Shown: positions 1-64,000 of the stretch, one piece after another
Layout: each line of letters begins with the position of its first letter
Numbering within the stretch: position 1 is the first letter of the stretch
From: a virus
Taxonomy: Duplodnaviria > Heunggongvirae > Uroviricota > Caudoviricetes
Length of the DNA: 64,000 nt
Virus record (IMG/VR): IMGVR_UViG_3300026478_000263
Strand: one strand, 5' to 3'
Notes under the pieces: model-generated
Seen by the model: only the letters and a program-made list of their open reading frames with translations
Databases searched by the model: none
What the model was told of the DNA's origin: nothing
Position numbers and translations under genes: made by a program

Positions 1-177
1 GCTGTCCAAAAGGATATGCTAAATGTAGTTACAATTGGCTTTGGTTTTATTGTTCAAGCCGTTTTAATGGCATTGATATTCTTTAAGTAATTCGATTACC
101 AAACCAGTTGACACCACCTTCGGGTGGTGTTATACTTTTAACTGTCGTAAATTGTTTCACACACAGAAAGGCACATT

Positions 178-642
178 ATGAAAAAGGCACTTTTGGCAAT
201 ATCTATGGTAAGTATTCTTTCTGCTTGTTCAAGCATGAAGGAAATTGAAGTCCGTAAAACTGCGGCACACCCAAGTTGGTATGCTGATTGCGAACAACGA
301 GGCAAAGAAGGCTGGTTTTGGGCACGTGAGGGTTATGTCTATTCTTGCGGTATGGGCGAAAGTCGTTACCAGCAAGCATCAGAAGCACAAGCAGATGCCT
401 TTGCATTAGACGGCTTTGCCAAACGCTTAGGTAGTCGAGTCAATTCTTTGACTAAAGTAGAAATTATCGACGAACGAAAGGCTACTCAGACCCGAGTAGA
501 AACATCTACTGGTAACCAATTGATACAAGATCAATTAGAGTCTAAGAAACATCAGTACTCGTTAAACGGACAATATTACACTTATGTTCGTTTGAAAATG
601 ACTGAAGATACTTTCAATCGTCTTAAGGCAAAGGCTCAGTAA
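178..642 (+). CDS. putative lipoprotein
   Basis: N-terminal signal peptide ending in lipobox LSAC; compact ORF. Confidence 0.5.
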   Translation: MKKALLAISMVSILSACSSMKEIEVRKTAAHPSWYADCEQRGKEGWFWAREGYVYSCGMGESRYQQASEAQADAFALDGFAKRLGSRVNSLTKVEIIDERKATQTRVETSTGNQLIQDQLESKKHQYSLNGQYYTYVRLKMTEDTFNRLKAKAQ

Positions 643-980
643 TGACACACCCTTATACAGTTAAGAACTATCTGTGGTTAGCAATAATTGTAATGTTTGT
701 GATTATTGCTCTACTCTCGGGCTGTAGTTCTGCTCCTACTAAAACGGCACAGTTTTGTAACACATCAAAAACTATCGAAGTAGTCGATGGAGCCAATGTG
801 TCTAGCAAAACTACTGTAAGATGCTCCGATGATTTTATTGAACGTCATGTTCCTGCAAGAATTGGCGTAGATCAAAATTGTCGTCCTGTAGTTACACAAT
901 ATGGAAGAAACTATGTTTGCGAAACACATCGTCAAGGTCATTACGTTTACATTTCTGACCCTGCTAATCTGTCAAACTAG
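642..980 (+). CDS. putative lipoprotein/secreted protein
   Basis: N-terminal TM/signal followed by LLSGCSS lipobox; ATGA start overlap with upstream gene. Confidence 0.4.
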   Translation: MTHPYTVKNYLWLAIIVMFVIIALLSGCSSAPTKTAQFCNTSKTIEVVDGANVSSKTTVRCSDDFIERHVPARIGVDQNCRPVVTQYGRNYVCETHRQGHYVYISDPANLSN

Positions 981-1359
981 TCAGGCTTCAGATCTCCGTG
1001 TTCCATTAAGTGCAACCGGAGGTGTGAGAAATGATTACGATTATCCTGGAAGTGCTGTTAGTGTTTTTGCCAACCTAATTAAAAGTTGGGATGGCGCATT
1101 GAGTAAAGAAGATAGACGTAGACACACAAATGCTGTTATACTAACATTAGAATCTGTACCAGATGGACAGGTTATGGAGTGGTATAACAACACAGAAGAA
1201 TCGTGGGGTAAAATTAAACCGGTATTGTCTTGGCATGTTCAAGGCGGTGTATGCCGTAAATTAATTACTCTAGTTTATAAACAAGGCAAAAGTAGAGAAT
1301 ATGAAGAAGTTGGTTGCTATACATTAGATAGTCAGTTTTGGACTTTTGCTCGCCAATAA
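901..1359 (+). CDS. secreted hypothetical protein
   Basis: hydrophobic signal peptide (FLTLLICQTSQA); overlaps upstream ORF end, true start may be downstream. Confidence 0.4.
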   Translation: MEETMFAKHIVKVITFTFLTLLICQTSQASDLRVPLSATGGVRNDYDYPGSAVSVFANLIKSWDGALSKEDRRRHTNAVILTLESVPDGQVMEWYNNTEESWGKIKPVLSWHVQGGVCRKLITLVYKQGKSREYEEVGCYTLDSQFWTFARQ

Positions 1360-1369
1360 ATAATAGATT

Positions 1370-2737
1370 ATGCGATATCAAACTAGTGACAAACTAATTG
1401 CTTGGCTAACATTGTTCAGCGGATTAACCATATCCGCTGTAGCCATTTATTACAGCGTAGCGGGCCTAATGGCCATTTTCTCTGCGGCTGTTATTCCTAT
1501 CATTGTTATGGGTGTAGCCCTAGAAGTTAGTAAGTTAGCCGCAACTGTTTGGCTAAAACAAAATTGGTCCAGGGCACCTAACTTTATTAGAGGTTATCTA
1601 TTATCCGCTATTGCTATACTAATGCTTATTACCTCTATGGGTATTTTTGGTTTCTTATCCAAAGCACACAGTGACCAAAGTCTAGTAAGCGGCGATGTTC
1701 AAAGTAAGATTGCTATCTATGATGAAAAGATCAAAACCGAAAAAGAAAATATTGAAGCAAACCGTAAAGCACTTAAACAGATGGATGAAGGAGTGGACCA
1801 AGTATTGGGTCGCTCAGCAGATGAAAAAGGTGCCGACAAGGCTGTGGCTTTGCGTAAGTCCCAGCAGAAAGAACGTGCTAGACTTCAAGCAGAAATATCA
1901 CAGTCGCAGAAGTCTATCGCGGAACTTAATGATGCCCGTGCGCCTATTGCCGCCGAGGTACGCAAGGTCGAAGCCGAAGTTGGTCCAATTAAGTATATCG
2001 CATCGTTTGTCTATGGCGAGACAAATGAAACGATTTTAGAAAAAGCAGTTACCTGGGTAATCATTATTATTGTTATAGTATTTGACCCATTGGCTGTTAT
2101 TTTGTTGCTGGCTAGCCAATATAGTTTCCAATGGTTTAGGAAACAAGAAGAGGAAGAACCTGAGCCAGCGCCAATTGTGCCAACTCCAATTGATGCACAG
2201 AATGAACCTAAATACGAAGCAGACGATGGTCCATTAGTCGAAGAGCAAGTCGAACAGATTAAAGAAAGTGCTGATCCGCATCCAATTGGTTGGATGTATC
2301 CTAAACACGCAGACATCCAAAACTATCAAGTAGAAGATGCCGACGATGAAGATGCTGAAATAGTAGAACATGCTAGATCTTATATTCCAGAAGAAGAAAA
2401 GGACATTGTTGAAGACATTGGACTAGAGCAATGGAATAAAATGATTGAAGAAGCAGAACGCGAACTTGAAAAAGAAAAAGAAGCCAAGCGCATTTGGAAG
2501 GAACAGAATCCAGATGACACTATTAAGCATCAGGAAAAATTAAAAGAATCTGGTGTAATTGAAGAGTTACCTTGGAAGGAAACTTTGGACGAGCGTCCTG
2601 GGGATTATATATCCGAAGTAACAGGAGACAGATACAAGCCCGATCTTACAGAAGTCATAGAACCTGACAGTTCAAAAAAAAAGACAACCTACATAGTGAA
2701 GGAACAGAATCAACAAGTGACCAAGACCAAGGAGTAA
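1370..2737 (+). CDS. membrane-anchored coiled-coil protein with acidic C-terminal region
   Basis: 2-3 N-terminal TM helices, long coiled-coil, E/D-rich C-terminus; 455 aa. Confidence 0.5.
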   Translation: MRYQTSDKLIAWLTLFSGLTISAVAIYYSVAGLMAIFSAAVIPIIVMGVALEVSKLAATVWLKQNWSRAPNFIRGYLLSAIAILMLITSMGIFGFLSKAHSDQSLVSGDVQSKIAIYDEKIKTEKENIEANRKALKQMDEGVDQVLGRSADEKGADKAVALRKSQQKERARLQAEISQSQKSIAELNDARAPIAAEVRKVEAEVGPIKYIASFVYGETNETILEKAVTWVIIIIVIVFDPLAVILLLASQYSFQWFRKQEEEEPEPAPIVPTPIDAQNEPKYEADDGPLVEEQVEQIKESADPHPIGWMYPKHADIQNYQVEDADDEDAEIVEHARSYIPEEEKDIVEDIGLEQWNKMIEEAERELEKEKEAKRIWKEQNPDDTIKHQEKLKESGVIEELPWKETLDERPGDYISEVTGDRYKPDLTEVIEPDSSKKKTTYIVKEQNQQVTKTKE

Positions 2738-2774
2738 CCTACGTCCAAAACGCTGAACAAGACACAGAGACATT

Positions 2775-3167
2775 ATGGCAGAGAATACAAAGAAGAAAAT
2801 CAAAATCATAACCGCTCCGGATCGTATATACGATCAAAGTCAAACAATGCTAGTTATTACTCCTAGCGACACACTCAAAGACGCTGTACAGGAATATGCT
2901 TTAGACTGTAGTGAACACTTAAACATATATCTGTACACAGGCGACGAAGACAACATAGCATGGTTACTCAGCGTAGCCAATTCCGTCGACACTATTCTTA
3001 TAGATATGGATAATAGTCCTGTAAGTATAAGCCAGTTCTTTGCTTACATTTTGAGTATTCCTACTACATACTATAGATGCACGAATATGCAAGCACCTTG
3101 GGATTTAATAAATAAAAATCGTTTTTACGACTTTCCAAAATTAACAGAGGAAGATAATGAGGGATAA
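2775..3167 (+). CDS. hypothetical protein
   Basis: intact ORF in operon context. Confidence 0.4.
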   Translation: MAENTKKKIKIITAPDRIYDQSQTMLVITPSDTLKDAVQEYALDCSEHLNIYLYTGDEDNIAWLLSVANSVDTILIDMDNSPVSISQFFAYILSIPTTYYRCTNMQAPWDLINKNRFYDFPKLTEEDNEG

Positions 3168-3390
3168 ACAACTACGTGGTAGTGGAGTTACTGTAAAAGA
3201 CGGTGAACCCGTTGAAAGAGCTCTACGCCGTTTCAAAAAGAAAATACAGGATAGCGGATTATTGCAGGAACTAAGAGATCGCGAGTTCTATGAAAAGCCA
3301 ACAACTGCTCGTAAGCGAGCAAAGTCTGCGGCTAAGAATCGTTGGCAAAAAGAACTGCGTAAACAACAACTACCTAAAAAAATGTATTAA
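3157..3390 (+). CDS. rpsU: 30S ribosomal protein S21
   Basis: 77 aa; motif ALRRFKKK...LQELRDREFYEKPTTARKRAKSAA matches bacterial S21 almost residue for residue. Confidence 0.85.
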   Translation: MRDKQLRGSGVTVKDGEPVERALRRFKKKIQDSGLLQELRDREFYEKPTTARKRAKSAAKNRWQKELRKQQLPKKMY

Positions 3391-3392
3391 AA

Positions 3393-3677
3393 ATGGACGA
3401 ACAAAATAACGAAGTTATGGACATTCTGCAGGAAGAGTGTGCAGAAGTTATTCAAGCAGTAAGTAAAATTAGGCGTTTTGGCATAGACAATGCTAAACAC
3501 GGAACAGAGCAGACCAATCGACAGCACCTAGAAGAAGAACTAGGGGATATGCTGGCTATGATTGATATACTAATGATCAACGAAGTAGTCAGTTGGGGCA
3601 AATTGCACGAAGCAAAAAGGGCAAAAGTCGAAAAGTTAAAAAAATGGTCTAAAATACCAAATTTAGATAAAATCTGA
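3393..3677 (+). CDS. MazG-like nucleotide pyrophosphohydrolase (small)
   Basis: EExxE...EELGD motifs typical of MazG/HisE all-alpha NTP-PPase. Confidence 0.5.
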   Translation: MDEQNNEVMDILQEECAEVIQAVSKIRRFGIDNAKHGTEQTNRQHLEEELGDMLAMIDILMINEVVSWGKLHEAKRAKVEKLKKWSKIPNLDKI

Positions 3678-3694
3678 TATAAATAATTTTGTAG
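3676..3694 (+). promoter_or_regulatory. T4-type late promoter motif GATATAAATAATTTTGTAG
   Basis: TATAAATA core at 3678-3685; near-identical copy at 33150-33168. Confidence 0.4.
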
Positions 3695-3767
3695 AACGCC
3701 AATAGGGTTTTACGAAACGGGCAGTTGCCCACAATTAAAATCTTGCTTAATTATAAGGAGAAATGTT

Positions 3768-5633
3768 ATGAGCAAAGTCATCGGTATCGACTTGGGTACT
3801 ACCAATTCATGCGTAGCAGTCATCGAGTCAGGAAATTCCAAAGTTATTGAAAACAGCGAAGGTGCAAGAACTACACCTAGTATTGTTGCCTATTCTACAG
3901 ACGAAGTACTTGTAGGTGCTAGTGCTAAACGTCAAGCAGTAACAAATCCCAAAAACACAATCTATGCGGCCAAGCGTCTTATTGGACGTAAGTTCAAAGA
4001 ACAGGCTGTACAAAAAGATATTGACCTAATGCCTTACGAAATCATGGAATCCAAGAATGGAGATGCATGGGTTCGCGCACAGGGTAAAGAATTAGCACCT
4101 CCGCAGATTAGTGCTGAAGTTCTGCGTAAGATGAAAAAGACAGCAGAGGATTATTTAGGTGAAAAAGTTACTCAAGCAGTTATCACAGTTCCCGCATACT
4201 TTAATGACAGCCAAAGACAGGCAACTAAGGATGCTGGAAAAATCGCAGGCTTGGAAGTATTGCGTATTATTAACGAGCCTACTGCGGCAGCTCTTGCTTA
4301 TGGTGTTGATAAAAACGACAAAGCAGATCGCAAAGTTGCTGTTTATGACCTTGGTGGTGGTACTTTCGATGTATCGATCATTGAAATTGCCAACGTGGAT
4401 GGCGAAAAACAAATCGAAGTACTAAGCACTAACGGCGACACATTCTTAGGTGGTGAAGACTTTGACCAACGTATTATGGACTACTTGGTCGACGAGTTTA
4501 AGAAAGAGTCAGGCATGAACCTTAAGAAAGACATGTTGGCCTTACAACGTCTAAAAGAAGCCGCTGAAAAAGCCAAGATTGAGTTATCTAGCAGTGCCAG
4601 CACTGATGTTAACTTACCTTACATCACAGCAGACGCAAGTGGTCCTAAGCACATGAATGTTAAGATTACTCGTGCTAAGTTAGAAGCATTGGTAGAAGAA
4701 CTAATCCAACGTAGTATCGAACCATGTAAGGTTGCTATGAAGGATGCAGGTGTTACTCCATCAGAAATTGACGAAGTTATTCTTGTTGGTGGGCAAACAC
4801 GTATGCCCAAGGTACAAGAAGCAGTTGAAAAACTATTCGGTAAGGCTCCACGCAAAGACGTTAACCCAGACGAAGCAGTAGCAGTTGGTGCGGCTATTCA
4901 AGGTTCAGTACTAGCAGGTGATCGTACAGACGTTCTATTGTTAGACGTAACACCATTGTCACTAGGCATTGAAACTATGGGAGGTGTGTTTACTAAACTT
5001 GTACAAAAGAACACAACTATACCTACTAAGGCTAGCCAAGTGTTTAGCACAGCAGAAGATAATCAACCAGCAGTTGATATCAAAGTAGCACAAGGCGAGC
5101 GTGAACTATTCCAATACAACAAACTCCTGGGTGAGTTTAAGTTAGACGGTATTGCTCCAGCACGTCGTGGCACTCCACAGATTGAAGTTACATTTGACAT
5201 CGATGCTAACGGCATTATGAAAATTAGTGCTAAAGATAAAAACACCGGCAAAGAAAATCAAATCACAATTAAGAGTGACAGTGGTCTAAGCAAAGAGCAG
5301 ATCGAACAAATGGTTCGTGATGCAGAAGTTAATGCCGAATCAGATAAGAAGGCACGTGAACTTATCGATGCTAGGAACACAGCCGAGGCGTTGATCAACA
5401 ATGTTGAAAACGACATGAAAGAAACAACACTTTCAGACACAGATAAAACAAAGATCGAAGATGCTGTTAAAGCACTTCAAACAGAATTGACAGGTTCTGA
5501 CAAAGACGCTATCGTACAAAAGACTAGCGAACTAGCAGTGGCCAGTCAAGCGATTGCACAGGCCAAACAGGACAAGCCATTTGAACCTGTTCAGGAAGAT
5601 GCAATCAATGCCGAGTTTAAGGAAACAAACTAA
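3768..5633 (+). CDS. dnaK: chaperone DnaK (Hsp70)
   Basis: [19 protein letters not shown]-terminus, full-length Hsp70 ATPase and substrate-binding domains, 621 aa. Confidence 0.95.
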
Positions 5634-5699
5634 ACTCGTTATGTAGGGTGCCCGGGTGGGGCCCTACTAAAATTCTTGCTTAATTAAAGGAGATATAAA

Positions 5700-6146
5700 A
5701 TGACACAATTAACACGTTTTGACACAGCCGCTCTAAACAGAGCATTAATCGGTTTCGACAATCTATTCGATACTTTCGAAACACGCTTTGCACATCAGAT
5801 TTCGAACAACTATCCTCCATATAATATTGAAAAGTCTGGAGAAAACCAGTATAATATAGTTGTTGCTGTAGCAGGATTCGGTAAAGATGAAGTTGCAGTA
5901 GAAGTGGAAGGTGATCAATTAACTATTCGCGGCGAGAAGGCAATCAATGCTAACGAAGGCGAATACCAAGTTGAGTACTTACACAGAGGTCTTGCTTTCC
6001 GTGATTTCGAACGTAGATTTACTCTAGCAGAACACATGGAAATCAAGTCAGCAGAAATTAAGGATGGTGTGCTTACAATTCAAATCGAGCGCATTGTTCC
6101 TGAAGCACTTCTGCCACGTAAGATTGAAGTGAAAGAAGTTAAGTAA
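5700..6146 (+). CDS. small heat shock protein (Hsp20/IbpA-like)
   Basis: alpha-crystallin domain pattern (GVLTIQI...); 148 aa; shares leader motif with dnaK. Confidence 0.8.
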   Translation: MTQLTRFDTAALNRALIGFDNLFDTFETRFAHQISNNYPPYNIEKSGENQYNIVVAVAGFGKDEVAVEVEGDQLTIRGEKAINANEGEYQVEYLHRGLAFRDFERRFTLAEHMEIKSAEIKDGVLTIQIERIVPEALLPRKIEVKEVK

Positions 6147-6201
6147 AAAATCGGGGGCTCCGGCCCCCACTAATAAATACCATTAAGAATGGAGGGCCAA
6201 T

Positions 6202-6510
6202 ATGCCAACTGTAGACACCGAAATTAAAATTGACGAAAAGATTAAAATCGATATCACTGAACCTAAGCGTTACAAGGTATTGTTTTTAAATGATAACAAA
6301 ACTCCAATCGACTTTGTTATTGAATTACTAATGACTGTGTTTAAGCACTCCAGAGAAAATGCTGAACAGATTACATTAACTGTACACAATGAAGGTTCAG
6401 CAGTAGTAGGTGTTTATACCTACGAGATCGCCGAGCAGAAAGGTGTTGAGGCAACACACCTTGCACGTCAAGCAGGCTTCCCATTACAAATTAAAGTGGA
6501 TTCCGAATGA
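6202..6510 (+). CDS. clpS: ClpS ATP-dependent Clp protease adaptor
   Basis: YKVLFLNDNKTPIDFVIELLMTVF...QITLTVHNEGSAVVGVYTYEIAEQK matches the ClpS core. Confidence 0.85.
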   Translation: MPTVDTEIKIDEKIKIDITEPKRYKVLFLNDNKTPIDFVIELLMTVFKHSRENAEQITLTVHNEGSAVVGVYTYEIAEQKGVEATHLARQAGFPLQIKVDSE

Positions 6511-7061
6511 GTCTAAAAGAACTTACACACGAGCAACATCGCAGAGCAGAAACAAGGCCTTTTGTTAAAGTCTTATTTTCAGGAAATGTAAATCCTAAAC
6601 TATACGCAACATATCTAAAAAATCAACATCCAATGTATGAGATTTTAGAAGTCTGTGCTATGCCACATGGATTACTTTCCGGTCTACCAGAGATACGCAG
6701 AGCACCTGCAATTTTATCTGACTTCATAGAACTATGGGGCTCAGACAATCCTGAAGAACCAAAAATGTGTCCGGTAGTGGATGAATATATCAAATATATT
6801 CTCAGCATCAAAGATGATCCTAAAAAGTTGATGGCACACATTTATGTACGTCACATGGGAGATTTATCAGGCGGTCAAATGATTGCTAAAAGAGTTCCAG
6901 GCAGTGGCAAATACTATCAGTTTGGAGACGAACCTGAAAAGATCAAAGAAGCAATTCGTGCAAAACTAGATGATAGTCTAGCAGATGAAGCAAGAGTATG
7001 TTTTGATTTTGCGGCAAAATTCTTTGATCAAATGATGGATATAGTTCCACACTATGAGTAA
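6507..7061 (+). CDS. heme oxygenase
   Basis: LKELTHEQHRRAE proximal-His motif and overall HO-fold length (184 aa); immediately upstream of bilin reductase. Confidence 0.7.
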   Translation: MSLKELTHEQHRRAETRPFVKVLFSGNVNPKLYATYLKNQHPMYEILEVCAMPHGLLSGLPEIRRAPAILSDFIELWGSDNPEEPKMCPVVDEYIKYILSIKDDPKKLMAHIYVRHMGDLSGGQMIAKRVPGSGKYYQFGDEPEKIKEAIRAKLDDSLADEARVCFDFAAKFFDQMMDIVPHYE

Positions 7062-7734
7062 AGTATGGGACACGCTGATTGAAGTTCAGCATCTTTTAGA
7101 AAGCAGTTTTAATGAAACAGGAACAGAAATCTTTGAACCGGGCATGGATCGCTTTAATCAGCCTGGTTGGGTTAATCGTGTTTGGACCAGTGGGTCTTAT
7201 CGCCGTGCTCACGTTGATGTTGTGGATGCTAGAGAAACCAAAGGACTCTGGATGATGCATTGTTGCATCTTCCCACACTTACACAATCCAGCACCAATTT
7301 ACGGCTTTGACGTTGTAGCAGGCAAGAATAAGATTACTGGCTGTTTTCATGATTACAGCAAAGCAGGAGATTCTAATCATCCTATGATGGAATGGTTTGC
7401 TGATTATGTTAAACGACTCGAATGGCGCAGAGAACGCCAACTACCAGAATGGGCTACCAACATATTCAGCCCTAGCATGGTAGCCGCAGGTAATGTGCAG
7501 AGCGAAGAAGAACTAGCGCAGATTATAGAAATGGCTAAAGATACACTGGCACATTACTTAGAAACTGTAGCAGAAACTAATAATACTACTGAAAATACCA
7601 CAGAAGCGCAGAACTACTACGCAATCAATCAAAAATGTAACCCACATACTCCACGTGTAATGGCTAGTTTAGGCTTAGATGAAGAGGATGTTAGGGTATT
7701 CATACAGGAATGTTTGTTCCCAGAAATTCGCTAA
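7054..7734 (+). CDS. ferredoxin-dependent bilin reductase (PcyX/PcyA/PebS family)
   Basis: FDBR family signature region (WMMHCCIFPH, DVVAGKNK); 226 aa; coupled to heme oxygenase. Confidence 0.75.
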   Translation: MSKVWDTLIEVQHLLESSFNETGTEIFEPGMDRFNQPGWVNRVWTSGSYRRAHVDVVDARETKGLWMMHCCIFPHLHNPAPIYGFDVVAGKNKITGCFHDYSKAGDSNHPMMEWFADYVKRLEWRRERQLPEWATNIFSPSMVAAGNVQSEEELAQIIEMAKDTLAHYLETVAETNNTTENTTEAQNYYAINQKCNPHTPRVMASLGLDEEDVRVFIQECLFPEIR

Positions 7735-7757
7735 ATACAGAATAGACGGATTTTACC

Positions 7758-8666
7758 ATGAGAGCAAAAGAATTCATCACAGAAGCAACCAATGCCGCAC
7801 AACAAGCCGCTATCGCTATTGCTAAAAAGAAAAAGCAAAATGTAAAAGAATTTGCGCCGGATAATAGTGGCGACGAAGAAGAAACATTACTCAAGTACGC
7901 TCGTATTTGGTACAATGGCGATGACGACATACAACAAAAAGTTGAAAAACTATTAAATCGTATGGGTTGGGAAATTGGCGAAATCGAATCAGAAGAAGGC
8001 GGCGCATTTGTTGTGCAGTCTGGCGATGAGCATGGTAAGAGTTATATTGGTTTTGCCCCAGAAGACTTAACTGAAGCCGCCATGGCGGAAGGTGTCGATA
8101 TTGGCCGAGAGTGGATGAGCGACACTGAATTGGATCAGTATGTGCCAGATCGCTTACAACAACAATGGCGTGAATTGTTGGGTTACGATCGCCATGGCAA
8201 TCCAAGTGCATTGTGGGCAAACTTAACAGGCGGATATGAACCGGATGTTAATGATCGTCAACATCGTGCCCTAATGGTTAAAGTGGCTAACAAATGGTTT
8301 GCGGCTAAGAAGATTCCTAATGTTAAATTCTTCAGTGTTAGAGATGCAGACGATGAATTAGAATGGTTAGTTCAAATTGGCCCAGAAGGTATGTCAGAAG
8401 ATTGGCAGAAGGTTAATAAGAAAGACAAAACCGATGGCATGAGCAGTAAAGCCGTTAAAGCATATCGTAGAGAACATCCTGGTAGTAAATTAAAAACAGC
8501 AGTCACTACACCTCCTAGCAAATTAAAGAAAGGATCTAAGGCAAGTAAGCGTAGATCAAGTTTTTGTGCTAGAAGTGATGGCCAAAAGAAAATGCACAAT
8601 ATTGATTGCACTAAGACACCAGACAAGGCAATCTGCAAAGCACGTAAACGTTGGAACTGTGAATGA
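7758..8666 (+). CDS. putative internal head protein with T4-like capsid-targeting N-terminus (MRAKEFI)
   Basis: N-terminus MRAKEFITEA resembles T4 IP capsid-targeting sequence MKTYQEFIAE; Cys/basic-rich C-terminus. Confidence 0.5.
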   Translation: MRAKEFITEATNAAQQAAIAIAKKKKQNVKEFAPDNSGDEEETLLKYARIWYNGDDDIQQKVEKLLNRMGWEIGEIESEEGGAFVVQSGDEHGKSYIGFAPEDLTEAAMAEGVDIGREWMSDTELDQYVPDRLQQQWRELLGYDRHGNPSALWANLTGGYEPDVNDRQHRALMVKVANKWFAAKKIPNVKFFSVRDADDELEWLVQIGPEGMSEDWQKVNKKDKTDGMSSKAVKAYRREHPGSKLKTAVTTPPSKLKKGSKASKRRSSFCARSDGQKKMHNIDCTKTPDKAICKARKRWNCE

Positions 8667-10216
8667 GAGCAAAAGAATTTATTTTATTTGAATCTGAAGG
8701 CGGCATGGCCCGCCGTGCAGAAGAAGCCGGCCGTGGCAAACGTGTAGCATTTAAAAATGCAGATGGAAATGTTATTCATATGATTGCATCTCAAGTGTTT
8801 CCACAAGACGTAGACAAGCGAGACAATTATCAAGAACTAGTTCCAGAGATTATGGACTATGTGAAGGCTAACAATGTAGCAGTATCTAACGCACTAACAC
8901 TTCCGCCAGTGGGCGGACTAAGCATACCTGAAAAAGCAGGTGCCGCATTAGTAATGATTTTTAAAGATGAAAAATCTAAAAAGAACATAGCATGGATCGC
9001 TCTTAAGCCTGCTAAGAAGCCAGGTGCTTATCCAATCTTCTTACAGACTAAACAGTTTTCAGACCTAACTGGTTATGTACAACTAAGCGGCAAAGCAGGA
9101 GAGGAAGATAAAATTTCTGGAGTACAACAACGTGCTCTAACTAATTTAAAACCTGTTGGAATTATTCCTACTAATACAACCATTGCTGTAGATGATATTC
9201 CTACACAAGTGCAAGGTTCTATTCAAGAGCGTGATGATCTAGCAGATGCTATTAAACAACAGGTAGTACAACTATTGCAGGCTGTTGCTTCTGGTAGCAG
9301 TAATCCTGTCCCCGGCGCCGGCGACTATGCTAAGAGTTACGAAATTGATTTAGGTGAAACAGCCGCACCAATTTCATTAATTAAGAAAAAGTTCTTAAGT
9401 GGTGCATGGCAACAGGCCGAAGCCGGAATGGGTTTGAAGTTTGAAGAAGCCGTTGGTGTAGAATTTCCAAACGATCCTGCTGAAAAACTATACGATAGTT
9501 ATTTGAAGTTTTCAGGTGATGTGAAGATTCGTGTAAGTTCCAAAGACAAGCAAGGCGGCGCAAAGGCATCTGTATCTGGTGTGGTAGACGATATAGCGGC
9601 ATACCCGCAACGTTATGAAGGATTGTTTGATCCTAAAGTCAACCCAGGCTTCCAAGAGCTACTAGACATTGTAAACATTATTAAAGACCCTGACATGAGT
9701 TATGTGGCTAAAAGCGCACAATGGAAACGAAATGGTTCTATTGCTGGTGCATTAGAATTAGGTGTCAAAGTAGGCATCATCGATGGTACACAAGCAGAAA
9801 AAATTATGGAAATCATTGACAGCGATCAGCCGCATGTTGATGACGAAACACTAGGCGACTTAAAAGGATTGTTAGTTTATAAAGGCACAGACGATTCGAC
9901 AAGACCAGACTACAGAATTGGTTGGCATTTATTAGCCGCAGTAGCAACTGGCACAGCAAATAAAGTAAACAAGGACTACAAGACAGATGCTTTCTTCAAA
10001 GCAGTTCTGGAACGTTCCAATATGTTACAAGTCAAAACTTCATTACAACAGAAGCCTACTAAGGACGCTGAAGGTAAACCATCAAATGGAGCATACTTCT
10101 CCAATTTTGAAGTTATCTATCCTCCAGTATTCACGGGCACAATTAAATTGGATGCCAGCAGTAACTTCTACGCTACAAGAAGACCAGTTGGTAAAATGGG
10201 TTTCGCAATCCGTTAA
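8663..10216 (+). CDS. putative internal head protein with T4-like capsid-targeting N-terminus (MRAKEFI)
   Basis: N-terminus MRAKEFILFE; paralogous N-terminus shared with 7758 and 17604 genes; 517 aa. Confidence 0.5.
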   Translation: MRAKEFILFESEGGMARRAEEAGRGKRVAFKNADGNVIHMIASQVFPQDVDKRDNYQELVPEIMDYVKANNVAVSNALTLPPVGGLSIPEKAGAALVMIFKDEKSKKNIAWIALKPAKKPGAYPIFLQTKQFSDLTGYVQLSGKAGEEDKISGVQQRALTNLKPVGIIPTNTTIAVDDIPTQVQGSIQERDDLADAIKQQVVQLLQAVASGSSNPVPGAGDYAKSYEIDLGETAAPISLIKKKFLSGAWQQAEAGMGLKFEEAVGVEFPNDPAEKLYDSYLKFSGDVKIRVSSKDKQGGAKASVSGVVDDIAAYPQRYEGLFDPKVNPGFQELLDIVNIIKDPDMSYVAKSAQWKRNGSIAGALELGVKVGIIDGTQAEKIMEIIDSDQPHVDDETLGDLKGLLVYKGTDDSTRPDYRIGWHLLAAVATGTANKVNKDYKTDAFFKAVLERSNMLQVKTSLQQKPTKDAEGKPSNGAYFSNFEVIYPPVFTGTIKLDASSNFYATRRPVGKMGFAIR

Positions 10217-10227
10217 GCCAAATCTAG

Positions 10228-10257
10228 TTGACAAATCTTACGAAGTTCATATATAAT
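10228..10257 (+). promoter_or_regulatory. sigma70-like promoter (TTGACA-17-ATATAA/TATAAT)
   Basis: consensus -35 and -10 with 17-18 bp spacer directly upstream of tRNA-Thr. Confidence 0.5.
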
Positions 10258-10266
10258 AAAAACATT

Positions 10267-10342
10267 GCCCCTTTAGCTCATCTGGTAGAGCAACTGATTT
10301 GTAATCAGTAGGTGGTCTGTTCGAGTCGGACAAGGGGCACCA
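10267..10342 (+). tRNA. tRNA-Thr (anticodon TGT)
   Basis: cloverleaf with 7-bp acceptor, anticodon loop TTTGTAA, T-loop TTCGAGT, encoded CCA. Confidence 0.8.
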
Positions 10343-10364
10343 TTTTTAACTTCAGGAGAAATTT

Positions 10365-11054
10365 ATGTTTGGTGCAAGTTACACAGGTACTGGAATTTAC
10401 CGTTCAGCCGCACAGATCAATGAAGCAATGGGTCGTGTCTATGGACACATGAGCCTAGCAGTTCTTGTGTCTATGATTGTTAGTTACTTTGTAGGTACTA
10501 GCCCAGAATTGTTACAATTCTTCTTTACAGGTGTAATGAAGTGGATTGTAATTTTTGCACCACTGGTTGCTATCTTTGGTGTTAGCATGGTACTATCTAA
10601 TAACCCTAGTAAACAAGTCGCCCAACTATGCTTACATGGTTTTGCGGCATTAATGGGTTTGAGCTTTGCTACAATTTTTGCTATCTTTACCATGGGCAGT
10701 ATTGTTAGTGCGTTTATGGGTGCGGCGATCTTGTTTGGTACAATGAGCTTCTATGGATACTTTACAAAACGTAGTTTGGAAAGTCTTGGACAGTTTATGT
10801 TCATTGGATTGATTGCTATTGTTATTGCCAGTATTGTTAACATCTTTATTGGTAGTAGTGTAATGGCCATGGTTATCAGTGCATTAGCAATTATTATCTT
10901 TCTAGGATTAACTGCTTACGATACACAGCAAATACGAGAAATGGTTTCAATCGACTCTGATCCTGCAACCGAAGTAACAGGTGCATTAACACTATATATG
11001 GATTTTATTAATCTGTTCATTAATTTACTACAGTTGTTTGGTGATAGAAAATAA
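10365..11054 (+). CDS. Bax inhibitor-1/YccA family membrane protein (FtsH modulator)
   Basis: 7 predicted TM helices, 229 aa, C-terminal AYDTQQI...LYMDFINLF motif characteristic of the BI-1/YccA family. Confidence 0.8.
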   Translation: MFGASYTGTGIYRSAAQINEAMGRVYGHMSLAVLVSMIVSYFVGTSPELLQFFFTGVMKWIVIFAPLVAIFGVSMVLSNNPSKQVAQLCLHGFAALMGLSFATIFAIFTMGSIVSAFMGAAILFGTMSFYGYFTKRSLESLGQFMFIGLIAIVIASIVNIFIGSSVMAMVISALAIIIFLGLTAYDTQQIREMVSIDSDPATEVTGALTLYMDFINLFINLLQLFGDRK

Positions 11055-11075
11055 TTAACTAGTATGTTAATTAAT

Positions 11076-11105
11076 AAAAGGGCTCTTCGGAGCCCTTTTT
11101 TATTA
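11076..11105 (+). terminator. rho-independent terminator
   Basis: GGGCTCTTCGGAGCCC hairpin followed by TTTTTTATT. Confidence 0.7.
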
Positions 11106-11168
11106 TGTGGTAATAGAATCTTTCTTGCTCTAGATTAAATAATAGTGAGATAGCCGGGAGCGAACCGA

Positions 11169-11708
11169 ATGAAAAAACTATTATCACTTATAGCATTATT
11201 GCCTATGATTGTATCGGCAGCACCTTTAGGTGATTACACCTTTAAGAGTCCTGCCTTTAACGGCGTAGGTTACAGCAGTCATGTATTAACCATTGAGAAT
11301 CAAGAGCGCACACGTCAGAAAGAACGTGCAGATAAACTACAGGCTGAAATTGACAAAGCAGCCGCAGATAAGAAAAACACCAACCTTGCTAAGTTTGTTA
11401 GTAACTTAGAATCACGTATCTATGCACAGATTAGTCAGAACGTAGCAACCGCTATGTTTGCCAATAACAACTGTACAGCAAGTAGCAACACAAACTGTTC
11501 TGGCAACATTGACTTCCAGGGCAACTATATTAGTTGGGGCAGAGTTAGTAGTGCTAACGATGCTAACTGTTCAACAGCCTACGGATACTGCATTATGTTA
11601 AAGATTGCAGATCCTACAGCCACTAACCCAAGTACAGCATCATGCACAGACACTGGAATGAGTTGTGTGTATGTTCCATTAAGTTCATTCCAAATGCCGG
11701 GGAACTAA
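11169..11708 (+). CDS. csgF: CsgF-like curli assembly protein (secreted)
   Basis: signal peptide; YTFKSPAFNGVG resembles CsgF FQFRNPNFGG motif; downstream QISQNV segment resembles CsgF; directly upstream of csgG. Confidence 0.55.
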   Translation: MKKLLSLIALLPMIVSAAPLGDYTFKSPAFNGVGYSSHVLTIENQERTRQKERADKLQAEIDKAAADKKNTNLAKFVSNLESRIYAQISQNVATAMFANNNCTASSNTNCSGNIDFQGNYISWGRVSSANDANCSTAYGYCIMLKIADPTATNPSTASCTDTGMSCVYVPLSSFQMPGN

Positions 11709-11711
11709 GAC

Positions 11712-12881
11712 ATGAAAAAGACAATACTATCCCTAGCAGTTTTAACTATGCTTTCAGGTTGTGCTGTTATGCAGACAACTGGAGTACTAGACAAGAGTCC
11801 TGAAGTTACAGGGCAAATGACTAATGTTAAGAAAGAATTTGATACAATACCTAGTCCAATCGCTGGAAGACCACTAAGCGTGGCCGTTTATAGTTTTACT
11901 GATAAAACAGGTCAACGTAGACCGCAGGCAAACATTGCCAGTTTATCAACAGCAGTGACACAGGGTGCAGAAACATTCTTAATACAGGCATTACAAAATG
12001 TAGGACGCGGTCAATGGTTCGACGTTGTAGAACGTGTGGGCATTGATAACCTAACTAAAGAACGTTTAATTATTAGGCAAATGCGCGAAGCATATGAAGG
12101 TAAAGATGCTAAACCATTGCTACCAATGCAATTCGCTGGAATTATTGTAGAAGGCGGAATAGTAGGCTACGATCAAAGCACTACCAGCGGTGGTGTAGGT
12201 CAACGTATATTTGGCATAGGCAAAAATACACAGTGGAGCACTGATACAGTAACAGTAAGTTTACGAGCAGTTAGCGTAAACACTGGTAAGGTATTAGCCA
12301 CAGTGACAGTACAAAAGACTATCTTAAGTTCAGCAGACAGCGTATCTGCATTAAAATTCTTTGACGCAGGCACTAAGGCATTTGAAGCAGAAGCAGGTTT
12401 AACTATCAATGAACCTGGCACTTACGCTACAAAGGCAACTATTGAAATGGCAGTCGTAGAGTTAATTAAGGAAGGACAACGTAAAGGTGTATGGGAGTTT
12501 AAACCAGAATCCGCACCAGCGGCCAAGGCACCTGTACCAGCACCAGCGGCCCAGCCGGTAATTAGCTCTGAGATTAAAGAAGAAGTTAAAGTAGAGGAGA
12601 AGAAAGATGTCGTGGTTCAATCACAAACCAAATCCGAAACCGAAACCAAGGCCGTACCCAGTACCGCCGCAAAAGAACTAGAGAAGTTACCTACAGAAGC
12701 AATTCTAAAGGATGCTCAGTTTATATACAAGGAGCCAAACGAAAAGAGTCAAAGGACTTGGCAGTTTAAGCCAAATACACGAGTATTCATAACCGGGAGC
12801 GAAGGTGATTGGGTACAAGTGCAGGACGTAGAGAAGCGTAAAGGGTTTGTTAAAAAAGAAGTAGTTAACAAACAAAAATAA
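11712..12881 (+). CDS. csgG: CsgG curli secretion channel lipoprotein with C-terminal SH3b-like extension
   Basis: lipobox LSGC; long blocks nearly identical to E. coli CsgG (IIVEGGIVGYDQSTTSGGVGQRIFGIGKNTQW...LRAVSVNTGKVL...KTILS); extra Pro/Ala linker plus ~70 aa GDWVQVQ domain. Confidence 0.9.
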   Translation: MKKTILSLAVLTMLSGCAVMQTTGVLDKSPEVTGQMTNVKKEFDTIPSPIAGRPLSVAVYSFTDKTGQRRPQANIASLSTAVTQGAETFLIQALQNVGRGQWFDVVERVGIDNLTKERLIIRQMREAYEGKDAKPLLPMQFAGIIVEGGIVGYDQSTTSGGVGQRIFGIGKNTQWSTDTVTVSLRAVSVNTGKVLATVTVQKTILSSADSVSALKFFDAGTKAFEAEAGLTINEPGTYATKATIEMAVVELIKEGQRKGVWEFKPESAPAAKAPVPAPAAQPVISSEIKEEVKVEEKKDVVVQSQTKSETETKAVPSTAAKELEKLPTEAILKDAQFIYKEPNEKSQRTWQFKPNTRVFITGSEGDWVQVQDVEKRKGFVKKEVVNKQK

Positions 12882-12964
12882 GAAAGAGAGGTAGCACTTT
12901 AAATTTTTTAATGGTCTTAGACCAAGGAGCGAGTTAGGGAAGATAACCTAATTCTGTAAAAACG

Positions 12965-13939
12965 ATGCATAAGAGAATCACAGGCGCTGGTGGGTTGTCG
13001 AGAAAATTACTCACAATTCTGGTGTTGTCTGCAATGACAACATTGGGTTATGCGGCTGACAATAGCATTTACATTGATCAGTCCGGCGATAATAGTACTA
13101 TTACTATGACTCAAGACGGAGCAGGAAACAAAGTAAAGGGTATATTATTAAATGGCACAGCAGGTGGAACAACTGATCCTGCTAAACTAACTGGTGCCGC
13201 ACAGACTATCAACATTGAGCAAACAGGAGCAACTAACGTATTGGCGTTAGGTGTTAACTCAACACAAGGTGGTACTGTACAAGGTTATGCTAATATTGGT
13301 GTGAATTTAAATTACCAAGTAAGTGGTGGTGGAAACACAGGTTACATTAATATTAACAATAATGGTACAGGCACAGCCAGTGGTAACGTTGTTAGTTTTG
13401 TTCAAAGTGGCGGTAGTGCAACTACAACACTTAACATGACTGGTACAAGTAACCAATTAACTGTTGGAACTAGTGGTGGTGCTAACAACACATTTACAGG
13501 TACAATCAACGCTGATGAAACTGTAGCAACTGTTAGTCAAACAGGTGGCGGCGGCAACGCAACTACACTTAACATGACCGGAAACAAAGGTCAAGTTAGT
13601 CTAACAACTGTTGGTGCAACTAACACTACATCTGTAACACAGAGTGCATACGGTGTAACTGGTGCTCAAGCAATTATCAACATCACAGGTTCTGGTAATA
13701 CTACAGACGTAACACAAACTGGTGCGTACGATCACTATGCTAGTATTACTGTAACAGGCGGTAGCAATGGCATTACACTTGCACAAACAGGTGGATCTGC
13801 TACTGGACACAGCACAACGTTATCTGTAACAGGTAGTACTAATACTATTGGTATTACACAACAAGGATCAGTTAGCAATCTAACTAATCTTGCTATATCA
13901 GGAAGTGGCAACACTTACACTATTTTACAGAAAAACTAA
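12965..13939 (+). CDS. curlin-repeat (CsgA/CsgB-like) secreted protein
   Basis: signal peptide; many degenerate repeats of type xTQxGxxNxxxxxxxGxxN (e.g. VTQTGAYD..., ITQQGSVSN...) typical of curlin subunits; Gly/Thr/Asn/Gln-rich. Confidence 0.7.
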   Translation: MHKRITGAGGLSRKLLTILVLSAMTTLGYAADNSIYIDQSGDNSTITMTQDGAGNKVKGILLNGTAGGTTDPAKLTGAAQTINIEQTGATNVLALGVNSTQGGTVQGYANIGVNLNYQVSGGGNTGYININNNGTGTASGNVVSFVQSGGSATTTLNMTGTSNQLTVGTSGGANNTFTGTINADETVATVSQTGGGGNATTLNMTGNKGQVSLTTVGATNTTSVTQSAYGVTGAQAIINITGSGNTTDVTQTGAYDHYASITVTGGSNGITLAQTGGSATGHSTTLSVTGSTNTIGITQQGSVSNLTNLAISGSGNTYTILQKN

Positions 13940-13948
13940 GAGGGTTCC

Positions 13949-15055
13949 ATGAAATTATGGATGGTAGTATTATGCGTTCCGTTGCTGAGTACATCGTTGG
14001 CCTACGCCGCGATAGGCAAAGTAACGGAACAAATCAATACACCCCCGACTATCCAGAGACAGAATTCGACACTAACGGCGTCGAAAGGGACTGGAGTGGA
14101 AATGAACGATGCGATCAAGACCCAGCAGGGCAAGGTGGGGATAACATTTGAGGACGATACTAAAGTCCAAGTCAATGAAAATTCTAAACTTGTAATTGAT
14201 GATTTCGTTTATGATCCAAAAAGTAAGGCGGGTAAACTAGGTGCTAAGATTGCTCTTGGCACAGTTCGTTATGCGTCTGGACAGATTGCTAAGAATTCGC
14301 CTCAGAATGTGGCCCTTTCTACTCCTAGTGCTACTGTTGCTGTACGCGGTACTGACTTTACTGCCACTGTAGACGAGCTAGGCGAAAGTACAATTATTCT
14401 TTTACCTAGTTGTCCTAATGATAGACCAACACGCTCAGTTAGAGATATTGAAACTAACTGTAAGACTGGCAGTATTGAAGTTAGCAATGATGTAGGTACT
14501 GTAATACTAAATCAACCCTTCCAAGTAACTAAAGTTCAAAGTAGAACACAACCTCCTACACCGCCTAAAGTATTAAATCTAAGTGAAATGGCCATTGGCA
14601 ATATGTTAATTGTCAGTCCTCCGCGCGAAGTCAAACAAGCACAACAAGAACAACAGAGAACATTTAATGCTTTAGACTTTGACTTTTTAAAAGAGAAAGG
14701 TTTGGAGAATTATTTAGATATGCAGGCCAATATGATTTATGAAGATAAGTTAGCCAAAAACTTTTTGTCTAATGATTTCCTTGCTAACTTATTCGACATT
14801 GTGGGAAACATACTGGATCAAAAGTTTTTAGATCCTGTAGATCCTGTGCTACCAGACTATAAAAAGTCCAGTGGCATTATAGCCTACAAAGATGATATGA
14901 GTGTTGAACTCTGTCGCGACAACGGTGCTGACATACAATGTGTTAAAACACCACTCACACAAAACTCAACAATATTACAAACACAGGGCAATTTAGAATT
15001 TAAGAACAGAATAAATCAGGGAGGTAATACTATTATTACCTTGATACAAAAATGA
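13949..15055 (+). CDS. secreted hypothetical protein (curli-cluster associated)
   Basis: signal peptide; beta-rich; sits between curlin-repeat genes, ATGA overlap with downstream gene. Confidence 0.4.
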   Translation: MKLWMVVLCVPLLSTSLAYAAIGKVTEQINTPPTIQRQNSTLTASKGTGVEMNDAIKTQQGKVGITFEDDTKVQVNENSKLVIDDFVYDPKSKAGKLGAKIALGTVRYASGQIAKNSPQNVALSTPSATVAVRGTDFTATVDELGESTIILLPSCPNDRPTRSVRDIETNCKTGSIEVSNDVGTVILNQPFQVTKVQSRTQPPTPPKVLNLSEMAIGNMLIVSPPREVKQAQQEQQRTFNALDFDFLKEKGLENYLDMQANMIYEDKLAKNFLSNDFLANLFDIVGNILDQKFLDPVDPVLPDYKKSSGIIAYKDDMSVELCRDNGADIQCVKTPLTQNSTILQTQGNLEFKNRINQGGNTIITLIQK

Positions 15056-17445
15056 TAAAACGTTTATTACAGTTCCTTGTGTTTTTAACTGTGTGCATTA
15101 GCGCACATAGTCAGGCTGTGACTTATAATGCTATTGCTACTGCTTATGTTACTACTACAATTAGTCAACAAGTAGTGTTTGATAGTAATATGCAACAAGG
15201 CGGTACATTTACAATGAGTGTACTAGCACACAACGGCGGCGGCCGTGCAGGACAAAGTGATACGGCTAACGTAAAGATACAGTTCTATAACAGCAGTGGT
15301 GGATTAATCACTAGCGTAAACTCAACTAACTCTGCTAACTTACCAAACCCAAATGCTGTGTGTGGTAATCCTTGTATTGATACTGCGGTACCTTGGACTA
15401 CAGTAACTATCAGTGCAACGCTTACTGCGGCACAAGCAAGCCAAGTAGCCTATGCCACAGTCAGTATGTACGGTATTGATGGAAGTTACTGGGCAGGTGA
15501 TTATGGTCCTTGGTATCGTGCTCCTACATTCCAACTTAATGGCGGCGGCAACTTATTGTATAACCCGGAGTTTGGGCCTTATAATAATATAACAGCACAA
15601 GGTTGGGTATCAAATCCAGGGTTCGGTGCTTGTCAAGGTGCATGGGGCGGATCAAATGCCTGTATCGTTAACAGCGATGGAGTGCCTGGTTCGAGTACAG
15701 TTGGCTTAGTTGCTAACGCTAACGGTGGCGGCCCTAGTGCTACTGGTGGTACTACTAGTGGTACTGCTGGTGGATATAATAACACAATGTCAGTGACCAA
15801 TGCTGGCACGGGCGCAACTGCCGGTGCGGCTCCTGCTCCGACTCCTACAGTAACAGGAACTAGTGTAACTTATACAACTAGAACTGTGGTTAATGGTAAT
15901 ACAACTACTGTTTATCGCACACCTGTAACTACAACAACTTACAGCGACGGAACTAGCACAAGTACAAATGGTACTGAAGCAGTATATCAAACTAAGGTTG
16001 CGTCTAACGTAGTAACTACAAAAATTGTAAACGGTGTTCTGACAACAACTACAACACCAATTAATACAGTTACTACAACCGGCGTTAATGGCAGCACCAT
16101 AGAAGCAAACGGCACAGCAACAACTACAACACAAAACATACAGCAGGGATTAAACTATAAAGTCTACAAATTCGATCCTTACACTTATAACTGCGGTTGG
16201 TTAGGTTGTATTAAAAACTGGTTAGGGCCATATCGTGTACCTGATATGCCACCTGGTGGACAGCCTGTTAGTATTGGTACAACTAGTAACGGAGTTTATG
16301 TTCCGACTAACGGCAGTTTTCCAAATATGGACACTGGTACCTTAGTTAGATTCAACGGAACGATTACTGCTCCGACGACACAAAATTATCCTGCAGGTAC
16401 TGTATATAGATTATACTTCTATAGCAACAGCGATGACGGATTTGTTATGAGTGTAAACGGACAAACAGTTATCAACGATAGATCTACATTCCAACTTCAG
16501 AGTATAGGTGGCTATACAGCGTCTGGCTGGATAGACATAGTAGCAGGACAGACTTATAATTTTGAAGCATGGTACTGGAACGACACCGGCGGCTATGGAC
16601 TACGTTTTCAATGGGACTACGGTGCAGGCCGTATGAACGTACCTAACTCTGCATTTACTACAGGGTGGATTACTGAAACAAATACAATTGACACTAGTGG
16701 ATTTGTTTATTCTAACAGCGCAGTAGTTGACGTGTCGGGTACAACAGTTTTATTAGGACCAGTAGTTGAAGGTGGAACAATTACACAAACAAATGCGCCT
16801 GGTGATCAAGTTATAGGTAGCGGTGGCTCATACGTTCCTCCAGCAGATATAGATGTTAAACAAACTAGAATTAATACTTGGAACAACGGTACACAAAACT
16901 ACAATAACGAATTGTACATCACACAAACATACGGTACTAACAATAATGTAACTATTACACAAAGTGGTACTAAGAACAAAATCGAATTTACCTTAGAAGG
17001 AAACAACAATATTGTTAATAATACTCAAACTGGCAGTAACTACTTAAAGCAAGAAGTGCCTGGGTGGGGCAATAACATAACTACTAATCAGTCAAATGCT
17101 AGTGGTTCAAATTATGCTGAAACTAAAATACAAGGAAATGGTAATACTGTAAATCATACACAAACCGGTAATCACATATTGTTCAGTAAAGTTACAGGCG
17201 ATATTAATACTGTAAACACTACACAGTCTGGCGGTGCTGGCCATTTCGCTGATATTACACTAACAGGAAATAACAACTCAGCACTAGTGACACAAACAGG
17301 AAATACTGCTAACAGAGCAGTTATTGATGTAACTAACGCAGGTGGCCCAGCCAGTGTTGACCTGCAACAAACAGGCGGCAAATCATTTAGCATCATTCAA
17401 AGTTGTACAAATCCAGCGGGTTGTAGCACAGTTGTTCGCCAATAA
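15052..17445 (+). CDS. giant secreted Thr-rich protein with PA14-like domain and C-terminal curlin repeats
   Basis: signal peptide; Thr/Gly-rich low-complexity; PA14-like segment (GYGLRFQWDYGAG); C-terminal repeats VTITQSGTKN / NTTQSGGAGH / VTQTGNTAN of curlin type. Confidence 0.6.
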   Translation: MIKRLLQFLVFLTVCISAHSQAVTYNAIATAYVTTTISQQVVFDSNMQQGGTFTMSVLAHNGGGRAGQSDTANVKIQFYNSSGGLITSVNSTNSANLPNPNAVCGNPCIDTAVPWTTVTISATLTAAQASQVAYATVSMYGIDGSYWAGDYGPWYRAPTFQLNGGGNLLYNPEFGPYNNITAQGWVSNPGFGACQGAWGGSNACIVNSDGVPGSSTVGLVANANGGGPSATGGTTSGTAGGYNNTMSVTNAGTGATAGAAPAPTPTVTGTSVTYTTRTVVNGNTTTVYRTPVTTTTYSDGTSTSTNGTEAVYQTKVASNVVTTKIVNGVLTTTTTPINTVTTTGVNGSTIEANGTATTTTQNIQQGLNYKVYKFDPYTYNCGWLGCIKNWLGPYRVPDMPPGGQPVSIGTTSNGVYVPTNGSFPNMDTGTLVRFNGTITAPTTQNYPAGTVYRLYFYSNSDDGFVMSVNGQTVINDRSTFQLQSIGGYTASGWIDIVAGQTYNFEAWYWNDTGGYGLRFQWDYGAGRMNVPNSAFTTGWITETNTIDTSGFVYSNSAVVDVSGTTVLLGPVVEGGTITQTNAPGDQVIGSGGSYVPPADIDVKQTRINTWNNGTQNYNNELYITQTYGTNNNVTITQSGTKNKIEFTLEGNNNIVNNTQTGSNYLKQEVPGWGNNITTNQSNASGSNYAETKIQGNGNTVNHTQTGNHILFSKVTGDINTVNTTQSGGAGHFADITLTGNNNSALVTQTGNTANRAVIDVTNAGGPASVDLQQTGGKSFSIIQSCTNPAGCSTVVRQ

Positions 17446-17463
17446 AATCTAACTAAATATTGG

Positions 17464-17607
17464 ATGCTGAAAAACATCTTAATATTAGCAATTATTACAA
17501 CCTTAGCAGGCTGCGCCGGAATAGCATTTTGCGACAAAGACGGACGACCCAAGGGTTGCCACTCATGGGATCCTGCTACTCGAAACGGCGCGGCACCAAG
17601 ATCATGA
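17464..17607 (+). CDS. small lipoprotein (47 aa), not in ORF track
   Basis: ATG at 17464 encodes MLKNILILAIITTLAGCAG... with a classical lipobox; stop overlaps next gene start (ATGA). Confidence 0.3.
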   Translation: MLKNILILAIITTLAGCAGIAFCDKDGRPKGCHSWDPATRNGAAPRS

Positions 17608-18140
17608 GAGCAAAAGAATTTATAAAAGAAGCAGAAGCAAGTGACGCCGATTTAAAAGCAAGATATGGTGACTTCGATCCTGAAGATAAAATAATGCTTC
17701 CAACTACAAAATTAAGCAGAGAACCTGCAGCCACGCTTTGGACAGCATATGATGTAGTTAGAAATATTCTAGGTAGAGATAGAGTAACTGACGATGATGA
17801 CGAATTAGGTCCTGGAATGTATTATGTCTACCAGAGTAGCGGAGATCCAATGTTTAGGGATACAGGCGACGGCGTTGGCAGTATCAACTTACCAAATCTA
17901 GACAGCACCGCGGCACGAGACGTTGCTGTTGCGGCCCACGAAGCATATCACGCTTATGTACACGCTAAAAGTAAAGGCGGCTTTGCACACGCTAATGAAA
18001 AGATTATTAACAACTTAGCAGAAAAATGGTTGCGTAAACATTTATCAGGACAAGCCTTACATACAGCATTAGAACAAATTATAGGCAGTAGAATTAGTTA
18101 CGGCCGCAACCACTTACCAAAGCCAGGATTTAAAAAATGA
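17604..18140 (+). CDS. putative injected zinc metalloprotease with T4-like capsid-targeting N-terminus
   Basis: starts MRAKEFIKEAE (internal Met of track ORF 17460..18140); contains HEAYH (HExxH) motif. Confidence 0.5.
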   Translation: MRAKEFIKEAEASDADLKARYGDFDPEDKIMLPTTKLSREPAATLWTAYDVVRNILGRDRVTDDDDELGPGMYYVYQSSGDPMFRDTGDGVGSINLPNLDSTAARDVAVAAHEAYHAYVHAKSKGGFAHANEKIINNLAEKWLRKHLSGQALHTALEQIIGSRISYGRNHLPKPGFKK

Positions 18141-20188
18141 AAATACAATTCAAAAAAATACTAGTAAGTCCATGGACTGCTTTACTAACTCTAGCACTAG
18201 TTGTTGGTGTCAGAGTTGCAGATCCTACATTTGTTGAAAGCGTAAGACTACGTTATTTTGACACATTAATTACAAGTAAAGAAGTTACAGTTAACAACAT
18301 AGTTACTGTAAATATCGACGAAGCCACGTTAGACAAATATGGTCAGTGGCCCTTACCAAGAGCAGAATATGCTAAACTTGTGAAGGAACTATACCAAAGA
18401 AATGCAGGACTTGTTGTACTTAATGTTCTTATGCCAGAGACAGATCGTACTGGTGGAGATGGTGCGCTAGGACAAACTCTAAAAGAGTTCCCTGTAGTAC
18501 TAGGAAGTGCGCCAGCACAGAAAACAAAGAATACACCACGTGTTCCAGGATCGGCTGTACTAGGTCCAGAACATCTAGATCAAATTATTCAATACCCGGG
18601 ACTAATCGCCAACGTTCCTCAACTAGAACAAAATGCCGCAGGTGTTGGCATTACAGGAACACTTCCAGAAGTAGATGGTGTTAATCGCCGCATGCCGTTA
18701 ATTGTTACTGTAGACGGCAAATTATATCCAGCATTGAGTTTAGAGACACTTAGAGTCGCCGCAGGAGACTCTACCTTCCAAGTAAAACTTTTTGAAGGCG
18801 GCGTTGAGAAAATGCGTATTCCAAAGTTTGGTCCTATTGCTACAGATAGTTTAGGAAGAATTTGGATCGATTGGAGCCAAGAAGCTCATAGCGTTAGTGC
18901 TGTTAAACTTCCAAAAGATTTAGGTGGCGCCGTCGTTATTGTAGGTCCTACTGCCGCTGGTATTAGTAATCCGTTACCGACAAGCAAAGGTGCTGTATTT
19001 CCTCACGAAGTGCAGGCCGCAGTAATTGGTACAATGGTTAACGGCATTGTTATTCAACGTCCCGACTATGCCGACGGGGTTGAAATTTTAGCATTAGTAT
19101 CACTTGGCATATTATTAATTTTCTTATCGAGGTGGACTTATGTTGGCATTGGTGCTACTGTGGTTATTGTTGGTGCCATCGTTCCTGGTACTATCTACGC
19201 TTTCAATAATTGGCTCGTCTTGGGAGACGCGACTGCGATCGCGTTTGGCCTTATTATCGTTGCTCTTCATTGTTATGGCGTTAAGTTTATAAGCGAGTTT
19301 TTACAGAAACAGGCAATTAAGAAACAGTTCGCTGGATACTGTAGTAAGGAAGTAGTAGAAATGCTACAAAAAGATCCAGACCTAATCAAGCGTGGTGTGC
19401 GTAAAGACGTATCCGTTATGTTCAGTGACTTGCGTGGCTTTACACCCATTGGAGAACACTACGGTGATGATGTTGCTGGATTAGGCAAGTATATGAACGG
19501 TTACATGGATGCTATTAGTCAGCCTATCATGGACAACAAGGGTATGGTCATAAAGTATGTAGGTGACGCAAGTATGCACATACACGGTGCTCCGATTGAA
19601 GATCCTAATCATGCCCGTACTATTGTTGCTGTTGGTTTACAGATGTTAGATGCTGTTGATGAGTATACTAAACTAATGGAAGCACAAGGCTTACCACCAG
19701 CCGCAATGGGTTGGGGTTGTAACTCAGGTATTGGCTTTATTGGTGAGATGGGATCAACTGACAGACATAGTTACGACATCTTAGGTGACATGGTTTCAAC
19801 CGCCGCTCGTTTAGAAGCACGTTGTAAGGCCTATGGCGTGTTATGTATCATCGGTGCTGAAACTTACAACCGTACTAAAGATGACTTCTTCTATCTAATG
19901 CTAGATAACTTACAACCTAAAGGCAAAACTGTAGCAGACTTAATCTATACAGCATTAAGAACCAAAGGTGAAGATTACAGTAAAGATAAAGTACAGCACG
20001 AGTTGATGCATGCCTTGTATAAACAAAAGAAGTTCGACGAAGCAGCCGCTATGTGTAAAAAACTAAAAGGCAACTTTGGTGGACAAATGGACAAGTACTA
20101 CAAAATCTGGATTGAACGTTGCGAGTTTATGAAAGAACAGAACCTTCCAGATAATTGGAATGGTGAATTCATAGCACATGAAAAATAA
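18137..20188 (+). CDS. CHASE2 sensor domain / class III adenylate(guanylate) cyclase
   Basis: N-terminal TM plus periplasmic CHASE2-like domain and several TM helices; C-terminal cyclase motifs VSVMFSDLRGFT ... KYVGDASM. Confidence 0.8.
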   Translation: MKIQFKKILVSPWTALLTLALVVGVRVADPTFVESVRLRYFDTLITSKEVTVNNIVTVNIDEATLDKYGQWPLPRAEYAKLVKELYQRNAGLVVLNVLMPETDRTGGDGALGQTLKEFPVVLGSAPAQKTKNTPRVPGSAVLGPEHLDQIIQYPGLIANVPQLEQNAAGVGITGTLPEVDGVNRRMPLIVTVDGKLYPALSLETLRVAAGDSTFQVKLFEGGVEKMRIPKFGPIATDSLGRIWIDWSQEAHSVSAVKLPKDLGGAVVIVGPTAAGISNPLPTSKGAVFPHEVQAAVIGTMVNGIVIQRPDYADGVEILALVSLGILLIFLSRWTYVGIGATVVIVGAIVPGTIYAFNNWLVLGDATAIAFGLIIVALHCYGVKFISEFLQKQAIKKQFAGYCSKEVVEMLQKDPDLIKRGVRKDVSVMFSDLRGFTPIGEHYGDDVAGLGKYMNGYMDAISQPIMDNKGMVIKYVGDASMHIHGAPIEDPNHARTIVAVGLQMLDAVDEYTKLMEAQGLPPAAMGWGCNSGIGFIGEMGSTDRHSYDILGDMVSTAARLEARCKAYGVLCIIGAETYNRTKDDFFYLMLDNLQPKGKTVADLIYTALRTKGEDYSKDKVQHELMHALYKQKKFDEAAAMCKKLKGNFGGQMDKYYKIWIERCEFMKEQNLPDNWNGEFIAHEK

Positions 20189-20209
20189 TTTGACAGAGAT
20201 TATAGCAGA

Positions 20210-20959
20210 GTGTACAATAGACAGATGTGTAGAGTTATATCTATATTGGTATTTTTTGCCTTTTTACATCATGGGCAAACAAGCGCCGCCACTGCCAAAC
20301 CTCTGTCTATCACCGCTCAGAGCTGGCTCGTGGCCGATGAATCCGGCAGAATTATTCAAAGCGAAAACATAGATCAACAGCGTAGTATTGCCAGCATTAC
20401 TAAACTAATGACGGCAATGGTTGTGTTAGATGCTAATCAAAACTTAGATGAACAAATCGGTAAGTATACCCGAGCCGAAACAATACAACTAGCATTAGTA
20501 CACAGCGACAACAAAGCGGCTGATCTACTGTGTCAATACTATCCTAATGGTAAGGATGCCTGTGTTAGAGCAATGAATACTAAAGCACATCTGTTAGGTA
20601 TGCACGACACAAAGTATGTCGAACCTACAGGGCTTAGTGTGTTTAATGTAAGCACAGCCACTGATTTAATTAAACTAGTTCTAGCGGCAAAGAACTACGC
20701 AGAGATTATTGAAGCATCACGCACACCGCAGGTTAAAATTAAGATAAAGAAAAAGTGGTTTATCTTTAATAATACTAATCCAATTATTGGCAAGCGTCAT
20801 GAATTTATTGTCAGCAAAACTGGCTACATAAGAGCCAGTGGAGGTTGCATAGTAATGATGTTGGATACAGAAATAGGACGCAGAATTGTAGTAGTACTAG
20901 GAAGTAAGAATACTAAGACACGTATTCCTGAAGCAGAGTTTATTGCTGTTAATTCCTAA
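20210..20959 (+). CDS. D-alanyl-D-alanine carboxypeptidase/endopeptidase (peptidase S11, PBP)
   Basis: signal peptide; SxxK (SITKLM), SxN (SDNKAAD) and KTG (SKTGYI) active-site motifs. Confidence 0.75.
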   Translation: MYNRQMCRVISILVFFAFLHHGQTSAATAKPLSITAQSWLVADESGRIIQSENIDQQRSIASITKLMTAMVVLDANQNLDEQIGKYTRAETIQLALVHSDNKAADLLCQYYPNGKDACVRAMNTKAHLLGMHDTKYVEPTGLSVFNVSTATDLIKLVLAAKNYAEIIEASRTPQVKIKIKKKWFIFNNTNPIIGKRHEFIVSKTGYIRASGGCIVMMLDTEIGRRIVVVLGSKNTKTRIPEAEFIAVNS

Positions 20960-21653
20960 CCTGTGCAAGGTTAAAGAAGCGTAGTACCTTAATATAGATC
21001 CAACCGATATCTAATTCAAACCAACGTTGACGGAAACTAGCATTGGCCCCATCGGCATGATGATTGTTATGTAGTTCCTCACCACCGATCCAAATAGCCC
21101 AAGGCCATAAGTTACGGCTAGTGTCTTTGGTGTCAGTATTACGATATCCCCACCAATGTGCCAGTCCATTAATAACACCAGCGGCCCAGAATGGAATCCA
21201 TATCATTTGAATGCCCCACACAAGAATACCCCAAGGACCAAAGAACAATAAGTCTATGACTAACATTAAGAGAATTCCAAGGCGGCTGTGTAGGGTGTAA
21301 ACATTACGCTCTAGCCAATCATCAGGAGTACCTACTCCTAACTTTTCAACCATTGCGGTATCTTTACTGGCAGAGTGATATAAACTCCAGCCTTTGAATA
21401 GCACAGTTTTAATACCGTAAACTTGTGGACTGTGCGGATCTAAATCTGTATCGCTGGCTTGATGATGTTTGCGATGTATTGCTACCCATTGCTTGGTAAC
21501 CATACCTGTTGTAAGCCAAAGCCAAAAACGCATGAAGTGATTTACTGCTGGATGGAATGTTACTGCTCTGTGTGTTTGTCCTCTATGAAGATAAAGGGTA
21601 ACACAGGCTATGGTGATTTGAACCATCACCAAGGTGGCTATAATTGTTGACAT
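20949..21653 (-). CDS. membrane fatty-acid desaturase (delta-9 acyl-CoA/lipid type)
   Basis: three His boxes (HRGQTH, HRKHHQASDTDLDPHSP, HNNHHAD) and 4 TM helices. Confidence 0.8.
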   Translation of the reverse strand: MSTIIATLVMVQITIACVTLYLHRGQTHRAVTFHPAVNHFMRFWLWLTTGMVTKQWVAIHRKHHQASDTDLDPHSPQVYGIKTVLFKGWSLYHSASKDTAMVEKLGVGTPDDWLERNVYTLHSRLGILLMLVIDLLFFGPWGILVWGIQMIWIPFWAAGVINGLAHWWGYRNTDTKDTSRNLWPWAIWIGGEELHNNHHADGANASFRQRWFELDIGWIYIKVLRFFNLAQVRN

Positions 21654-21655
21654 TA

Positions 21656-22090
21656 TTAACTCTCGCCAGCGGCCGCAGTCTTTTTATCGTCCGGGTCAAC
21701 TTTCTTTGCGCCAATCTTGTCTGCTTCTTCCATTGCTTCGTGGAACTTCTTGTTAGCCTGTGCTTCTACAAGTGCAGTTTCCATAACACGATCCGATTCA
21801 ATCATCTTACCACGTAGGTGTAAGACTGTATTAACTTTTTGGTTAAGACGAATCAAGTCATTGTCTAGCATACGGATACGGTCGATAAGAGCAATCAACA
21901 CAGTATTAGCATCGCTGATAACTGGCTTAACTTCTTTTGTGGCCCATTCCCAAACGTATTTGATAATGAAACCCATACCAACCGCCATAACGATTGGAAA
22001 CCCATACTTATTGACTAACTCTACGACATCCATTATATAATCATCCCTATTATTAAACCAACAACTAATCCAGTAATGCCAGCCTTCCAC
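21656..22090 (-). CDS. hypothetical protein
   Basis: intact minus-strand ORF; true start may be the internal Met at 22033. Confidence 0.35.
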   Translation of the reverse strand: MEGWHYWISCWFNNRDDYIMDVVELVNKYGFPIVMAVGMGFIIKYVWEWATKEVKPVISDANTVLIALIDRIRMLDNDLIRLNQKVNTVLHLRGKMIESDRVMETALVEAQANKKFHEAMEEADKIGAKKVDPDDKKTAAAGES

Positions 22091-22174
22091 ATATCGCTGT
22101 CATACCAAATTGCTCTTGGCTGATCCATCCAATCTTTGATGTGTTGGGGTTGTGCATCATACCACAACTGCCAT

Positions 22175-22372
22175 TTATTCTTCTTGAACATTTACTGGGT
22201 ATCCTTTTACAAATTGCTCTACTGGGTGCATTTTAACCAGCATTGCCTTACCATTAACGTTGGTAATTCTAAAGCAATCGCCGTGCTTCCAACCTAACTT
22301 ATCAATATCAAGTTCTTCATCGAATATGATACCGCTAGGATTTAAATCCCAACTGTAATCAACATACAGCAT
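22175..22372 (-). CDS. hypothetical small protein
   Basis: minus-strand ORF within the small convergent cluster. Confidence 0.3.
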   Translation of the reverse strand: MLYVDYSWDLNPSGIIFDEELDIDKLGWKHGDCFRITNVNGKAMLVKMHPVEQFVKGYPVNVQEE

Positions 22373-22553
22373 TTTCGACTCTTTCCTTAATCAATACATT
22401 GACTCTATTAGCACAGTTTCTAATATCGTCACTAAGGTTACCTCGGCCAACTTCTTGTTCAATTAGTCTGGCTATGTCATGCAACGTTATAATTGCATCT
22501 TGTAATTTTGTATTAGTCTCGTCTAGCATCGTTCTTACCATCTGCTCTAGCAA
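22359..22553 (-). CDS. hypothetical small protein
   Basis: minus-strand ORF, overlaps neighbours by a few codons. Confidence 0.3.
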   Translation of the reverse strand: MLEQMVRTMLDETNTKLQDAIITLHDIARLIEQEVGRGNLSDDIRNCANRVNVLIKERVENAVC

Positions 22554-22794
22554 TACGATCTACGTCAGGGCGTAAACCTAATGCGTTGGACACAATAGTA
22601 TCAATACGTACAACATCGTGGTTCATTGTTTTTACACGATTGTCTAACGCAGTAATAATACCGGCCATACCTTTGATACTTCCCAAAACACCTTGTAGTA
22701 GTAATTTGATTGTTAGGTAAACAAAGTATCCACCTGCCAATGCCGCCGCTACCGGCATACCCAAATCACCAATTATTTTGAATATATCACCCAT
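22513..22794 (-). CDS. small membrane protein
   Basis: two predicted TM helices; 93 aa. Confidence 0.35.
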   Translation of the reverse strand: MGDIFKIIGDLGMPVAAALAGGYFVYLTIKLLLQGVLGSIKGMAGIITALDNRVKTMNHDVVRIDTIVSNALGLRPDVDRIARADGKNDARRD

Positions 22795-22846
22795 TTTACG
22801 CTCCGCTCTTTATACGTGTATTTATGTTAACTGAGTAGATAAGTAT

Positions 22847-22874
22847 TTGACAGGTTAAATAAATGTGTTATAAT
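22847..22874 (+). promoter_or_regulatory. sigma70 promoter with extended -10 (TTGACA-16-TGTTATAAT)
   Basis: TTGACA at 22847-22852, TATAAT at 22869-22874, TG extension; 27 nt upstream of gene 22901. Confidence 0.6.
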
Positions 22875-22900
22875 AGTAGCACTTAATAAAGTAAGGAATC

Positions 22901-23188
22901 ATGTCACAAGCACACGTTCAGAAGTTCGAAGCATCTATGTTTGAGTATTGCTCGGACCATGCCGAAAGGGCATACAAGTTATTTGAAGATGGAGAAGTAG
23001 ATGTTGGATTGGAAAGATTAGGCCATTTAGCAGATATACTCCAAATGTTAAAAAGTTCTAAAAGTTCAAACGGAACTATTAACATTAATACATTTGCACA
23101 AGAAGTAAAAGCATTAGATGAAATAGATAAAGATGCCGTATACACACACTTCCAAGAGAACGGCTTTGGACAATATATACCGGAGTGA
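22901..23188 (+). CDS. hypothetical protein
   Basis: ORF downstream of strong promoter; ATGA overlap with clpP. Confidence 0.4.
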   Translation: MSQAHVQKFEASMFEYCSDHAERAYKLFEDGEVDVGLERLGHLADILQMLKSSKSSNGTININTFAQEVKALDEIDKDAVYTHFQENGFGQYIPE

Positions 23189-23748
23189 AAATGAAAAAAA
23201 TTGATGAGTTCAATGCGGAAGATAGAATTGATCTTAGATTACTGGAAAATTCTACTTTTTATTTGAATGGAGAGATAGATGAAGATACAGTAGGCGAAGC
23301 CATCAAATGGATTCTCTATGAAAATTTACAAGGCGAAGGTAGAACTTTGACCTTGTATATTAACAGCACGGGCGGAGATTTGTATCAGGCTCTAGCGTTA
23401 ATTGATGTAATGCGTAGCAGTCCACATATTGTAAGAACTATTGGAATTGGTGCTGTCATGAGTGCGGCATTTTTAATTTTTGCCTGCGGTGATAAAAAGC
23501 ATCGTTATGCGGCTAGTAATACTAGTTTTATGTGTCACCAATTTACATCCGGAATGGATGCTAAGTATCACGACCTAAAAGCAGAAATGAAAGAAACCGA
23601 ATTGTTAAATGAAAAGATGATAACAATTCTAACCGAAACAACAGGCTTGGTTAAAAGTAGAGTTAAAGCAAAACTACTACCAGCCAGCGATGTTTACCTA
23701 ACTGCACAAGAAGTGGTTGACTTTGGGGTAGCGGATCATATAGTATAG
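23185..23748 (+). CDS. clpP: ClpP-family serine protease subunit
   Basis: 187 aa; GIGAVMSAAFLIFACGDKKHRYAASNTSFMCHQ matches ClpP catalytic Ser/His region. Confidence 0.8.
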   Translation: MKMKKIDEFNAEDRIDLRLLENSTFYLNGEIDEDTVGEAIKWILYENLQGEGRTLTLYINSTGGDLYQALALIDVMRSSPHIVRTIGIGAVMSAAFLIFACGDKKHRYAASNTSFMCHQFTSGMDAKYHDLKAEMKETELLNEKMITILTETTGLVKSRVKAKLLPASDVYLTAQEVVDFGVADHIV

Positions 23749-23886
23749 TGATGTATAAGGTAAGATACTACATGACTGCTGGAACACTTTCATCGAGAAC
23801 GTTTGCTACACTAAGTGAGGCAATAGAGTTTTCGGTGTACAAGGTCGGCTTCATGCAACTCTACGGAATAGATAAGATAGATTAAA

Positions 23887-24723
23887 ATGCGTAATCATTA
23901 TTGGACTTGTTCAAAATTTGCAGATTGGCTTCGTGGTACTACTAAACTAAAGTGTGGGACTAGCGAAGAGTGGGACGAGTGGGAATCTCGTGCTAAAGCC
24001 GCGTATCCTATCCGTTGGTGGTTAGCAGAAGAAGGATTGGATCATTTACAAACAGTTGTATTTTTTATTCCGGATAAACTACATGCTCTCAAATATTACA
24101 TTAACAACCGTTGGGTTACTAAAACTCATGCCCTTACCGCTCATCCTCGTGATATCAAGCCCGGTGATTGGCACGATGTTGGTAATCGTTTTTTACCTTG
24201 TCTCTTTAATGAACTTCAAGATTTTGTCGAGGTTGAACTAGCCTGGTGGCACATAGCATGGAGTGACAAGAGTGAAAGAGAAAAATACAAAGCACCGTTT
24301 TGGGCTACTGGTTGGTTCAGATGGCGCACTTGGCGTTGTCCTCAAGCCGGACTTGACAACCTTGAATGGCAACGTAATCTACGTTGGAAAGAAGACGAAG
24401 TTGGACCAGACAGTAAGAACCTTGGCGAACTTACTCCGCAGGCAGTCAAAGCGCAGGAAATCTTAGACTTGTACACATGGTGGACACAGGTATATCGTAA
24501 TCGTCCAGAGCCGATGGAAGCAAGTGGCTGGACTGCTTACTGTGAAGCCGCACGTTTAGCCAACGGTGGCAAATTAAGTTTCAGTAATGACAAGACTCCT
24601 GAACTTAGAAAGATGAGCGATAAAGCACACAAGTTACTTCGTAAAATCGAAGCAGACTATGAAAAAGAAGATGAGGCTATGATGATTCGCCTAATCAAAG
24701 TGAGGCACGGATTATGGACATAA
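23887..24723 (+). CDS. hypothetical Trp-rich protein
   Basis: 278 aa intact ORF. Confidence 0.4.
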   Translation: MRNHYWTCSKFADWLRGTTKLKCGTSEEWDEWESRAKAAYPIRWWLAEEGLDHLQTVVFFIPDKLHALKYYINNRWVTKTHALTAHPRDIKPGDWHDVGNRFLPCLFNELQDFVEVELAWWHIAWSDKSEREKYKAPFWATGWFRWRTWRCPQAGLDNLEWQRNLRWKEDEVGPDSKNLGELTPQAVKAQEILDLYTWWTQVYRNRPEPMEASGWTAYCEAARLANGGKLSFSNDKTPELRKMSDKAHKLLRKIEADYEKEDEAMMIRLIKVRHGLWT

Positions 24724-24881
24724 GTTATAAGTGTCCTGTCTGTGAAAGTGAGAAACAATATAGCAACAAGTACGATGCGTATTTTTGCGAGTTGTGTAAT
24801 AAGTGGCTAGAAGAACCGTGCAAGGATCCAGAGTGTCAATTCTGTACTACACGGCCAGAAAAGCCCAGCCAAGTTGGCTAA
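24714..24881 (+). CDS. small zinc-ribbon protein (55 aa), not in ORF track
   Basis: MDISYKCPVCESEKQ...CELCNKW...CQFCT: two CxxC pairs; ATGA overlap with upstream gene. Confidence 0.3.
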   Translation: MDISYKCPVCESEKQYSNKYDAYFCELCNKWLEEPCKDPECQFCTTRPEKPSQVG

Positions 24882-24913
24882 AAGTAATAAACATAATAAC
24901 AAGGAGAAACATT

Positions 24914-25114
24914 ATGGCAACAAACAGATTTCAAGATTTTTCAAAACTAATCGAAGCCGCAGAAGGTGACTTTGAAAAGTTCTATGACAAGGGTGTTAAT
25001 GCCGCAGGTACTCGTGTTCGCAAGCACTTACAAGAGTTAGCCAAACTATGTAAAGAAGTTCGTAACGATGTAACCGCAGTAAAGAACGAACGTAAAGAAT
25101 CCGCAGGTAAGTAA
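24914..25114 (+). CDS. small basic alpha-helical protein
   Basis: AAGGAG RBS 8 nt upstream of ATG at 24914 (internal Met of track ORF 24803..25114). Confidence 0.4.
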   Translation: MATNRFQDFSKLIEAAEGDFEKFYDKGVNAAGTRVRKHLQELAKLCKEVRNDVTAVKNERKESAGK

Positions 25115-25497
25115 TGGATAAAAAAGAAATCAAACGCGATGTAGCAACATTCGCTCATATGCTCAAGGAGTTAATGAACGATCCTACACCAGATGTACTA
25201 GTAACATTGGATCGCGACATTCAGCATTTCATCTATGGCAGAACCGCAGTATTAGTAAAACATAATGAAGGCAAGCCAATTGGTACAGTAGCAGATATTG
25301 CCGCAGTAGTTGGGGCGGCCTTTGCTGATGTACTAAAAGAATTTACTAGAGGTCGTGTTAGTGATGCAGAATTAGATACAATAGTCCAAACTGCAAGAGC
25401 CAACTTACTCAGTGGATTTGAAGCAAGAGCTCCTAAGCCTGAAGTAAATACAGAAGCACCGGCAGAAGAGCCAGCAAAAGAGGAAGTAGCACAATGA
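25114..25497 (+). CDS. hypothetical protein
   Basis: ATGG overlap with upstream gene; 127 aa. Confidence 0.4.
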   Translation: MDKKEIKRDVATFAHMLKELMNDPTPDVLVTLDRDIQHFIYGRTAVLVKHNEGKPIGTVADIAAVVGAAFADVLKEFTRGRVSDAELDTIVQTARANLLSGFEARAPKPEVNTEAPAEEPAKEEVAQ

Positions 25498-25703
25498 TTC
25501 CAGCATACAGTGAAGAAGTAAAGATTCATGTACATGAAAAAGATCCAAATCTTCTTCCGCTGGAGCAACAGGTTCGACAACTTCAAGAGCAGGTTCGACT
25601 GTTACAGGAAAGCGTTGAGTATATAAATCGAGAACGCAGTCGTTTAAAAAGCGAACTTGATATAATTAGAAATGCAATGAATAGGAGTAGCAATGGATCG
25701 TGA
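25494..25703 (+). CDS. coiled-coil small protein
   Basis: 69 aa; heptad-like QLQEQVRLLQE. Confidence 0.35.
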   Translation: MIPAYSEEVKIHVHEKDPNLLPLEQQVRQLQEQVRLLQESVEYINRERSRLKSELDIIRNAMNRSSNGS

Positions 25704-25878
25704 AAAAATTCAACACCACATTAAGCATTTACAAAAGAAGCACGACGAATTGGATCGTTTAATTCAAGAAGAGTTTAATAGATACCAAGACGACAAAGCA
25801 GTAAGTAATCTTAAAAAAGAAAAATTACATCTTAAAGATGAAATTGAAAAATTTAAGAAGGACTTAGATTTATTATGA
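25693..25878 (+). CDS. DUF465 (YdcH-like) small protein
   Basis: KKHDELDRLIQEE...LKKEKLHLKDEIEKF matches the DUF465 consensus. Confidence 0.45.
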   Translation: MDREKIQHHIKHLQKKHDELDRLIQEEFNRYQDDKAVSNLKKEKLHLKDEIEKFKKDLDLL

Positions 25879-25970
25879 CGTTGCTGTTCTGGTTAATTAT
25901 CGCCGCAGTGGTCGGTTGGGTCATTTGGTGGATCATGGACTGGCACGATAAATTTCCAGATGGCGAATAA
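25875..25970 (+). CDS. tiny transmembrane peptide (31 aa)
   Basis: MTLLFWLIIAAVVGWVIWWIMDW; ATGA overlap. Confidence 0.25.
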   Translation: MTLLFWLIIAAVVGWVIWWIMDWHDKFPDGE

Positions 25971-25972
25971 CA

Positions 25973-26551
25973 ATGCAGTACAATGAATTTTTAGATTGGG
26001 TAGATATTGACAAGTTTTCAGATGCTTGTAATAACATCTGTCATCAGACAGTATTAAATGAATCCACAAATCGAATGATGAAAGAAAAATTCATTATTGC
26101 GGCAATGCAATTATCTAATCATAAAAAGAACATCGAGTGGACTGACGTTCGCGATTACGATATAAAATTTACCGATTGGACCAATGGCGACGTAGAAGTT
26201 AAAACTGGCAACGAACCTTTGTTCTACGCAAAGTCAGGAACTCCTAAAAAGACAATCAGTCTTAAATTAAAAAATGTTTACGAAAGTAAGAATCAAAGAA
26301 CTACACTAGACAAAGTTTTTAATCATTTAATGATAGTCCAAATTAAAGGAACATTCGCTGTTGCCTTTGTAGATTACGCAACAGTTAAGGCTAATCTAAA
26401 ACAATTAACAGACGGCTTCTTAGTCAAACTAACACACGACCAAATAAATATTGTGTACAAAAAAGATATGAGAAATGAACCGACATCTTGGACAATTGAC
26501 TTAGATCCAAAACCTTGGATATTTGGCACATTAGCAAAGGCAGGCGTTTAA
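25973..26551 (+). CDS. hypothetical protein
   Basis: 192 aa intact ORF. Confidence 0.4.
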   Translation: MQYNEFLDWVDIDKFSDACNNICHQTVLNESTNRMMKEKFIIAAMQLSNHKKNIEWTDVRDYDIKFTDWTNGDVEVKTGNEPLFYAKSGTPKKTISLKLKNVYESKNQRTTLDKVFNHLMIVQIKGTFAVAFVDYATVKANLKQLTDGFLVKLTHDQINIVYKKDMRNEPTSWTIDLDPKPWIFGTLAKAGV

Positions 26552-26885
26552 AGAATTGTTGTAATCCCTTCAAAGCGAAGGACTTCTGGACGCGGGTTCG
26601 ACTCCCGCCAGGTCCACCATAAGGACATAAATTTACTTTGGTATTCATTGTAAATTTACTTTGGTATTGTGTTTTTATGATGGGCCTGCCATGGTTTCGA
26701 CAGGGGTAGATAGTAGAGACGGCAACACGGTAGGCGATGACCGTAAATCAAGCAAAACTAGTAAATGCAAACGCATCTACATTTGAGTACTTCACTGTTG
26801 AAGGCTTCACAGCCGACAATGGTCTAGTAGCAGCCTAAGAAACTGCAACTCCGGGGTAGGACTTACCTTGTAACCCAAACAACCA
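26552..26885 (+). ncRNA. ssrA: circularly permuted (two-piece) tmRNA
   Basis: acceptor piece 26552-26619 ends GGACGCGGGTTCGACTCCCGCCAGGTCCACCA (T-arm + CCA); coding piece starts GGGCCUG at 26682, which pairs with CAGGUCC giving a G3-U70 wobble; tag frame ends ...GLVAA then TAA at 26836. Confidence 0.6.
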
Positions 26886-26910
26886 AAGGGCCTTCGGGCC
26901 CTTTTTTATT
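26886..26910 (+). terminator. rho-independent terminator
   Basis: GGGCCTTCGGGCCC hairpin + TTTTTTATTTT; identical hairpin reused at 35323. Confidence 0.75.
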
Positions 26911-26922
26911 TTACCAAACACA

Positions 26923-26951
26923 TTGACAGATGCCCTGTCCGAGCCTATAAT
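26923..26951 (+). promoter_or_regulatory. sigma70 promoter TTGACA-17-TATAAT
   Basis: perfect consensus hexamers. Confidence 0.6.
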
Positions 26952-26987
26952 ACACAGTATCGCAGTTTTATTTCATAGAAAGATCAC

Positions 26988-28067
26988 ATGACCTATTTCC
27001 TAAAGCAAGGTAGCACTTACCGAGTATCCAAAAAAGAAGCACTTGATATTCAAGAGAAGTTGCCGGCTGGTAACTATGTCGTTAAAAAGGACGAGATGTC
27101 TGGGCAGTTGTTTCTTGAAACAATTGACAAGTTCGAAATCAAAGGCAAGATTTACGGCGATACAAACAAACGTGCCGACCGTATTCTTTATGCGTTTGAG
27201 GATCGTCCCAGTACTACTGGCGTAATGCTTACTGGTGAAAAAGGTTCTGGCAAAACACTATTGGCTAAGATGCTTTCTGTCAAGGGATATGACAAAGGTA
27301 TTCCTACTATTGTAATCAATGCTCCTTGGTGTGGAGACCAATTCAATGCGTTCATTCAAAGTATTGAACAACCTGTAATTGTAGTGTTTGATGAATTTGA
27401 AAAAGTCTATGATGAACACGAGCAAGAACAGATGCTGACTCTGCTGGACGGTGTGTACCCAACCAAAAAGTTGTTTGTGCTTACTTGTAACGACAAATGG
27501 CGTGTTAATAGCCATATGCGTAATCGTCCTGGTCGTGTTTATTACAGCCTTGAGTATAAGGGCTTGGATGCAGACTTCATTCGTGAATACTGCATGGACA
27601 ATCTTCAAAACAAAGAACACATTGAAAAGATTGTAGGTATTGCTGGTACGTTTGACCAATTCAACTTTGACATGCTGAAGGCATTGGTTGAAGAAATGAA
27701 TCGTTTCGACGAAACTCCGCAGGAAGCAATGACTATGCTGAATGCCAAACCAGAATACGGTTCGACTTCTCGTTATGCAATCAAGTTGGTTATCAATGGC
27801 GAAGAAGTCAAAGAAAACAATTTTGAAGACAAGGAATGGGAAGGCAATCCTCTTAACAAGAATGTCAACATTTCTTACAAGGTTATTGAACGTGACGAAG
27901 AAACTGGTGACGAAGATTGGGATTGGCAGGGTATCCGATTCACTCCGGACGAGTTGAAGAAGATTGATGACAATGGTACCAAGTACGTGTTCACTAACAA
28001 GGAAGGTGCAAGCCTTATCCTTACCAAAGTTAAAGAGAAGACTTACTCTTACTGGGACGCTTTTTAA
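26988..28067 (+). CDS. AAA+ ATPase (ClpX/HslU-like Walker A)
   Basis: Walker A GEKGSGKTLLAKML, Walker B VIVVFDEFEK; 359 aa. Confidence 0.7.
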   Translation: MTYFLKQGSTYRVSKKEALDIQEKLPAGNYVVKKDEMSGQLFLETIDKFEIKGKIYGDTNKRADRILYAFEDRPSTTGVMLTGEKGSGKTLLAKMLSVKGYDKGIPTIVINAPWCGDQFNAFIQSIEQPVIVVFDEFEKVYDEHEQEQMLTLLDGVYPTKKLFVLTCNDKWRVNSHMRNRPGRVYYSLEYKGLDADFIREYCMDNLQNKEHIEKIVGIAGTFDQFNFDMLKALVEEMNRFDETPQEAMTMLNAKPEYGSTSRYAIKLVINGEEVKENNFEDKEWEGNPLNKNVNISYKVIERDEETGDEDWDWQGIRFTPDELKKIDDNGTKYVFTNKEGASLILTKVKEKTYSYWDAF

Positions 28068-28074
28068 GCGCAAG

Positions 28075-28105
28075 GGTGTTGTAGAAATACAACACCTTTT
28101 TTACG
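28075..28105 (+). terminator. rho-independent terminator
   Basis: GGTGTTGTAGAAATACAACACC hairpin + TTTTTTAC. Confidence 0.65.
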
Positions 28106-28106
28106 A

Positions 28107-28135
28107 TTGACATTTCTTACTAGATCGCTTATACT
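28107..28135 (+). promoter_or_regulatory. sigma70 promoter TTGACA-17-TATACT
   Basis: consensus hexamers upstream of 28163 gene. Confidence 0.5.
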
Positions 28136-28162
28136 AAAAGCCTAGTAAGAAAGGAGCCCAAA

Positions 28163-28354
28163 ATGTCCGAAGTTAGAGTTAGCACCCTGTACAAAGTCAC
28201 CGTAACTGAGTACGAAGCAGGATGGGGACAGCGTCCTTGCCCAGAAGAAACCAAATTCTTCACTACCCGCGAAGAGGCCGAAACCTACGCAGAAGCCTGT
28301 AATCAAGGCACTTATGAGATCTATTGGAGAGCCCGCATAGATCAAATTGGTTAA
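28163..28354 (+). CDS. hypothetical small protein
   Basis: AAGGAG RBS; 63 aa. Confidence 0.35.
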   Translation: MSEVRVSTLYKVTVTEYEAGWGQRPCPEETKFFTTREEAETYAEACNQGTYEIYWRARIDQIG

Positions 28355-28393
28355 TCTTGTGTCGATGGGTTCATATTTTGGACTCATCGACAG

Positions 28394-28422
28394 TTGACAG
28401 ACCACAGTTCATTTGCTATAAT
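28394..28422 (+). promoter_or_regulatory. sigma70 promoter TTGACA-17-TATAAT
   Basis: consensus; lies inside the first 23 codons of track ORF 28394, so the real start is 28463. Confidence 0.55.
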
Positions 28423-28462
28423 ATACACATACAGTAAACAACTAGGCGCAGAAAGGCTAAAG

Positions 28463-30625
28463 ATGATTATTAACAATGCTCCGCAAAACGAAGCAATTTT
28501 GAGTAATGTAAGTGAAGTGGGCGAGTTCCGTATTCGCAACTCTGCTAAGGCATTTAACATTTTGAGTTCAGGCTTGTATGCTAACAAGATCCGTGCTATC
28601 ATCCGTGAACTGAGTTGTAACGCAGTAGATAGCCATACTGCCGCAGGCAAACAAGATACTCCTTTTGATGTACACTTGCCCAACCAATTGGAACCTTGGT
28701 TTAGTATTCGTGACTATGGTACTGGTTTGAGCCACGAACAAGTTACAAACATCTATACCACATACTTTGAAAGTACTAAGACCAACAGCAACGATTTTAT
28801 CGGCGCATTAGGTTTGGGTTCTAAGAGTCCTTTTAGTTATACAGATAACTTCACGGTAACCGCAATCAAAGACGGCGTTAAAGGTGTTTACTCTGCTTTT
28901 ATTAACGAAGCAGGTGTGCCTAGTATTGCCAAGATGGGTGAAGAACAAACCAGCGAACCCGACGGTGTCGAAGTTAAATTCTCAGTCAGTGACCGTTGGG
29001 ACTTTAGTAAGTTCCAAGAAGAAGCACGATATGTCTACACTTATTTTGCTCTGCGCCCAGTTATCAGCGGTGTCAGCGACTTCCGTTTCCGTGATGTAGA
29101 ATATGATGCTAAGGATATCATTCCAGGCGTTCACTCATACACAGACGGACACCGTCGTGCTGTAGCCATCATGGGCAATATTGCCTATCCTATAGATGTT
29201 CCTAACACAGAACAGGCTATGGGCGAATTGCGCCTGTTGTTGAACTGTGGTTTGGAAATGCACTTTGCTATTGGCGAATTAGACTTCCAAGCAAGCCGTG
29301 AAGGTTTGTCATACATTCCTCAGACTGTAGATGCCATCAAGCGCAAGTTAGAGGCAGTAAATGCTCAGTTGGCTGTTCACGTAGCCAAAGAAGCAGATGC
29401 TATTCCTAACCTGTGGGATCGTGCTATCTTCTTGACTAAGAAGTATCATAATGGTTTGTGGCAAGCGGCGGTTAAGAAGTATGTAGCAGACACTAACCTG
29501 TCTACATTCGATGACAGCCGTTACGGCGGTACTAAGACTTTCAAAATGGGTGTTGAAGATCTTGCTAAGAAATACAACATCGTTATCAGAGGTTTTAACT
29601 ATGCCAAGCACACTAAGGCATATCCTAACCGTAAGGCTGACACACAATACAGTGATAACAAGAACGCTCAAGGGCATTACGATATGTTTGCCTACTGGGG
29701 CATTACTGTAGAGGACCGTGTACAGTTTATCGTTAATGATACCAATATCGGTGCCCTTGAACGTGCCAAGTTCCACTATCGTGAAACTAAGCCAGACAAT
29801 AGTGCTACAGTCTTTGTCTTAGATAAATTAAACAAAGACAAAGTCATGAACACTAAGGCGTTCTTTAAGGCTATTGCTAATCCTCCAGAGGATCGTATTG
29901 TAAAAGCCAGTTCGTTGTCGAAGAAAGAACGTCAAGTTGGTTTGGCAAAGAACGTTACAATCTTGTGTTTGCAAGAACGTGGCACAGGTGGCTACTATCG
30001 TGAACGCGAAATGGTTTGGCGTGATGCTGGTAAGGCTGACAGTTTTGATGATGCTACTACTTACTACTACTTGCCTTTGAGCGGTTTTGAAGTTCAAAGT
30101 AAGTATGGTATGAGCAACGTCAAAGAGTTTTACAACGATTTGAAAGACTGTGGTTTAACTGGTTTGAAGACTACAATCTACGGTGTGCGTAAAGGCGACA
30201 TTGAGTTTATTAAGACTCAAAAGAATTGGGTCAACATTGAAGAGCACATTGTTAGTGTTTTGAGCAAGCCAATTGATAATAAACTTGTTATGAGTTTGGT
30301 ATTGCAGGCTGTTGACAATTTCAACCTGTTGCAGTATAATGAAAGCATCATGTTTAATGTTACTAACAAAAATAGTCCGTATGTTGAATTGGTAAAACAG
30401 TTCAAGGGCTATGAAAAGATTAAGTACAGTGAACAAAGTTTGAAGCGTTTGTGCAATCGTTATGCTCCTGGTGTAACCTTTAGTCCAGAAGCTCAAGTGC
30501 AGAAGTTTACTGATGAATGTGCAACCATTAGTAAGCGTTATCCGTTGTTGGCATACTTGCGTAGTGCGCCAAATCATGAAGTTGCTGAGTACGTTAATTT
30601 GATTGACACACAGAAAGGTGTTTAA
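28463..30625 (+). CDS. Hsp90/HtpG-like GHKL ATPase
   Basis: N-terminal motifs GLYANKIRAIIRELSCNAVDS, DYGTGLS and FIGALGLGSKS align with Hsp90 ATP-binding boxes ([36 protein letters not shown]); 720 aa. Confidence 0.6.
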   Translation: MIINNAPQNEAILSNVSEVGEFRIRNSAKAFNILSSGLYANKIRAIIRELSCNAVDSHTAAGKQDTPFDVHLPNQLEPWFSIRDYGTGLSHEQVTNIYTTYFESTKTNSNDFIGALGLGSKSPFSYTDNFTVTAIKDGVKGVYSAFINEAGVPSIAKMGEEQTSEPDGVEVKFSVSDRWDFSKFQEEARYVYTYFALRPVISGVSDFRFRDVEYDAKDIIPGVHSYTDGHRRAVAIMGNIAYPIDVPNTEQAMGELRLLLNCGLEMHFAIGELDFQASREGLSYIPQTVDAIKRKLEAVNAQLAVHVAKEADAIPNLWDRAIFLTKKYHNGLWQAAVKKYVADTNLSTFDDSRYGGTKTFKMGVEDLAKKYNIVIRGFNYAKHTKAYPNRKADTQYSDNKNAQGHYDMFAYWGITVEDRVQFIVNDTNIGALERAKFHYRETKPDNSATVFVLDKLNKDKVMNTKAFFKAIANPPEDRIVKASSLSKKERQVGLAKNVTILCLQERGTGGYYREREMVWRDAGKADSFDDATTYYYLPLSGFEVQSKYGMSNVKEFYNDLKDCGLTGLKTTIYGVRKGDIEFIKTQKNWVNIEEHIVSVLSKPIDNKLVMSLVLQAVDNFNLLQYNESIMFNVTNKNSPYVELVKQFKGYEKIKYSEQSLKRLCNRYAPGVTFSPEAQVQKFTDECATISKRYPLLAYLRSAPNHEVAEYVNLIDTQKGV

Positions 30626-30626
30626 A

Positions 30627-31424
30627 ATGTTTCCATATTTGATTCAAGGCAAAAATATTGTTGTTGTAATTAACAACAATCCACATACAATTACTTCTAC
30701 TCATATTGCCTATGAGAAAGTCAAAGAAGCAATTAAGACAGGTGACTGGGACACAGTACAGGAAGTAATTGAGCCAAAGAAAATTGTGCTCGAATATGGT
30801 GCTGGTAACATCGCTATCCAAGGAGACAAGTTCTACTGGAAGGGACAAGAGTTCCACAACACATTGGCAGATAGAATTATTTCTATGTACCAAGATGGTT
30901 TCCCAATTGAGCCTATGGTTCAGTTTATGGAGAACTTGATGAGCAACCCAAGTCATCGTGCTGTTACAGAACTGTACAAGTTTTTGGAAAAGGGTAATTT
31001 GCCAATTACCAATGACGGTCACTTCTTGGCATACAAGAAAGTTCGTAAGGACTATAAGGATTGCCACAGTGGTACAATGGATAACTCTGTTGGACAGATT
31101 GTTGAAATGGAGCGCAACCAAGTTGACGACAAGGCCGAAAACACTTGTAGTTCTGGTCTGCACTTCTGCTCACGTGAGTACTTGGACCACTTTGGTGGTG
31201 AACGTACAGTGATCCTTAAGATCAATCCACGTGATGTTGTAAGCATTCCTACTGACTACAATGCGTCTAAGGGTCGTGCTTGCCGCTACGAAGTTATTGG
31301 TGAATTGGGCGTACATCCAGACGATGCTTTCAAAGCACCTGTCCAGGATGAAGCCTACACACAAGAGCAGTTGGATGCCGCTGTTAAGGCCGCAGTCGAT
31401 GCCGCTCTTAAGGTAACACAATGA
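30627..31424 (+). CDS. hypothetical protein
   Basis: AAAGG RBS before ATG at 30627 (internal Met of track ORF 30603). Confidence 0.45.
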   Translation: MFPYLIQGKNIVVVINNNPHTITSTHIAYEKVKEAIKTGDWDTVQEVIEPKKIVLEYGAGNIAIQGDKFYWKGQEFHNTLADRIISMYQDGFPIEPMVQFMENLMSNPSHRAVTELYKFLEKGNLPITNDGHFLAYKKVRKDYKDCHSGTMDNSVGQIVEMERNQVDDKAENTCSSGLHFCSREYLDHFGGERTVILKINPRDVVSIPTDYNASKGRACRYEVIGELGVHPDDAFKAPVQDEAYTQEQLDAAVKAAVDAALKVTQ

Positions 31425-31597
31425 TTAGACTTTGGCTAGTCTTTGCAATCCTTGCCGTCCTGATCCATTTAGGTATTACTACCTGGAGGAAAATGGAGGG
31501 CAAGGAGCGTTGGTCATTGACAAAGTCATTGGCCTATAGTATAATTGTTTCACTGTTAGCACTAATGGTGATGACAGCAATCGTAATTTTATTTTAA
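31421..31597 (+). CDS. small membrane protein (58 aa), not in ORF track
   Basis: MIRLWLVFAILAVLIHLG... two TM helices; ATGA overlap. Confidence 0.3.
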   Translation: MIRLWLVFAILAVLIHLGITTWRKMEGKERWSLTKSLAYSIIVSLLALMVMTAIVILF

Positions 31598-31606
31598 GGA
31601 AAAACA

Positions 31607-32407
31607 ATGAAGCGTATTTTAACTCTCTCTATTCTTGCCGCCGCAGTTTTGGCAACGGGTTGTACTCGTATCGAAACTGGTGAAGTTGGTCTCCGTGTCG
31701 GTTTTGACAAGCAGGTCAAGAATGAGGAATTGCTTCCTGGTTCGTTTAACCAAACTATTATCGGCGATGTACTTACATTCCCAACTAAGGAAATTAGTGT
31801 CAAAGTTGAAGACATGACTCCATTGGCTAAAGATAATAGCACAATGAAGGACTTTGATGCGTTGGTTACTTATAATATCAATCAAGCACAAGTGGCCGAG
31901 ATTTATAATACAAAAAATAAATCATTCCACGCTAGTCATAATGGCGATGTTTACTTGATGTATAATTACATCTTTAATGCTTCACGTAATGCTATCTACA
32001 AAGCCGCACGTAAGTATGAAGCATTGGAAATGGGTGATGCACGTCAAGCAATGGAAACTGAAATCAAAGAACAAGTTACTCGTACACTGGCTGAAGAAAA
32101 GTTGGATGGTACTATTGTAATTGGACAAGTTCTTATTCGTAACATTGTGCCTGCAGACTCTGTTGTAGCCAGCGCCAACGAATTGGTCAAAGCCAAGAAC
32201 GAGTACAAGACCGAAGAAGTCAAAGTTGCTACTGCTAAGAAACGTAACGAATCGATGCAGGCCAATCCGATGGCAATTCCATTGTTGAAGGCGGAGGCAG
32301 AAGCAGAAGCCATGCGTAAGTTGCCCGATGCTATTGCCAACTTCAAAGGTCAAACTTTGGTTATCAACGGTGTTGTAACTCCTACTGTTACTACCAACGG
32401 TAAGTAA
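31607..32407 (+). CDS. SPFH/band-7 (HflK/C-, prohibitin-like) lipoprotein
   Basis: lipobox LATGC; SPFH-like core IETGEVGLRVGFDKQV... with coiled-coil and Ala/Glu-rich tail. Confidence 0.7.
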   Translation: MKRILTLSILAAAVLATGCTRIETGEVGLRVGFDKQVKNEELLPGSFNQTIIGDVLTFPTKEISVKVEDMTPLAKDNSTMKDFDALVTYNINQAQVAEIYNTKNKSFHASHNGDVYLMYNYIFNASRNAIYKAARKYEALEMGDARQAMETEIKEQVTRTLAEEKLDGTIVIGQVLIRNIVPADSVVASANELVKAKNEYKTEEVKVATAKKRNESMQANPMAIPLLKAEAEAEAMRKLPDAIANFKGQTLVINGVVTPTVTTNGK

Positions 32408-32408
32408 T

Positions 32409-32618
32409 ATGTTAAAACGTTTACTTTGGCAACGCAGTGGCGGACATTACCTCTTTTGGCTGTCCGCCATTTATCTAGTAGTTGGCTTTGCTAACATTGC
32501 CTACAAATTTACAGAAGCAGAATACATCCAAATGGTTTGGATTCTTTGCTTAATGATTCCGCTGGTAGTTAAACCCGTAGCACGTTGGCTCAACATGACT
32601 ACAATTTGGGAACGATAA
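32409..32618 (+). CDS. small membrane protein
   Basis: two TM helices; 69 aa. Confidence 0.35.
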   Translation: MLKRLLWQRSGGHYLFWLSAIYLVVGFANIAYKFTEAEYIQMVWILCLMIPLVVKPVARWLNMTTIWER

Positions 32619-32619
32619 T

Positions 32620-32693
32620 GCGCTTGAAGCTCAATGGATAGGCAGGGACTTCTAAACTCCCGATAGCAGGTTCGATTCCTGTCTAGCGCACCA
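32620..32693 (+). tRNA. tRNA-like gene with anticodon CTA (amber-suppressor type), slightly non-canonical
   Basis: acceptor GCGCTTG/CTAGCGC (one U-U), D-arm, anticodon stem GGGAC/CTCCC with loop TTCTAAA (CUA), T-arm GCAGG-TTCGATT-CCTGT, discriminator A, encoded CCA. Confidence 0.45.
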
Positions 32694-32714
32694 TTTTTAA
32701 GAAAGAGAAGTAGT

Positions 32715-32963
32715 ATGGATATGGATCAGGCGGCAGTATTTTTAGCCGGATCAGTTTTAACAGTTTTAGGATTCTTGATAATCCTAGGCGGTATTCTTAT
32801 CGCTAATAACTTAGTTGCCAAATATTGGAAGTCGTGGGGTTGGTCATGGATGCCACATTGGGCACATGAACCACAACGGTTTATGACACAAGAAGAATCT
32901 GAAAAGATTCCGCCATATATGAAAGACAATCATGGCAAAGAAGAAACAAGCAAAACAGTTTAA
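32715..32963 (+). CDS. small membrane protein
   Basis: N-terminal TM helix, 82 aa. Confidence 0.35.
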   Translation: MDMDQAAVFLAGSVLTVLGFLIILGGILIANNLVAKYWKSWGWSWMPHWAHEPQRFMTQEESEKIPPYMKDNHGKEETSKTV

Positions 32964-33156
32964 CTACGCAGTAGGACATTACTGGGAAGGCGAAACCGGC
33001 TCGGTAGGAACTTATGCTTACGGTAATGACATCTTCTACGGTACTATGGAACAGGCACAGAGCTTCTTGAAGTATGTTCAGGAAGAGAACAAGAAGAAAA
33101 AAGTGGCTGATCGCAGAGATTGGAGAATTTTTCAACTGATCGAAGTGCCGATATAA
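32932..33156 (+). CDS. hypothetical small protein
   Basis: 74 aa ORF; overlaps upstream gene end. Confidence 0.3.
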   Translation: MAKKKQAKQFNYAVGHYWEGETGSVGTYAYGNDIFYGTMEQAQSFLKYVQEENKKKKVADRRDWRIFQLIEVPI

Positions 33157-33168
33157 ATAAATTTGTAG
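33150..33168 (+). promoter_or_regulatory. T4-type late promoter motif GATATAAATAAATTTGTAG
   Basis: TATAAATA core 33152-33159; near-identical to motif at 3676. Confidence 0.4.
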
Positions 33169-33235
33169 GGTGGTCCTACACTAACACTCTTTAATAACTA
33201 GGCGTTTAGAGTGTACGCCGTAAAAAGGAAGAACC

Positions 33236-33994
33236 ATGATGTATAATCAAAAACTAGTAGCCTCTATCAAATCAAAAGGCAAAGTGCTCCGTGAATTCAA
33301 GGACACAGTCTATATTCCGTTCGCTAGCGAATATAGTATCTTACTCAAAAATCTTAATACAACTCGTGCTGTCGTAAATGTGTTTATCGACGGAGAGAAT
33401 GTCGTCCCTGGCGGATTGGTCATTGACCCGGGTCGGACTGTCGACTTAGAGCGTTGGATTAAAAACGGCAATCTCTCCGAAGGTAACAAGTTTAAGTTTA
33501 TCGAACGCACAAGTGCAATTGAAGATGGTCCACGTGGTATCAAACTAGAAGACGGGTTAATCCGTGTTGAATATCAATTTGAAATTCCACGCCCTATTCT
33601 AAACATTCCTACTTGGAGCTCAACTACTCTTACTAGGGGTATTAGTGGTAGTACAGGAGATTGGGCAAGCCCGATGGGTGCTACTTACTCTACCAATGCC
33701 AGTCTTAACAGTATGAATGTAACAGCAAGTGCCGCAAGTTTTAAAAATGAAACCGGCATTACTGTTCCAGGTAGCAAGTCCACTCAGTCATTCCAACATG
33801 TCACAGTTGGCGCACTAGAATCTACAGTACACAATATTGTGCTGAGACTAGTAGGCGACTTGGGAGATAACAAACCTGTTGAAAAGGCAGTGACAGTTAA
33901 AGCCAAACCAAAATGCGTAACTTGCGGCAAGCAGAATAAAGCTCACGCTAAGTTCTGTTCAGAATGCGGTACTGCATTAGAAATATTTGCGTAA
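33236..33994 (+). CDS. hypothetical protein with C-terminal zinc ribbon
   Basis: 252 aa; CVTCGK...CSECG C-terminal motif. Confidence 0.45.
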   Translation: MMYNQKLVASIKSKGKVLREFKDTVYIPFASEYSILLKNLNTTRAVVNVFIDGENVVPGGLVIDPGRTVDLERWIKNGNLSEGNKFKFIERTSAIEDGPRGIKLEDGLIRVEYQFEIPRPILNIPTWSSTTLTRGISGSTGDWASPMGATYSTNASLNSMNVTASAASFKNETGITVPGSKSTQSFQHVTVGALESTVHNIVLRLVGDLGDNKPVEKAVTVKAKPKCVTCGKQNKAHAKFCSECGTALEIFA

Positions 33995-33995
33995 A

Positions 33996-34030
33996 TAAAA
34001 ACACGGGGGGTGAAAGTCCCCCTTTAACTA
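33996..34030 (+). terminator. rho-independent terminator-like hairpin
   Basis: GGGGGGTGAAAGTCCCCC hairpin followed by TTTAAC. Confidence 0.45.
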
Positions 34031-34075
34031 AAGGAAACGAAAATGAAATAGATTGAATATGCTTGTAAGGACCTA

Positions 34076-34615
34076 GTGTTCCATTTTAACAAAAAACACT
34101 TAGAAGATCAGACCATACCTATGTGGGTCTTAAAATTTCATGGGGAGACATTATATGTCAATCACGTAGACTGTACAGTTGCTTGGAGCACCAAGGAAAC
34201 ACCAGACAACAGTCATACAAAAGGTAGCATTAAAGTCAAGAACGTACTATTACGTGTCGACGATGAAAACAATGCTCAAATCTCCGAACTCACGTTAATA
34301 GATAAATTTAGACTACGTAACCAAAAGTTAGGTATTACTAGAATTATGTTTAGACCTCATAGCGAAATGCACAAAGCATTGTTGGCTAACGAATACAAGC
34401 ACGGTCCTATGAAATACATTCAAGGTAGATGTACTAGTACATTTATTATTTGTGATCTTTTGGATAGGAAACAAGTAACGTTCGCCCAACTCAAGTATGA
34501 TGATTGGAGAGAAGTTAAACCAAACGAGTCGTACTACACACAATACGATGACACTAAAGGATCCAATTTACATGTCGACTATGGACACCCAAGTACACCG
34601 TTTGAATATAGTTGA
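34076..34615 (+). CDS. hypothetical protein
   Basis: 179 aa intact ORF. Confidence 0.4.
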   Translation: MFHFNKKHLEDQTIPMWVLKFHGETLYVNHVDCTVAWSTKETPDNSHTKGSIKVKNVLLRVDDENNAQISELTLIDKFRLRNQKLGITRIMFRPHSEMHKALLANEYKHGPMKYIQGRCTSTFIICDLLDRKQVTFAQLKYDDWREVKPNESYYTQYDDTKGSNLHVDYGHPSTPFEYS

Positions 34616-34750
34616 TTTGGCACTAAAATATATTGACTACTGATTTACACTTATATATACTATACAAAGTGATTTAGTATAATCGCTTTTAATTGCCGTA
34701 CGGAAGGTATGTAAATTTGCCGTACGGTTTACACATAAGGAAAATTTAAA

Positions 34751-35311
34751 ATGAAAAAATTTGTTATTGCAACTCTGTTTGCCGCTGTTGCCGGTGTCGC
34801 TTCTGCGGCAGGTAACGTAGTTGGATTGGAATATAAATTCGAAGATCCACGTGGCACAGGAGCCAACCAACAAGGTTATGAGTTTACTATCGGTACACAA
34901 GCCGCATCAAATGTTGGTGTTGACCTAAAAGGTGAAAACATGTACACAAATGGTAACGGTGCAAACTCTAGTAAACTAGAAGTTGGTGTTACTCCAACAG
35001 TTGGTATTACAGACAAACTAAGCGGATATGTTCGCGGTGCAGTCGGTGAGAAATGGCAAGTTGGTAATCGTTTCGATTACTACTCTGTTGAACCAGGTGT
35101 TAAGATTGCAGTTAATGATCGTTTTGGTCTAAGAGCTGGTTATCGTTATCGTACTGGTTTCTCCAGTGGCGACAACTACATGACACGCACTTGGAGAATT
35201 GGTGCTGACTACGGTGTTACTAAAAATGGTACAGCCTTTCTTGGATTTGATCGCCAGGAAGGTGATATCAACAGTAACGTAGTAAGTGTTGGTTACAAGT
35301 ACGGTTTCTAA
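34751..35311 (+). CDS. outer-membrane beta-barrel protein (OmpW/OmpA-like small porin)
   Basis: signal peptide AVAGVASAAG; alternating beta-strand pattern; C-terminal ...GYKYGF aromatic terminus typical of OMP barrels. Confidence 0.6.
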   Translation: MKKFVIATLFAAVAGVASAAGNVVGLEYKFEDPRGTGANQQGYEFTIGTQAASNVGVDLKGENMYTNGNGANSSKLEVGVTPTVGITDKLSGYVRGAVGEKWQVGNRFDYYSVEPGVKIAVNDRFGLRAGYRYRTGFSSGDNYMTRTWRIGADYGVTKNGTAFLGFDRQEGDINSNVVSVGYKYGF

Positions 35312-35322
35312 TCAAACCAAAA

Positions 35323-35350
35323 TTAATAAAGGGCCTTCGGGCCCTTTTGT
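35323..35350 (+). terminator. rho-independent terminator
   Basis: GGGCCTTCGGGCCC hairpin + TTTTGTTATT. Confidence 0.7.
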
Positions 35351-35484
35351 TATTGAAAAAACCTATAAGCGTTATTAAAATAATTATTGGAAAAACCTAT
35401 TGATTTTGCATTTTAATAGGATATATAATATACACATACAACGAAGAGTTGTTATAGTTTTCAAACACACACAAGGAGAAACAA

Positions 35485-36024
35485 ATGAAAACAGTTGGAC
35501 ATAAATTAGAAAAATTCGCAATTACTGGTGTTAAGCCAGGACAACCAGAAGATGCTTTCTTTGACATTACAGATGAAAGTTTTGCTGGCAAGTGGAAAGT
35601 AATCGTTTACTACCCAAAGGACTTCACATTCGTTTGCCCTACAGAGATTGTAGCCTACGATAAACTAGCAGGTGACTTTGCTGACCGTGACGCAGTATTG
35701 CTAACAGGTAGCACAGATAACGAGTTTTGTAAAATCGCATGGCAAAAAGCACACCCAGACTTACAGAAAATTACACATACACAATTTGCAGACACACAGC
35801 GTGGCGAGTTGTCATTGATTGAGCAGTTGGGTGTATTTTATGCTCCAGCAGGTGCGGCTCTACGTGCTACATTTATTGTTGACCCAGAGAACGTTATCCA
35901 GCACGTTACTGTCAACAACTTGAACGTTGGTCGTAGCCCAGAAGAAACTTTACGTATTCTTGATGCGCTACAAACTGGTGAGTTGTGCGCTTGTAACCGT
36001 ACAGTAGGCGGCGAAACTCTTTGA
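35485..36024 (+). CDS. peroxiredoxin (AhpC/TSA family)
   Basis: peroxidatic Cys motif FTFVCPTEI; 179 aa. Confidence 0.85.
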   Translation: MKTVGHKLEKFAITGVKPGQPEDAFFDITDESFAGKWKVIVYYPKDFTFVCPTEIVAYDKLAGDFADRDAVLLTGSTDNEFCKIAWQKAHPDLQKITHTQFADTQRGELSLIEQLGVFYAPAGAALRATFIVDPENVIQHVTVNNLNVGRSPEETLRILDALQTGELCACNRTVGGETL

Positions 36025-36458
36025 TAGGATCAATTATGCTTGATTGTTTAATCCTAGGCGATAGCCTAGCAGTAGGAGTAGGACAAGTTCGTACAGAATG
36101 TGTTACTCGTGCTAAGAGTGGCATTAACAGTTATGACTATGTTAATCGTCATGTGTTACACACTCAGGGCACTACACAGGCAAAAAATGTAATCATTAGT
36201 CTAGGGTCAAACGATACAGCAAAAATAAACACAGTGGAGGAACTAGACAGTCTAAGACAACTAGTAGACGCCACTCGTGTTTATTGGATTGTACCTAATA
36301 TCAAGGACGATAAGAGACGGGCAGTTCTTGCAGTAGCAGAAAAATACAAGGACTTTGTAATAGATGCTAGAAAGCACGAAACTAGCCCGGATCACGTACA
36401 CCCAACTTACAAAGGCTATAAAAGCATAGCCAAAGCAACTAAAGGAGACACACTATGA
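36021..36458 (+). CDS. SGNH/GDSL-like hydrolase (putative)
   Basis: LILGDSLAVGVG N-terminal block typical of the SGNH family; ATGA overlaps on both sides. Confidence 0.4.
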   Translation: MIGSIMLDCLILGDSLAVGVGQVRTECVTRAKSGINSYDYVNRHVLHTQGTTQAKNVIISLGSNDTAKINTVEELDSLRQLVDATRVYWIVPNIKDDKRRAVLAVAEKYKDFVIDARKHETSPDHVHPTYKGYKSIAKATKGDTL

Positions 36459-36973
36459 CACAATGGGTTGATCAATTAAAAGAAGGTTTACCAGAATACG
36501 CCAAGGACACAAAACTAAATCTGGATGCAGTAATCAAGCGTAGTACACTATCAGATGTTGTAGAAGCAGAAGGTTGTGCATTGGCCGCGGCTATGAGCAC
36601 CGGCAATGGAAAATTGATTAGTTTCATCATGAGCAACATCACAGACGAAAAAGAACGTGATGCCGCGATGACCGCTGGTTCAATTATGGCACAGAACAAC
36701 GTTTGGTATCCATATGTTGAGATGGCAGACGATGAGCAACTAAAGGGCTTGCCAGCACAGTTACGCATGAACGCTATCGCAAGCCATGGCGGAACTACCA
36801 AGGCTCGCTTTGAAGCATACAGTCTTGCCGCAAGTATTGTTGGCAAGTGTCATTTCTGTGTTAAGGCGCACTACGAAACATTGAAGAAGGAAGGCTACAC
36901 CGTAGAACAACTTCGTGACATCGGACGTATTGCCGCAGTGATCAATAGTCTAGCAAAAGTACTAAACGGTTAA
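36455..36973 (+). CDS. AhpD-like alkylhydroperoxidase (carboxymuconolactone decarboxylase family)
   Basis: CHFCVKAH CxxC-H motif; co-transcribed with peroxiredoxin. Confidence 0.75.
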   Translation: MTQWVDQLKEGLPEYAKDTKLNLDAVIKRSTLSDVVEAEGCALAAAMSTGNGKLISFIMSNITDEKERDAAMTAGSIMAQNNVWYPYVEMADDEQLKGLPAQLRMNAIASHGGTTKARFEAYSLAASIVGKCHFCVKAHYETLKKEGYTVEQLRDIGRIAAVINSLAKVLNG

Positions 36974-37030
36974 TACAAAAGTGTGGCGGTTTTCAAAATG
37001 TTGCAAAATCGCCACATTTCAACATAGGTA

Positions 37031-37059
37031 TTGACAAGTTTTATAAATACTCATATAAT
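37031..37059 (+). promoter_or_regulatory. sigma70 promoter TTGACA-17-TATAAT
   Basis: perfect hexamers; tandem with the promoter at 37124. Confidence 0.55.
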
Positions 37060-37123
37060 ACAAATATTGTAAAGCAATCACTTTCCACAAAACATTAGGT
37101 TGTCCAAAAAAGACAAAAAGATG

Positions 37124-37152
37124 TTGACAAAGATGTTGAAAGGCATTACAAT
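37124..37152 (+). promoter_or_regulatory. sigma70 promoter TTGACA-17-TACAAT
   Basis: consensus; drives small ORF 37211 and possibly the tRNA array. Confidence 0.5.
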
Positions 37153-37210
37153 ACAAAGACAGTAGCAATTCCGCTACAACTTTTAAGAAGGTAAGAAAAA
37201 GAGAAACAAA

Positions 37211-37372
37211 ATGCAAACGATTAGTTTACATAGACAAACGATATCTAAACAAGCCAAAGCGCCGGCATGTATGTCCGCCTATTGGTCACAGTTTAGTAAT
37301 GTCGGGCTAGGTCTAGGTAATGATCGTACACCTGAGATTATCGTAGGGTTCTTGGAGGATCGTGTAAGTTAA
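37211..37372 (+). CDS. hypothetical small protein (53 aa), not in ORF track
   Basis: RBS-like AAGAAGG upstream; followed by terminator hairpin 37395-37425. Confidence 0.3.
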   Translation: MQTISLHRQTISKQAKAPACMSAYWSQFSNVGLGLGNDRTPEIIVGFLEDRVS

Positions 37373-37394
37373 CAGTAACATACACAATAACTTT

Positions 37395-37425
37395 TAAGAA
37401 CCCTGGACTAAAAACCCAGGGTTTT
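37395..37425 (+). terminator. rho-independent terminator
   Basis: AACCCTGG..CCAGGGTT hairpin + TTTTTGTTTT. Confidence 0.65.
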
Positions 37426-37815
37426 TTGTTTTGTAAGATTTGGAAATGAAAATGAATTTTGAAGATTTTAGAAAACAGAAAAGTGCCAAAGTGCTAAGTG
37501 AGCATGAACTGGACGACGATGCTTTTGAAAAACTCATCGAAGAAAAGTTTAATCGTGCTCGTGCTTATCACACAGCACTTTACAAGAGAGAAGTTGAGCT
37601 CGTAGAGCAAGACTAATCTCAAACGTGTTATAGGGAACGCGACCCTGCCTGCACGTAAAACATGGGCTTAATGTGGGCGGCCTACCGGATGGTAAGTTCT
37701 AGGCGATAACTAGAATGTGTAAAAAGGTAGCGTATTAAAGCATACTGCCGAACAATCAAATGGCAGTAGCCGATGAGTAGTATGCTTTAATACACACTTT
37801 CGAAAGAGAGTGTTA

Positions 37816-37890
37816 TGTATCCCTAGTGTTAATGGCAGCACGACAGTCTCCAAAACTGCTAGTCGGGGTTCGAGTCCCTGGGGGTACGCC
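37816..37890 (+). tRNA. tRNA-Trp (CCA)
   Basis: acceptor GTATCCC/GGGGTAC, anticodon loop CTCCAAA, T-loop TTCGAGT, CCA encoded. Confidence 0.75.
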
Positions 37891-37895
37891 AATAA

Positions 37896-37973
37896 TGCAA
37901 CGGTGGCAGAGAGGCCCAATGCAACGGATTGCAAATCCGTAAAACCGTCAGTTCAAATCTGACCCGTTGCTCC
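37896..37973 (+). tRNA. tRNA-Cys (GCA)
   Basis: acceptor GCAACGG/CCGTTGC, anticodon arm ACGGA-TTGCAAA-TCCGT, T-arm GTCAG-TTCAAAT-CTGAC. Confidence 0.8.
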
Positions 37974-37981
37974 AGGTTATA

Positions 37982-38071
37982 TCCCCCGTTAGCTCATGGA
38001 GAGCAGGTCGGCTTATAACCGATTAATCTAGATAAGGTCCAGGATGAGGTTCGATTCCTCAACGGGGGACC
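37982..38071 (+). tRNA. class II-like tRNA (90 nt, long variable arm), anticodon loop CTTATAA (formal anticodon TAT) - isotype unresolved
   Basis: acceptor CCCCCGT/ACGGGGG + A + CCA, T-arm TGAGG-TTCGATT-CCTCA, 21-nt variable region. Confidence 0.5.
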
Positions 38072-38243
38072 ATAAGGAGAATATTATGGCAGTACTTGTA
38101 GTGTTAGTTATAATGTTCGTGTTGTATCAAGTTTTGAAAAAATATTAAAAGGAGAGTAGCATGAAACGTGCTAAACGTTAGTGTCACTCTAGATCTCCCG
38201 TATGGTCTAGGGTTGGCACGTAAAATCAAATCAATACGTACAA

Positions 38244-38319
38244 CCCTGTTTAGCGTCAATGGTAGCGCACTTGACTCTTAATCAATGAGGTGTGAGTTCG
38301 AATCTCACAGCAGGGACCA
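38244..38319 (+). tRNA. tRNA-Lys (CTT)
   Basis: anticodon loop CTCTTAA, T-arm GTGAG-TTCGAAT-CTCAC, CCA encoded. Confidence 0.7.
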
Positions 38320-38322
38320 TAT

Positions 38323-38397
38323 GGGGGTATAACTTAATGGTTAAAGTAGCGGGCTTTTAACCCGTAAATCAGAGTTCGATTCTCTGTGCCCCTACCA
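38323..38397 (+). tRNA. tRNA-Lys (TTT)
   Basis: anticodon arm GCGGG-CTTTTAA-CCCGT, T-arm CAGAG-TTCGATT-CTCTG. Confidence 0.8.
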
Positions 38398-38579
38398 TAT
38401 GAAAGCATTCTTAACTGGTCGCATAGCGTCAGTAGTAAGGACGGGCCACCATCTTATGACGAAAAAGGCATAAGAGTGCTTCCATATGGTAGTGTATAAA
38501 AACAAACTAACCACAGCCAGGAACTATAGACTCTGGGTGCATAGCGCATTGTCGTTAGTTTCTTTTTGTATAGTATTAT

Positions 38580-38653
38580 TCCTGGATAGTTAAATGGTAT
38601 AACAATCGGCTGATAACCGGTCATTCTGAGTTCAATTCTCGGTCCAGGAACCA
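38580..38653 (+). tRNA. tRNA-Ile (GAT)
   Basis: perfect acceptor TCCTGGA/TCCAGGA, anticodon loop CTGATAA. Confidence 0.75.
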
Positions 38654-38659
38654 ATTTAC

Positions 38660-38734
38660 ATAGCGTTCGACTTCTGGGGAGGTCATCACCCTTTCAAGGT
38701 GACTAGGCGGGTTCGATCCCCGTACGCTATACCA
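38660..38734 (+). tRNA. tRNA-Glu (TTC)
   Basis: perfect acceptor ATAGCGT/ACGCTAT, anticodon arm TCACC-CTTTCAA-GGTGA. Confidence 0.75.
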
Positions 38735-38819
38735 GAGCAAATAGAGATCTTGTGGGTTCATCCATGTTCTCTCAATGTTTGTTAGTTTCAATGGGTGGTA
38801 TAGAAACTAACACCAATTT

Positions 38820-38894
38820 GGGGGCAGTAGTGGGCTACGGTCTTCCCTTGCAAGGAAGATGTCTAGAAGGATTCGATTTCCTCGGCCTCCACCA
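38820..38894 (+). tRNA. tRNA-Ala (TGC)-like with truncated D-arm
   Basis: acceptor GGGGGCA/GGCCTCC with G3-U70, anticodon arm CTTCC-CTTGCAA-GGAAG; D region only 15 nt, variable 8 nt. Confidence 0.45.
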
Positions 38895-38983
38895 AATTTG
38901 CGACAATGGTGGGTTAACCGGCCTTGCCGGGGCATTCTAGATTACCGCGAAGGTTCGAGTCCTTCGGTCGCAATTATTTTTAT

Positions 38984-39061
38984 CTCTGCGTAATGTCAAT
39001 CTGGTAGACGGCCTGATCTGGAGTCAGGAGGCTGTACGTTCGAATCGTACCGTGGAGACCA
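38984..39061 (+). tRNA. tRNA-Pro (TGG)-like (C33 in anticodon loop)
   Basis: anticodon arm CCTGA-TCTGGAG-TCAGG, T-arm GTACG-TTCGAAT-CGTAC, CCA encoded. Confidence 0.5.
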
Positions 39062-39066
39062 ATTTT

Positions 39067-39141
39067 GCCCTTGTATCCTTAGTGGTAGAGGTCCTGTTTT
39101 GTAAGCAGGGTGTGGTGGTTCGATTCCATCCTGGGGCACCA
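39067..39141 (+). tRNA. tRNA-Thr (TGT), second copy
   Basis: anticodon arm CCTGT-TTTGTAA-GCAGG, T-arm GGTGG-TTCGATT-CCATC. Confidence 0.6.
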
Positions 39142-39367
39142 AGTTTTGTAAGTGTCAGCAAGAGAATGTCACGCTATTGTAGGTAAGTTCGAACTACCTT
39201 AATAGTAAAAGGGGACGGGTTCAACTCCCGGGGGATCGGAAGATCCCTGCAGATTGGTTGCTAACTGGACTAGTATCCCAAGTGACGTACCGAGTCCCAG
39301 CCGGCTTTATATACATGGGTGAATGGTTGCTATAACGATGGGGCAACTACTTACAAATTCAATCTGT

Positions 39368-39441
39368 TGGCCTATGGTGTAATGGTAACACAACTGACTT
39401 TGACTCAGTCGTTCCAGGTTCGAGTCCTGGTAGGCCTGCCA
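39368..39441 (+). tRNA. tRNA-Gln (TTG)
   Basis: anticodon arm ACTGA-CTTTGAC-TCAGT, discriminator G, weak 1-72 pair as in bacterial tRNA-Gln. Confidence 0.7.
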
Positions 39442-39448
39442 ATTTTAA

Positions 39449-39525
39449 CGGTCCTTAACTCAATGGATTAGAGTGCCAGTCTTCGAAACTGGAGGTTGGG
39501 AGTTCGAGTCTCTCAGGGCCGGCCA
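39449..39525 (+). tRNA. tRNA-Arg (TCG)
   Basis: anticodon arm CCAGT-CTTCGAA-ACTGG, D-stem ACTC/GAGT. Confidence 0.75.
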
Positions 39526-39527
39526 AT

Positions 39528-39602
39528 GGTGTTGCTAGTGTAGTGGTCCGCACGGCTGTCTGTGAAACAGTAAGGCAGGGTTCGATTCCCGGCTTCACCC
39601 CA
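39528..39602 (+). tRNA. tRNA-His (GTG) with G-1
   Basis: anticodon arm GCTGT-CTGTGAA-ACAGT, extra 5' G pairing with C73, two U-U mismatches in acceptor stem. Confidence 0.6.
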
Positions 39603-39608
39603 AATATC

Positions 39609-39684
39609 GCCGCTTTAGCAAATGTGGTCATTGCACCGGTTTGAAGCACCGAGGAACTTGGTTCGATCCCAAGGGGCGGCACCA
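39609..39684 (+). tRNA. tRNA-Phe (GAA)
   Basis: anticodon loop TTGAAGC, T-arm CTTGG-TTCGATC-CCAAG. Confidence 0.75.
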
Positions 39685-39691
39685 TAATTAT

Positions 39692-39768
39692 GCCCTTGTA
39701 CGCTAATTGGTAATGCGAATGGATTTAAAATCCGTTGTGTGTAGGTTCGAATCCAACCAAGGGTACCA
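39692..39768 (+). tRNA. type-I (short variable arm) tRNA with anticodon TAA (Leu codon UUA) - atypical
   Basis: anticodon arm ATGGA-TTTAAAA-TCCGT, 5-nt variable loop, discriminator A, CCA encoded. Confidence 0.55.
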
Positions 39769-39769
39769 T

Positions 39770-39841
39770 GCCTCTGCTGATGGAGCAGTGCCAGGTCTTC
39801 TAAACCAGGTTATAGTAGTTCGAATCTACTCAGAGGCGCCA
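39770..39841 (+). tRNA. tRNA-Arg (TCT)-like, short D-arm
   Basis: perfect acceptor GCCTCTG/CAGAGGC, anticodon loop CTTCTAA, T-arm AGTAG-TTCGAAT-CTACT; 72 nt. Confidence 0.5.
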
Positions 39842-39843
39842 AG

Positions 39844-39917
39844 GCTCTTGTAGGTAAATGGTATACCAGTGTCTTGGTACGACACAATCGAAAGTTCGAT
39901 TCTTTCCTTGAGCACCA
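39844..39917 (+). tRNA. tRNA-Thr (GGT)
   Basis: anticodon arm GTGTC-TTGGTAC-GACAC; two U-U mismatches in acceptor. Confidence 0.65.
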
Positions 39918-39922
39918 GATAT

Positions 39923-40000
39923 ACCCCTGTGGACAAATTGGTAAAGTCGTCTCTCTCAAAAGGAGAAGTTCTCTCCGTTCGAATCGGAGCAGGGGTACCA
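39923..40000 (+). tRNA. type-I tRNA with anticodon CAA (Leu codon UUG) - atypical
   Basis: perfect acceptor ACCCCTG/CAGGGGT, anticodon arm TCTCT-CTCAAAA-GGAGA, 6-nt variable loop, discriminator A. Confidence 0.55.
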
Positions 40001-40046
40001 CATTTGTAGCAGATTCTATCTACAACGAATTATACAAGTAAAACAA

Positions 40047-40136
40047 CGAAGCGTGGCAGAGTCCGGTTTATTGCACCTGTCTTGAAAACAGACGATCCGA
40101 AAGGGTCCGTGAGTTCGAATCTCACCGCTTCGGCCA
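40047..40136 (+). tRNA. tRNA-Ser (TGA)
   Basis: class II, perfect acceptor CGAAGCG/CGCTTCG, anticodon loop CTTGAAA, long variable arm GATCC-GAAA-GGGTC. Confidence 0.8.
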
Positions 40137-40143
40137 AAAGGTG

Positions 40144-40172
40144 TTGACTTGTTTAACAGTTGATCGTATAAT
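40144..40172 (+). promoter_or_regulatory. sigma70 promoter TTGACT-17-TATAAT inside tRNA array
   Basis: consensus hexamers 9 nt upstream of tRNA-Ser(GCT). Confidence 0.55.
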
Positions 40173-40180
40173 ACAAATAT

Positions 40181-40275
40181 AGTGAGTTGGCCGAGCTGGT
40201 CGAAGGCACCTTCCTGCTAAGAAGGCATTCCTGCAAAAACGGGGATCAAGGGTTCGAATCCCTTACTCACTGCCA
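40181..40275 (+). tRNA. tRNA-Ser (GCT)
   Basis: class II, perfect acceptor AGTGAGT/ACTCACT, anticodon arm CCTTC-CTGCTAA-GAAGG. Confidence 0.8.
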
Positions 40276-40282
40276 AAATGTC

Positions 40283-40311
40283 TTGACTAGTTTCTAAAGT
40301 TCATATACAAT
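40283..40311 (+). promoter_or_regulatory. sigma70 promoter TTGACT-17-TACAAT inside tRNA array
   Basis: consensus hexamers upstream of tRNA-Tyr. Confidence 0.5.
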
Positions 40312-40362
40312 AGAGACTAGTTAAGAAATTAACCTAGTTCTTTAAAAATTTCAAGCAGATAT

Positions 40363-40448
40363 GGATGTGTAGGAAAATTGGTAACCCCAGTGGACTGTAA
40401 ATCCGCCGCCTTACGGCACTGCTGGTTCGACTCCAGCCGCATCCACCA
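40363..40448 (+). tRNA. tRNA-Tyr (GTA)
   Basis: class II, anticodon arm GTGGA-CTGTAAA-TCCGC, T-arm GCTGG-TTCGACT-CCAGC. Confidence 0.75.
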
Positions 40449-41093
40449 TTAAGAAATAGCATTGACGGGTATCGTCTATGGACGCATAGACTTATGAAGG
40501 ATAAGGCCATCTTACCCTTCTGAGAAAACCGTGAACAATGGCTTATGAGGAGAATCGAACTCCACTCAGAAATACGTTTCATCCCATAGGGTGTAATGTT
40601 ATTTTTTAATGGTAAAAATTTAAGGGTAGTTTATTATCCTGTTGGCGGTTCGCCGTTGACGAAGAATAAGTTGAGTGATCAACCCAAAGGAGGTAAGCCT
40701 ACGCAACTCCGCCAGTAATGGTTCATGTAAACAAGCCTGCTCACTACCGCGAGGTAGCGTTCACTGAGAAGACCGGTGGATGTAACAATGAAGCAAGTGT
40801 TAGGGAAAGAATGTGTATCGACTGGCCCGCAAGGGAACCAGGGTGCATGAAAAGTAACGGGTGGTGCTGACTTCCTAACAAAACCAACTTGCGAATTGGT
40901 ATGAGAAAGGGTAGTGTATTTGTCCAAGGGGTCGCTCCTAAGGGCTTGTATGCAATATTAATGGTTAGTGGACTGTTTTGATGCAGGACATTGATCGTGA
41001 AATATCACTGAGTAGTCCGCGAGACAAAAGGTATGTGGTGAGTTGTATTCAGTAATCCAAAAGGTTATTGAGCAACAGAGGCAGCTCATCGCG

Positions 41094-41169
41094 GTAGGTT
41101 TGATATAGCGTAATGGTAACGCAATTGCCTCTTAAGCAATGGACTGTTGGTTCGATCCCAACTATCGAT
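41094..41169 (+). tRNA. tRNA-Lys(CTT)-like, defective acceptor stem, no CCA (possible pseudo-tRNA)
   Basis: D-arm GCG-TAATGGTAA-CGC, anticodon arm ATTGC-CTCTTAA-GCAAT, T-arm GTTGG-TTCGATC-CCAAC; 5' acceptor pairs poorly. Confidence 0.3.
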
Positions 41170-41588
41170 TATAAAATGCAAAGACTGCCTCGGTCATATG
41201 TGAAAAGCATCTAATACTCGAGCCGCAAGGTAATCGAGTCAGACGTAGCTCGCAAGGTGAAATCTGTTTATGCTGGAAGTTTCGTAAGTGGTTAGCGCCG
41301 CTGAATGGCTCGCAAGGTCAACGGAGTAGATAGCGTAGAATAGCATATGGCGACAAGACTACTGCCTGTCTTTAAAAACGGCGATGCTGATAGTGGACAT
41401 AGGTACAGTAATGGCTTATGTGGATGTCTAGAGAAGGTTGGCTCGCAAGGCTGACTATAATGCTAGAGGCACTATTGGCTAACGTATAATCTCAGCGTTA
41501 GCACTATTCTAAAACACATTAGCTCGAACCGAATAACGGCATTATAAATGCTTCTGGTAGTTGGTTAGTGTGTTTCAGAATAGAATTT

Positions 41589-41665
41589 GCACCGTTAGCT
41601 CAGTTGGTCAGAGCGCCGGCCTGTCACGTCGGAGGCCAGGGGTTCAAGTCCCCTACGGTGCGCCA
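41589..41665 (+). tRNA. tRNA-Asp (GTC)
   Basis: perfect acceptor, anticodon loop CTGTCAC identical to the E. coli tRNA-Asp loop. Confidence 0.85.
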
Positions 41666-41679
41666 AGATAACTATTAAT

Positions 41680-42483
41680 ATGAAAACACTTTTAATTTTA
41701 GGAGATTGCCAAAGTAATGGCAATAATTGTTTGGCTGGTGACATAGTCAACGACGATGCTCCGAGGACTTGGAGTCTACGTTTCCATAATGATTTTAGAA
41801 GTGTTTTTAAATGGTATCTAAAACATAGAAAAGAAAACAATGTTACAACACCTATGCCCAATGGCAATATGGAAAATGTTGTTTGGCATTATCTATGGGA
41901 AGAAGAACAAAAAGCCGCATGGCCTAATTTCTTAAATGTTTCCAATGTAGTTAATATATCTATTAACGGTGGACATTTTATAGGTCATCACAAAAGATTA
42001 AAACAGTACCTAGCAGAGAATCCTAAACCGGATCATGTATTAGTTACAGATTACACGTTTAGTCATATAGCACACAGTTTCAAATATAACAATCAACGAT
42101 ATGTATTTGAACGTGAAAATTATGTAGACGGAGAATGGAATCCAGATAGATATCCAATTGAAGTTCATAAAAAGCGATTAAACGGTATTGCTTTTCAAAA
42201 AAGTCAAAGCAAAGATTGGCATATTCGTAGACATAGAAATGGTTACAATATGTTAATTAAGTTTTTAGATTCTCAAAATATTAAATGGACGACTGTTAGG
42301 TTTGGAGATCCTAATCCTGACAACTCAGAAATTTTTAAAGAGTTTATGCACACTGGTATAGATTGTACTGAATACGGAAAACAGTATATGAGTGCTAATG
42401 GTGAGAATGCAAAAATTAAATTGTCTGTGCAAGAAAAAATTGCAACGACAATTCAGGAATACTTAAATAGTATTGTCAGTTAA
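41680..42483 (+). CDS. SGNH/GDSL-like hydrolase (putative) embedded in tRNA array
   Basis: N-terminal LILGDCQSNGNN resembles the GDS(L) block; 267 aa intact ORF. Confidence 0.4.
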   Translation: MKTLLILGDCQSNGNNCLAGDIVNDDAPRTWSLRFHNDFRSVFKWYLKHRKENNVTTPMPNGNMENVVWHYLWEEEQKAAWPNFLNVSNVVNISINGGHFIGHHKRLKQYLAENPKPDHVLVTDYTFSHIAHSFKYNNQRYVFERENYVDGEWNPDRYPIEVHKKRLNGIAFQKSQSKDWHIRRHRNGYNMLIKFLDSQNIKWTTVRFGDPNPDNSEIFKEFMHTGIDCTEYGKQYMSANGENAKIKLSVQEKIATTIQEYLNSIVS

Positions 42484-42484
42484 T

Positions 42485-42568
42485 GCCCTGGTGGTGGAAT
42501 GGTAGACACGCTGGTCTTAGAAGCCAGTGGCGAGAGCCGTGAGAGTTCGAGTCTCTCCTGGGGCACCA
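42485..42568 (+). tRNA. tRNA-Leu (TAG)
   Basis: class II with 13-nt variable arm, anticodon arm CTGGT-CTTAGAA-GCCAG. Confidence 0.8.
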
Positions 42569-42574
42569 AAATAT

Positions 42575-42650
42575 GCGGGTGAAGTGTTTGTGGTTACACG
42601 TCAGTCTTCCAAACTGAAATAGACGAGTTCAACTCTCGCCTCCCGCTCCA
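42575..42650 (+). tRNA. tRNA-Gly (TCC)
   Basis: anticodon arm TCAGT-CTTCCAA-ACTGA; U-U at 6-67. Confidence 0.7.
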
Positions 42651-42655
42651 TCATT

Positions 42656-42732
<77 letters not shown>

Positions 42733-42742
42733 ATGTTAGTTT

Positions 42743-42817
42743 GCCTGGTTAGCTCAGTGGTAGAGCGTCTCGTTTACACCGAGAGGGTCGGCAGTTCGAA
42801 ACTGTCACCAGGTACCA
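42743..42817 (+). tRNA. tRNA-Val (TAC)
   Basis: anticodon arm TCTCG-TTTACAC-CGAGA. Confidence 0.8.
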
Positions 42818-42824
42818 AGTTTAT

Positions 42825-42900
42825 TCCCTAGTAGCTCAGCGGTAGTAGCACCTGACTGTTAATCAGGGTGTCGGTGGTTCGATCCCACCCTGGGGAGCCA
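42825..42900 (+). tRNA. tRNA-Asn (GTT)
   Basis: anticodon arm CCTGA-CTGTTAA-TCAGG. Confidence 0.8.
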
Positions 42901-42906
42901 AGTAAT

Positions 42907-42982
42907 GCACGGTTCGTCTATCGGTTTAGGACACTGGCCTTTCACGTCAGTAAGACGGGTTCGATTCCCGTACCGTGTACCA
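42907..42982 (+). tRNA. tRNA-Glu (TTC), second copy
   Basis: anticodon loop CTTTCAC as in E. coli tRNA-Glu. Confidence 0.75.
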
Positions 42983-43030
42983 TATATGGCCTTTGGATAA
43001 GTTATAAACTTTGCCTTAGGTTCTTCATAT

Positions 43031-43106
43031 GCGGGAGTAGCTCAGTTGGTAGAGCATTACCTTGCCAAGGTAAATGTCGCGAGTTCGAACCTCGTCTCCC
43101 GCTCCA
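43031..43106 (+). tRNA. tRNA-Gly (GCC)
   Basis: perfect acceptor GCGGGAG/CTCCCGC, anticodon arm TTACC-TTGCCAA-GGTAA. Confidence 0.85.
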
Positions 43107-43172
43107 GTTTTGCCAAAAGGCATTGATTTAGATTTAAAAGATTGTATAATAGAAACATTAAAGGAAAAACAA

Positions 43173-43745
43173 ATGAATATCTCCCTACGTAAGGCAAATG
43201 CACTTCAGAACAGTATCAACGATACCGTCAAAGGTTTCCAGTTTGAGACCACAGTAAAAATCAACGAGTTCCAAGAAGCGGAACAAGAAATTTCCAAAGT
43301 TGCAGGAACACTCTGCGACAACCTTACACGCAGAGATGCGTTAGTGGAAGCACTTTACGAGATTCGTAAAAGTGTCAGCGGTGCTAACACAGAAGTTAGA
43401 ATCGACACTAGATTGGCCGATGTTGCACATCTAGAAAAACAAATCCAATTCTACAACGGATTGGCTAGTAAGACCGTTCGCGAAAGCGCAAAGGTTGTAG
43501 CAGGTCGTTTGGACAAGATCCGTAACGACAAAAGCGAAAACCGTCGTAGCATCTATGGCTACAACGACACAGTAGACACTAGTGTGCTCACTCGTGAAGA
43601 TCTAGACGGATTCCGTCGTAGAGTGGCAACTGCTAAAAAGCAGAAACAAAAACTTCAGGATGAAATCCTAGAGTTAAATGTTCAGACAACTATCCAATTG
43701 TCTGACAAAACAGAAGCAGTTCTGCAAGCAGAAGGTTTACTGTAA
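43173..43745 (+). CDS. hypothetical coiled-coil protein
   Basis: AAAGGAAAAAC RBS then ATG at 43173 (track ORF 43074 N-terminus overlaps tRNA-Gly and was trimmed). Confidence 0.4.
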   Translation: MNISLRKANALQNSINDTVKGFQFETTVKINEFQEAEQEISKVAGTLCDNLTRRDALVEALYEIRKSVSGANTEVRIDTRLADVAHLEKQIQFYNGLASKTVRESAKVVAGRLDKIRNDKSENRRSIYGYNDTVDTSVLTREDLDGFRRRVATAKKQKQKLQDEILELNVQTTIQLSDKTEAVLQAEGLL

Positions 43746-44082
43746 CAGACCCCGCGTTAACTCAGCGTGATAGAGTTAGGTAATTGCTACACCTTAATGG
43801 CTCGGTGCATTGGATCTACCGCAAGGCTTGTTTAAAGCGACTTGAGAAATCACAAAGGCGGACCTCAGCACCGTCTAAATGGAAAGGCTAGTGGACAGAG
43901 TAACAGCTCGGTTTAGGGCTCCTGTGGTGGGAGTGGCTAGACACTTTATAAATGCTCTCTGAGCTGAACTACACTGGATAACACGAGTTAGGTGCTAAGT
44001 CGACTACCCACCGAAAGTGCCAGGAAGATAAGGAGCTCAGCAGGTTTCGTTCGAGTCGAACAGAGAGCACCTATAAAGTTAT

Positions 44083-44156
44083 CGCGGGATAGAGAAACGG
44101 TAACTCAAGAGTCTCATAAGCTCTAGATCCTGGTTCGATTCCAGGTCCCGCAACCA
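44083..44156 (+). tRNA. tRNA-Met (CAT) with C1-A72 mismatch (initiator-like acceptor end)
   Basis: begins CGCGGGA, ends TCCCGCAACCA as in bacterial tRNA-fMet; anticodon loop CTCATAA. Confidence 0.65.
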
Positions 44157-44695
44157 AGTTTTGGCAAAGGCGAAAGCCCGAGCCTGGAGTAGAGAAGGAG
44201 ATTAGGATAGACAGACTTAGGCTACATGCCTAAGGTTTGATCTCTTATAGAGACCGAACATCAACTACTGGCAAAACGTCTTGAAAACGTTTCGTGCTTG
44301 TGTGAACCAGTTCTATATATTAATCGACTTTGTGAGTTGCTAACTGGAAATATACAGGTCCCTGTGCTTTGCGCCTTGTGACTTGTTAAGGGTATCTTTA
44401 TAGAGCCCGCTTGTACATTGTCCAGTCTATTACTTGCCTTTCTCTCTCCACCCCTTTTATTAGTAAGTAGTTAAGGTTCTAAAAGCATCCGCAAGGAGTT
44501 AACAAAGATCGGAAGTTTTTGTTAATTGAAGTTATAAACTTTAATGCTGTAGAGTATATGTATCAAGCGCCGGTGCAAGGTGAGCGGATTGAGACTACAA
44601 GAACTTCATGTTGGGCTAGACAAAGAGAGGGACGAATCGCACCGTCGGATGGCCTTACCCAAACCAAAACTCTCGGGACATCTTACTAATAATCT

Positions 44696-44770
44696 GGTAA
44701 CGTAGCATAATGGTCGTGCACCTCCTTCATACGGAGCAAGGTGTGAGTTCGAATCTCACCGTTACCACCA
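44696..44770 (+). tRNA. tRNA-Met/Ile2 (CAT), second CAT tRNA
   Basis: perfect acceptor GGTAACG/CGTTACC, anticodon loop TTCATAC. Confidence 0.7.
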
Positions 44771-44793
44771 TAACACCATAATCTGCCCACTAA

Positions 44794-45249
44794 ATGCTAA
44801 ATAGTTATATGCTAACATTAATCAGAGAAACTACTAATCCATTACTTGACTATATCAAGGATGATCCAGTACGTCCAGAAATTCCCAAAGAATTTCGTGT
44901 TAGCGGTAGCAGATTTGTCGCCACCACTGTAGAAGGCGAAAAACCACGTGCAATGGTCTGTGTTAGTCTGCACGATTTTGTGCCAACAACTGTTGAAGAT
45001 TTGGCTAAAACACCCACAGAACCAACTACAGCAATCTTCTATACAATTTGGAGTTATGCGCCGGGTGCGGCCGCAGAGCTACTTTTTGGTGTAGTGGATC
45101 AAATAAAAGAACTTTTCCCAACTGTTAATCGTTTTGTAACACTTAGCCCAAAAACTGAAATGGCCTACAAGTTCCATATCAGAAATGGTGCCTGTGTGTT
45201 GCAAGAAAACGACAACACAGTGAACTACGAATACCTCATAACCCGTTGA
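44794..45249 (+). CDS. hypothetical protein
   Basis: 151 aa ORF between tRNA genes. Confidence 0.4.
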   Translation: MLNSYMLTLIRETTNPLLDYIKDDPVRPEIPKEFRVSGSRFVATTVEGEKPRAMVCVSLHDFVPTTVEDLAKTPTEPTTAIFYTIWSYAPGAAAELLFGVVDQIKELFPTVNRFVTLSPKTEMAYKFHIRNGACVLQENDNTVNYEYLITR

Positions 45250-45280
45250 CAAACTGCTGAAAAGGTTATATACTTAGTAT

Positions 45281-45388
45281 GTGACCGTGAGCGAATAGGC
45301 AGAGCTCCAGGACTGTTGTGAAACACTCCGTGGGTCGGGACTAGGCGATATGCCGTCCTTGGAGGTTCGAACCCTCCCGGTCACACCA
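45281..45388 (+). ncRNA. 108-nt tRNA-like RNA (canonical acceptor/T-arm/CCA, non-canonical 72-nt core)
   Basis: perfect 7-bp acceptor GTGACCG/CGGTCAC + A + CCA and T-arm GGAGG-TTCGAAC-CCTCC, but no standard D/anticodon arms could be folded. Confidence 0.4.
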
Positions 45389-45398
45389 AATTCCCTCC

Positions 45399-45473
45399 CT
45401 CGCTATAGTTCAATGGATAGAACGACTCTCTCCTAAAGAGTAAGTCTACGTTCGATTCGTAGTAGCGGGACCA
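45399..45473 (+). tRNA. tRNA-Arg (CCT)
   Basis: anticodon arm ACTCT-CTCCTAA-AGAGT, T-arm CTACG-TTCGATT-CGTAG. Confidence 0.8.
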
Positions 45474-45509
45474 ATTGACAAAATATTGAAGTGAAGATAT
45501 AATAATTGA

Positions 45510-45728
45510 ATGTATAAAGTAATATGGAAAGATGTAAACAAGAATGTTTACGAACGAGATTTTGATAATCTTGGCCCAGCAATGGATTGGGCAAAAACAT
45601 TGGCAGTATTTGTAACTATCAAAAGTAGCGAATACGAAATTGTTGGCATGTTTGGTGCTGACAGCATTGTAGATGGAAAGTGTCCAGACGGTGTAGATTA
45701 CACCTGGATGAAACGGCGAAAGCAGTAA
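45510..45728 (+). CDS. hypothetical small protein
   Basis: 72 aa ORF. Confidence 0.35.
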   Translation: MYKVIWKDVNKNVYERDFDNLGPAMDWAKTLAVFVTIKSSEYEIVGMFGADSIVDGKCPDGVDYTWMKRRKQ

Positions 45729-45737
45729 GGAGATATC

Positions 45738-46109
45738 ATGGGATATTGGGACAGAGAATATTGTAACGTTGATGTGTTGAAGGGCAAGACTTTGTCCAAC
45801 ATCAACGAGAGTGGCGACGAGATCGTTTTTGAAACCACAGATGGCGAACGCTATCGTATGTATCACGAGCAAGACTGTTGCGAAAGCGTAAGCATAGAAA
45901 GCATAGTCGGCGATTTGCAGGACTTAGTAGGTTCAGAGATTCTAATAGCAGAAGAAGTTGATGGCGAAAGCCCAGCCGACTTCGAAGCATACGAGTCTTA
46001 CACATGGACTTTCTACAAGTTTGCAACTCGCAAGGGTTATGTGGACATTCGTTGGCTAGGTCAATCGAATGGCTATTACAGTGAAAGAGTTGATTTTGTA
46101 AAGGAGTAA
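45738..46109 (+). CDS. hypothetical protein
   Basis: 123 aa; GGAG RBS. Confidence 0.4.
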   Translation: MGYWDREYCNVDVLKGKTLSNINESGDEIVFETTDGERYRMYHEQDCCESVSIESIVGDLQDLVGSEILIAEEVDGESPADFEAYESYTWTFYKFATRKGYVDIRWLGQSNGYYSERVDFVKE

Positions 46110-46111
46110 TT

Positions 46112-46480
46112 ATGTCAATGTACAACATGATATTTGGCATGAATCCCGATAGCGGAAAGTTACTTGAAATTCTAGGCAAAACTGCAAGCGACTTTGGTCG
46201 TTTCCGTAATGTCTATATGGATGAAGGTTACATTGTTGTTCATACACGTAATGGTGGTGGTAACCGTGAAGACTACGAAGATGTTTTTGATGAAATGTCA
46301 GAACATCCTTGGTACAGTCATGATGAGGACGACTCATTTGACTGCACTTATGCTAACATCTATTTCAAGGTTCCAGAAAACTACAAGGATTTTCTTGCTA
46401 TTATGAATCTTAACGAAGGTCAAAAGCCTAGTGAACAATGGGCTGAACTTTTCGGAATGATGGAAGCAATGAAAAAATAA
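46112..46480 (+). CDS. hypothetical protein
   Basis: 122 aa; tightly packed operon. Confidence 0.4.
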   Translation: MSMYNMIFGMNPDSGKLLEILGKTASDFGRFRNVYMDEGYIVVHTRNGGGNREDYEDVFDEMSEHPWYSHDEDDSFDCTYANIYFKVPENYKDFLAIMNLNEGQKPSEQWAELFGMMEAMKK

Positions 46481-46489
46481 GGAGGCATT

Positions 46490-46957
46490 ATGCCTTGGAT
46501 TGAAAATGTAGCCGCCGATGATATCCCAAAAAGATTTCATCACGAAGCAGGCGAAAATAGTATGCTGATTAGTATCGTTGACCCGGCGAGCTGGCGTCCT
46601 ACTCCTGCCCATAAGTTCAAGGAAATTCATAACTTTGAATTTTTGGACGTGGAGGAAAACGACCACGTAGACGACGAAGCAATGAAGTGTAGTCAAGAAC
46701 AAGCCAATCAACTTGTGGCTCTTTTACAACACGCTTTGGATAACAAAATGAACGTTGTTGTTCATTGTTTTGCTGGAATTTGTCGTAGCGGTGCTGTATG
46801 CGAAGTAGGCGTAATGCTGGGCTTTCAGGATACAGGGCGGTTTAGAAGCCCTAATCTGCTCGTTAAGCACAGAATGATGCGAGCCTTGGGTTGGACCTAC
46901 GATGCGGACGAAAAGCCCAACATCGACGATTGGCGCACATACAAGCCCGTTGTATAA
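46490..46957 (+). CDS. dual-specificity/protein-tyrosine phosphatase (CX5R)
   Basis: VHCFAGICRSGA active-site P-loop (HCxxGxxRS). Confidence 0.7.
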   Translation: MPWIENVAADDIPKRFHHEAGENSMLISIVDPASWRPTPAHKFKEIHNFEFLDVEENDHVDDEAMKCSQEQANQLVALLQHALDNKMNVVVHCFAGICRSGAVCEVGVMLGFQDTGRFRSPNLLVKHRMMRALGWTYDADEKPNIDDWRTYKPVV

Positions 46958-46984
46958 AAACAACATTTGCCCTGTCTTCGAGAG

Positions 46985-47013
46985 TTGACAGGGCGTTCTT
47001 TTGGCTGTATAAT
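46985..47013 (+). promoter_or_regulatory. sigma70 promoter TTGACA-17-TATAAT
   Basis: perfect hexamers upstream of 47038 gene. Confidence 0.6.
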
Positions 47014-47037
47014 ATAACAAGAAAGAAGAGCGAAAAA

Positions 47038-47586
47038 ATGAAAACATGGATTACAAGCGACTTACACTTTGGACATAAGAACATCATGAAGTTCTGTCCA
47101 GTGACGAGAGCACGATTTAAAGACGACGTTGCATATATGAACAACGCCATGGCCGAAGAATGGAACCATAAAGTCAAACCTGAAGACACAGTCTACATCT
47201 TAGGCGATGTAGCGTTCATGTCAGGTAGTGATGCTGGTAGAATGGTAAAGCGTTTGAATGGCACAAAGATTTTAATTAGAGGAAATCATGACCGTAAGAC
47301 ATTGATGGACGAAACGTTCCGTGGTGCGTTTGCAGAAGTACACGAGTATTTGGATATTACATATGATGGTCACAAGATTGTCATGTTTCACTATCCGATT
47401 GCTGAGTGGGATCAAATGCACAGAGGAGCATTACATTTTCATGGTCACTTACACGGAGGTGTTAGTGGATTAGAAAAGTATCGTGCATTCGATGTAGGTA
47501 TGGATTCAACCGGTGAGATTGTTGTGTCAATGGAATATGCGATTGGCAGAATTAAAAACAACGAAATTAAGGGTCATCATGTTTAA
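47038..47586 (+). CDS. metallophosphoesterase (calcineurin-like)
   Basis: DLHFGH, GDVAF, GNHD motifs; start trimmed to the Met after the promoter. Confidence 0.65.
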   Translation: MKTWITSDLHFGHKNIMKFCPVTRARFKDDVAYMNNAMAEEWNHKVKPEDTVYILGDVAFMSGSDAGRMVKRLNGTKILIRGNHDRKTLMDETFRGAFAEVHEYLDITYDGHKIVMFHYPIAEWDQMHRGALHFHGHLHGGVSGLEKYRAFDVGMDSTGEIVVSMEYAIGRIKNNEIKGHHV

Positions 47587-48463
47587 AGATGAATTGAAGG
47601 AGTATGTAAACACTAGTAACCTAGTCAACATGAAAGAATGTGGCGATGGTATCTATGTGCTAAAGTACAAGAAGAAAGTGTTCTACGATAACTTGTGGAA
47701 CGAATACATCGCCGAATGTCGAGGTACTATTGTAGACTCTGAGTTTAATGTAGTACAACGACCATTCACAAAGATCTATAACTATGGTATTGAAAAGGAA
47801 GCACCAGTGCTATCCGACGATACTGAGATCACAGCACTTCGTAAAGTTAACGGCTTTATGGTTGCTATGACTTGGCACAATGGAGATATCCTAGTTTCAA
47901 CAACAGGTTCTACTTCAGGCGAGTTTGTCGATATGGCAAAGGAATATATCACTGATAACTTCCGTGATGTACTAAGATGTGCCCCAGATTTTACTTTTAT
48001 GTTTGAGTGCGTTCATCCAACTGACCCACACATCATACCTGAAGAACCTGGACTGTACTTTATCGGATTCCGTCACAAAGACTGGAACGGTAAGTTATAC
48101 TACGAAAAGTTTACGCTAGAACCTTTGGGCAAGCATCTTGGATGCCTCCCTGTGGATATCTTTACTACTACAGTAGGCGAGTTAAAGGCTCTAGTAAAGA
48201 CTGTTAAGCACGAAGGTTTTGTATTCTATACTAAGGACGGCGTTGGTTCTAAGATCAAGTCACCTTACTACTTGACTTCAAAGTGGGTTGCTCGCAATCC
48301 ACGCACAGACAAGTTAGTAGACTTGAACAAAGACATCAAGCACAATTTAGACGAAGAATACTATCCACTAGTGGATGCTATCCGTGCTAACATTGAGGAG
48401 TATACTGCTATGGACGAGCAAGCTCGTTTATCTTGGGTACGCAACTATATGGAGACAGTATGA
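47579..48463 (+). CDS. RNA ligase-like nucleotidyltransferase (putative)
   Basis: KVNG lysine motif variant and overall Rnl-like length; ATG at 47579 overlaps upstream stop; sits next to a kinase and phosphoesterases. Confidence 0.5.
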   Translation: MFKDELKEYVNTSNLVNMKECGDGIYVLKYKKKVFYDNLWNEYIAECRGTIVDSEFNVVQRPFTKIYNYGIEKEAPVLSDDTEITALRKVNGFMVAMTWHNGDILVSTTGSTSGEFVDMAKEYITDNFRDVLRCAPDFTFMFECVHPTDPHIIPEEPGLYFIGFRHKDWNGKLYYEKFTLEPLGKHLGCLPVDIFTTTVGELKALVKTVKHEGFVFYTKDGVGSKIKSPYYLTSKWVARNPRTDKLVDLNKDIKHNLDEEYYPLVDAIRANIEEYTAMDEQARLSWVRNYMETV

Positions 48464-48693
48464 GATGTGAAGATGAAAGTCATTTGCCTGTAGCAGAGCA
48501 AAGCCTAGTGTTCCGCTTGTATAAACGAGCAGAGATACGTAGGCAGATTCCTGGCAGGTTAGCAGTCACAGAAGGTAAGCCCGACAAGATTGCTAACTTG
48601 TTAGAAGAAGCCGCAATGGAAATTCAAATGCTAAGGGCAACCTTAGCCGAAATCAGTAAGCATACAAAAGGAAGGGACAACTTTCAACCATGA
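48460..48693 (+). CDS. hypothetical small protein
   Basis: ATGA overlap start MRCEDESHL. Confidence 0.3.
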   Translation: MRCEDESHLPVAEQSLVFRLYKRAEIRRQIPGRLAVTEGKPDKIANLLEEAAMEIQMLRATLAEISKHTKGRDNFQP

Positions 48694-49148
48694 AGTGTTA
48701 TCAATTAATCGGAGTGCCAGGTGCAGGTAAGAGCACTTGGATTAAGAATCAAGACTGGGCTAAGGATATTCCTGTGGTTAGCACAGATAAGTTTGTGGAA
48801 GAATACGCTGAAAAAATGGGTAAAACCTACAACGAAGTTTTTGATGAATATATGCCTATTGCCGTAAAGTTGATGGCTAACCAAGTCGAAATTTGTAAGG
48901 CAAATAATTTAGATATCATCTGGGATCAGACCAGTGTTTCGATTAAGAGCCGTAAGCGTAAGTTCAATATGTTGCCTAACTATGAACATATTGCTGTGGT
49001 ATTTCCAACTCCTAAAAAGGAAGAATTGGATCGACGTTTAGCCAGTCGTCCAGGCAAGAACATTCCAGATTCAGTTATGCGTAGCATGATTGATACTTTT
49101 GAAATGCCAACCGAAGACGAAGGCTTTAAGGAAATCTGGAGAACTTGA
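48690..49148 (+). CDS. P-loop polynucleotide kinase-like protein
   Basis: Walker A GVPGAGKST at N-terminus, 152 aa, resembles T4 Pnk kinase domain / AAA_33. Confidence 0.55.
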   Translation: MKCYQLIGVPGAGKSTWIKNQDWAKDIPVVSTDKFVEEYAEKMGKTYNEVFDEYMPIAVKLMANQVEICKANNLDIIWDQTSVSIKSRKRKFNMLPNYEHIAVVFPTPKKEELDRRLASRPGKNIPDSVMRSMIDTFEMPTEDEGFKEIWRT

Positions 49149-49184
49149 CCTTCTCCAGATAACTATACTTTTAAGGAGTGTGGT

Positions 49185-49370
49185 ATGGTAGCAAGAAACG
49201 ACATCACAGGCGACTCTATTCAAACCAAAGGAGTCACTGACAACTATCGTAATAATTACGATAACATTTTTCGAAAAAATAAAAAGACAGATGCAGAAAA
49301 GTTTGATGAAGCAATAATGAAAAACGAATACTACGATTTGGACGAATCGAACGATAAACCCAAGAAGTAA
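49185..49370 (+). CDS. hypothetical small protein
   Basis: 61 aa ORF. Confidence 0.3.
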   Translation: MVARNDITGDSIQTKGVTDNYRNNYDNIFRKNKKTDAEKFDEAIMKNEYYDLDESNDKPKK

Positions 49371-49372
49371 AC

Positions 49373-49401
49373 TTGACTTTACATTAATAAGATAGTATAA
49401 T
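49373..49401 (+). promoter_or_regulatory. sigma70 promoter TTGACT-17-TATAAT
   Basis: consensus hexamers 8 nt upstream of gene 49409. Confidence 0.55.
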
Positions 49402-49408
49402 CATAAGC

Positions 49409-49771
49409 ATGGACTATCTAACTATTGCACTCATTCTATTGGCTTTACTTCAGGTTAAGCATTGGTACATTGACTTTGTTAATCAAAGTGACGAAGAGGT
49501 CAAGCATAAAGGAATTTATCTCGACTGGCGTGGCATTAAACACAGTCTAAAACACGGCTTTGGTACAACCGTAGTCGTGCTAACTGTGGCCAATCTTAAT
49601 GTAGCACTGGCTATGGGTGCGTTAGATTTTATAATGCACTACCACATAGACTGGGCTAAAATGAATTGGGGTAATAGAGATATTACTACTAAGGAATTTT
49701 GGAATCATTTAGGCCTAGATCAAATGGCTCATCAACTAGGTTATCTTTTAATCATTTTCATTCTGGTATAA
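49409..49771 (+). CDS. membrane protein
   Basis: 3-4 TM helices; 120 aa. Confidence 0.4.
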   Translation: MDYLTIALILLALLQVKHWYIDFVNQSDEEVKHKGIYLDWRGIKHSLKHGFGTTVVVLTVANLNVALAMGALDFIMHYHIDWAKMNWGNRDITTKEFWNHLGLDQMAHQLGYLLIIFILV

Positions 49772-49774
49772 TAT

Positions 49775-50308
49775 ATGGCACAACACTTAATGGTCGACTT
49801 GGAAACTCTTGACACAAAGACTACAGCAACTATTCTTACCTTGGGCGCAGTAAGGTTTGATCCGTTTACAAATGCACCCATGAAAGAACTTTATCTGCGT
49901 GTGGAGATAGACAGCCAAGATGCTCTAGGTTGTACTGTAAGCGACGACACACTAAAATGGTGGAATCAGCAGGATACTAACATCATGGAGGAAGCATTTG
50001 ATCCAAGGGATCGTATTCCAATCCATGAAGTTATTAATCAGTTTCATGCACTAGCATGGGGGTGCAGTCATTTTTGGAGTCACGGTGCTACTTTTGACTT
50101 AATGATTTTGCAGAATATCTACGAAAAATTAGGTCGTGCATATCCTTGGAACTTCTGGGAAATGCGTGACACACGTACATTGTTTGAACTAGCAGATCCT
50201 GAAATGCCGCAGGATGCAAAACACAATGCGTTAGAAGATGCTAAACGACAGGCTATAGGAGTGCGTAATGCCTACAGAAAACTCGGATTCACCGGATACA
50301 AACGTTAA
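49775..50308 (+). CDS. DEDDh 3'-5' exonuclease (DnaQ-like)
   Basis: Exo I motif MVDLETLDT and C-terminal HNALEDA (Exo III) motif. Confidence 0.65.
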   Translation: MAQHLMVDLETLDTKTTATILTLGAVRFDPFTNAPMKELYLRVEIDSQDALGCTVSDDTLKWWNQQDTNIMEEAFDPRDRIPIHEVINQFHALAWGCSHFWSHGATFDLMILQNIYEKLGRAYPWNFWEMRDTRTLFELADPEMPQDAKHNALEDAKRQAIGVRNAYRKLGFTGYKR

Positions 50309-50861
50309 AATAAGCTCAAGCCCAGAGCGTCATAGTTTTCAATTAAACGGATATATCGAACGTTGTGCGGAAGAAGGTAAAGAGCCTAGAGAAGATTACT
50401 TAAATCTTTTTAAAACCTTTCGTGAACAAGACGAAGAAAACATGTCTAACCCCGAATGGCAGGAAAATAATTTAGAATACGACCTACGTAGTACAGATTG
50501 GATTCTAGCCAAGGTTCGTAACAGCGATGCCTATGCACAGAATCTTTATGCGGCTATGTGTAATATGCGTTTTGTTCGTAAAGAAATGTTTCCTTATCTG
50601 CGACAAGATCCTGACAAAGATTTGTGGAGTGCTAGTTGGCGTAGTGCTGGCGGCATTGTTGCAGATATGCGTCAAGAAGGTGATTACATTGATTGGTACT
50701 GTTCAGGTATGGGCGGACTTAATCAAGAGTACGATGCTAAAGAAACTAATGAACAATGGCAAAAGCGTACAGGATATGTGCCCGAAGGCATTGTTACAGA
50801 AGAAATAGAAGCAGATTTACTTAAACTAGGTTGGATTCCTGTACCCTGGGAAGACGAATAA
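50268..50861 (+). CDS. hypothetical protein
   Basis: 197 aa; 40-nt overlap with upstream gene, start uncertain. Confidence 0.4.
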   Translation: MPTENSDSPDTNVKISSSPERHSFQLNGYIERCAEEGKEPREDYLNLFKTFREQDEENMSNPEWQENNLEYDLRSTDWILAKVRNSDAYAQNLYAAMCNMRFVRKEMFPYLRQDPDKDLWSASWRSAGGIVADMRQEGDYIDWYCSGMGGLNQEYDAKETNEQWQKRTGYVPEGIVTEEIEADLLKLGWIPVPWEDE

Positions 50862-50865
50862 ACTA

Positions 50866-50897
50866 CAAACTTTACCCGCTTCGGCGGGTATTTTTTT
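50866..50897 (+). terminator. rho-independent terminator
   Basis: CCCGCTTCGGCGGG hairpin + TATTTTTTTGA. Confidence 0.75.
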
Positions 50898-50951
50898 GAC
50901 TATTGTATCTATACCAAAACTCGCTAAATATAGGATAAGCGAGGATTTCCC

Positions 50952-53111
50952 ATGGCATATACACCATTAAATTTAGGCGACGGCATTAGTAGAGAACCGT
51001 TAGGATCAGCCTTAAAAAAGATTGATACAATGATCGGAGAATTGTACACTACAATTCCAGAAGGTGACTTTTCAGCAGTATCACAAAATATTGTTCCAGA
51101 CAGTGATTTAACATACAACTTAGGTAGCCCTACAAATCGTTGGCACAGTTTATATGTTGGTTCTGGATCTGTGTATATTGGCGATGCCAAACTATCAGCA
51201 ACTACTAATGGACAGGTTATTCTTCCTGGTGTTTATGATCCTACTGGACACCAAGCAGTTGAAGTCTATCCCAAAGCAGGTCCAGTACAAGACAGAACAT
51301 GGGGGAACGCTTTAAATGTTAAATTAATCGATGCTTTTGCATGGGCAGTATTAGGTGGTACACAACTAACTGTTCCCTATGGATGGATCAGAGCAACGTA
51401 TTCTGCAACATTAGATGCTGATGGTTATATCAGCGGCGCCACCGTAGACACTGGCGGTAACCACTATTCTGACAGCGATATCAATGGAGTTGTTGATGTT
51501 GCTACAATCTGTACAGATTATATGTATGTTTACATCGGTGGCGTAACTGATCCGTTTGCCTCCTTTGTAGCGTCCGATTGGCAACAGATTCCTTTCGCTG
51601 TTCGCTGTCAAGCAACTGCTACCACTTTAAGTGCAACTATTGGTCAGAGTGTAAGTTATAACGATTTGTTAGATGCACCTAATCAAAATTTAAACACAAC
51701 AGATAGCGTAGAATTTGCAGACGTCACAACTCCTTCGATTACTAATAGTACTAATACTTGGTCATTTGGTACAGACGGTGCGTTAGATTTTCCTACTAAT
51801 TTAAAAATTGCTAAGTTAGGCGACTATAGCCCAAGTCTCGGAACGATGATGATTCAGGCACTAAATGAATCAATACATATTGCGGCACCGGGTAATAATT
51901 CTCAGATATTAGTAGGCTGGACATCTTCTAACGGTCTCGATTTGGCGACCATTGGCTTTAATTCTGATTCCGATGGATTAAAGGCAGTAAAGATTTCAAC
52001 TGGTAACTATGGTGCAACCGTGCATGGTTGGATATTTGGAGACGATGGTACTCTAACATTACCAGCAGGTGGCACTATTGCATTTGACAACGGTACATTG
52101 GCTGTGGACGGATATACAAGAAATACTAACGACCCGTTTGCCATTAATGTTGCCGATACCGCAGGTAGCATTACACTTAACTGGGGTGTAAGTCATAGCG
52201 CATATACTAATAAAATTATTTTAAATAATACCGGTGTTAAATTAACTACAAACGGTACTAAAGATTTTACATTTAATACAGACGGTTCAGTAACACTACC
52301 TAACAACGGTATTATTAATGCAGGCAGTGCTGCCAATGGACAAGCATCAGTTGGTTGGAAAGAATTCCTAGCAGGTCCAACTATTGGTTGGGGGCTATAT
52401 GCTGAGAACGATATCTATATTCAAACGTTCAACGATATTACCAAGCCTACATGGGTATTCAAAGAAAACGGCACAACAAGATTTCCAGGGTTCACATTCC
52501 CAGCCACAGACGGAACCAGTGGACAAGTTCTAGCAACAAACGGTTCAGGAACATTGGCATGGACAACAATTAGCGGCGGAGGTGGTGGCACAGATATTTC
52601 TACGGCCAGTATTAATGACCTGGCAGATGTGACTGTTTCTAGTCCAAGTGTTGGGCAAGTTTTAAAATGGAATGGTAGTGCATGGGTTAATGATACCGAT
52701 GCAACTGGTGGCGGGGGCGGCGGTGGTACACTATCGACCAGAACAACACGTTCTGTTACTACTTCTTCGATAGCAAACTTAGCCAGTGCTAATGCTACAA
52801 TTACAGGCTTCAGTGGTTATGCGTTATTAAGTATTCAAACTAGTGCGGCGGCTTGGGTAACTGTTTATACATCTTCTGCGGCACGTACAGCAGATGCTAG
52901 TCGTGCAATTACAGATGATCCAGTACCAGGTAGTGGAGTAATTGCTGAGGTAATTACTACCGGAGCACAAACACAAACATTTACTCCTGGTGTATTTGGC
53001 TATAACGATGAATCTAGTCCAACTACAGATATACAAATTAAAGTAGTTAACAGAAGCGGCTCAACAGCGGCTATTACTGTTACAGTAAAACTACTACAAT
53101 TGGAAGCATAA
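50952..53111 (+). CDS. putative tail fiber / virion structural protein
   Basis: 719 aa, beta-rich, Gly/Thr/Asn-rich with poly-Gly linkers, directly upstream of large S8-domain structural protein. Confidence 0.45.
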   Translation: MAYTPLNLGDGISREPLGSALKKIDTMIGELYTTIPEGDFSAVSQNIVPDSDLTYNLGSPTNRWHSLYVGSGSVYIGDAKLSATTNGQVILPGVYDPTGHQAVEVYPKAGPVQDRTWGNALNVKLIDAFAWAVLGGTQLTVPYGWIRATYSATLDADGYISGATVDTGGNHYSDSDINGVVDVATICTDYMYVYIGGVTDPFASFVASDWQQIPFAVRCQATATTLSATIGQSVSYNDLLDAPNQNLNTTDSVEFADVTTPSITNSTNTWSFGTDGALDFPTNLKIAKLGDYSPSLGTMMIQALNESIHIAAPGNNSQILVGWTSSNGLDLATIGFNSDSDGLKAVKISTGNYGATVHGWIFGDDGTLTLPAGGTIAFDNGTLAVDGYTRNTNDPFAINVADTAGSITLNWGVSHSAYTNKIILNNTGVKLTTNGTKDFTFNTDGSVTLPNNGIINAGSAANGQASVGWKEFLAGPTIGWGLYAENDIYIQTFNDITKPTWVFKENGTTRFPGFTFPATDGTSGQVLATNGSGTLAWTTISGGGGGTDISTASINDLADVTVSSPSVGQVLKWNGSAWVNDTDATGGGGGGGTLSTRTTRSVTTSSIANLASANATITGFSGYALLSIQTSAAAWVTVYTSSAARTADASRAITDDPVPGSGVIAEVITTGAQTQTFTPGVFGYNDESSPTTDIQIKVVNRSGSTAAITVTVKLLQLEA

Positions 53112-53112
53112 T

Positions 53113-55767
53113 ATGACAACACCAATTCCTCATCTAGGGAATCCAGAAGATCAAAGTCTTAAAGAATACATTGTTACCTTAAAAGACTTTAAAGACTCGG
53201 AAGAGTTTTATAAAGATATGGAAACACCTAGCGGAAATTTATACATTCCTGATCGAATGGTAGAGTGTGTTAACAGACGACCTATTAGTCGAAATACACA
53301 TTATATGTTGACCTATGACGAAGCGGCACAGGTTAGAAACGATCCTAGAGTTTTTACTGTTGAATTAAATCATACAGATCTTGGTATGGTTATCGGCTGT
53401 GACGGGTTTACTCAAACTAGTTCAAACTTTGACAAACGTGTGGCCAGCGACAGCGTCGATATCAACTGGGGCCTGTTACGACTAAACAGAAAAACAGATA
53501 TTAGTAATTGGGGTATTACTGGCACAGTTAATCAAGCGGCAACTATTATTATGGATGCCAGTGGTAAAAATGTTGACGTAGTTGTTATGGACGATGGAAC
53601 TCCGTACCCTACTGTGTACGAATATGCACAGAATCCAGATGGTACTGGTTATAGCCGAATGGTTGAATACAACTGGGAGCAACACAATCCTGTAGTAACT
53701 GGTGGTGCGGCAGGCGAATACAGTTATCCGGGTTACCGATTACAAGAACATGGTGGACATACTACTGGAAACTGTGCAGGTAACACACAAGGGTTTGCTC
53801 GCGATGCTAATATCTATAATATTACATTCTACGATAGCATAGATTATGTAAGAGAATTTCATAAAAATAAACCAATCAATCCGTTGACTGGTGTTAAAAA
53901 TCCAACAGTTATGAATAACAGTTGGGGATATCGTTTAAATGGAATTACAGAGTCTAGCATTAGTTCTGTGTATTATAGAGGTGTTACATATAATCGTCCT
54001 AGTACAGGATGGACTACAGCAGATTTAGACACATTTAGGATCCGTACTGGTGCGGCATTGCCAACACAAAGTTCCGCAACGGATATAGATATGATTGAGG
54101 CGATGAGCGAAGGCGTCATCATTGTAGCCAGCGCAGGAAATAGTTATTGGTATATAGATGTTCCTGGAGGTCCTGACTATGACAATTATATGGTCTACGG
54201 AGGAGTTAGTTACTATATTCACCGAGGTAGTAGTCCTGGCTCGGCAAATGGTGGCACAGAAGATACAAAAATTATCTGTAGCGGAGCAATAGGACAACAC
54301 AACGAAGCAACAAATGCTAGTATCTACGCCTCGACTGGTATTGAGGTCGGCGACTACAAAGCAGAATTTAGTAACTACGGTCCTCGCATTGATGTATATG
54401 CACCCGGTTCTGGTGTTCAAAGTGTTTGGAATAGTGGAGCATCGTTGTATGATGGGACTGCCGCTACTGATCCAAGAGTTACTGCATTAGGCGGATCTGA
54501 CTCAATTAATAATAATTTTAAAAAGTGTCCTGGCACTAGTATGAGTTGTCCTAATACCGTAGGTGTAATTGCCTGTTATGCAGAAAAATATCCTCGTATG
54601 ACACAGGCAGATGCTCGTGCATTAATAGCCGCAATTAGTACAGACACAGTATTAAGTACCAACGGCGGAACGTTTGATGGTAAAGATGCTGGGTTTACTT
54701 ACAATCCAAATAGTTGTAGAAAGATGTTGTTCTTTCAAGGAACAAGACATCCAGGTCAAGAAGTCGGTGGATATTATCCAACACCTTTCCCAACAGTAAA
54801 CAACTGGTACAGACCTACCAGTGGACAAGTATATCCAAGAAAGAAAACTCTTAACAGTTATAATAAGGCCGCAACATTTAGTCTAGCAGTAGACGATTCA
54901 ACAGTATCAAATACTCAAACTGCTACAGTAACATTAACTACTACTAACGTTGCTAATGGTACACAGGTTCCTTATATTATTACAGCAAAGCCTGCGCCGT
55001 CCGGTTCATTGACTACTACTGCGTTCTCTGGTGTTTATACTGCTGATGCTATAGTTACTGGTATAACTTTAGATACAAGACCTAACAGCGGAAATAGATT
55101 CTTAACTACTGGTTTACCTAACGGTTCCAGTAGTGTTATTACAAATAGTATATTAGGTGCCCTAGCATTGTCTAGTTCAACACCTACTGTGCCTGGAGCG
55201 TTGACCTTTGTTGGCAGTCAAGACGATGGATACTGGACTGTTCCACTGCCGTTCAATGTAACATTCTGTGGTACAACATACAATACAATTTATATTGGAA
55301 CAAATACATATATCACATTTGGTGCTGGTTCATCAAACTGGAGTCAGTTAAATGGTACTAACCCTCCTTATCCAAAGATAATGATAAGTTCTGCAGACAA
55401 TAGTTGTCAACGAATCTATTATGGTGCAGAAGGCACAGCACCTAACAGAACTTTCCGTGTTCGCTGGGAGGGAACAGCGTCTACATCTGGCACACTAGGT
55501 TCACCTAATATGGTTTACGAAGCAGTCTTTTACGAAGCCACTCCTAATCAAGTTGATGTACATACAGGAGTTAACGCTCGTTGGTCTACTACTGTAGCAA
55601 CATATCCATTTGCGGCTGGTGATGTTAGTGTTCCATTAACTGGAGTAATGACGGTTAGCAGTAATACCGCATCATTACCAATAACTATTAACACCCAATC
55701 GGCGCTGACTATGAATGTGCGTTTGGGGATATTTCCTGCACCAAATGTCAATATATCGGTAAACTAA
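53113..55767 (+). CDS. large structural protein with subtilisin-like (S8) peptidase domain
   Basis: Asp (VVVMDDGT), His (HGGHTTGNCAGN) and Ser (GTSMSCPNTVG) catalytic-triad motifs; 884 aa with Thr-rich beta C-terminal region. Confidence 0.65.
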   Translation: MTTPIPHLGNPEDQSLKEYIVTLKDFKDSEEFYKDMETPSGNLYIPDRMVECVNRRPISRNTHYMLTYDEAAQVRNDPRVFTVELNHTDLGMVIGCDGFTQTSSNFDKRVASDSVDINWGLLRLNRKTDISNWGITGTVNQAATIIMDASGKNVDVVVMDDGTPYPTVYEYAQNPDGTGYSRMVEYNWEQHNPVVTGGAAGEYSYPGYRLQEHGGHTTGNCAGNTQGFARDANIYNITFYDSIDYVREFHKNKPINPLTGVKNPTVMNNSWGYRLNGITESSISSVYYRGVTYNRPSTGWTTADLDTFRIRTGAALPTQSSATDIDMIEAMSEGVIIVASAGNSYWYIDVPGGPDYDNYMVYGGVSYYIHRGSSPGSANGGTEDTKIICSGAIGQHNEATNASIYASTGIEVGDYKAEFSNYGPRIDVYAPGSGVQSVWNSGASLYDGTAATDPRVTALGGSDSINNNFKKCPGTSMSCPNTVGVIACYAEKYPRMTQADARALIAAISTDTVLSTNGGTFDGKDAGFTYNPNSCRKMLFFQGTRHPGQEVGGYYPTPFPTVNNWYRPTSGQVYPRKKTLNSYNKAATFSLAVDDSTVSNTQTATVTLTTTNVANGTQVPYIITAKPAPSGSLTTTAFSGVYTADAIVTGITLDTRPNSGNRFLTTGLPNGSSSVITNSILGALALSSSTPTVPGALTFVGSQDDGYWTVPLPFNVTFCGTTYNTIYIGTNTYITFGAGSSNWSQLNGTNPPYPKIMISSADNSCQRIYYGAEGTAPNRTFRVRWEGTASTSGTLGSPNMVYEAVFYEATPNQVDVHTGVNARWSTTVATYPFAAGDVSVPLTGVMTVSSNTASLPITINTQSALTMNVRLGIFPAPNVNISVN

Positions 55768-55806
55768 AAGTTGACATTTTTAAACTAATATAATAAACTA
55801 AGGATT

Positions 55807-55980
55807 ATGAACGAATCAAAAACGTACACGGTAGAGGAAATATTCGAAGACATACCTGGAGATCCAGATAATGTCATGTTCAAAATTCCTCCTGAAATCT
55901 GTGAAAAAATGGGATGGAAAGAAGGAGATAAAATTCATATCTCCGTAACCGATGGTCGTATGATCTTTACTAAAGAATGA
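55807..55980 (+). CDS. AbrB/SpoVT/MazE-like small DNA-binding protein (57 aa), not in ORF track
   Basis: [17 protein letters not shown] swapped-hairpin-like motif; AAGGAT RBS; ATGA overlap with infA. Confidence 0.35.
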
Positions 55981-56192
55981 GCAAAAGCGATTTATTAGAA
56001 ATGGAAGGATCCATTTCTGAAGTATTACCTAGCAATATGTTTAGGGTAACTTTGGAAAATGGGCATGTTCTTACTTGCTACACTAATGGCCGACTGCGCC
56101 AAAATAAAATCAAAATCATCTTGGGCGACAAAGTTCGGATTGAAATGAGCCCTTACGATTTGTCCAAAGGCCGAATTACATACCGCCTTTGA
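55977..56192 (+). CDS. infA: translation initiation factor IF-1
   Basis: 71 aa; [64 protein letters not shown] aligns along the full length of bacterial IF-1. Confidence 0.85.
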
Positions 56193-56193
56193 C

Positions 56194-56222
56194 TTGACTT
56201 TTAAATAATTTGACTGTATAAT
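56194..56222 (+). promoter_or_regulatory. sigma70 promoter TTGACT-17-TATAAT
   Basis: consensus hexamers upstream of 56288 gene. Confidence 0.55.
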
Positions 56223-56287
56223 ATTCCATATACACAATAATAATGTTGTGTGTAGGTGGCCAAGAGAAGGCCTAGAAAGGAAATTAT

Positions 56288-57433
56288 ATGACACAAAAAA
56301 CCCATGCTCAGATTATCAACGAGCAATATCTCAAATCGGATAGCCATTTTGTAACTCTACAAGAACGTTTGGCTGAAGCACTCAAAACCGCTCCTATGTT
56401 TGTTGGACTACTCACCGGAGTAGTTGACGAATTTAAACGTCGTCACAAAGAATGGACAACCTTTACCGACCTGCTGTTGTGCCAAGCAATCATGGTGCCA
56501 ATGGACAAGATCCTAATTGACTCCACGATGCAACGCAGTCTTAATCTGCGACATGTTCTAAACATTCTTCAACACTTCCGTAGCACAATGACTATGGCTA
56601 TTCAAGTTTATATTGACGAAGACAAGCCTGGTTATTACATTGCCTGGGACGGACAGCACACCGCAATTACTCTTTACATTATTCTTACCAAAGTGTTCGG
56701 TGAACGCACAGCACAAACAATGGTGCCAGTGGTTGTGTATAATGTAAAACACAAATTAGAAATTCGTCGTAACTTTATTTTGTTAAACGGCGATGCTAAA
56801 GAAGAACTTGACTTCATTGACAAGTACAAGCAAATGGTTTATGGCTCTAAGGTTGACGGTGCAGATGACACCGAATGGACTGACACAGCCAAGAAGAACG
56901 ATTATCTTGCGGCCGCTGGCTTGTTTGCCACACACAGCAAGTTTGGTGACGAAGACCAACCTGGTGCGTTCAGTTTGTTGGCTGACACACTTATGAGCAA
57001 GAGTCTGAAGACTCGTAAGGATCCGGAAGTCACCCGTATGTTTGCTCAGTACTGGACTTACTTAAACCAACAACGTCCTGTAGAACCTAAGGAAGCACGT
57101 CAGTTATACGAATACTTTAATCTGTGTTTTGAACAAGGCATTACTGTTGATGACAAATACTTGCTAGACTTTGCGGCATTTACAAAAGAATACTTCGATG
57201 GTGACTTTGGCCCCAACGGTCCGTTCTGGGATAAGGTTAAGATGGCCTATGAAGAATGGTACAAGAAGGCCAACCCAGAGTCATACGCAGAGTCAGGATT
57301 GCGTGGCTTTACTTCAGAAATGCGTACAGGTATTCCGTTCTTGATTGCACAGGTTAAGAAGAGTACTAAATTGAAGACACCAGAATATTCTGCTAACAAC
57401 GGTTTTACTGTTGCTAAGAAAGACTTGTGGTAA
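56288..57433 (+). CDS. DUF262/DGQHR-type ParB-like nuclease-domain protein
   Basis: IAWDGQHTAITLYI block resembles the DGQQR/DGQHR motif of DUF262 (GmrS N-domain) and DndB/ParB-like proteins. Confidence 0.45.
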   Translation: MTQKTHAQIINEQYLKSDSHFVTLQERLAEALKTAPMFVGLLTGVVDEFKRRHKEWTTFTDLLLCQAIMVPMDKILIDSTMQRSLNLRHVLNILQHFRSTMTMAIQVYIDEDKPGYYIAWDGQHTAITLYIILTKVFGERTAQTMVPVVVYNVKHKLEIRRNFILLNGDAKEELDFIDKYKQMVYGSKVDGADDTEWTDTAKKNDYLAAAGLFATHSKFGDEDQPGAFSLLADTLMSKSLKTRKDPEVTRMFAQYWTYLNQQRPVEPKEARQLYEYFNLCFEQGITVDDKYLLDFAAFTKEYFDGDFGPNGPFWDKVKMAYEEWYKKANPESYAESGLRGFTSEMRTGIPFLIAQVKKSTKLKTPEYSANNGFTVAKKDLW

Positions 57434-57434
57434 T

Positions 57435-57905
57435 ATGTCCAAGCTCAGAGATCCTAATAAGGATAAACTCAAAGGACAGAGTATCCTTAAGGAACAATAT
57501 CGCTTACAATGCAAATGTAAGTTAGAAGATTGTGACAATGACCTTACAATCTTCGATGGTCCTGGTAGCGATGGTTACTGTCGTGAACACCAACTGCAAT
57601 TAACAGAGTACGGTGGTATGGGCAAAGCGGATCGTCCACACACATTCTATCGTGGGTGGGTGTGCGAGAAGTGTGGATACGATCCTCGTGTTGATCCGCA
57701 GTTTGACGATATCGAAGATCCGTTCCATAAATTACGTTGTATGCGTGGTGTAATGCACGGCGACCACTTAGAACGTCAAAGCGATGGTGGTAAAGATGTT
57801 GCAGAAAATATTCAAACACTCTGCTGTCGTTGTCACATGATTAAGACTTACAAAGAAAAAGATTATCTTAAGGGTAATAAAGGAGAATCTAATGGAAGTA
57901 ATTAA
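57435..57905 (+). CDS. HNH endonuclease with N-terminal Cys-rich zinc module
   Basis: HGDHLERQSDGG...NIQTLCCRCHMIK HNH motif; ATG at 57435 (internal Met of track ORF 57411). Confidence 0.65.
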   Translation: MSKLRDPNKDKLKGQSILKEQYRLQCKCKLEDCDNDLTIFDGPGSDGYCREHQLQLTEYGGMGKADRPHTFYRGWVCEKCGYDPRVDPQFDDIEDPFHKLRCMRGVMHGDHLERQSDGGKDVAENIQTLCCRCHMIKTYKEKDYLKGNKGESNGSN

Positions 57906-58137
57906 CATCAACGACCGCAACGAAAAACGTCGCAAAGAAAATATGCTGGATGTTATCGAAGAAGTGCGTAAGCGTATCGAAGAAGGTAGCATGGAAGAAT
58001 TTGTCATGGCCAGTATAGACAAAGATGGCGAAGTAAACATTCACGCCAGCGTTAAAGACCTTATTGGCGGGGTAGGCTTATTTGAAATAGGCAAAAACAT
58101 TCTTATTCAACAACAAACGATGATCGATTATGAATGA
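57892..58137 (+). CDS. hypothetical small protein
   Basis: 81 aa ORF. Confidence 0.35.
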   Translation: MEVININDRNEKRRKENMLDVIEEVRKRIEEGSMEEFVMASIDKDGEVNIHASVKDLIGGVGLFEIGKNILIQQQTMIDYE

Positions 58138-58843
58138 TTTTACTCCATTAAATGAACGTACATGGCCTGCTGAAAATGTTTTGGCTATGGCCTGTGCTAT
58201 TTTTAGAACTAAAGGCTATACCAGCGTTAGTGCTTTTACCAATGCAGATCCTGACAGCGATGAACGCTGGAATAGCAAAGAACATTTGAGTTATCAAATG
58301 GTTCCGGACTTGAATAAAGATTATAAAGTACTGGTCAAAGTTACTCAGGAAGATACAGATACAGCCAGTGCTATTATACATTATTATCGTAGACTGACAT
58401 TTGGTGTTATTGCAGACAATCTCAACGACTATATGCAACGAGTGTTTTCTAGTACTCAAAAACCTGAAGTAATTTTTAAAGACTTTGGTATTTTGGCCAG
58501 CGTTCCTAGTTTGTATTTCAAAGAAATGGAAAAGAAACGTATTATCACAGAGTCCAAAACTGCCAAACAAGAGCATATCGGAGTAGTAGGTGAGCCAATT
58601 TTACTGAATATTAGATATGTTAATACTAGATATGTCAAAAAACTTAACTGCTATGCCCACGATGCTGTCACAGATGGCGGTCATTTGGTAAACTTTTTGA
58701 ATAAGTCTGCACTAGGTAAGACTGGAGAGACTCAAACTATACGTGCCAGAGTCAAAGCACACGGTGTAAATTACACAACCAAATCCATTGAAACCCAATT
58801 AAATTATGTCAAACCAATTGACAAAGAGTTAATTTGGCAGTAA
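58130..58843 (+). CDS. hypothetical protein
   Basis: 237 aa ORF. Confidence 0.4.
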   Translation: MNDFTPLNERTWPAENVLAMACAIFRTKGYTSVSAFTNADPDSDERWNSKEHLSYQMVPDLNKDYKVLVKVTQEDTDTASAIIHYYRRLTFGVIADNLNDYMQRVFSSTQKPEVIFKDFGILASVPSLYFKEMEKKRIITESKTAKQEHIGVVGEPILLNIRYVNTRYVKKLNCYAHDAVTDGGHLVNFLNKSALGKTGETQTIRARVKAHGVNYTTKSIETQLNYVKPIDKELIWQ

Positions 58844-58875
58844 AATAATAGCATAGTTAAATTTTAGGAGATATT

Positions 58876-60198
58876 GTGAGCGATCCATGCCAAAATGTTA
58901 TTAGTACACTAGAAGATCATCCTAGTCGTTTGAACAAAGAAGCAATCATTCTTGCACAAGCGGAGGCAGGTAACAACGAATTCTTCGAAGGTGTGCGTCT
59001 TGCATTAGATCCAATGATTACCTTTGGACTTAAACAAATCCCAGAGAAAACAGATGCAGACGGTCCAGGCTTAGACTGGGGCAGTTTTACTCTCGCTATT
59101 ACTGGCTTTGTCACTCGCAATGTCACCGGTAATACAGCGAGGGATATGATTCAAACAATGATAAAGTCAGCCACTAAGAAACAGTGGAATGGCTGGTATC
59201 GTCGTATCCTTATTAAAGACTTGCGTTGTGGCGTAAGCGAAAAAACAATCAACAAAGTTGTGGAGAAGAAATATGCTCACTATAGTGTGCCTGTGTTTAG
59301 TTGCCAGCTCGCTCACGATAGCGCAAATCATGAGGCTAAGGTGGTTGGAAAGAAACTTATCGAAGTCAAACTTGATGGAGTACGAGTTATTACTATCGTC
59401 AGGGCCGACGGGCGTGTTGATATGTTTAGTCGTAACGGCAAAGAGCTTGTCAATTTTCCTCACATAGCAGAGCAGATTAGTGCAGTAGTTAAACAAGATC
59501 CTCCGCCATATGATTTGGTGCTAGACGGCGAAGTTATGTCTAGCAGTTTCCAAGATTTGATGAAGCAGGTACACCGCAAGAGTGATGTACAAAGCGATGA
59601 TGCTGTACTTAATTTGTTTGACGTACTACCTTTGTCAAACTTTGAACAAGGCTCTTGGGATAAAAGCCAATCGGATCGTAGCGATATGGTCTACTACTGG
59701 CACAAGAAACATAAAGATGCGTTACCTAATGTAGCAGTTGTTGGACACGAACTTGTCGATCTCGATACTGATGCAGGTAAAAAACGTTTCAAAGAAATTA
59801 ATCAAAAGGCAATCGATGGCGGTTACGAAGGTATTATGATCAAAGATCCTAATGCTGGATATGAATGTAAACGTAGTGTGGCTTGGCTTAAACTAAAGCC
59901 ATTTATCGAAGTGTCATTGGCTGTTACAGCAGTAGAAGAAGGAACAGGTAAAAATGTCGGAAAACTTGGCGCTTTTGTTTGCGAAGGCAGAGACGATGGA
60001 CGTGATATCATTGTTAATGTTGGTAGCGGTTTTACTGATGCTGATCGCGATGCTTATTGGTCCGGTCGTGAAGAGGTGGTTGGCAAAATCGTTGAGGTAC
60101 GTGCTGACGCTATCACACAAAACCAGGATGGAAGTTACTCTTTACGCTTTCCGCGCTTCTTACATTTTAGAGGGTTCCAAAGTGGCGAGAAAATTTGA
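58876..60198 (+). CDS. ATP-dependent DNA ligase
   Basis: motif I KLDGVR (IEVKLDGVRVI), 440 aa, adenylation + OB-fold layout; GTG start with GGAG RBS. Confidence 0.8.
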   Translation: MSDPCQNVISTLEDHPSRLNKEAIILAQAEAGNNEFFEGVRLALDPMITFGLKQIPEKTDADGPGLDWGSFTLAITGFVTRNVTGNTARDMIQTMIKSATKKQWNGWYRRILIKDLRCGVSEKTINKVVEKKYAHYSVPVFSCQLAHDSANHEAKVVGKKLIEVKLDGVRVITIVRADGRVDMFSRNGKELVNFPHIAEQISAVVKQDPPPYDLVLDGEVMSSSFQDLMKQVHRKSDVQSDDAVLNLFDVLPLSNFEQGSWDKSQSDRSDMVYYWHKKHKDALPNVAVVGHELVDLDTDAGKKRFKEINQKAIDGGYEGIMIKDPNAGYECKRSVAWLKLKPFIEVSLAVTAVEEGTGKNVGKLGAFVCEGRDDGRDIIVNVGSGFTDADRDAYWSGREEVVGKIVEVRADAITQNQDGSYSLRFPRFLHFRGFQSGEKI

Positions 60199-60211
60199 TA
60201 TCCGCAGAAGT

Positions 60212-60433
60212 ATGCACAAGGATATGCTCTATGGAGCATTACTAGAACTTAGCCAAAACGGTAGAGTCTGGCACGAAAGTACTGTAAGTCCTGAATACAG
60301 TCACTTAACTGAAGACGGTAAGAATGCTATTATTCATGTAGTCGAAGAAATGTTTCGCGGATTGCAGACAATTCATAAACAAGAAGTCAAAGAAGAAGCC
60401 AAACGTCAAACGTTAGAAGGACTGAAGTCGTGA
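60212..60433 (+). CDS. hypothetical small protein
   Basis: trimmed from track ORF 59954 (N-terminus overlapped ligase out of frame); ATG 60212. Confidence 0.3.
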   Translation: MHKDMLYGALLELSQNGRVWHESTVSPEYSHLTEDGKNAIIHVVEEMFRGLQTIHKQEVKEEAKRQTLEGLKS

Positions 60434-60684
60434 GTAAAGCAAAGCATAAACCTTATCAATGGATTGATGGCGAAACTGCGGATCGAATTACTAGTCTTAA
60501 TCTAAAAGACTATCGTGCTTACTTGAAAAAAGAATTACGTCAATGGAAAAAGAATCCTAAAACAGAATCAAATCCAGACGGCTATTGGTTACACCCTGAA
60601 GATGTTGTAATCAATATGCGTACCATTGAAGCATTAGATTTAATTATTAGCCATTTCCCTGAAACCTCGGATGATATAAAATGA
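60430..60684 (+). CDS. hypothetical protein
   Basis: 84 aa. Confidence 0.35.
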   Translation: MSKAKHKPYQWIDGETADRITSLNLKDYRAYLKKELRQWKKNPKTESNPDGYWLHPEDVVINMRTIEALDLIISHFPETSDDIK

Positions 60685-61163
60685 CAGAAGATCAAGAGTA
60701 TAACGAATACGAAGCCTTTGCTAAACGTATGGAAGAAAGATTTCCATTAATGTTTGCGGAACGCTACGGCGGATTTGCTGTAGGTAAAGGTTGGTGGCCT
60801 ATCCTAGAAAATCTCTGTGCCAATATACAGGGCAGGATTGATTGGGCAAAGAAGCAACACGATTGGGACGTTGAAAATAAAAAAGAACCTGCTCGTGAAC
60901 TTATTCCGCAGGTAGTTGTAGAACAAATTAAAGAAAAGTTTGGCGGGCTTCGTTTCTATTATCAAGGCGGTGACGAATACATTCACGGCATGGTTACCAT
61001 GGCAGAATCCTGGGCAGACTCTTGTTGCGAAGAATGTTGTGCTCCTGGCAAACGTAGAGATGGCGGATGGATTCGTACGCTATGCGATATGCACGAAGCA
61101 GAGTATCAGAAAAAACGTCAATCACCCGAGGATTATGCCAAACAAAACGGTTTAGAACTTTAA
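60681..61163 (+). CDS. hypothetical Cys-rich protein
   Basis: 160 aa, CCEECC cluster. Confidence 0.4.
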   Translation: MTEDQEYNEYEAFAKRMEERFPLMFAERYGGFAVGKGWWPILENLCANIQGRIDWAKKQHDWDVENKKEPARELIPQVVVEQIKEKFGGLRFYYQGGDEYIHGMVTMAESWADSCCEECCAPGKRRDGGWIRTLCDMHEAEYQKKRQSPEDYAKQNGLEL

Positions 61164-61174
61164 GGAGAAGTAGC

Positions 61175-61678
61175 ATGGCAACCTGGACAGTAAGAACTTA
61201 TTACAAAAAGAGTGTACAAGAAGTTGAATTTTGGGTTCAACGAGAAGGTAAAGGCAGAATTACTACCACCAATGGATTCCGTTGGGGAGAATGGTCAGTA
61301 GAAACCAGTGACGACAATCCTCCAGAATTTGAATTTACAGAAGTTCCTGGAGGCGATGGCCGAAAAGACAGCATCAATATGCTAGACTGCTCATACAATA
61401 ATATTGAAGAAGTTGAACTTATCAGTATGGACGACGGTGGTTGCTGGTATGATATCGAGTTTGATGGCCTAACAGAAGAAGAGGAAGAAGAACTGCAAGA
61501 GTTTATCGACGAGAATAGCATTTACGATTTAGAAGATCGCGAAGATTCATGGTATCAAGATGAAACTGAATGGTGGATTTGGGGTCCTATTGAGATTAAA
61601 AACGAAGACGGCGAAACTGTACGCATCATCTGTGCAGATGAAGACGGTAATGTTATTGACTTTAAGGACGAAGAATGA
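61175..61678 (+). CDS. hypothetical acidic protein
   Basis: GGAGAAG RBS then ATG at 61175; Glu/Asp-rich. Confidence 0.4.
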   Translation: MATWTVRTYYKKSVQEVEFWVQREGKGRITTTNGFRWGEWSVETSDDNPPEFEFTEVPGGDGRKDSINMLDCSYNNIEEVELISMDDGGCWYDIEFDGLTEEEEEELQEFIDENSIYDLEDREDSWYQDETEWWIWGPIEIKNEDGETVRIICADEDGNVIDFKDEE

Positions 61679-61896
61679 ACGAACGAATTCAACAACTTGA
61701 GCAACAGGCTCGTATCTATGCTGTCAAGCAAAACGAAACTACAGCAATGCCGTATAGTCAAGCATACGCAGAAAAGTATGTAGAGTTGATGGAACGAATG
61801 GTGTTGGATGCAATGGTAGAATCTGAATGGTTTCATGGCAAGGCAACCAATAATCAGCGAACCCAAGCGTATGTGGCAAGAACATTTCGGAGTTGA
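61675..61896 (+). CDS. hypothetical small protein
   Basis: 73 aa. Confidence 0.35.
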   Translation: MNERIQQLEQQARIYAVKQNETTAMPYSQAYAEKYVELMERMVLDAMVESEWFHGKATNNQRTQAYVARTFRS

Positions 61897-61899
61897 AGA

Positions 61900-62439
61900 A
61901 TGAGCAAAGTATATCTGATCAAACCGTTAGAAAAGAAAAGTATCTGCTGGCACATTGAAATGTACCGCGAAAATGCGGATGGTTCAATTAGTTGGTTCAA
62001 CATCGATGATCACTATCGTTGGGGTCAAGGGTTTGTTGAAGAAGACATGGATTGTAACTTGCCTTTAGAAGGCGATGCTCAAGCACACGCTAAGACAGAC
62101 TGCGGTTGGGGGTCTGAATTAGATGACCAACACGCTTGTTGGTTTGAATTTAGCGATGATATCACTGAAGAAGAGCAAGAACAAATTAAAGAGTGTTACC
62201 TAGAAGGCGATCCAGACGATGACGACGAGCGCAGTGGTGCGGCTTGGTTGTTTGAAGGCAATCATGATTGGCAAGTTGAAGATGACTACCTAGTTATCGA
62301 CGCTCCTTTCCAAGTCAGTCTCTGTGAAGATGACGGTACTGTTGTTGAAGAAAACGTTAAATTACGTACTAGAGAAGAACTTGCTGAGTCTGTTCGAAAA
62401 TGGCAGGAAGAAAATGGGAACAATAAGTGGCCGTTTTAA
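61900..62439 (+). CDS. hypothetical acidic protein
   Basis: 179 aa, Asp/Glu-rich. Confidence 0.4.
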   Translation: MSKVYLIKPLEKKSICWHIEMYRENADGSISWFNIDDHYRWGQGFVEEDMDCNLPLEGDAQAHAKTDCGWGSELDDQHACWFEFSDDITEEEQEQIKECYLEGDPDDDDERSGAAWLFEGNHDWQVEDDYLVIDAPFQVSLCEDDGTVVEENVKLRTREELAESVRKWQEENGNNKWPF

Positions 62440-62809
62440 TTGGCCTGTAACTATGCCCACTCCAAACAATTACAATAATAATCCTCCGGGTCATTACAAA
62501 CATCAATATAATTTAATCGATGACAAGGTTGTAGAGTTCAAAGAACTAATTGTACATCGATTTAAAATGGGAGATGTGGAAGATCCAGACCTGTATGCCG
62601 CACAACCATTATTAGAATGGCAGGAAAGCGAATCGGGTAAATGGGTTATGAGTCACGCTGTAGAAACTCCTATATGGCATAGACATATGGCTCCAATGAA
62701 CTATCATACCGATTATGCTATAACAGCCAAACTAACTGCTCAAGATGCTACATTTTTTATATTAAAATGGGGCAATAGCATTGACAGAATCGGTACATTT
62801 CAAGTATAA
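62414..62809 (+). CDS. hypothetical protein
   Basis: internal Met of track ORF 62324; upstream part overlaps previous gene. Confidence 0.35.
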   Translation: MGTISGRFNWPVTMPTPNNYNNNPPGHYKHQYNLIDDKVVEFKELIVHRFKMGDVEDPDLYAAQPLLEWQESESGKWVMSHAVETPIWHRHMAPMNYHTDYAITAKLTAQDATFFILKWGNSIDRIGTFQV

Positions 62810-62816
62810 TACTAGT

Positions 62817-63668
62817 ATGAAAATTAAACTTGTGTCAGATCTCCATTTAGAGTTTAGCGACATCAATATCCAAAATGATCAGGATTACGATGTGCTTATT
62901 CTTGCCGGCGATATTATGATTGCAGAGGAACTCTACGACCATCCTGTTGTGCCCAGCATCTACGAGTATGGTGCGTTTGCTGACCTTGGACGTAAACAAC
63001 AAAGGGTAGCTCGCTTTCGTGACTTTTTGAAACGTTGCAGTTTCCAATTCCCAAATACAATTTACGTAGCGGGTAACCATGAATTCTATCACGGTAAATG
63101 GAATCGTACACTTACTGTACTATCTGAGGAGTGCGCTCAGTTCCCTAATGTCTACTTCTTGGAGGCAGGCTCAAAGAAAATTGATGATGTAACATTTATT
63201 GGTGGTACATTGTGGACTGACATGAACAAAGGTGATCCTTTGACACTCCATGCTGTGCGGGATATGATGAATGACTTTCGTGTTATCAAAAAGGAAGAAG
63301 AAGGTTACACTAACCTTAAGCCACATGATACTGTTATCCGTCATCGTCATATGCTTGGCTACATCAAAAATGTAGTAGCAGAACGCCCTGACGAAAAGTT
63401 TGTTGTAGTAGGACATCATTCGCCGAGTTTCCAAAGTGTACACGAACAGTACAGAGGTGAAACACTAATGAACGGTGCTTACCACAGTGATTTGAGTGAG
63501 TTCATCTTGGATCGTCCACAAATCAAACTGTGGGTACACGGTCACACTCATCATTGTTTTGATTATATGATTGGTGAAACAAGAGTTGTGTGTAATCCAC
63601 GTGGTTACGAATCAGATGGTTACAGCGAAGATAGTGGCTGGAACCCTAACATAGTATTGGAAGTATAA
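62817..63668 (+). CDS. metallophosphoesterase (calcineurin-like)
   Basis: DLHLEF, GDIM, GNHEFYHG, GHHS, GHTH motifs; ATG 62817. Confidence 0.7.
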   Translation: MKIKLVSDLHLEFSDINIQNDQDYDVLILAGDIMIAEELYDHPVVPSIYEYGAFADLGRKQQRVARFRDFLKRCSFQFPNTIYVAGNHEFYHGKWNRTLTVLSEECAQFPNVYFLEAGSKKIDDVTFIGGTLWTDMNKGDPLTLHAVRDMMNDFRVIKKEEEGYTNLKPHDTVIRHRHMLGYIKNVVAERPDEKFVVVGHHSPSFQSVHEQYRGETLMNGAYHSDLSEFILDRPQIKLWVHGHTHHCFDYMIGETRVVCNPRGYESDGYSEDSGWNPNIVLEV

Positions 63669-64000
63669 TGAAAGTTGGATTAAGTTATAGCCGTTGTGTT
63701 CGAGACATTGTTGATGGTGTTGTAGATATCAATGATGTTCTTGTTCTCATTACTCGTACGGACTTTGATCCGCATAACGATGAACAATGGGGCAATATTT
63801 GGGAAGGCTACGGCGGTGGTCGTAGTGCGGGCAGTATCTGGAGTAACCCAGAATGGACTGGTTATCATAACGAACAACAGTTTCGTGATATTAGCATCGA
63901 ATTGTATGATTCGGGTAAAATGCACCAGCCAAGAAAGTTTGGCGCACATCCAAGTCGTCGCCCAGAGATTTGGTTAGAAACAGTTTTGCCTAGCAGTGAG
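63668..64000 (+). CDS. hypothetical protein (3' partial, runs off window)
   Basis: TAATG overlap start, open frame to window end. Confidence 0.3.
   Translation, partial: MKVGLSYSRCVRDIVDGVVDINDVLVLITRTDFDPHNDEQWGNIWEGYGGGRSAGSIWSNPEWTGYHNEQQFRDISIELYDSGKMHQPRKFGAHPSRRPEIWLETVLPSSE

Follow-up and report, generated by a model that had tools for sequence, protein, structure and literature searches.

A viral module of probable curli-type secretion and fibre formation, with a putative FecR-CHASE2 sensor pair, in an uncultured jumbo-type T4-like myovirus

The window analysed here, a 64,000-nt stretch of DNA, carries between positions 11169 and 17445 five plus-strand ORFs of 179, 389, 324, 368 and 797 aa, all of which were confirmed where the original prediction had placed them (Table 1). 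Each begins with a signal-type hydrophobic N-terminal segment, and the junctions are tight: two of them leave gaps of 3 and 9 nt, and a third is an overlap of 4 nt (ATGA). Chance does not explain this arrangement, for about 60 independent viral contigs show the genes in the same order. The first proposal ended the module at 17445, whereas it continues as far as a gene coding for a CHASE2/class III adenylate cyclase. The resulting order of CsgF, CsgG, curlin, FecR, curlin and cyclase is also that of the cultured phages HTVC008M and Melnitz, thereby bearing out the synteny that had been suggested as a check. A GC-rich hairpin followed by a T-run, located between a Bax1-I/YccA gene and csgF, is likely the upstream boundary of the transcription unit, as a consensus match only, terminator-like sites being no commoner in this region than in shuffled sequences.

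Table 1. Features of the module and its flanks (positions in the 64,000-nt window).
Feature	Position	Strand	Details
Terminator-like GC-rich hairpin and T-run	11076..11099	+	10-bp stem, 5 GC pairs, tail TTATTATG
CsgF-like secreted protein, 179 aa	11169..11708	+	Pfam CsgF 31.8 bits (cutoff 25.8); phrog_35372 1.5e-40
CsgG core, aa 1-265	11712..12506	+	Pfam CsgG 159 bits; phrog_20175 2.6e-90
CsgG C-terminal extension	12507..12881	+	Pro/Ala/Glu/Lys-rich linker of ~65 aa and bacterial SH3
SH3 domain of CsgG, aa 334-385	12711..12866	+	Pfam SH3_4 32 bits (cutoff 24.1), SH3_3 27 bits
Curlin-repeat protein, 324 aa	12965..13939	+	Curlin_rpt 20.4 bits, 4 stretches; NCBIfam CsgA 2e-5, CsgB 3.4e-5
FecR-domain periplasmic protein, 368 aa	13949..15055	+	Pfam FecR 37.6 bits; phrog_37870 3e-121, full length
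Modular secreted protein, 797 aa	15052..17445	+	N-terminal signal peptide
Conserved N-terminal beta domain of the 797-aa protein, aa ~24-190	15121..15621	+	followed by disordered Gly/Thr linker
Thr-rich beta-hairpin stalk, aa 265-360	15844..16131	+
PA14 lectin-type domain, aa ~365-560	16144..16731	+	followed by linker
Curlin beta-solenoid, about 8 repeats, aa 609-797	16876..17442	+
Cytoplasmic protein, 178 aa	17604..18140	+	between second curlin and cyclase; HExxH motif
CHASE2 sensor/class III adenylate cyclase, 683 aa	18137..20188	+	CHASE2 127.8 bits, Guanylate_cyc 52.1 bits; phrog_35576 2.5e-185
Secreted S11 D-Ala-D-Ala peptidase (PBP7/PbpG-like)	20225..20959	+	NCBIfam D-alanyl-D-alanine endopeptidase 8.4e-52

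The first gene codes, as predicted, for a CsgF-like secreted protein and is preceded by a ribosome-binding site (GGGAG, 8 nt upstream). Its product comprises a signal peptide, the motifs F-K-x-P-x-F-x-G-x-G-Y and NLESRIYAQ, and a clade-specific C-terminal insertion with six Cys. The N-terminal motif region is the part of E. coli CsgF that plugs into the CsgG barrel, and F25, K26, P28, F30, G32 and G34 are invariant in the viral CsgF alignment. The family profile matches E. coli CsgF (6l7a_J) weakly (E = 0.079, positions 4-43).

The CsgG homologue with a Pro/Ala linker and an SH3b-like C-terminus was likewise recovered. Its core carries a lipobox (LSGC, Cys17) and is a predicted outer-membrane lipoprotein channel subunit, aa 8-265 matching the E. 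coli CsgG structures 3x2r/4uv3 (E = 6e-42). C17 and W261 are invariant among 18 viral CsgGs; W261 corresponds to E. coli W237, which lies in the CsgA-N6 recognition crevice (PMC6957492). At the constriction loop (AS[L/F]STAVTQG), E. coli residues Y51, N55 and F56 are replaced by Q, S and L. No CsgE, CsgC or CsgH homologue was found in the module and no CsgA-N22-type targeting segment is recognisable there, which, together with the divergent constriction, speaks against a curli-type secretion and fibre system. The SH3 tail was found in at least nine viral loci and in none of 80 bacterial CsgG loci, 78 of them genuine, and is absent from the CsgGs of HTVC008M and Melnitz; facing the periplasm, it would probably tether the channel to peptidoglycan. 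Viral CsgGs, including the carrier's, form a single clade (198/200 bootstraps), and the nearest bacterial relatives (39-51% identity) belong to Sphingomonadales, Caulobacterales and Rhodospirillales.

Two curlin-repeat proteins follow, both anticipated by the original prediction. The 324-aa protein falls just below the Curlin_rpt cutoff of 20.7; nonetheless, most of its close homologues have a precomputed PF07012 match, and the curlin identity of both proteins is firm because their family profiles match the solved long-repeat CsgA fibre 8C50 (E = 3.4e-16 and, for the 797-aa family, 2.9e-6). E. coli CsgA (8enq) is matched by the 324-aa profile at E = 0.046. With a signal peptide, about 12 repeats of about 23-25 aa and no Cys, the 324-aa protein is a candidate major fibre subunit (CsgA/CsgB-like).

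The 797-aa protein is indeed a Thr-rich (15.7%) fusion of PA14 and curlin. Curlin_rpt reached 21.5 bits with the full-length protein and 28.3 bits with its C-terminal piece. Its PA14 domain is sub-threshold in Pfam (19.3 vs 24) and was confirmed by structure, with an invariant Asp-Asp-Gly motif (D461-D462-G463). Four pairs of Cys are also conserved in the protein, and its domains are large and able to fold; should they fold or oxidise in the periplasm, a channel of ~1 nm could be jammed, an observation that weighs against export.

The product of the gene between the two curlins had been described as a secreted protein of unknown function. Secretion is supported by its signal-type segment, whereas its function is no longer without a clue, given the FecR domain at aa 55-147, which is followed by an uncharacterised C-terminal part of 220 aa. 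Neither an N-terminal anti-sigma domain nor an internal TM segment occurs in its sequence, and its predicted structure has a pLDDT of 42. Out of 8000 scored candidates in a search with this protein 7987 passed, and the best 120 listed were all at least 71% identical. The gene is present in all 34 viral loci with enough flank, and the cyclase gene in 30 of them. The cyclase consists of TM1, a periplasmic CHASE2 domain, about three TM helices (aa 310-386) and a cytoplasmic cyclase domain that aligns with CyaB and Cya2-type cyclases. It keeps the metal-binding Asp residues in FSDLRGFT and KYVGDAS, the adenine-specifying Lys of KYVGDAS and Asp of YDILG, and the Arg; in this clade the transition-state Asn is replaced by Ser, suggesting that activity may be low or altered. 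Judged from gene neighbourhood only, the most likely role for the FecR protein is that of a periplasmic partner to the CHASE2 sensor in the adjacent cyclase. A role as an iron regulator was considered and rejected; FecR with CHASE2 is a known bacterial sensor pair.

Two neighbouring genes are of doubtful membership. The 178-aa protein has no Pfam or PHROG match and no signal peptide, and occupies the same position in only 4 of the 34 viral loci. Its N-terminus (MRAKEFIKEA) resembles the T4 capsid targeting sequence (CTS), as in IpII (MKTYQEFIAE). Rather than a working part of the module, it is probably an insertion unrelated to it and a candidate for a head protein that is ejected. An S11 peptidase gene follows that of the cyclase in 9/34 loci, and the Pfam Peptidase_S11 domain was found in a contig identical to the carrier's. 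It is possibly a peptidoglycan-remodelling accessory of uncertain membership.

The DNA of the window is clearly that of a phage, as it contains rIIA, RNA ligase and DNA ligase genes and a complement of 33 tRNAs, with almost all genes on one strand. The carrier, which also has a tmRNA and a GOLLD RNA, is an uncultured jumbo-type T4-like myovirus. It is not the pelagimyophage-like virus initially supposed: among cultured phages, the jumbo phage XacN1 (385 kb) has the closest rIIA (29.5% identity), and the type of the carrier's tmRNA points to a host that is not SAR11. The surroundings of the module (tRNAs, rIIA, ligases) are those of an early/auxiliary-type region rather than of a structural module.

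On balance, we think that the module is probably a type VIII (curli) system for secretion and fibres, adapted to a virus and acting in the envelope of the infected cell, with a putative FecR-CHASE2 sensor pair. Sec-type signals on all products except the cyclase would direct them to the envelope or to export. Passing unfolded through CsgG-CsgF, curlins would leave across the outer membrane and form polymers at the cell surface, where the 797-aa protein, joining by its curlin end, would let the fibres show sugar-binding heads of a kind that phages can exchange (PA14, discoidin or none). As with flocculin or adhesin display, the infected cell might then stick to neighbouring cells, glycans or particles and/or shield its receptors, and the FecR-CHASE2 pair would link cAMP to a cue from the envelope or from outside the cell.

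Other readings were weighed. In one, which we regard as unlikely, CsgG exports the curlin-repeat proteins, but these form no curli-type amyloid; as monomers or in loose association, the beta-solenoids would serve as adhesins or as shields that mask receptors and so exclude superinfection. It is quite unlikely that CsgG, with or without CsgF, is merely an outer-membrane pore that times lysis in the manner of a pinholin or secretin, or that lets small molecules in or out, the curlin-repeat genes being secondary or vestigial. This idea was put forward in PMC9004378 and is one option in PMC7029224 and PMC9599517; it agrees with the missing CsgE gate, with the frequent S11 peptidoglycan peptidase gene after the module, and with the lack of clumping reported by Buchholz et al. 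for Melnitz-infected OM43 cells (PMC9004378). However, curlin genes with intact signal peptides are kept in 32/34 loci, and the second curlin in most; purifying selection on the curlin families, which are large, is clear, the CsgF barrel-plug motif and the substrate-recognition Trp of CsgG are invariant, and a simple pore needs no lectin-bearing substrates. The original prediction also raised virion-associated fibres; in this reading the 797-aa protein would belong to the phage particle, as a structural fibre or a decoration, and would bind the host or glycans. This is very improbable: the cleavable Sec-type signal peptides would take both curlins out of the cytoplasm, where virions are assembled, and the gene lies amid those of periplasmic and outer-membrane proteins in an operon-like block of the early/auxiliary region. 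Finally, bacterial homologues exist for all components and two similar contigs sit in bacterial MAGs, yet an origin in a bacterial chromosome, or in a bacterial island wrongly joined to phage DNA during assembly, is scarcely credible, given that these "MAG" contigs bear T4 replication and tail genes, the window is phage-like throughout, the 797-aa protein is indexed in 67 collection blocks with a shared neighbourhood in the contigs read, relatives lie on viral contigs of 200-373 kb, and CsgG falls inside the viral clade.

Our preferred reading, a viral curli-type system, has published precedents. The same six genes in the same order form the T8SS of HTVC008M (gp014-019) and Melnitz (gp99-104), analysed by Zaragoza-Solas 2020 (PMC7029224), Buchholz 2022 (PMC9004378) and Wittmers et al. 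2022 (PMC9599517), the last explicitly describing the gene order; aggregation ("sibling capture") and superinfection defence were already proposed there. Their CsgG belongs to the same viral clade, CsgE is missing from both as well, and HTVC008M gp018 also combines PA14 and curlin. These are, however, Kyanoviridae phages of ~145 kb, protein identities are only 27-47%, and their second curlins have 441 and 338 aa, without the extra N-terminal domain and Thr-rich stalk; their CsgGs lack the linker and SH3b tail, and the gene with a CTS-like N-terminus inserted before the carrier's cyclase is a further difference. Podovirus versions have an upstream histidine kinase that the carrier lacks.

With the curli of E. 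coli and Salmonella (csgBAC/csgDEFG) the module shares the CsgG lipoprotein channel, the CsgF plug motif and two genes for Sec-dependent curlin-repeat subunits. It differs in gene order, in lacking CsgE, CsgC and CsgD, in its constriction (Q/S/L vs Y/N/F), in the peptidoglycan-binding-type tail of CsgG and in far longer subunits (about 12 and about 8 repeats vs 5), one of them fused to lectin domains; the FecR-CHASE2 cyclase pair stands in place of curli regulation. Alphaproteobacterial and other non-enteric curli loci hold the nearest cellular CsgG relatives, the long-repeat CsgA 8C50 is the best structural match, and 21 of the 78 genuine bacterial loci sampled have long multi-repeat curlins close by, whereas FecR or a CHASE2-type cyclase in the viral arrangement lies beside CsgG in none.

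Bacterial cassettes in which the gene for a secreted FecR-domain protein adjoins that for a membrane sensor with periplasmic CHASE2 include the Burkholderia BiofilmReg operon (PMC5192318), Campylobacterota CHASE2 adenylate-cyclase clusters (PMC9239204) and the S. meliloti CyaD1/Clr regulon (PMC5498481); the output is cAMP in two of the three, and one regulates biofilm formation. The carrier's pair differs in being split by a curlin gene inside a secretion operon on a virus, with no PDE, TPR protein or response regulator seen nearby. In carrying a PA14 fold on a stalk that is long and repetitive, the 797-aa protein recalls the adhesins Marinomonas MpIBP, LapA-type RTX adhesins, yeast Flo1/Flo5 and Candida Epa, which are displayed on the cell surface, bind sugars and mediate cell-cell or cell-surface adhesion. 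The same role is predicted for the 797-aa protein, with its invariant Asp-Asp-Gly and its putative sugar binding and Ca2+ site; its anchor is curlin amyloid repeats rather than RTX/T1SS or a GPI/cell-wall anchor.

The six-gene unit is a virus-specific combination spread among unrelated phage lineages. Since the literature already describes this viral module in marine SAR11 and OM43 phages, ours is a new carrier, not a new kind of system. New here are the virus-only SH3b tail on CsgG, the lectin cassette of the second curlin (PA14, discoidin or none) as one swappable between phages, the reading of FecR and CHASE2 as a known bacterial sensor pair, and the carrier itself, a jumbo-type myovirus, so far uncultured, whose RNA genes include 33 tRNAs, a tmRNA and a GOLLD RNA.

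All five plus-strand ORFs that the original prediction had grouped into a curli-like secretion and fibre unit were found at the coordinates it had assigned. They follow one another closely: two of the junctions are gaps of 3 and 9 nt, and one is a 4-nt overlap. While this five-gene span stood, its end at position 17445 did not, as the module reaches on to a gene coding for a CHASE2-domain cyclase, and a gene coding for a 178-aa protein is inserted between the 797-aa curlin gene and the cyclase gene. Searches with the profiles for CsgG, CsgF, curlin repeats and PA14 confirmed most of the domain calls, PA14 falling below threshold in Pfam. No csgE, csgC or csgD gene was found between positions 11169 and 20959, where all ORFs are otherwise assigned; most non-enteric curli loci and the pelagiphage modules also lack these three genes (PMC9599517). 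Our promoter scan detected no T4 late motif (TATAAATA) near the module and no enrichment of sigma-70-like sites in the module region (28 sites compared to 29.1 expected from shuffled sequences). A TTGCTC element spotted by eye upstream of csgF resembles a MotA box. Across the 12 kb scanned, a single site matches the sigma-70 consensus at 12/12 positions (TTGACA, 18 nt, TATAAT), just upstream of a tRNA-Thr gene and the adjoining gene for a Bax1-I/YccA-family membrane protein. Downstream of the cyclase gene lie genes for a secreted S11 D-Ala-D-Ala peptidase (also present in 9 of 34 related viral loci), which may assist the SH3b-tethered channel described below by remodelling peptidoglycan, and for a fatty-acid desaturase-like protein (8 of 34 loci).

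Coordinates of the module genes, of the modelled parts of the 797-aa protein and of neighbouring features
Feature	Position	Strand	Remarks
CsgF ORF	11169-11708	+	
CsgG ORF	11712-12881	+	
First curlin ORF (324 aa)	12965-13939	+	
FecR-domain ORF	13949-15055	+	
PA14/curlin ORF (797 aa)	15052-17445	+	
Cyclase ORF	18137-20188		Pfam domains CHASE2 and Guanylate_cyc
797-aa protein, N-terminal beta domain	aa 33-190		model, moderate confidence
797-aa protein, linker after N-terminal domain			model, disordered
797-aa protein, Thr-rich beta-hairpin stalk	aa 265-360		model, pLDDT about 90
797-aa protein, globular domain	aa 365-560		model, pLDDT 80-93
797-aa protein, C-terminal beta-solenoid	aa 609-797		model, pLDDT 72-91
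S11 peptidase gene	20225-20959	+	
Fatty-acid desaturase-like gene	20949-21653	-	
ClpP gene	23185-23748		
Host-like gene cluster with DnaK	3768-7734		
First MRAKEFI ORF	7758-8666	+	ends in DUF6321
Second MRAKEFI ORF	8663-10216	+	
Third MRAKEFI ORF	17604-18140	+	HExxH motif
Sigma-70 consensus promoter	10228-10257	+	
tRNA-Thr	10267-10342		
Bax1-I/YccA-family gene	10365-11054		
Permuted (two-piece) tmRNA	26466-26929	+	RF01850 129 bits, RF04321 138 bits
CUA-anticodon tRNA	32620-32693	+	ARAGORN 'Pyl', Rfam tRNA 38.4 bits, CCA end encoded
31-tRNA bank	37817-45473		
GOLLD RNA, full-length	41035-41498	+	Rfam RF02032, 207 bits, model 1-416
tRNA-Lys(CTT)	41098-41171		embedded in GOLLD RNA

The CsgG assignment was robust, the product scoring 159.1 bits against a Pfam cutoff of 20.8 and aligning over residues 8-265 to the solved E. 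coli CsgG structures 3x2r and 4uv3 (E = 6e-42). It begins with a lipoprotein signal containing a lipobox Cys (MKKTILSLAVLTMLSGC), and residues G16-C17-A18, which include the Cys of the lipobox (LSGC), are invariant in an alignment of 18 viral CsgGs (A2). The constriction loop motif TGQRR..AS[L/F]STAVTQG is conserved in viral CsgGs. At the positions of the E. coli constriction residues, which we take to be Y51, N55 and F56 (2014 structure), the window CsgG has Q, S and L; in other viral copies the third of these is F. The extra linker and SH3b-like C-terminal domain that had been predicted were also recovered: the linker is rich in Pro, Ala, Glu and Lys, and the tail matches SH3_4 over residues 334-385 (32 bits, cutoff 24.1) and SH3_3 with 27 bits at a cutoff of 27. 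At least 9 viral loci encode the linker and tail, which are missing from all 80 bacterial loci and from both cultured phages known to carry the module, the Pelagibacter phage HTVC008M and the Methylophilales/OM43 phage Melnitz. Since the C-terminus of CsgG is periplasmic in the established structure, we infer that the tail would tether the channel to peptidoglycan. Residue W261, invariant in A2, aligns with W237 of E. coli CsgG, the region of which forms the recognition crevice for the N-terminus (N6) of CsgA (PMC6957492).

The secreted protein encoded upstream of CsgG is CsgF-like, as proposed (Pfam CsgF, 31.8 bits, cutoff 25.8), and its HTVC008M orthologue scores 59.6 bits. A single-sequence search of the PDB with the window CsgF missed E. 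coli CsgF and returned nothing relevant; the family profile reached it weakly (E = 0.079), exactly over the N-terminal motif region. This motif, F25-K26-x-P28-x-F30-x-G32-x-G34(-Y), is invariant in 17 viral CsgFs and directly follows the signal peptide. The N-terminal ~35-36 residues of E. coli CsgF insert into the CsgG barrel (PMC6957492), and it is to this barrel-inserting N-terminus that the conserved viral motif corresponds.

The 324-aa product is a curlin-repeat protein, in agreement with the original prediction. It scored 20.4 bits with Curlin_rpt (cutoff 20.7), and its family profile matched 8C50, a solved long-repeat curlin fibre subunit, with an E-value of 3.4e-16, compared to 0.046 for E. 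coli CsgA. The protein contains about 12 repeats and a signal peptide and is devoid of Cys. For the 797-aa protein, Curlin_rpt gave 21.5 bits over the whole sequence and 28.3 bits on the C-terminal piece, and the profile matched 8C50 with an E-value of 2.9e-6. Both curlin subunits display the beta-solenoid curlin fold and carry signal peptides, and their mature N-termini (ADNSIY... and QAVTYN...) lack a clear match to GVVPQY, the N22/N6-type segment that targets substrates to CsgG. PHROGs has full-length families for the other four module proteins, CsgF, CsgG, FecR and the cyclase, and none for the two curlins.

We modelled the 797-aa protein from a 39-sequence alignment (mean pLDDT 72). PA14 was absent from a whole-protein Pfam scan and scored 19.3 bits (cutoff 24) on the sub-sequence alone, so that a structural test was needed; the model has a PA14 beta-barrel fold, which supports the predicted fusion of a PA14-like domain to C-terminal curlin repeats, the curlin end being established by profile. 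PA14 exceeds the Pfam cutoff in 4 of 36 members of the protein family and in HTVC008M gp018 (27.7 bits). Residues D461-D462-G463 of the PA14 domain are invariant and make up a candidate DcisD Ca2+-dependent sugar site. The N-terminal domain and curlin block are retained across homologues of the 797-aa protein, and the part between them is exchanged, consisting of the stalk plus PA14, an F5/8-type-C discoidin domain, the stalk only, or nothing. Four Cys pairs are conserved in the window protein, which also contains large domains able to fold.

The fourth protein, previously described as secreted and of unknown function, is indeed preceded by a signal peptide but contains a FecR domain (37.6 bits). 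Only the signal peptide lies ahead of this domain, with no anti-sigma domain and no internal transmembrane segment or membrane anchor, and genes for a sigma factor or a TonB receptor (the partners fecI and fecA) are missing from its vicinity; we therefore rejected a role as a FecR-type anti-sigma or iron-citrate regulator. The AF2 model of the FecR-like protein, built from 26 sequences of 82% mean identity (alignment A5), has a mean pLDDT of 42. A curlin-like repeat suspected at its C-terminus (…QGGNTIITLIQK), which looks similar to the C-termini of the curlins, was discarded, as hhalign gave a probability below 1% against both curlin families and Curlin_rpt did not match.

The cyclase is predicted to comprise a transmembrane helix, a periplasmic CHASE2 domain, about three further transmembrane helices and a cytoplasmic catalytic domain. 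It retains five of the six residues of what we take to be the catalytic hexad of class III cyclases (two metal Asp, a Lys and Asp/Thr specificity pair, Asn and Arg), namely both metal Asp, the adenine-specifying Lys/Asp and Arg, Asn being replaced by Ser (VSTAAR) in its clade; another viral cyclase clade retains Lys/Thr/Asn. In bacteria, genes for secreted FecR-domain proteins recur beside those for CHASE2 sensors: in a biofilm-regulating operon of Burkholderia (PMC5192318), in CHASE2 adenylate-cyclase clusters of Campylobacterota (PMC9239204) and in the CyaD/Clr regulon of S. meliloti (PMC5498481). Based on these pairings and on the topology and residues of the cyclase, the gene neighbourhood points to FecR and the cyclase as a putative envelope-sensing cAMP unit. 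The pairing suggests a means of control for the module, and this reading replaces the published "iron regulator" one.

The idea of a phage-borne curli unit is correct but already published, as three papers describe the module. Zaragoza-Solas et al. 2020 (PMC7029224) reported the "curli operon" of pelagimyophages and proposed "sibling capture", and Buchholz et al. 2022 (PMC9004378) proposed a pinholin-/secretin-like pore and did not observe clumping. For pelagiphages of podoviral and myoviral type, Wittmers et al. 2022 (PMC9599517) described a unit made up of CsgF, CsgG, CsgA/B, FecR, a further CsgA/B and an adenylate cyclase, reported the abundance and transcription of the module and the absence of CsgE, and hypothesized roles in superinfection defence, aggregation or import; the gene order of the window fits their definition of the viral T8SS module. 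Cassette swapping, PA14 and SH3 domains and the CHASE2 identity were not found in those phage-curli papers that were checked for them. What the window adds is a carrier of jumbo-type lineage, a CsgG with an SH3b tail, a lectin cassette that can be exchanged, and the reading of FecR as partner of the CHASE2 cyclase.

HTVC008M is annotated with CsgF, CsgG, a "curlin minor subunit", hypothetical proteins of 368 and 441 aa and an adenylate/guanylyl cyclase, the last three of which we identified as FecR, PA14 plus Curlin_rpt, and CHASE2 plus cyclase; the GenBank record of Melnitz annotates all six genes. The window shares the common order of these six genes and differs by its 178-aa gene before the cyclase. 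At the DNA level, the sole match of the module to cultured phages is a 340-bp stretch of CsgG in HTVC008M. The proposed synteny check bore the prediction out. A scan of IMG/VR gave 60 loci (CsgG identity 46-86%), and tblastn with the window proteins recovered this gene order in nearly all of them. In 34 loci the sequence continues for at least 9 kb past CsgG; every one of these has CsgF and FecR, 32 have the first curlin and 30 have the cyclase.

To place the window CsgG, we built a tree of the CsgG core by neighbour joining only (130 unique sequences, 215 columns), the bacteria being sampled from the 80 nearest loci. In 198 of 200 bootstraps, all 52 viral CsgGs, including those of the window, HTVC008M and Melnitz, were set apart from the 78 bacterial sequences, and in this tree the window falls in a 46-member subclade without HTVC008M and Melnitz. 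The bacterial CsgGs that come closest show 39-51% identity and belong mostly to Sphingomonadales and other Alphaproteobacteria. A bacterial source for the full six-gene unit was rejected: L094 (CAZOIZ010000007.1, 'Rhodobacterales MAG') was the only one of the 80 'bacterial' loci to have it, and the only one with the FecR-cyclase pair in the viral arrangement, and this contig also codes for a T4 sliding clamp, a clamp loader, CobS/CobT-type proteins and a tail lysozyme. Together with L065 (JADHSL010000125.1, 'Pirellulales MAG'), in which the viral curli module is accompanied by a homologue of the 517-aa protein of the window phage, it is probably a phage contig mis-binned into a MAG. Since L094 alone showed the pair, the joining of a T8SS to the FecR-CHASE2-cyclase pair is virus-specific within the sample of 80 nearest bacterial loci, in agreement with Wittmers et al.

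The window is phage DNA, with 33 tRNA genes and a tmRNA, nearly all genes on one strand, and genes for rIIA, a T4-type RNA ligase and a DNA ligase. Its closest cultured rIIA (29.5% identity) belongs to the 385-kb jumbo Xanthomonas phage XacN1, relatives of the module sit on viral contigs of 200-373 kb, and the carrier, judged by such affinities, is not a pelagimyophage. It is common, as the index of the assembly collection lists the identical 797-aa protein in 67 blocks. The tmRNA (ARAGORN tag ANASTFEYFTVEGFTADNGLVAA) matches the betaproteobacterial type best, which hints at a betaproteobacterial, probably freshwater, host, with Burkholderiales or Methylophilales as candidates; together with the distant jumbo-phage affinities, it argues against SAR11. 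DnaK was uninformative for lineage placement, the gene being host-like (68% to bacterial DnaK). It belongs to a cluster of host-like proteostasis and pigment genes upstream of the module that also codes for HSP20, ClpS, heme oxygenase and a ferredoxin-dependent bilin reductase, and a ClpP gene lies downstream of the module. DnaK keeps E. coli CsgA export-competent (PMC6123696), so its proximity to the curli genes may be no coincidence.

Three otherwise unrelated ORFs start with MRAKEFI(T/L/K)…, which resembles the capsid targeting sequence of T4 internal proteins (the IpII N-terminus was verified to be exactly MKTYQEFIAE), and also carry an (I/L)-x-E prohead-protease-type cleavage motif; their products are likely packaged in the capsid and ejected. 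The third, the 178-aa gene noted above, lies inside the curli module, also in comparison loci L002, L005, L009 and L010. A tRNA-Lys(CTT) is embedded in the GOLLD RNA, in the middle of the tRNA bank. Among 60 long plus-strand ORFs, 2 end in TAG, 41 in TAA and 17 in TGA, and the CUA-anticodon tRNA makes an amber suppressor or a stop-codon reassignment possible.

Homology and structure establish a channel with its adaptor, two substrates of curlin fold that carry signals for export, a lectin fold and a sensor cyclase, in a six-gene unit conserved across unrelated phages. We consider it reasonably probable that the module displays fibres: the curlins would be exported through CsgG-CsgF and polymerise at the cell surface, the lectin-bearing subunit would co-assemble into the fibres, the channel would be tethered on peptidoglycan and FecR would be coupled to CHASE2. 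Against fibre display, a viral curli fibre has never yet been observed, Melnitz infections proceeded without clumping (PMC9004378), CsgE is absent from the module, the curlins show no clear N22-type targeting signal, the constriction residues depart from those of E. coli, one catalytic residue of the cyclase is non-canonical, and the Cys pairs and foldable domains of the 797-aa protein could be hard to pass through a ~1-nm channel. A non-amyloid surface coat would do without the fibre and is unlikely. It is quite improbable that CsgG acts as a pore only, as the published pore proposal would have it, in a module that also encodes curlins with export signals. Virion association or a non-viral origin deserves very little credence.

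A fuller version of fibre display, possible though doubtful, is a virus-specific organelle in which peptidoglycan-tethered CsgG-CsgF would extrude amyloid fibres with interchangeable PA14 or discoidin heads under FecR-CHASE2-cAMP tuning, making virocells sticky. The sugar-binding heads would sit at the fibre tips or decorate the fibres, and the lectin cassette would set the adhesion target, be it sibling hosts, algal polysaccharide or particles. Very common jumbo/T4-like aquatic phages would in this way turn free-living cells into flocculin-like, glycan-binding 'virocells'. Phage-encoded curli systems are abundant: they are reported to account for ~0.1% of assembled viral proteins in GOV2.0 (Wittmers et al., PMC9599517), and in our search 7,987 of 8,000 scored FecR candidates passed.

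Besides small-genome marine pelagiphages, a widespread lineage of jumbo-type myoviruses carries the module. The lectin cassettes suggest a lead on the ligands of the fibres, the SH3b tail on the anchoring of the channel and FecR-CHASE2 on its control, and natural lectin-curlin fusions are relevant to engineers of curli-display materials. If fibres are made, virus-induced aggregation would bear on carbon export, phage-host encounter rates and superinfection.

Follow-up and report, generated by a model that had tools for sequence, protein, structure and literature searches.

The plus strand directly downstream of gene 25973-26551, in a 64,000-nucleotide viral stretch (IMGVR_UViG_3300026478_000263; the whole stretch is hereafter called the window), carries a locus whose sequence supports its reading as a phage-encoded, circularly permuted, two-piece tmRNA gene. 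When the sequence was read over 25900-27100, all elements listed in a first-pass annotation of this DNA were found where it had placed them. The acceptor piece (26557..26619, plus strand, as are all parts of the gene), delimited by the Rfam RF04321 alignment, the sequence and covariation, is the 3' half of a tRNA-like domain. It holds the 5' strands of two segments of the long helix, P2a (26557-26561) and P2c (26582-26588), both placed by the RF04321 alignment and covariation, followed by elements legible in the sequence itself: the T-arm GCGGG-TTCGACT-CCCGC (26592-26608), the acceptor 3' strand CAGGTCC (26609-26615), a discriminator A (26616) and an encoded CCA (26617-26619). The claimed tRNA-like 3' piece is thus present. 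An intervening segment, or spacer, of 62 nt (26620..26681, bounded by sequence), which is predicted to be excised from the precursor, separates it from the 5' part of the coding piece (26682..26743; Rfam alignment, stem dissection and covariation). This part opens with the acceptor 5' strand GGGCCTG (26682-26688), which had been noticed some 62 nt further on as a pairing partner; it does pair with CAGGUCC at seven of seven positions, the third pair, G26684:U26613, being the G3:U70 wobble. Also within 26682..26743 lie a D-loop-like motif, GGTTTCGA, the 3' strands of P2c (26701-26707) and P2a (26723-26727), both assigned by Rfam and covariation, and a hairpin, CGGT-AGGCGATG-ACCG (26728-26743), which Rfam puts at the first pseudoknot (PK1); a second PK1 stem was not identified alongside it.

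The tag frame (26767-26835) comprises 23 codons for ANASTFEYFTVEGFTADNGLVAA and is supported by ARAGORN, by the motif upstream of it and by the codon-position pattern in related long tags. It begins with the predicted resume codon GCA (26767-26769), preceded by GUAAAU in a GUAAAU-GCA context that is conserved among relatives, and ends at the stop TAA (26836-26838), in agreement with the earlier report of a frame closing in TADNGLVAA. The 3' region of the coding piece (26839..26884), which includes GAAACTGCA... and a small GGTA/TACC hairpin, is conserved in alignments of the relatives, and it leads into an intrinsic terminator (26885..26910) made of a GC-rich hairpin, AAAGGGCC-TTCG-GGCCCTTT (26885-26904), and a T-run to 26910, where a strong terminator had been marked at 26886. 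This hairpin is kept in relatives, with covariation. The order of the parts is therefore permuted, with the CCA (26617-26619) first, then the intervening segment, then G1 at 26682 and lastly the tag with its stop (26767-26838). Such a set of features at one locus is far more than chance would be expected to yield.

Two of the checks that the annotation had proposed, ARAGORN and a search for Rfam models of two-piece tmRNA, came out positive. By ARAGORN, 26527-26929 is a permuted tmRNA whose tag is ANASTFEYFTVEGFTADNGLVAA. Rfam RF04321 (tmRNA_permuted) scores 138.4 bits against a threshold of 47 (E 4e-27; model positions 1-213 of 213; window 26557-26838), and RF01850 (beta_tmRNA) scores 129.4 bits against a threshold of 84 (E 4e-39; model positions 1-331 of 331). 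A covariance-model hit, the lack of which had been named as grounds for abandoning the idea, was thus obtained twice, well above threshold. The proposed affiliation with alphaproteobacterial or cyanobacterial tmRNAs has to be revised, since beta_tmRNA is the best-scoring model of Rfam clan CL00001 at the locus; the rest of the clan gave way to it as overlapping hits of lower score, their individual scores not being displayed, and alpha_tmRNA (RF01849) and cyano_tmRNA (RF01851), which lost the clan competition, were unlisted even at E up to 10. Betaproteobacteria represent a third lineage with permuted tmRNA (Sharkady and Williams, 2004, as cited in PMC9004378), and these model scores place the RNA with the betaproteobacterial type and not with the alphaproteobacterial or cyanobacterial one. 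It shares with RF01850 the permuted order, the tRNA-like domain, the long helix, the pre-tag hairpin, the UAAAU-GCA resume context and the 3' terminator hairpin, and aligns to the model end to end. It differs in residing in a phage, in its 62-nt spacer (against about 18 unaligned model positions), in a tag of 23 rather than about 10 residues, in an extra 40 nt inserted at the point where a promoter is expected by the model, and in belonging to a clade whose characteristic sequence hardly occurs in genomes of bacterial species.

Conservation and distribution among phages

Related genes were sought in IMG/VR with a pattern made of the T-arm and the acceptor 3' strand, in which the two middle acceptor positions were left free and the acceptor 5' strand was unconstrained. 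The pattern matched at least 118 viral contigs, about 100 of which have a permuted tmRNA by ARAGORN. In all of the 103 genes that were dissected the permuted order is the same, with spacers of 9-273 nt, the acceptor stem is paired at seven of seven positions, and G3:U70 is always retained; pairs 4 and 5 of the stem occur in five different compensating combinations. For covariation, 86 distinct sequences were trimmed to both halves of the tRNA-like domain, aligned and scored on the Rfam-derived structure. Paired cells amounted to 95.1%, as against 40-50% when the partners were slid by 1-3 columns; 19 of the 28 pairs show changes on both sides, and the observed covariation score was matched in 0 of 500 shuffles. 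Pairing reaches 100% in the acceptor stem and in the T-arm helix, each with two covarying pairs, while the outer part of P2 (26557-61 with 26723-27) is 97.7% paired with five of five pairs covarying, and the inner part (26582-88 with 26701-07) 99.3% paired with six of seven. For the middle of the long helix we tried both a local hairpin and the register of the beta model, and neither stood clearly above the slid controls. The pre-tag hairpin, 26728-26743, changes in a compensatory manner between the window (CGG/CCG) and the related loci L008 (GAG/CTC) and L076 (CAG/CTG); it is 68.9% paired across the mixed alignment of all clades, where it aligns poorly. The pairing of GGGCCUG with CAGGUCC and the tag frame, whose conservation in related phage genomes had been put forward as decisive, are accordingly both conserved there.

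The genome that carries the gene is, by its gene content and relatives, that of a widespread, uncultured jumbo phage. Directly downstream of the tmRNA lie genes for a phage ATPase (phrog_2376, 326 bits) and for rIIA (phrog_612, 464 bits). The ATPase is encoded at 49-87% identity on 46 IMG/VR contigs, which reach 372 kb in length, and the identical protein occurs in 94 blocks of a metagenome collection, on contigs of up to 264 kb; it is these flanking genes, the IMG/VR relatives and the long contigs with identical ATPase that point to a jumbo phage. Contigs found by the tmRNA pattern alone tell a similar story, many of them sharing with the window DnaK, HSP20, ClpS and heme oxygenase, as well as a bilin reductase, a CHASE2 cyclase, AhpC and other genes. 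Window positions 15000-39000 gave no nucleotide match among 50,697 phage records, and the phage thus has no cultured close relative there. The nearest cultured relative by rIIA is Xanthomonas phage XacN1 (385 kb), at 29.5% identity, and Microbacterium phage Pumpernickel matches at 58% by the ATPase alone.

A pattern specific to the window's own clade of tmRNAs was present in 37 of the 118 viral loci, among the matches listed of the IMG/VR scan, and in two contigs, both from MAGs, among 185,579 species-representative genomes. One of the two (L167) matches the window in eight homologous genes and also has a tRNA(CTA), arranged as in the window, and the other (L168) has one homolog. The clade therefore seems, on sequence distribution, to propagate in phages and to be almost confined to phage contigs. 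These numbers bear on the reading of the gene as a functionless passenger, that is, a remnant of a host tmRNA or attachment site acquired by imprecise excision, or a piece of a bacterial contig mistaken for phage. Such an origin has some precedent, in that tmRNA genes are frequent integration sites and prophages hold fragments of them (PMC9004378; PMC4383910). The gene described here, however, is complete rather than a 3' fragment, its flanking genes encode a phage ATPase and rIIA, and the scan of ORFs across the window turned up no integrase; the distribution just given, including the homologs of window genes on the two MAG contigs, and the covariation within the phage copies, which points to purifying selection within phages, further argue against a passenger, and we regard this explanation as barely credible.

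As to the host, the alphaproteobacterial or cyanobacterial assignment that the annotation had attached to the permuted arrangement receives no support, the nearest phage-borne copies being those of Xanthomonas phage XacN1 and Pseudomonas phage SM1. Xanthomonas and Pseudomonas have one-piece tmRNAs. Since their phages carry the permuted beta type, the permuted form does not identify the host, and we rejected the tmRNA subtype as a host marker. A host call from the rIIA and ATPase proteins was also attempted; these gave distant matches only, and no host was assigned.

Genomic neighborhood and transcription

The only promoter candidate directly upstream of the tmRNA is a weak, sigma-70-like one, TTGACT-16-GATATT (26496..26523, plus strand; 9 of 12 matches), which lies inside the end of ORF 25973-26551; no strong promoter was found there. 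In the related locus L008, a perfect TTGACA-17-TATAAT promoter abuts the acceptor piece. Given a candidate with only 9 of 12 matches, the window copy is probably transcribed weakly, or else by read-through from an upstream block that contains a ClpP gene. A perfect sigma-70 promoter, TTGACA-17-TATAAT (12 of 12), is present right after the terminator (26923-26951, plus strand), ahead of the ATPase gene at 26988, and points to transcription of this region by host RNA polymerase.

The annotation had also noted ClpP and ClpS in the genome, and both are borne out. The phage ClpP (23185..23748, plus strand; PF00574, 115 bits) has plausible Ser/His/Asp catalytic residues and lies 2.8 kb upstream of the tmRNA on the same strand, and we propose it as a candidate partner for the degradation of tagged proteins; the ClpS adaptor (6202..6510, plus strand; PF02617, 102.6 bits) is encoded outside the tmRNA gene. 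A ClpP homolog occurs on the tmRNA strand within 1-4 kb in 14 of 106 viral loci, a linkage that is modest but recurrent. SmpB was found neither by Pfam scans among 60 window ORFs nor by tblastn in 1.49 Mb of window and related loci, the latter being a lead-level search with an E. coli SmpB query (best E 0.7), so that function would depend on a compatible host SmpB.

The surroundings of the gene are variable. A fixed synteny with the downstream ATPase was considered and rejected, since a tmRNA lies within 4 kb in only 5 of the 46 ATPase relatives, on one side or the other. In L008, L023, L046 and L167 the tmRNA follows a homolog of a 93-aa gene (window 22513-22794), from which the window tmRNA is separated by a 3.7-kb block made up of a 95-aa ORF, ClpP, an Hc1-like gene, small ORFs and a 192-aa ORF. 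In relatives this 93-aa ORF usually lies next upstream of the tmRNA, and its L046 counterpart is 99% identical; the ORF and its neighbor 21656-22090, both on the minus strand, match the same family, phrog_18771. A near-identical strain on a 264-kb contig (L170; ena:ERZ27251543:k141_297362) differs from the window by a strain-level insertion or deletion of about 22795-26549, which leaves its 93-aa gene some 270 nt ahead of the tmRNA, and the gap contains no called ORF. Window and L170 part at about 26549, where the tmRNA has its 5' edge, and from there the tmRNA is 100% identical. Identity of 100% holds for the tmRNA in three assemblies besides that of the window, one of them with a different upstream context.

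The tag peptide and the intervening segment

With 23 residues and an end in ...GLVAA, a hydrophobic-Ala-Ala terminus placed directly before the TAA, the window tag is atypical; the commonest length of tmRNA tags is 10 aa (PMC11915505), and most phage copies found here carry ordinary 10-mers. Tags of 20-32 residues are encoded by 27 of the 103 genes. The window and about 20 of these 27 have in common an N-terminal module, ANAxTF(E/D/K)(F/Y), and many of the long tags close with a second, canonical-looking ANDxxFALAA. In the largest long-tag group the variable columns at codon positions 1, 2 and 3 number 5, 4 and 12, and this third-position excess points to constraint at the peptide level; the window's own small subgroup is too diverged to inform on the matter. 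We found no literature on these tag motifs.

It is conceivable that the phage uses a working tmRNA to reprogram tagging, replacing the host tag with a phage-specific long one and thereby changing the fate of tagged host proteins, with the ANAxTF(E/D/K)(F/Y) module either being read by a phage-specific adaptor or protease, or delaying degradation. The recurrence of the long tags and of their shared module, the peptide-level constraint on them, the near confinement of the clade to phage contigs and the proximity of ClpP in some of the loci are all consistent with this idea. Against it, most phage copies, including those of the ATPase-close relatives L129, L131 and L138, encode ordinary 10-mers (ANDxxYALAA), the window tag still ends in a standard hydrophobic-Ala-Ala degron, and no candidate adaptor was identified. 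ClpS reads N-degrons and not ssrA tags. We consider tag reprogramming unlikely.

The intact frame bears also on a quite different proposal, in which the RNA would be a decoy or inhibitor that titrates host SmpB or alanyl-tRNA synthetase and so blocks host trans-translation. This has been proposed for a molecule of phage DS6A, which, as cited in PMC4131195 and PMC11915505, consists of a tRNA-like domain only and inhibits tmRNA in E. coli, and the failure to find a phage SmpB here would fit such a role. Unlike the DS6A molecule, however, the window RNA has retained a tag frame that is complete, with a conserved resume context before it and a stop and a degron-like end to close it, none of which a decoy would need, and the related tags are under coding constraint. 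A decoy is, in our estimation, highly unlikely.

The spacer of the window contains a perfect 17-nt direct repeat, AAATTTACTTTGGTATT, at 26629-26645 and 26652-26668, and the sequence occurs nowhere else in the window. The repeat is kept in L008 and L075, with different bases between its copies in L008. We considered the copies as tandem extended -10 promoters, which the promoter scan did not support. The ends of the spacer, TAAG... and ...TTATGAT in the window, are conserved across 95 unique intervening segments, with a consensus of NAA(G/A) after the CCA and TTnTGAT before G1, and a T at -1 in 88 of 94; such strongly conserved ends fit processing signals. In relatives the spacer may have a further content. 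Among 73 unique segments that keep the TGA at -4 to -2, 15 are filled by an ATG-initiated ORF of 23-75 aa that ends at this conserved TGA just before G1, as compared with 3.7 +/- 1.8 in shuffles, and 10 of the 15 have a Shine-Dalgarno-like AAGGAG. These ORFs are found in L014, L034, L043, L049, L052, L058, L079, L091, L094 and other loci; many of the peptides are hydrophobic, and L034/L043/L014 and L052/L091 form homologous sets. The window's own spacer is without such an ORF, and we found no literature on ORFs in tmRNA intervening segments. One may imagine, if with considerable doubt, a phage-restricted beta-type lineage that combines a long bipartite tag, ANAxTF(E/D/K)(F/Y) plus an Ala-Ala degron, recognized by an adaptor or protease specific to the phage, with a spacer that doubles, in the relatives and not in the window, as mRNA for a hydrophobic peptide. 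Were the bipartite tag real, the phage would control the fate of the proteins it rescues, and long tags and spacer ORFs in relatives, if real, would mean that trans-translation has been altered in phages and not just copied by them.

Proposed function and precedents

We suggest that the locus is, very probably, an intact, circularly permuted, beta-type two-piece tmRNA gene in an uncultured jumbo phage, serving ribosome rescue with tagging. The sequence of events that we envisage follows established knowledge of trans-translation and of two-piece tmRNAs (PMC11915505; PMC8012679). A single precursor, probably made from the weak promoter or by read-through of the upstream block containing ClpP, would be cut by RNase P 5' of G26682 and trimmed at its 3' side until the CCA at 26619 is exposed; the 62-nt spacer would be discarded, and the two RNAs would stay base-paired. 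The CCA end would be charged by alanyl-tRNA synthetase through G3:U70, and SmpB, supplied by the host as far as the window shows, would bring the RNA into stalled ribosomes, where translation would resume at GCA 26767 and append ANASTFEYFTVEGFTADNGLVAA. The C-terminal hydrophobic-Ala-Ala end would then direct the tagged products to Clp-type proteases, possibly including the phage ClpP; that tagged proteins are degraded by ClpXP, ClpAP and Lon is established (PMC8012679). ClpXP tagging may in this way be taken over by the phage. The likely benefit would be that ribosomes are kept free during infection, when decay of host mRNA yields many non-stop messages, and the rescue RNA would act alongside the 33 tRNAs, DnaK, HSP20 and ClpS of the phage.

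Phage tmRNAs have long been known from mycobacteriophages of the Bxz1 group and from phage G (PMC4131195), tmRNA and SmpB occur in huge phages (PMC7162821), and the tmRNA database holds 79 phage sequences (PMC11915505). The Bxz1-group mycobacteriophages, Bacillus phage G and the huge phages resemble the present case in having rescue RNAs within large genomes rich in translation genes (PMC4131195; PMC7162821; PMC12484599); they differ from it in that the tmRNAs of the Bxz1 group and of phage G are of one piece and unpermuted, and in that some huge phages encode SmpB, which was not found in the window. Two-piece tmRNA has been reported in the OM43 phage Melnitz and in pelagimyophages, and a survey of 18,146 phage genomes listed 53 two-piece genes called by ARAGORN, mostly aquatic (PMC9004378). 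Melnitz is similar to our phage in several respects, being a large, T4-like aquatic myovirus with a permuted ssrA, curli CsgGF (window 11169-12881) and tRNAs, and the roles proposed for its tmRNA, upkeep of translation or tagging of host proteins, are the same (PMC9004378). Its gene is, in contrast, reported to be of the alphaproteobacterial type and under the control of a glutamine riboswitch (PMC9004378), whereas that of the window is of the beta type and no riboswitch adjoining it was detected by Rfam.

The nearest copies among cultured phages are those of XacN1 (AP018399, about 37201-37621; locus L001) and SM1 (KU245542, about 54041-54461; L002), in which ARAGORN and Rfam identify permuted tmRNAs (RF01850, 108-111 bits) that are missing from the GenBank annotation. 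Their tags are ANANTFDYALAA and ANDTSFDVRLAA, respectively. XacN1 agrees with the window in the beta type, in having tRNA(CTA) genes near the tmRNA, and in a tag that shares the window's N-terminal motif; XacN1 and SM1 differ from it in tags of 12 residues and spacers of 112-114 nt, and their genomes are distantly related, with no nucleotide match. Pseudomonas phage PaMx31 gave a weak BLAST match to the tmRNA. At least two cultured phages thus carry such genes unannotated, and a phage two-piece tmRNA is a poor host marker. As two-piece tmRNAs in phages have already been published (PMC9004378), as has tmRNA together with SmpB (PMC7162821), the novelty of the gene is modest: it is an addition to the known phage two-piece tmRNAs and not a new kind of element. 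What it offers is a well-supported case of a phage with its own ribosome-rescue RNA beside ClpP, ClpS, DnaK, HSP20 and 33 tRNAs, in keeping with the view that jumbo phages take over both translation and the quality control of proteins.

The remainder of the window is dense in host-like auxiliary genes, at 3768-7734, 11169-12881, 18137-21653 and 24803-25114. They encode DnaK (855 bits), HSP20, ClpS, a heme oxygenase with a ferredoxin-dependent bilin reductase, curli CsgF/CsgG, a CHASE2-adenylate/guanylate cyclase, a D-Ala-D-Ala carboxypeptidase, a fatty-acid desaturase and a chlamydial Hc1-like histone protein. The 33 tRNA genes, all on the plus strand, cover most amino acids, and 31 of them fall within 7.7 kb, in 37817-45473, with one at 10267-10342 lying outside this array. 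An amber-suppressor-like tRNA with the anticodon CTA is encoded at 32620-32693 (plus strand) and recurs in XacN1 (L001, 322-480), L121-L134, L152, L154 and L167; a general linkage of tRNA(CTA) with the tmRNA was considered and rejected, the two occurring together in only 4 of 97 tmRNA loci found by pattern. The stops of 63 window ORFs are TAA in 44, TGA in 18 and TAG in one. Inside the tRNA array lies a GOLLD RNA (41035-41498, plus strand; RF02032, full model, 207 bits against a threshold of 150), within which a tRNA-Lys(CTT) is embedded at 41098-41171.

Follow-up and report, generated by a model that had tools for sequence, protein, structure and literature searches.

A T4-type rIIA-rIIB locus and a neighbouring classical-clade AAA ATPase in an uncultured freshwater jumbo phage

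The 720-residue protein that an earlier note on this DNA had taken for a phage Hsp90 is a classic T4-type rIIA, and the gene abutting it downstream encodes rIIB. The locus is probably an ordinary anti-defence locus, not a chaperone set. The best explanation of the region as a whole, which we consider highly probable, is an orthologue of the T4 rII locus together with a AAA ATPase of the classical clade that forms a separate unit. All coordinates refer to the window, the whole stretch of 64,000 nucleotides that was analysed. Its source is an uncultured jumbo phage from freshwater, whose contigs reach up to 330 kb. A search of the phage collection for near-identical DNA returned nothing, so the source phage lacks a close cultured relative; the best match to its rIIA in the same collection stands at 29.5% (XacN1).

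The rIIA-rIIB gene pair

Both open reading frames that had been described in this interval exist on the plus strand. One spans 26988-28067 (359 aa), and the other spans 28394-30625 and encodes 743 aa, or 720 aa if translation begins at 28463. The later start had been argued to be the real one, and this is borne out by the position of the promoter, by PHROG and T4 alignments that run from residue 1 (MII...), and by independent 720-aa gene calls on identical metagenome contigs. The resulting protein (28463..30625, + strand) combines an N-terminal GHL-type GHKL ATPase (about residues 40-285) with a lineage-specific C-terminal region. It matches phrog_612 over its full length (E = 2e-138; query 1-715, profile 1-720 of 725), and a tblastn search with rIIA hits 2925 phage records, with those among the matches listed mostly annotated as rIIA. 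BLASTP aligns residues 1-302 to T4 rIIA at 36% identity (E = 2e-43), and both proteins begin with MII. The C-terminal 420 residues differ from T4 rIIA in that they have no detectable pairwise BLAST similarity to it, and they are matched only through profiles and predicted structure. The predicted structure aligns nearly full-length with RIIA of other phages; matches in BFVD found with Foldseek are the RIIA proteins of KVP40, RB43 and 44RR2.8t, with E-values between 1e-39 and 1e-26 over some 780 aligned columns. This C-terminal region is conserved only inside the rIIA family, which has been described as an N-terminal GHKL domain followed by a variable C-terminal domain (PMC7824862). PDB searches with rIIA, both as a single sequence and as a profile, gave no significant match. 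A solved structure is not available for any relative of rIIA.

The rIIB orthologue (30627..31424, + strand, 265 aa) had been overlooked. It is 40% identical to T4 rIIB over 206 aa (E = 8e-59) and matches phrog_609 (E = 4e-82), and the identical gene on other contigs has been assigned to PF26926, Phage_T4_rIIB. A single base separates the rIIA stop codon (TAA, 30623-30625) from the rIIB ATG at 30627. The T4 rII locus has the identical gene order with abutting genes, and the protein sizes are close (720 aa here and 725 aa in T4 for rIIA, 265 and 312 aa for rIIB), although the N-terminal ~80 residues of T4 rIIB are missing here. Both loci also have sigma-70 type promoters upstream, which would be consistent with early expression.

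The three N-terminal motifs that had suggested Hsp90 are genuine ATP-binding boxes. The N, G1 and G2 boxes of the GHKL ATPase are intact (E49-LSC-N53-AV-D56, D84-Y-G-T-G88 and G114-AL-G-L-G119), invariant in 38 homologues and identical in T4 rIIA. They do resemble those of Hsp90, and the NCBIfam HSP90 family matches this protein with E = 2e-10. However, that match is confined to residues 32-134, and its 39.7 bits fall short of the cut-off of 455. Topoisomerase VI-B, topoisomerase II and MutL score as well as Hsp90. The Pfam HSP90 model (PF00183), which the earlier note had proposed as a check, has no match in the 720-aa protein at E <= 0.1. No middle or C-terminal domain of the Hsp90, HtpG or GRP94 kind is seen. 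rIIA differs from these chaperones further in that its C-terminal region is specific to its own family and in that it has rIIB as an obligatory genetic partner.

In the earlier reading, an Hsp90-type chaperone and a ClpX-like unfoldase feeding the phage ClpP would join DnaK and Hsp20 in a nearly complete proteostasis set. The genes for DnaK (3768-5633), Hsp20 (5700-6146) and ClpP (23185-23748) are real, and the window holds a ClpS gene as well (6202-6510) that was not remarked on; the Hsp90 and ClpX-like members are not upheld. The full-length assignment to rIIA, with rIIB adjoining, largely refutes this reading, and we regard it as highly improbable.

The AAA ATPase and its relatives

The 359-aa protein (26988..28067, + strand) is a classical-clade AAA of the Cdc48/proteasome type, not a ClpX. 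It consists of a beta domain (residues 1-46), a AAA module (59-250), a C-terminal beta domain (261-347) and a disordered tail ending in YWDAF. Pfam AAA (PF00004) scores 38.6 bits against a gathering threshold of 21.2. The protein falls into phrog_2376 (E = 9e-97), a very large phage family without function annotation that has 4135 cluster representatives (over 4000 clusters at a 50% identity level) and in which identity between an actinobacterial phage and the source phage reaches up to 58%. Among 51 diverse representatives at 41-53% identity, G83xxGxGK89, D135-E136, T166/N168 and R180-P-G-R183 are invariant. The Walker A (GEKGSGKT) and Walker B (DE) motifs, sensor 1 and the RPGR arginine fingers are canonical, and pore loop 1 has the aromatic-x-Gly pattern (F, W, Y or H at position 114 in 46/51 members, G116 in 48/51).

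Structural comparison gives the same placement. The AF2 model (pLDDT 77) finds YjoB, Bcs1, Rpt subunits and Cdc48/p97 as its top Foldseek matches, and all of the best 50 are classical-clade AAA proteins. Single-sequence searches of the PDB yield YjoB (best), VAT and p97, while the family profile finds the D2 domain of p97/Cdc48 first (E = 4e-16). With this clade (Cdc48/p97 D2, Rpt/PAN, FtsH, Bcs1, YjoB) the phage protein shares Walker A and B, the sensor-1 Asn, the second region of homology with RPGR, the pore-loop pattern, and the arrangement of one AAA module accompanied by an N-terminal beta domain. It differs in its identity of only 12-19% to any solved structure, its short and distinct N-domain, its extra C-terminal beta domain, and its lack of a fused protease or membrane anchor.

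The Walker A motif noted earlier is present, but the comparison with ClpX and HslU does not hold. The phage protein and the HCLR clade are both AAA+ P-loop ATPases with an aromatic-x-Gly pore loop, and a ClpP gene is present in the same genome, but the second region of homology is that of the classical clade. No ClpX model in NCBIfam matches the protein, AAA_2 reaches 13.8 bits where the cut-off is 27, and ClpX and HslU are absent from the best 50 Foldseek matches and the best 60 PDB profile matches listed. As the note had observed, the protein has no zinc-binding N-domain, since residues 1-114 contain no Cys, and no obvious IGF loop, a [LIVM]G[FL] tripeptide being found nowhere in its sequence.

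The suggestion that this ATPase is the cognate unfoldase of the phage ClpP is favoured by its conserved pore loop and by a hydrophobic C-terminal tail that might be a docking element. In one related locus (L070), moreover, a canonical ClpP gene lies 18 nt downstream of the AAA+ gene, so a link to a protease can still be envisaged. Against this, ClpP-like genes occur within the fetched flanks (up to 6 kb on each side) in only 3 of the 80 related loci and not within those of the other 77. The host-genus counts of the two families in phage genomes differ strongly, and most phages with a PHROG 2376 AAA infect genera whose phages rarely carry ClpP. Within the window the two genes are 3.2 kb apart, and several promoters and a tmRNA lie between them. 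ClpS is an adaptor of ClpA/ClpC-type unfoldases, and its presence in the phage points to host Clp ATPases as the partners of phage ClpP. Neither a ClpX-like identity nor a demonstrable coupling to phage ClpP is supported for the AAA+ protein.

A different possibility is a chambered chaperone or translocase of the Bcs1/YjoB type, which would handle folded proteins rather than thread its substrates. YjoB (7w42) and several Bcs1 structures head the Foldseek matches, YjoB leads the single-sequence PDB search, the order of an N-terminal beta domain and then a single AAA module is similar, and BCS1-like AAA+ proteins ('BCS1 orthologues') have been reported in jumbo phages (Iyer et al. 2021, PMC7824862). 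However, whole-chain TM-scores to Bcs1 and YjoB are only ~0.4, and the phage N-terminal domain comprises ~58 residues in four strands versus ~160 residues in YjoB and Bcs1. The family profile ranks p97/Cdc48 D2 at the top without Bcs1 among the best 60 matches listed, and the aromatic-x-Gly pore loop is kept as in threading AAA proteins. Bcs1 and YjoB also have in common a Walker B motif with the unusual sequence ED (PMC9565160), whereas DE (D135-E136) is invariant in the phage family. Membership was rejected on the Walker B motif and the profile ranking, and we consider this alternative unlikely.

Transcription units and gene neighbourhood

The interval comprises separate early transcription units and is not a chaperone operon. 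The two consensus sigma-70 promoters that had been noted upstream of the AAA+ gene (26923..26951, +) and of rIIA-rIIB (28394..28422, +) are both perfect 12/12 matches to TTGACA-N17-TATAAT, the latter with an extended -10 TG, and a further perfect site precedes rIIB, inside the rIIA 3' end (30312..30340, +). The window contains seven such sites, all on the + strand, compared with 0.03 expected by chance, and they are thus not chance matches. Directly upstream of the AAA+ gene is a permuted tmRNA gene (about 26466-26929), another feature that had escaped notice, which is recognized by ARAGORN and two Rfam models. It carries an intrinsic terminator (26885..26904, +; an 8-bp GC-rich stem, then a T-run), and its 3' end adjoins the promoter at 26923.

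From that promoter the AAA+ gene would be expressed as its own unit, ending at a terminator hairpin 3' of the gene (28072..28099, +) with a 12-bp stem followed by U6. The folding energy of this hairpin is -15.6 kcal/mol (z = -4.96; 0/200 shuffles equally stable). Next comes a 63-aa ORF (28163..28354, +) with a near-consensus promoter (11/12; 28107..28135, +) and a good RBS; it is called as a gene on identical contigs and has a weak phrog_11243 match. Its identification as T4 rIIA.1 was rejected, with BLASTP similarity absent. The promoter at 28394 would then drive both rIIA (28463-30625) and the abutting rIIB (30627-31424).

The proximity of the AAA+ gene to rIIA-rIIB raises the possibility of one counter-defence module in this jumbo-phage lineage, in which the ATPase would remodel or extract a membrane target or the rII complex. 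The order AAA+, zero to three small ORFs, rIIA, rIIB recurs in related loci (L005 and L008-L014) and in 24/61 of the IMG/VR loci whose downstream sequence extends for 3 kb or more, at AAA+ identities down to ~58%. Genes of the counter-defence type abound in the surrounding island (NAMPT, NMNAT-Nudix NAD salvage, a macro-domain-like protein, PTH2 and RNA ligase). However, the genes belong to separate transcription units split by a terminator and promoters, the small ORFs between them vary in number, and the synteny may represent inheritance within one lineage. The genes for more distant homologues of the AAA+ protein, in phi92, Ochrobactrum phage OC, Tunturi_3 and Pumpernickel, do not neighbour rIIA. 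T4-type phages are absent among the 30 AAA+ matches listed, and Xanthomonas phage XacN1 has no ATPase gene annotated within 6 kb of its rIIA-rIIB, from which it follows that rII loci exist without an adjacent AAA+ gene. The recurrence in 24 of 61 loci could have a functional basis and not stem from common descent alone, but a single module is improbable, and separate rII and AAA+ units are the preferred reading.

A tie between the AAA+ gene and tRNA or tmRNA genes was also considered. A tRNA or tmRNA gene lies within 600 nt in only 12/80 related loci, and a tmRNA is inside the fetched flanks in 8/80; these phages are rich in tRNA genes, and a specific association was rejected. The Pumpernickel AAA+ homologue sits in a tRNA array. 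PADLOC returned no meaningful matches for any of the three proteins analysed.

Genes for a heme oxygenase and a bilin reductase also lie in the window, and the phage ClpP finds its best match in a Synechococcus phage. Judged from these genes, the host does not look like an enterobacterium. Cyanophage-type genes are present in the source phage.

Proposed roles of the rII pair and the ATPase

The molecular mechanism of the rIIA-rIIB pair has been called "poorly understood" (Iyer et al. 2021, PMC7824862); rII is needed against RexAB (bioRxiv 10.1101/2025.11.20.689424), and RIIB triggers a CARD/gasdermin defence (PMC10312443). The rII function proposed here is carried over from T-even phages, to whose proteins the identity is 36-40%. 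If T4 genetics is a guide, rIIA and rIIB would be made early and the phage would thereby escape abortive-infection systems of the RexAB type, namely those that kill infected cells by membrane depolarisation, while RIIB itself might be detected by other defences. If rIIA behaves like other GHL ATPases, its dimer probably forms a clamp that would close on binding ATP and would act jointly with RIIB on a membrane-associated target.

The motifs of the AAA+ protein suggest that it would assemble into a ring to thread or remodel a protein substrate and that its tail would dock on a partner. The tail is a nearly invariant Y-[Y/W]-D-A-F in this lineage, ending in AF in 72/77 lineage homologues, and is hydrophobic or aromatic family-wide. 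It recalls the HbYX tails found on proteasomal ATPases, although Y-[Y/W]-D-A-F differs from Hb-Y-X. A speculative extension, to which we give little probability, is that PHROG 2376 is a phage unfoldase family that docks through this tail, either on a ring-shaped peptidase (ClpP of the host or of the phage) or on some other machine, in this lineage perhaps alongside rIIA and rIIB in counter-defence.

These results correct a tempting mis-annotation of rIIA as a phage Hsp90. Some rIIA-like proteins are labelled "HSP90 family" in public viral-protein tables, and claims of a phage Hsp90 that are based on the boxes should therefore be treated as rIIA until shown otherwise. The results also add an uncultured jumbo phage from freshwater, one with cyanophage-type genes, to the phages known to carry rIIA and rIIB. 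While rIIA, rIIB and the AAA+ protein belong to already known families, the neighbouring ATPase is the more useful lead, as a member of a very large, strongly conserved family with substrate-threading motifs. Its conserved C-terminal tail implies a partner, and the tail and that partner are the only real lead at this locus. If the docking proposal is true, this would be a new mode of coupling a AAA protein to its partner, analogous to the HbYX or HslU tails.

The rIIA-rIIB gene pair

The locus consists of the well-known rIIA-rIIB pair and an ATPase from a phage AAA family that is known but has no assigned function. Both open reading frames described in the earlier note are present on the + strand, at 26988-28067 (359 aa) and from 28394 or 28463 to 30625 (743 or 720 aa). 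The 720-aa protein has an end-to-end match to phrog_612 ("RIIA lysis inhibitor", E = 2e-138) in PHROGs, and the ORF on its 3' side (30627-31424) matches RIIB (phrog_609, E = 4e-82). Residues 1-302 of the 720-aa protein are 36% identical to T4 rIIA (E = 2e-43), and both proteins start with MII; T4 rIIB is 40% identical to the second ORF over 206 residues (E = 8e-59). A single base separates the rIIA stop codon from the rIIB ATG at 30627, and independent gene calls agree on the 265-aa rIIB product, which carries the Pfam domain PF26926 (Phage_T4_rIIB). Relatives of rIIA occur in 2925 phage records by tblastn and are mostly annotated as rIIA among the matches listed. The best of them, in Xanthomonas jumbo phage XacN1, has only 29.5% identity and is also followed by rIIB. 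The proposed rIIA start at 28463 is backed by the promoter position and by profile and T4 alignments that begin at residue 1, and it fits the length of exactly 720 aa called for this gene on identical metagenomic contigs.

The GHKL boxes that had suggested an Hsp90-like chaperone are found in this protein as E49xxxN53xxD56, D84xGxG88 and G114xxGxG119, and all three are invariant in 38 homologues. The Pfam search returns HATPase_c below threshold only and does not return HSP90 (PF00183), while the NCBIfam "HSP90 family protein" model covers residues 32-134 only and scores 39.7 bits, below its cut-off of 455. Structural comparison of rIIA with GHKL proteins gives 11.4 for GRP94 N+M, 11.1 for the Hsp82 N-domain, 11.0 for topo VI-B, 10.9 for both the phage T6 topo II ATPase and TRAP1, 10.6 for MutL, 8-9 for MORC and 7.9 for full-length HtpG. 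Because the figures from GRP94 to MutL are nearly equal, the fold belongs to the Gyrase/Hsp90/MutL branch of GHKL and is not assignable to Hsp90 specifically. A sensor kinase is excluded as the identity of this protein, as histidine kinases reach at most 6.4. Among predicted viral structures, the rIIA model aligns over ~780 columns with RIIA proteins (E = 1e-39 to 1e-26), including those of KVP40, RB43 (a RIIA-RIIB fusion), 44RR2.8t and many others. The earlier label repeats an existing annotation habit, since several rIIA-like entries in this set were automatically named "HSP90 family protein" or similarly. A sequence search found no solved structure of any rIIA relative. The chaperone interpretation holds at the level of the fold and fails in function.

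T4 can dispense with rIIA and rIIB except in hosts with RexAB, a system that depolarizes the membrane and so aborts infection (10.1101/2025.11.20.689424). RIIB is toxic by itself and is sensed by CARD/gasdermin defense systems (PMC10312443). Because all of its ATP-binding residues are intact, rIIA may work as an ATP-driven dimer clamp, by analogy with other GHL ATPases, and this clamp could act with RIIB on a membrane-associated target. The genes downstream of rIIB (31421-32407, + strand) may form a membrane-directed module. The first is a 58-aa ORF resembling a two-helix membrane protein. The second encodes an SPFH/Band-7 protein whose N-terminus is of the lipoprotein type (lipobox LATGC) and has a perfect promoter of its own at 31517. 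The order of rIIB and Band_7 is seen again in the related viral loci L005 and L011-L014 and is absent from L008.

Transcription units and source phage

Perfect TTGACA-N17-TATAAT sites occur seven times in the window, always on the + strand, when 0.03 would be expected, so these promoters are a genuine feature of the phage's genes. The sigma70 promoters reported at 26923 and 28394 each match 12 of 12 consensus positions. The elements are ordered as the tmRNA terminator (26885-26904, + strand), the AAA+ promoter (26923, + strand), the AAA+ coding sequence, a strong terminator hairpin (28072-28099; -15.6 kcal/mol, z = -4.96), a promoter at 28107, a 63-aa ORF (28163-28354), the promoter at 28394, and rIIA. 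The AAA+ gene is its own transcription unit. Directly 5' of it lies a permuted (two-piece) tmRNA (26466-26929, + strand; Rfam tmRNA_permuted 138 bits, beta_tmRNA 129 bits), which ARAGORN calls at 26527-26929 with the tag peptide ANASTFEYFTVEGFTADNGLVAA.

The source of the window is an abundant uncultured jumbo phage, whose rIIA recurs in identical form on 37 freshwater metagenome contigs, the longest reaching 330 kb. Its genes here include DnaK, Hsp20, ClpS, ClpP, heme oxygenase, bilin reductase, a CHASE2-cyclase and CsgG/curlin-like genes. Heme oxygenase (6507-7061) and a ferredoxin-dependent bilin reductase (together 6507-7734, + strand) are auxiliary metabolic genes of the cyanophage type, and the best match of the phage ClpP (23185-23748) is to Synechococcus phage BUCT-ZZ01. 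These features suggest a freshwater host, either a cyanobacterium or another phototroph-associated organism. A homologue of the CsgG curli-secretion channel (159 bits, + strand), with an SH3 domain at its C-terminus, is followed on its 3' side by a protein with a borderline curlin-repeat match (20.4 bits, cut-off 20.7) and a FecR-domain protein, a set (11712-15055) that is unusual in a phage. The 683-aa protein at 18137-20188 (+ strand), in which a CHASE2 sensor domain is fused to an adenylate/guanylate cyclase domain, is conserved across related contigs.

Besides the permuted tmRNA, the RNA content comprises a GOLLD RNA and about 32 tRNAs, which serve most amino acids and lie at 37817-45473 and 10267-10342, all on the + strand. 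The full-length GOLLD RNA (41035-41498, + strand; RF02032, 207 bits, E = 4e-57) is within the phage tRNA region and has tRNA-Lys(CTT) embedded in it at 41098-41171. Amber suppression is a possible role of the tRNA with anticodon CTA at 32620-32693 (+ strand; Rfam tRNA 38.4 bits), named "Pyl" by ARAGORN.

The AAA+ family and its neighbors

The AAA+ protein has the expected Walker A motif (GEKGSGKT) and, as described previously, neither a zinc-binding domain nor an IGF loop: the first 114 residues contain no Cys, and the [LIVM]G[FL] tripeptide is absent. Its Pfam AAA score of 38.6 bits exceeds the threshold of 21.2, and the whole protein matches phrog_2376 ("ATPase"; E = 9e-97). YjoB, VAT and p97 are its best PDB sequence matches, and a profile of 51 diverse relatives matches p97/Cdc48 D2, NVL, AFG2, VAT and Rix7 (1e-16 to 1e-9), with ClpX absent from the best 60 profile matches listed. 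The AF2 model (pLDDT 77) predicts a four-strand N-terminal domain (1-46), an AAA module (59-250) and a C-terminal beta domain (261-347). The ClpX/HslU-like assignment is contradicted by its Foldseek top 50, which are all from the classical clade (YjoB, Bcs1, Rpt subunits, PAN, Cdc48, Msp1, Yta7 and FtsH) and include no ClpX or HslU. The Walker B motif reads ED in both Bcs1 and YjoB (PMC9565160) but is an invariant DE in the phage proteins, which therefore appear from sequence to be a separate family within this clade. Walker A, Walker B, sensor 1 and R180-P-G-R183 are invariant in the 51 members (41-53% identity), 46 of them have an aromatic residue or His at position 114, and G116 is kept in 48. 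The family is very large, with 4135 representatives of 50%-identity clusters (E <= 1e-3), and highly conserved: identity is 70-88% among the best 120 metagenomic matches and 58% to a homologue in an actinobacterial phage.

The earlier note also proposed that the AAA+ protein is the cognate unfoldase of the phage ClpP. Neighbor genes were clustered de novo in flanks of up to 6 kb on each side of AAA+ relatives (56-87% identity) in 80 IMG/VR loci and were named from sequence motifs and from Pfam calls on matching L005 genes. Within these flanks, a ClpP-like gene occurs in only 3/80 loci and a permuted tmRNA in 8/80. The sole tight pairing is in locus L070 (6001-7692), where a canonical 196-aa ClpP begins 18 nt 3' of an AAA+ homologue that ends in HWDAF. 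Most phage genomes with the AAA+ family come from Escherichia, Enterococcus, Bacillus and Staphylococcus, and most of those with ClpP from Mycobacterium, Bacillus, Prevotella and Gordonia. ClpS is an adaptor for ClpA/ClpC-type unfoldases. The window encodes one (6202-6510, + strand; Pfam ClpS 102.6 bits) between Hsp20 (5700-6146) and heme oxygenase, implying that a host unfoldase of the ClpA/ClpC type is used, and host Clp ATPases are thus the more plausible partners of the phage ClpP. A dedicated AAA+/ClpP partnership is highly unlikely.

Among the loci with enough sequence, rIIA lies within 5 kb downstream of AAA+ in 24 of 61. A NAMPT-like gene is immediately upstream in 27 of the 80, and one is upstream in the distant Ochrobactrum phage OC as well; NMNAT-Nudix-like, macro-domain-like, Cys-phosphatase-like and P-loop kinase-like genes recur nearby. 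The AAA+ gene is often immediately 3' of the NAD-salvage genes NAMPT/NadV and NMNAT-Nudix/NadR (also L005, 5174-7916, and L016, 1-4949), and its island also carries macro-domain-like, dual-specificity-phosphatase, PTH2, RNA-ligase and P-loop kinase genes. The homologue adjoins anaerobic RNR genes in phi92, MazG in Tunturi_3, and NadV, PnuC and NadR in Ochrobactrum phage OC; in Pumpernickel it is within a tRNA array. None of these four phages has rIIA beside it. We regard the AAA+/rII adjacency as lineage synteny within a counter-defense and NAD-salvage island.

The AAA+ C-terminal tail (residues 351-359) is predicted to be disordered and looks like a docking motif. In the lineage the ending Y-[Y/W]-D-A-F-COOH hardly varies (72 of 77 homologues finish in AF), and in the wider family the C-terminal residue is hydrophobic in 40 of 51 (background hydrophobic fraction 0.40). 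The protein would be a ring-forming motor that threads substrates and probably docks on a partner through this tail. The conserved tail of this AAA family, with the partner that it may bind, is the lead that remains.
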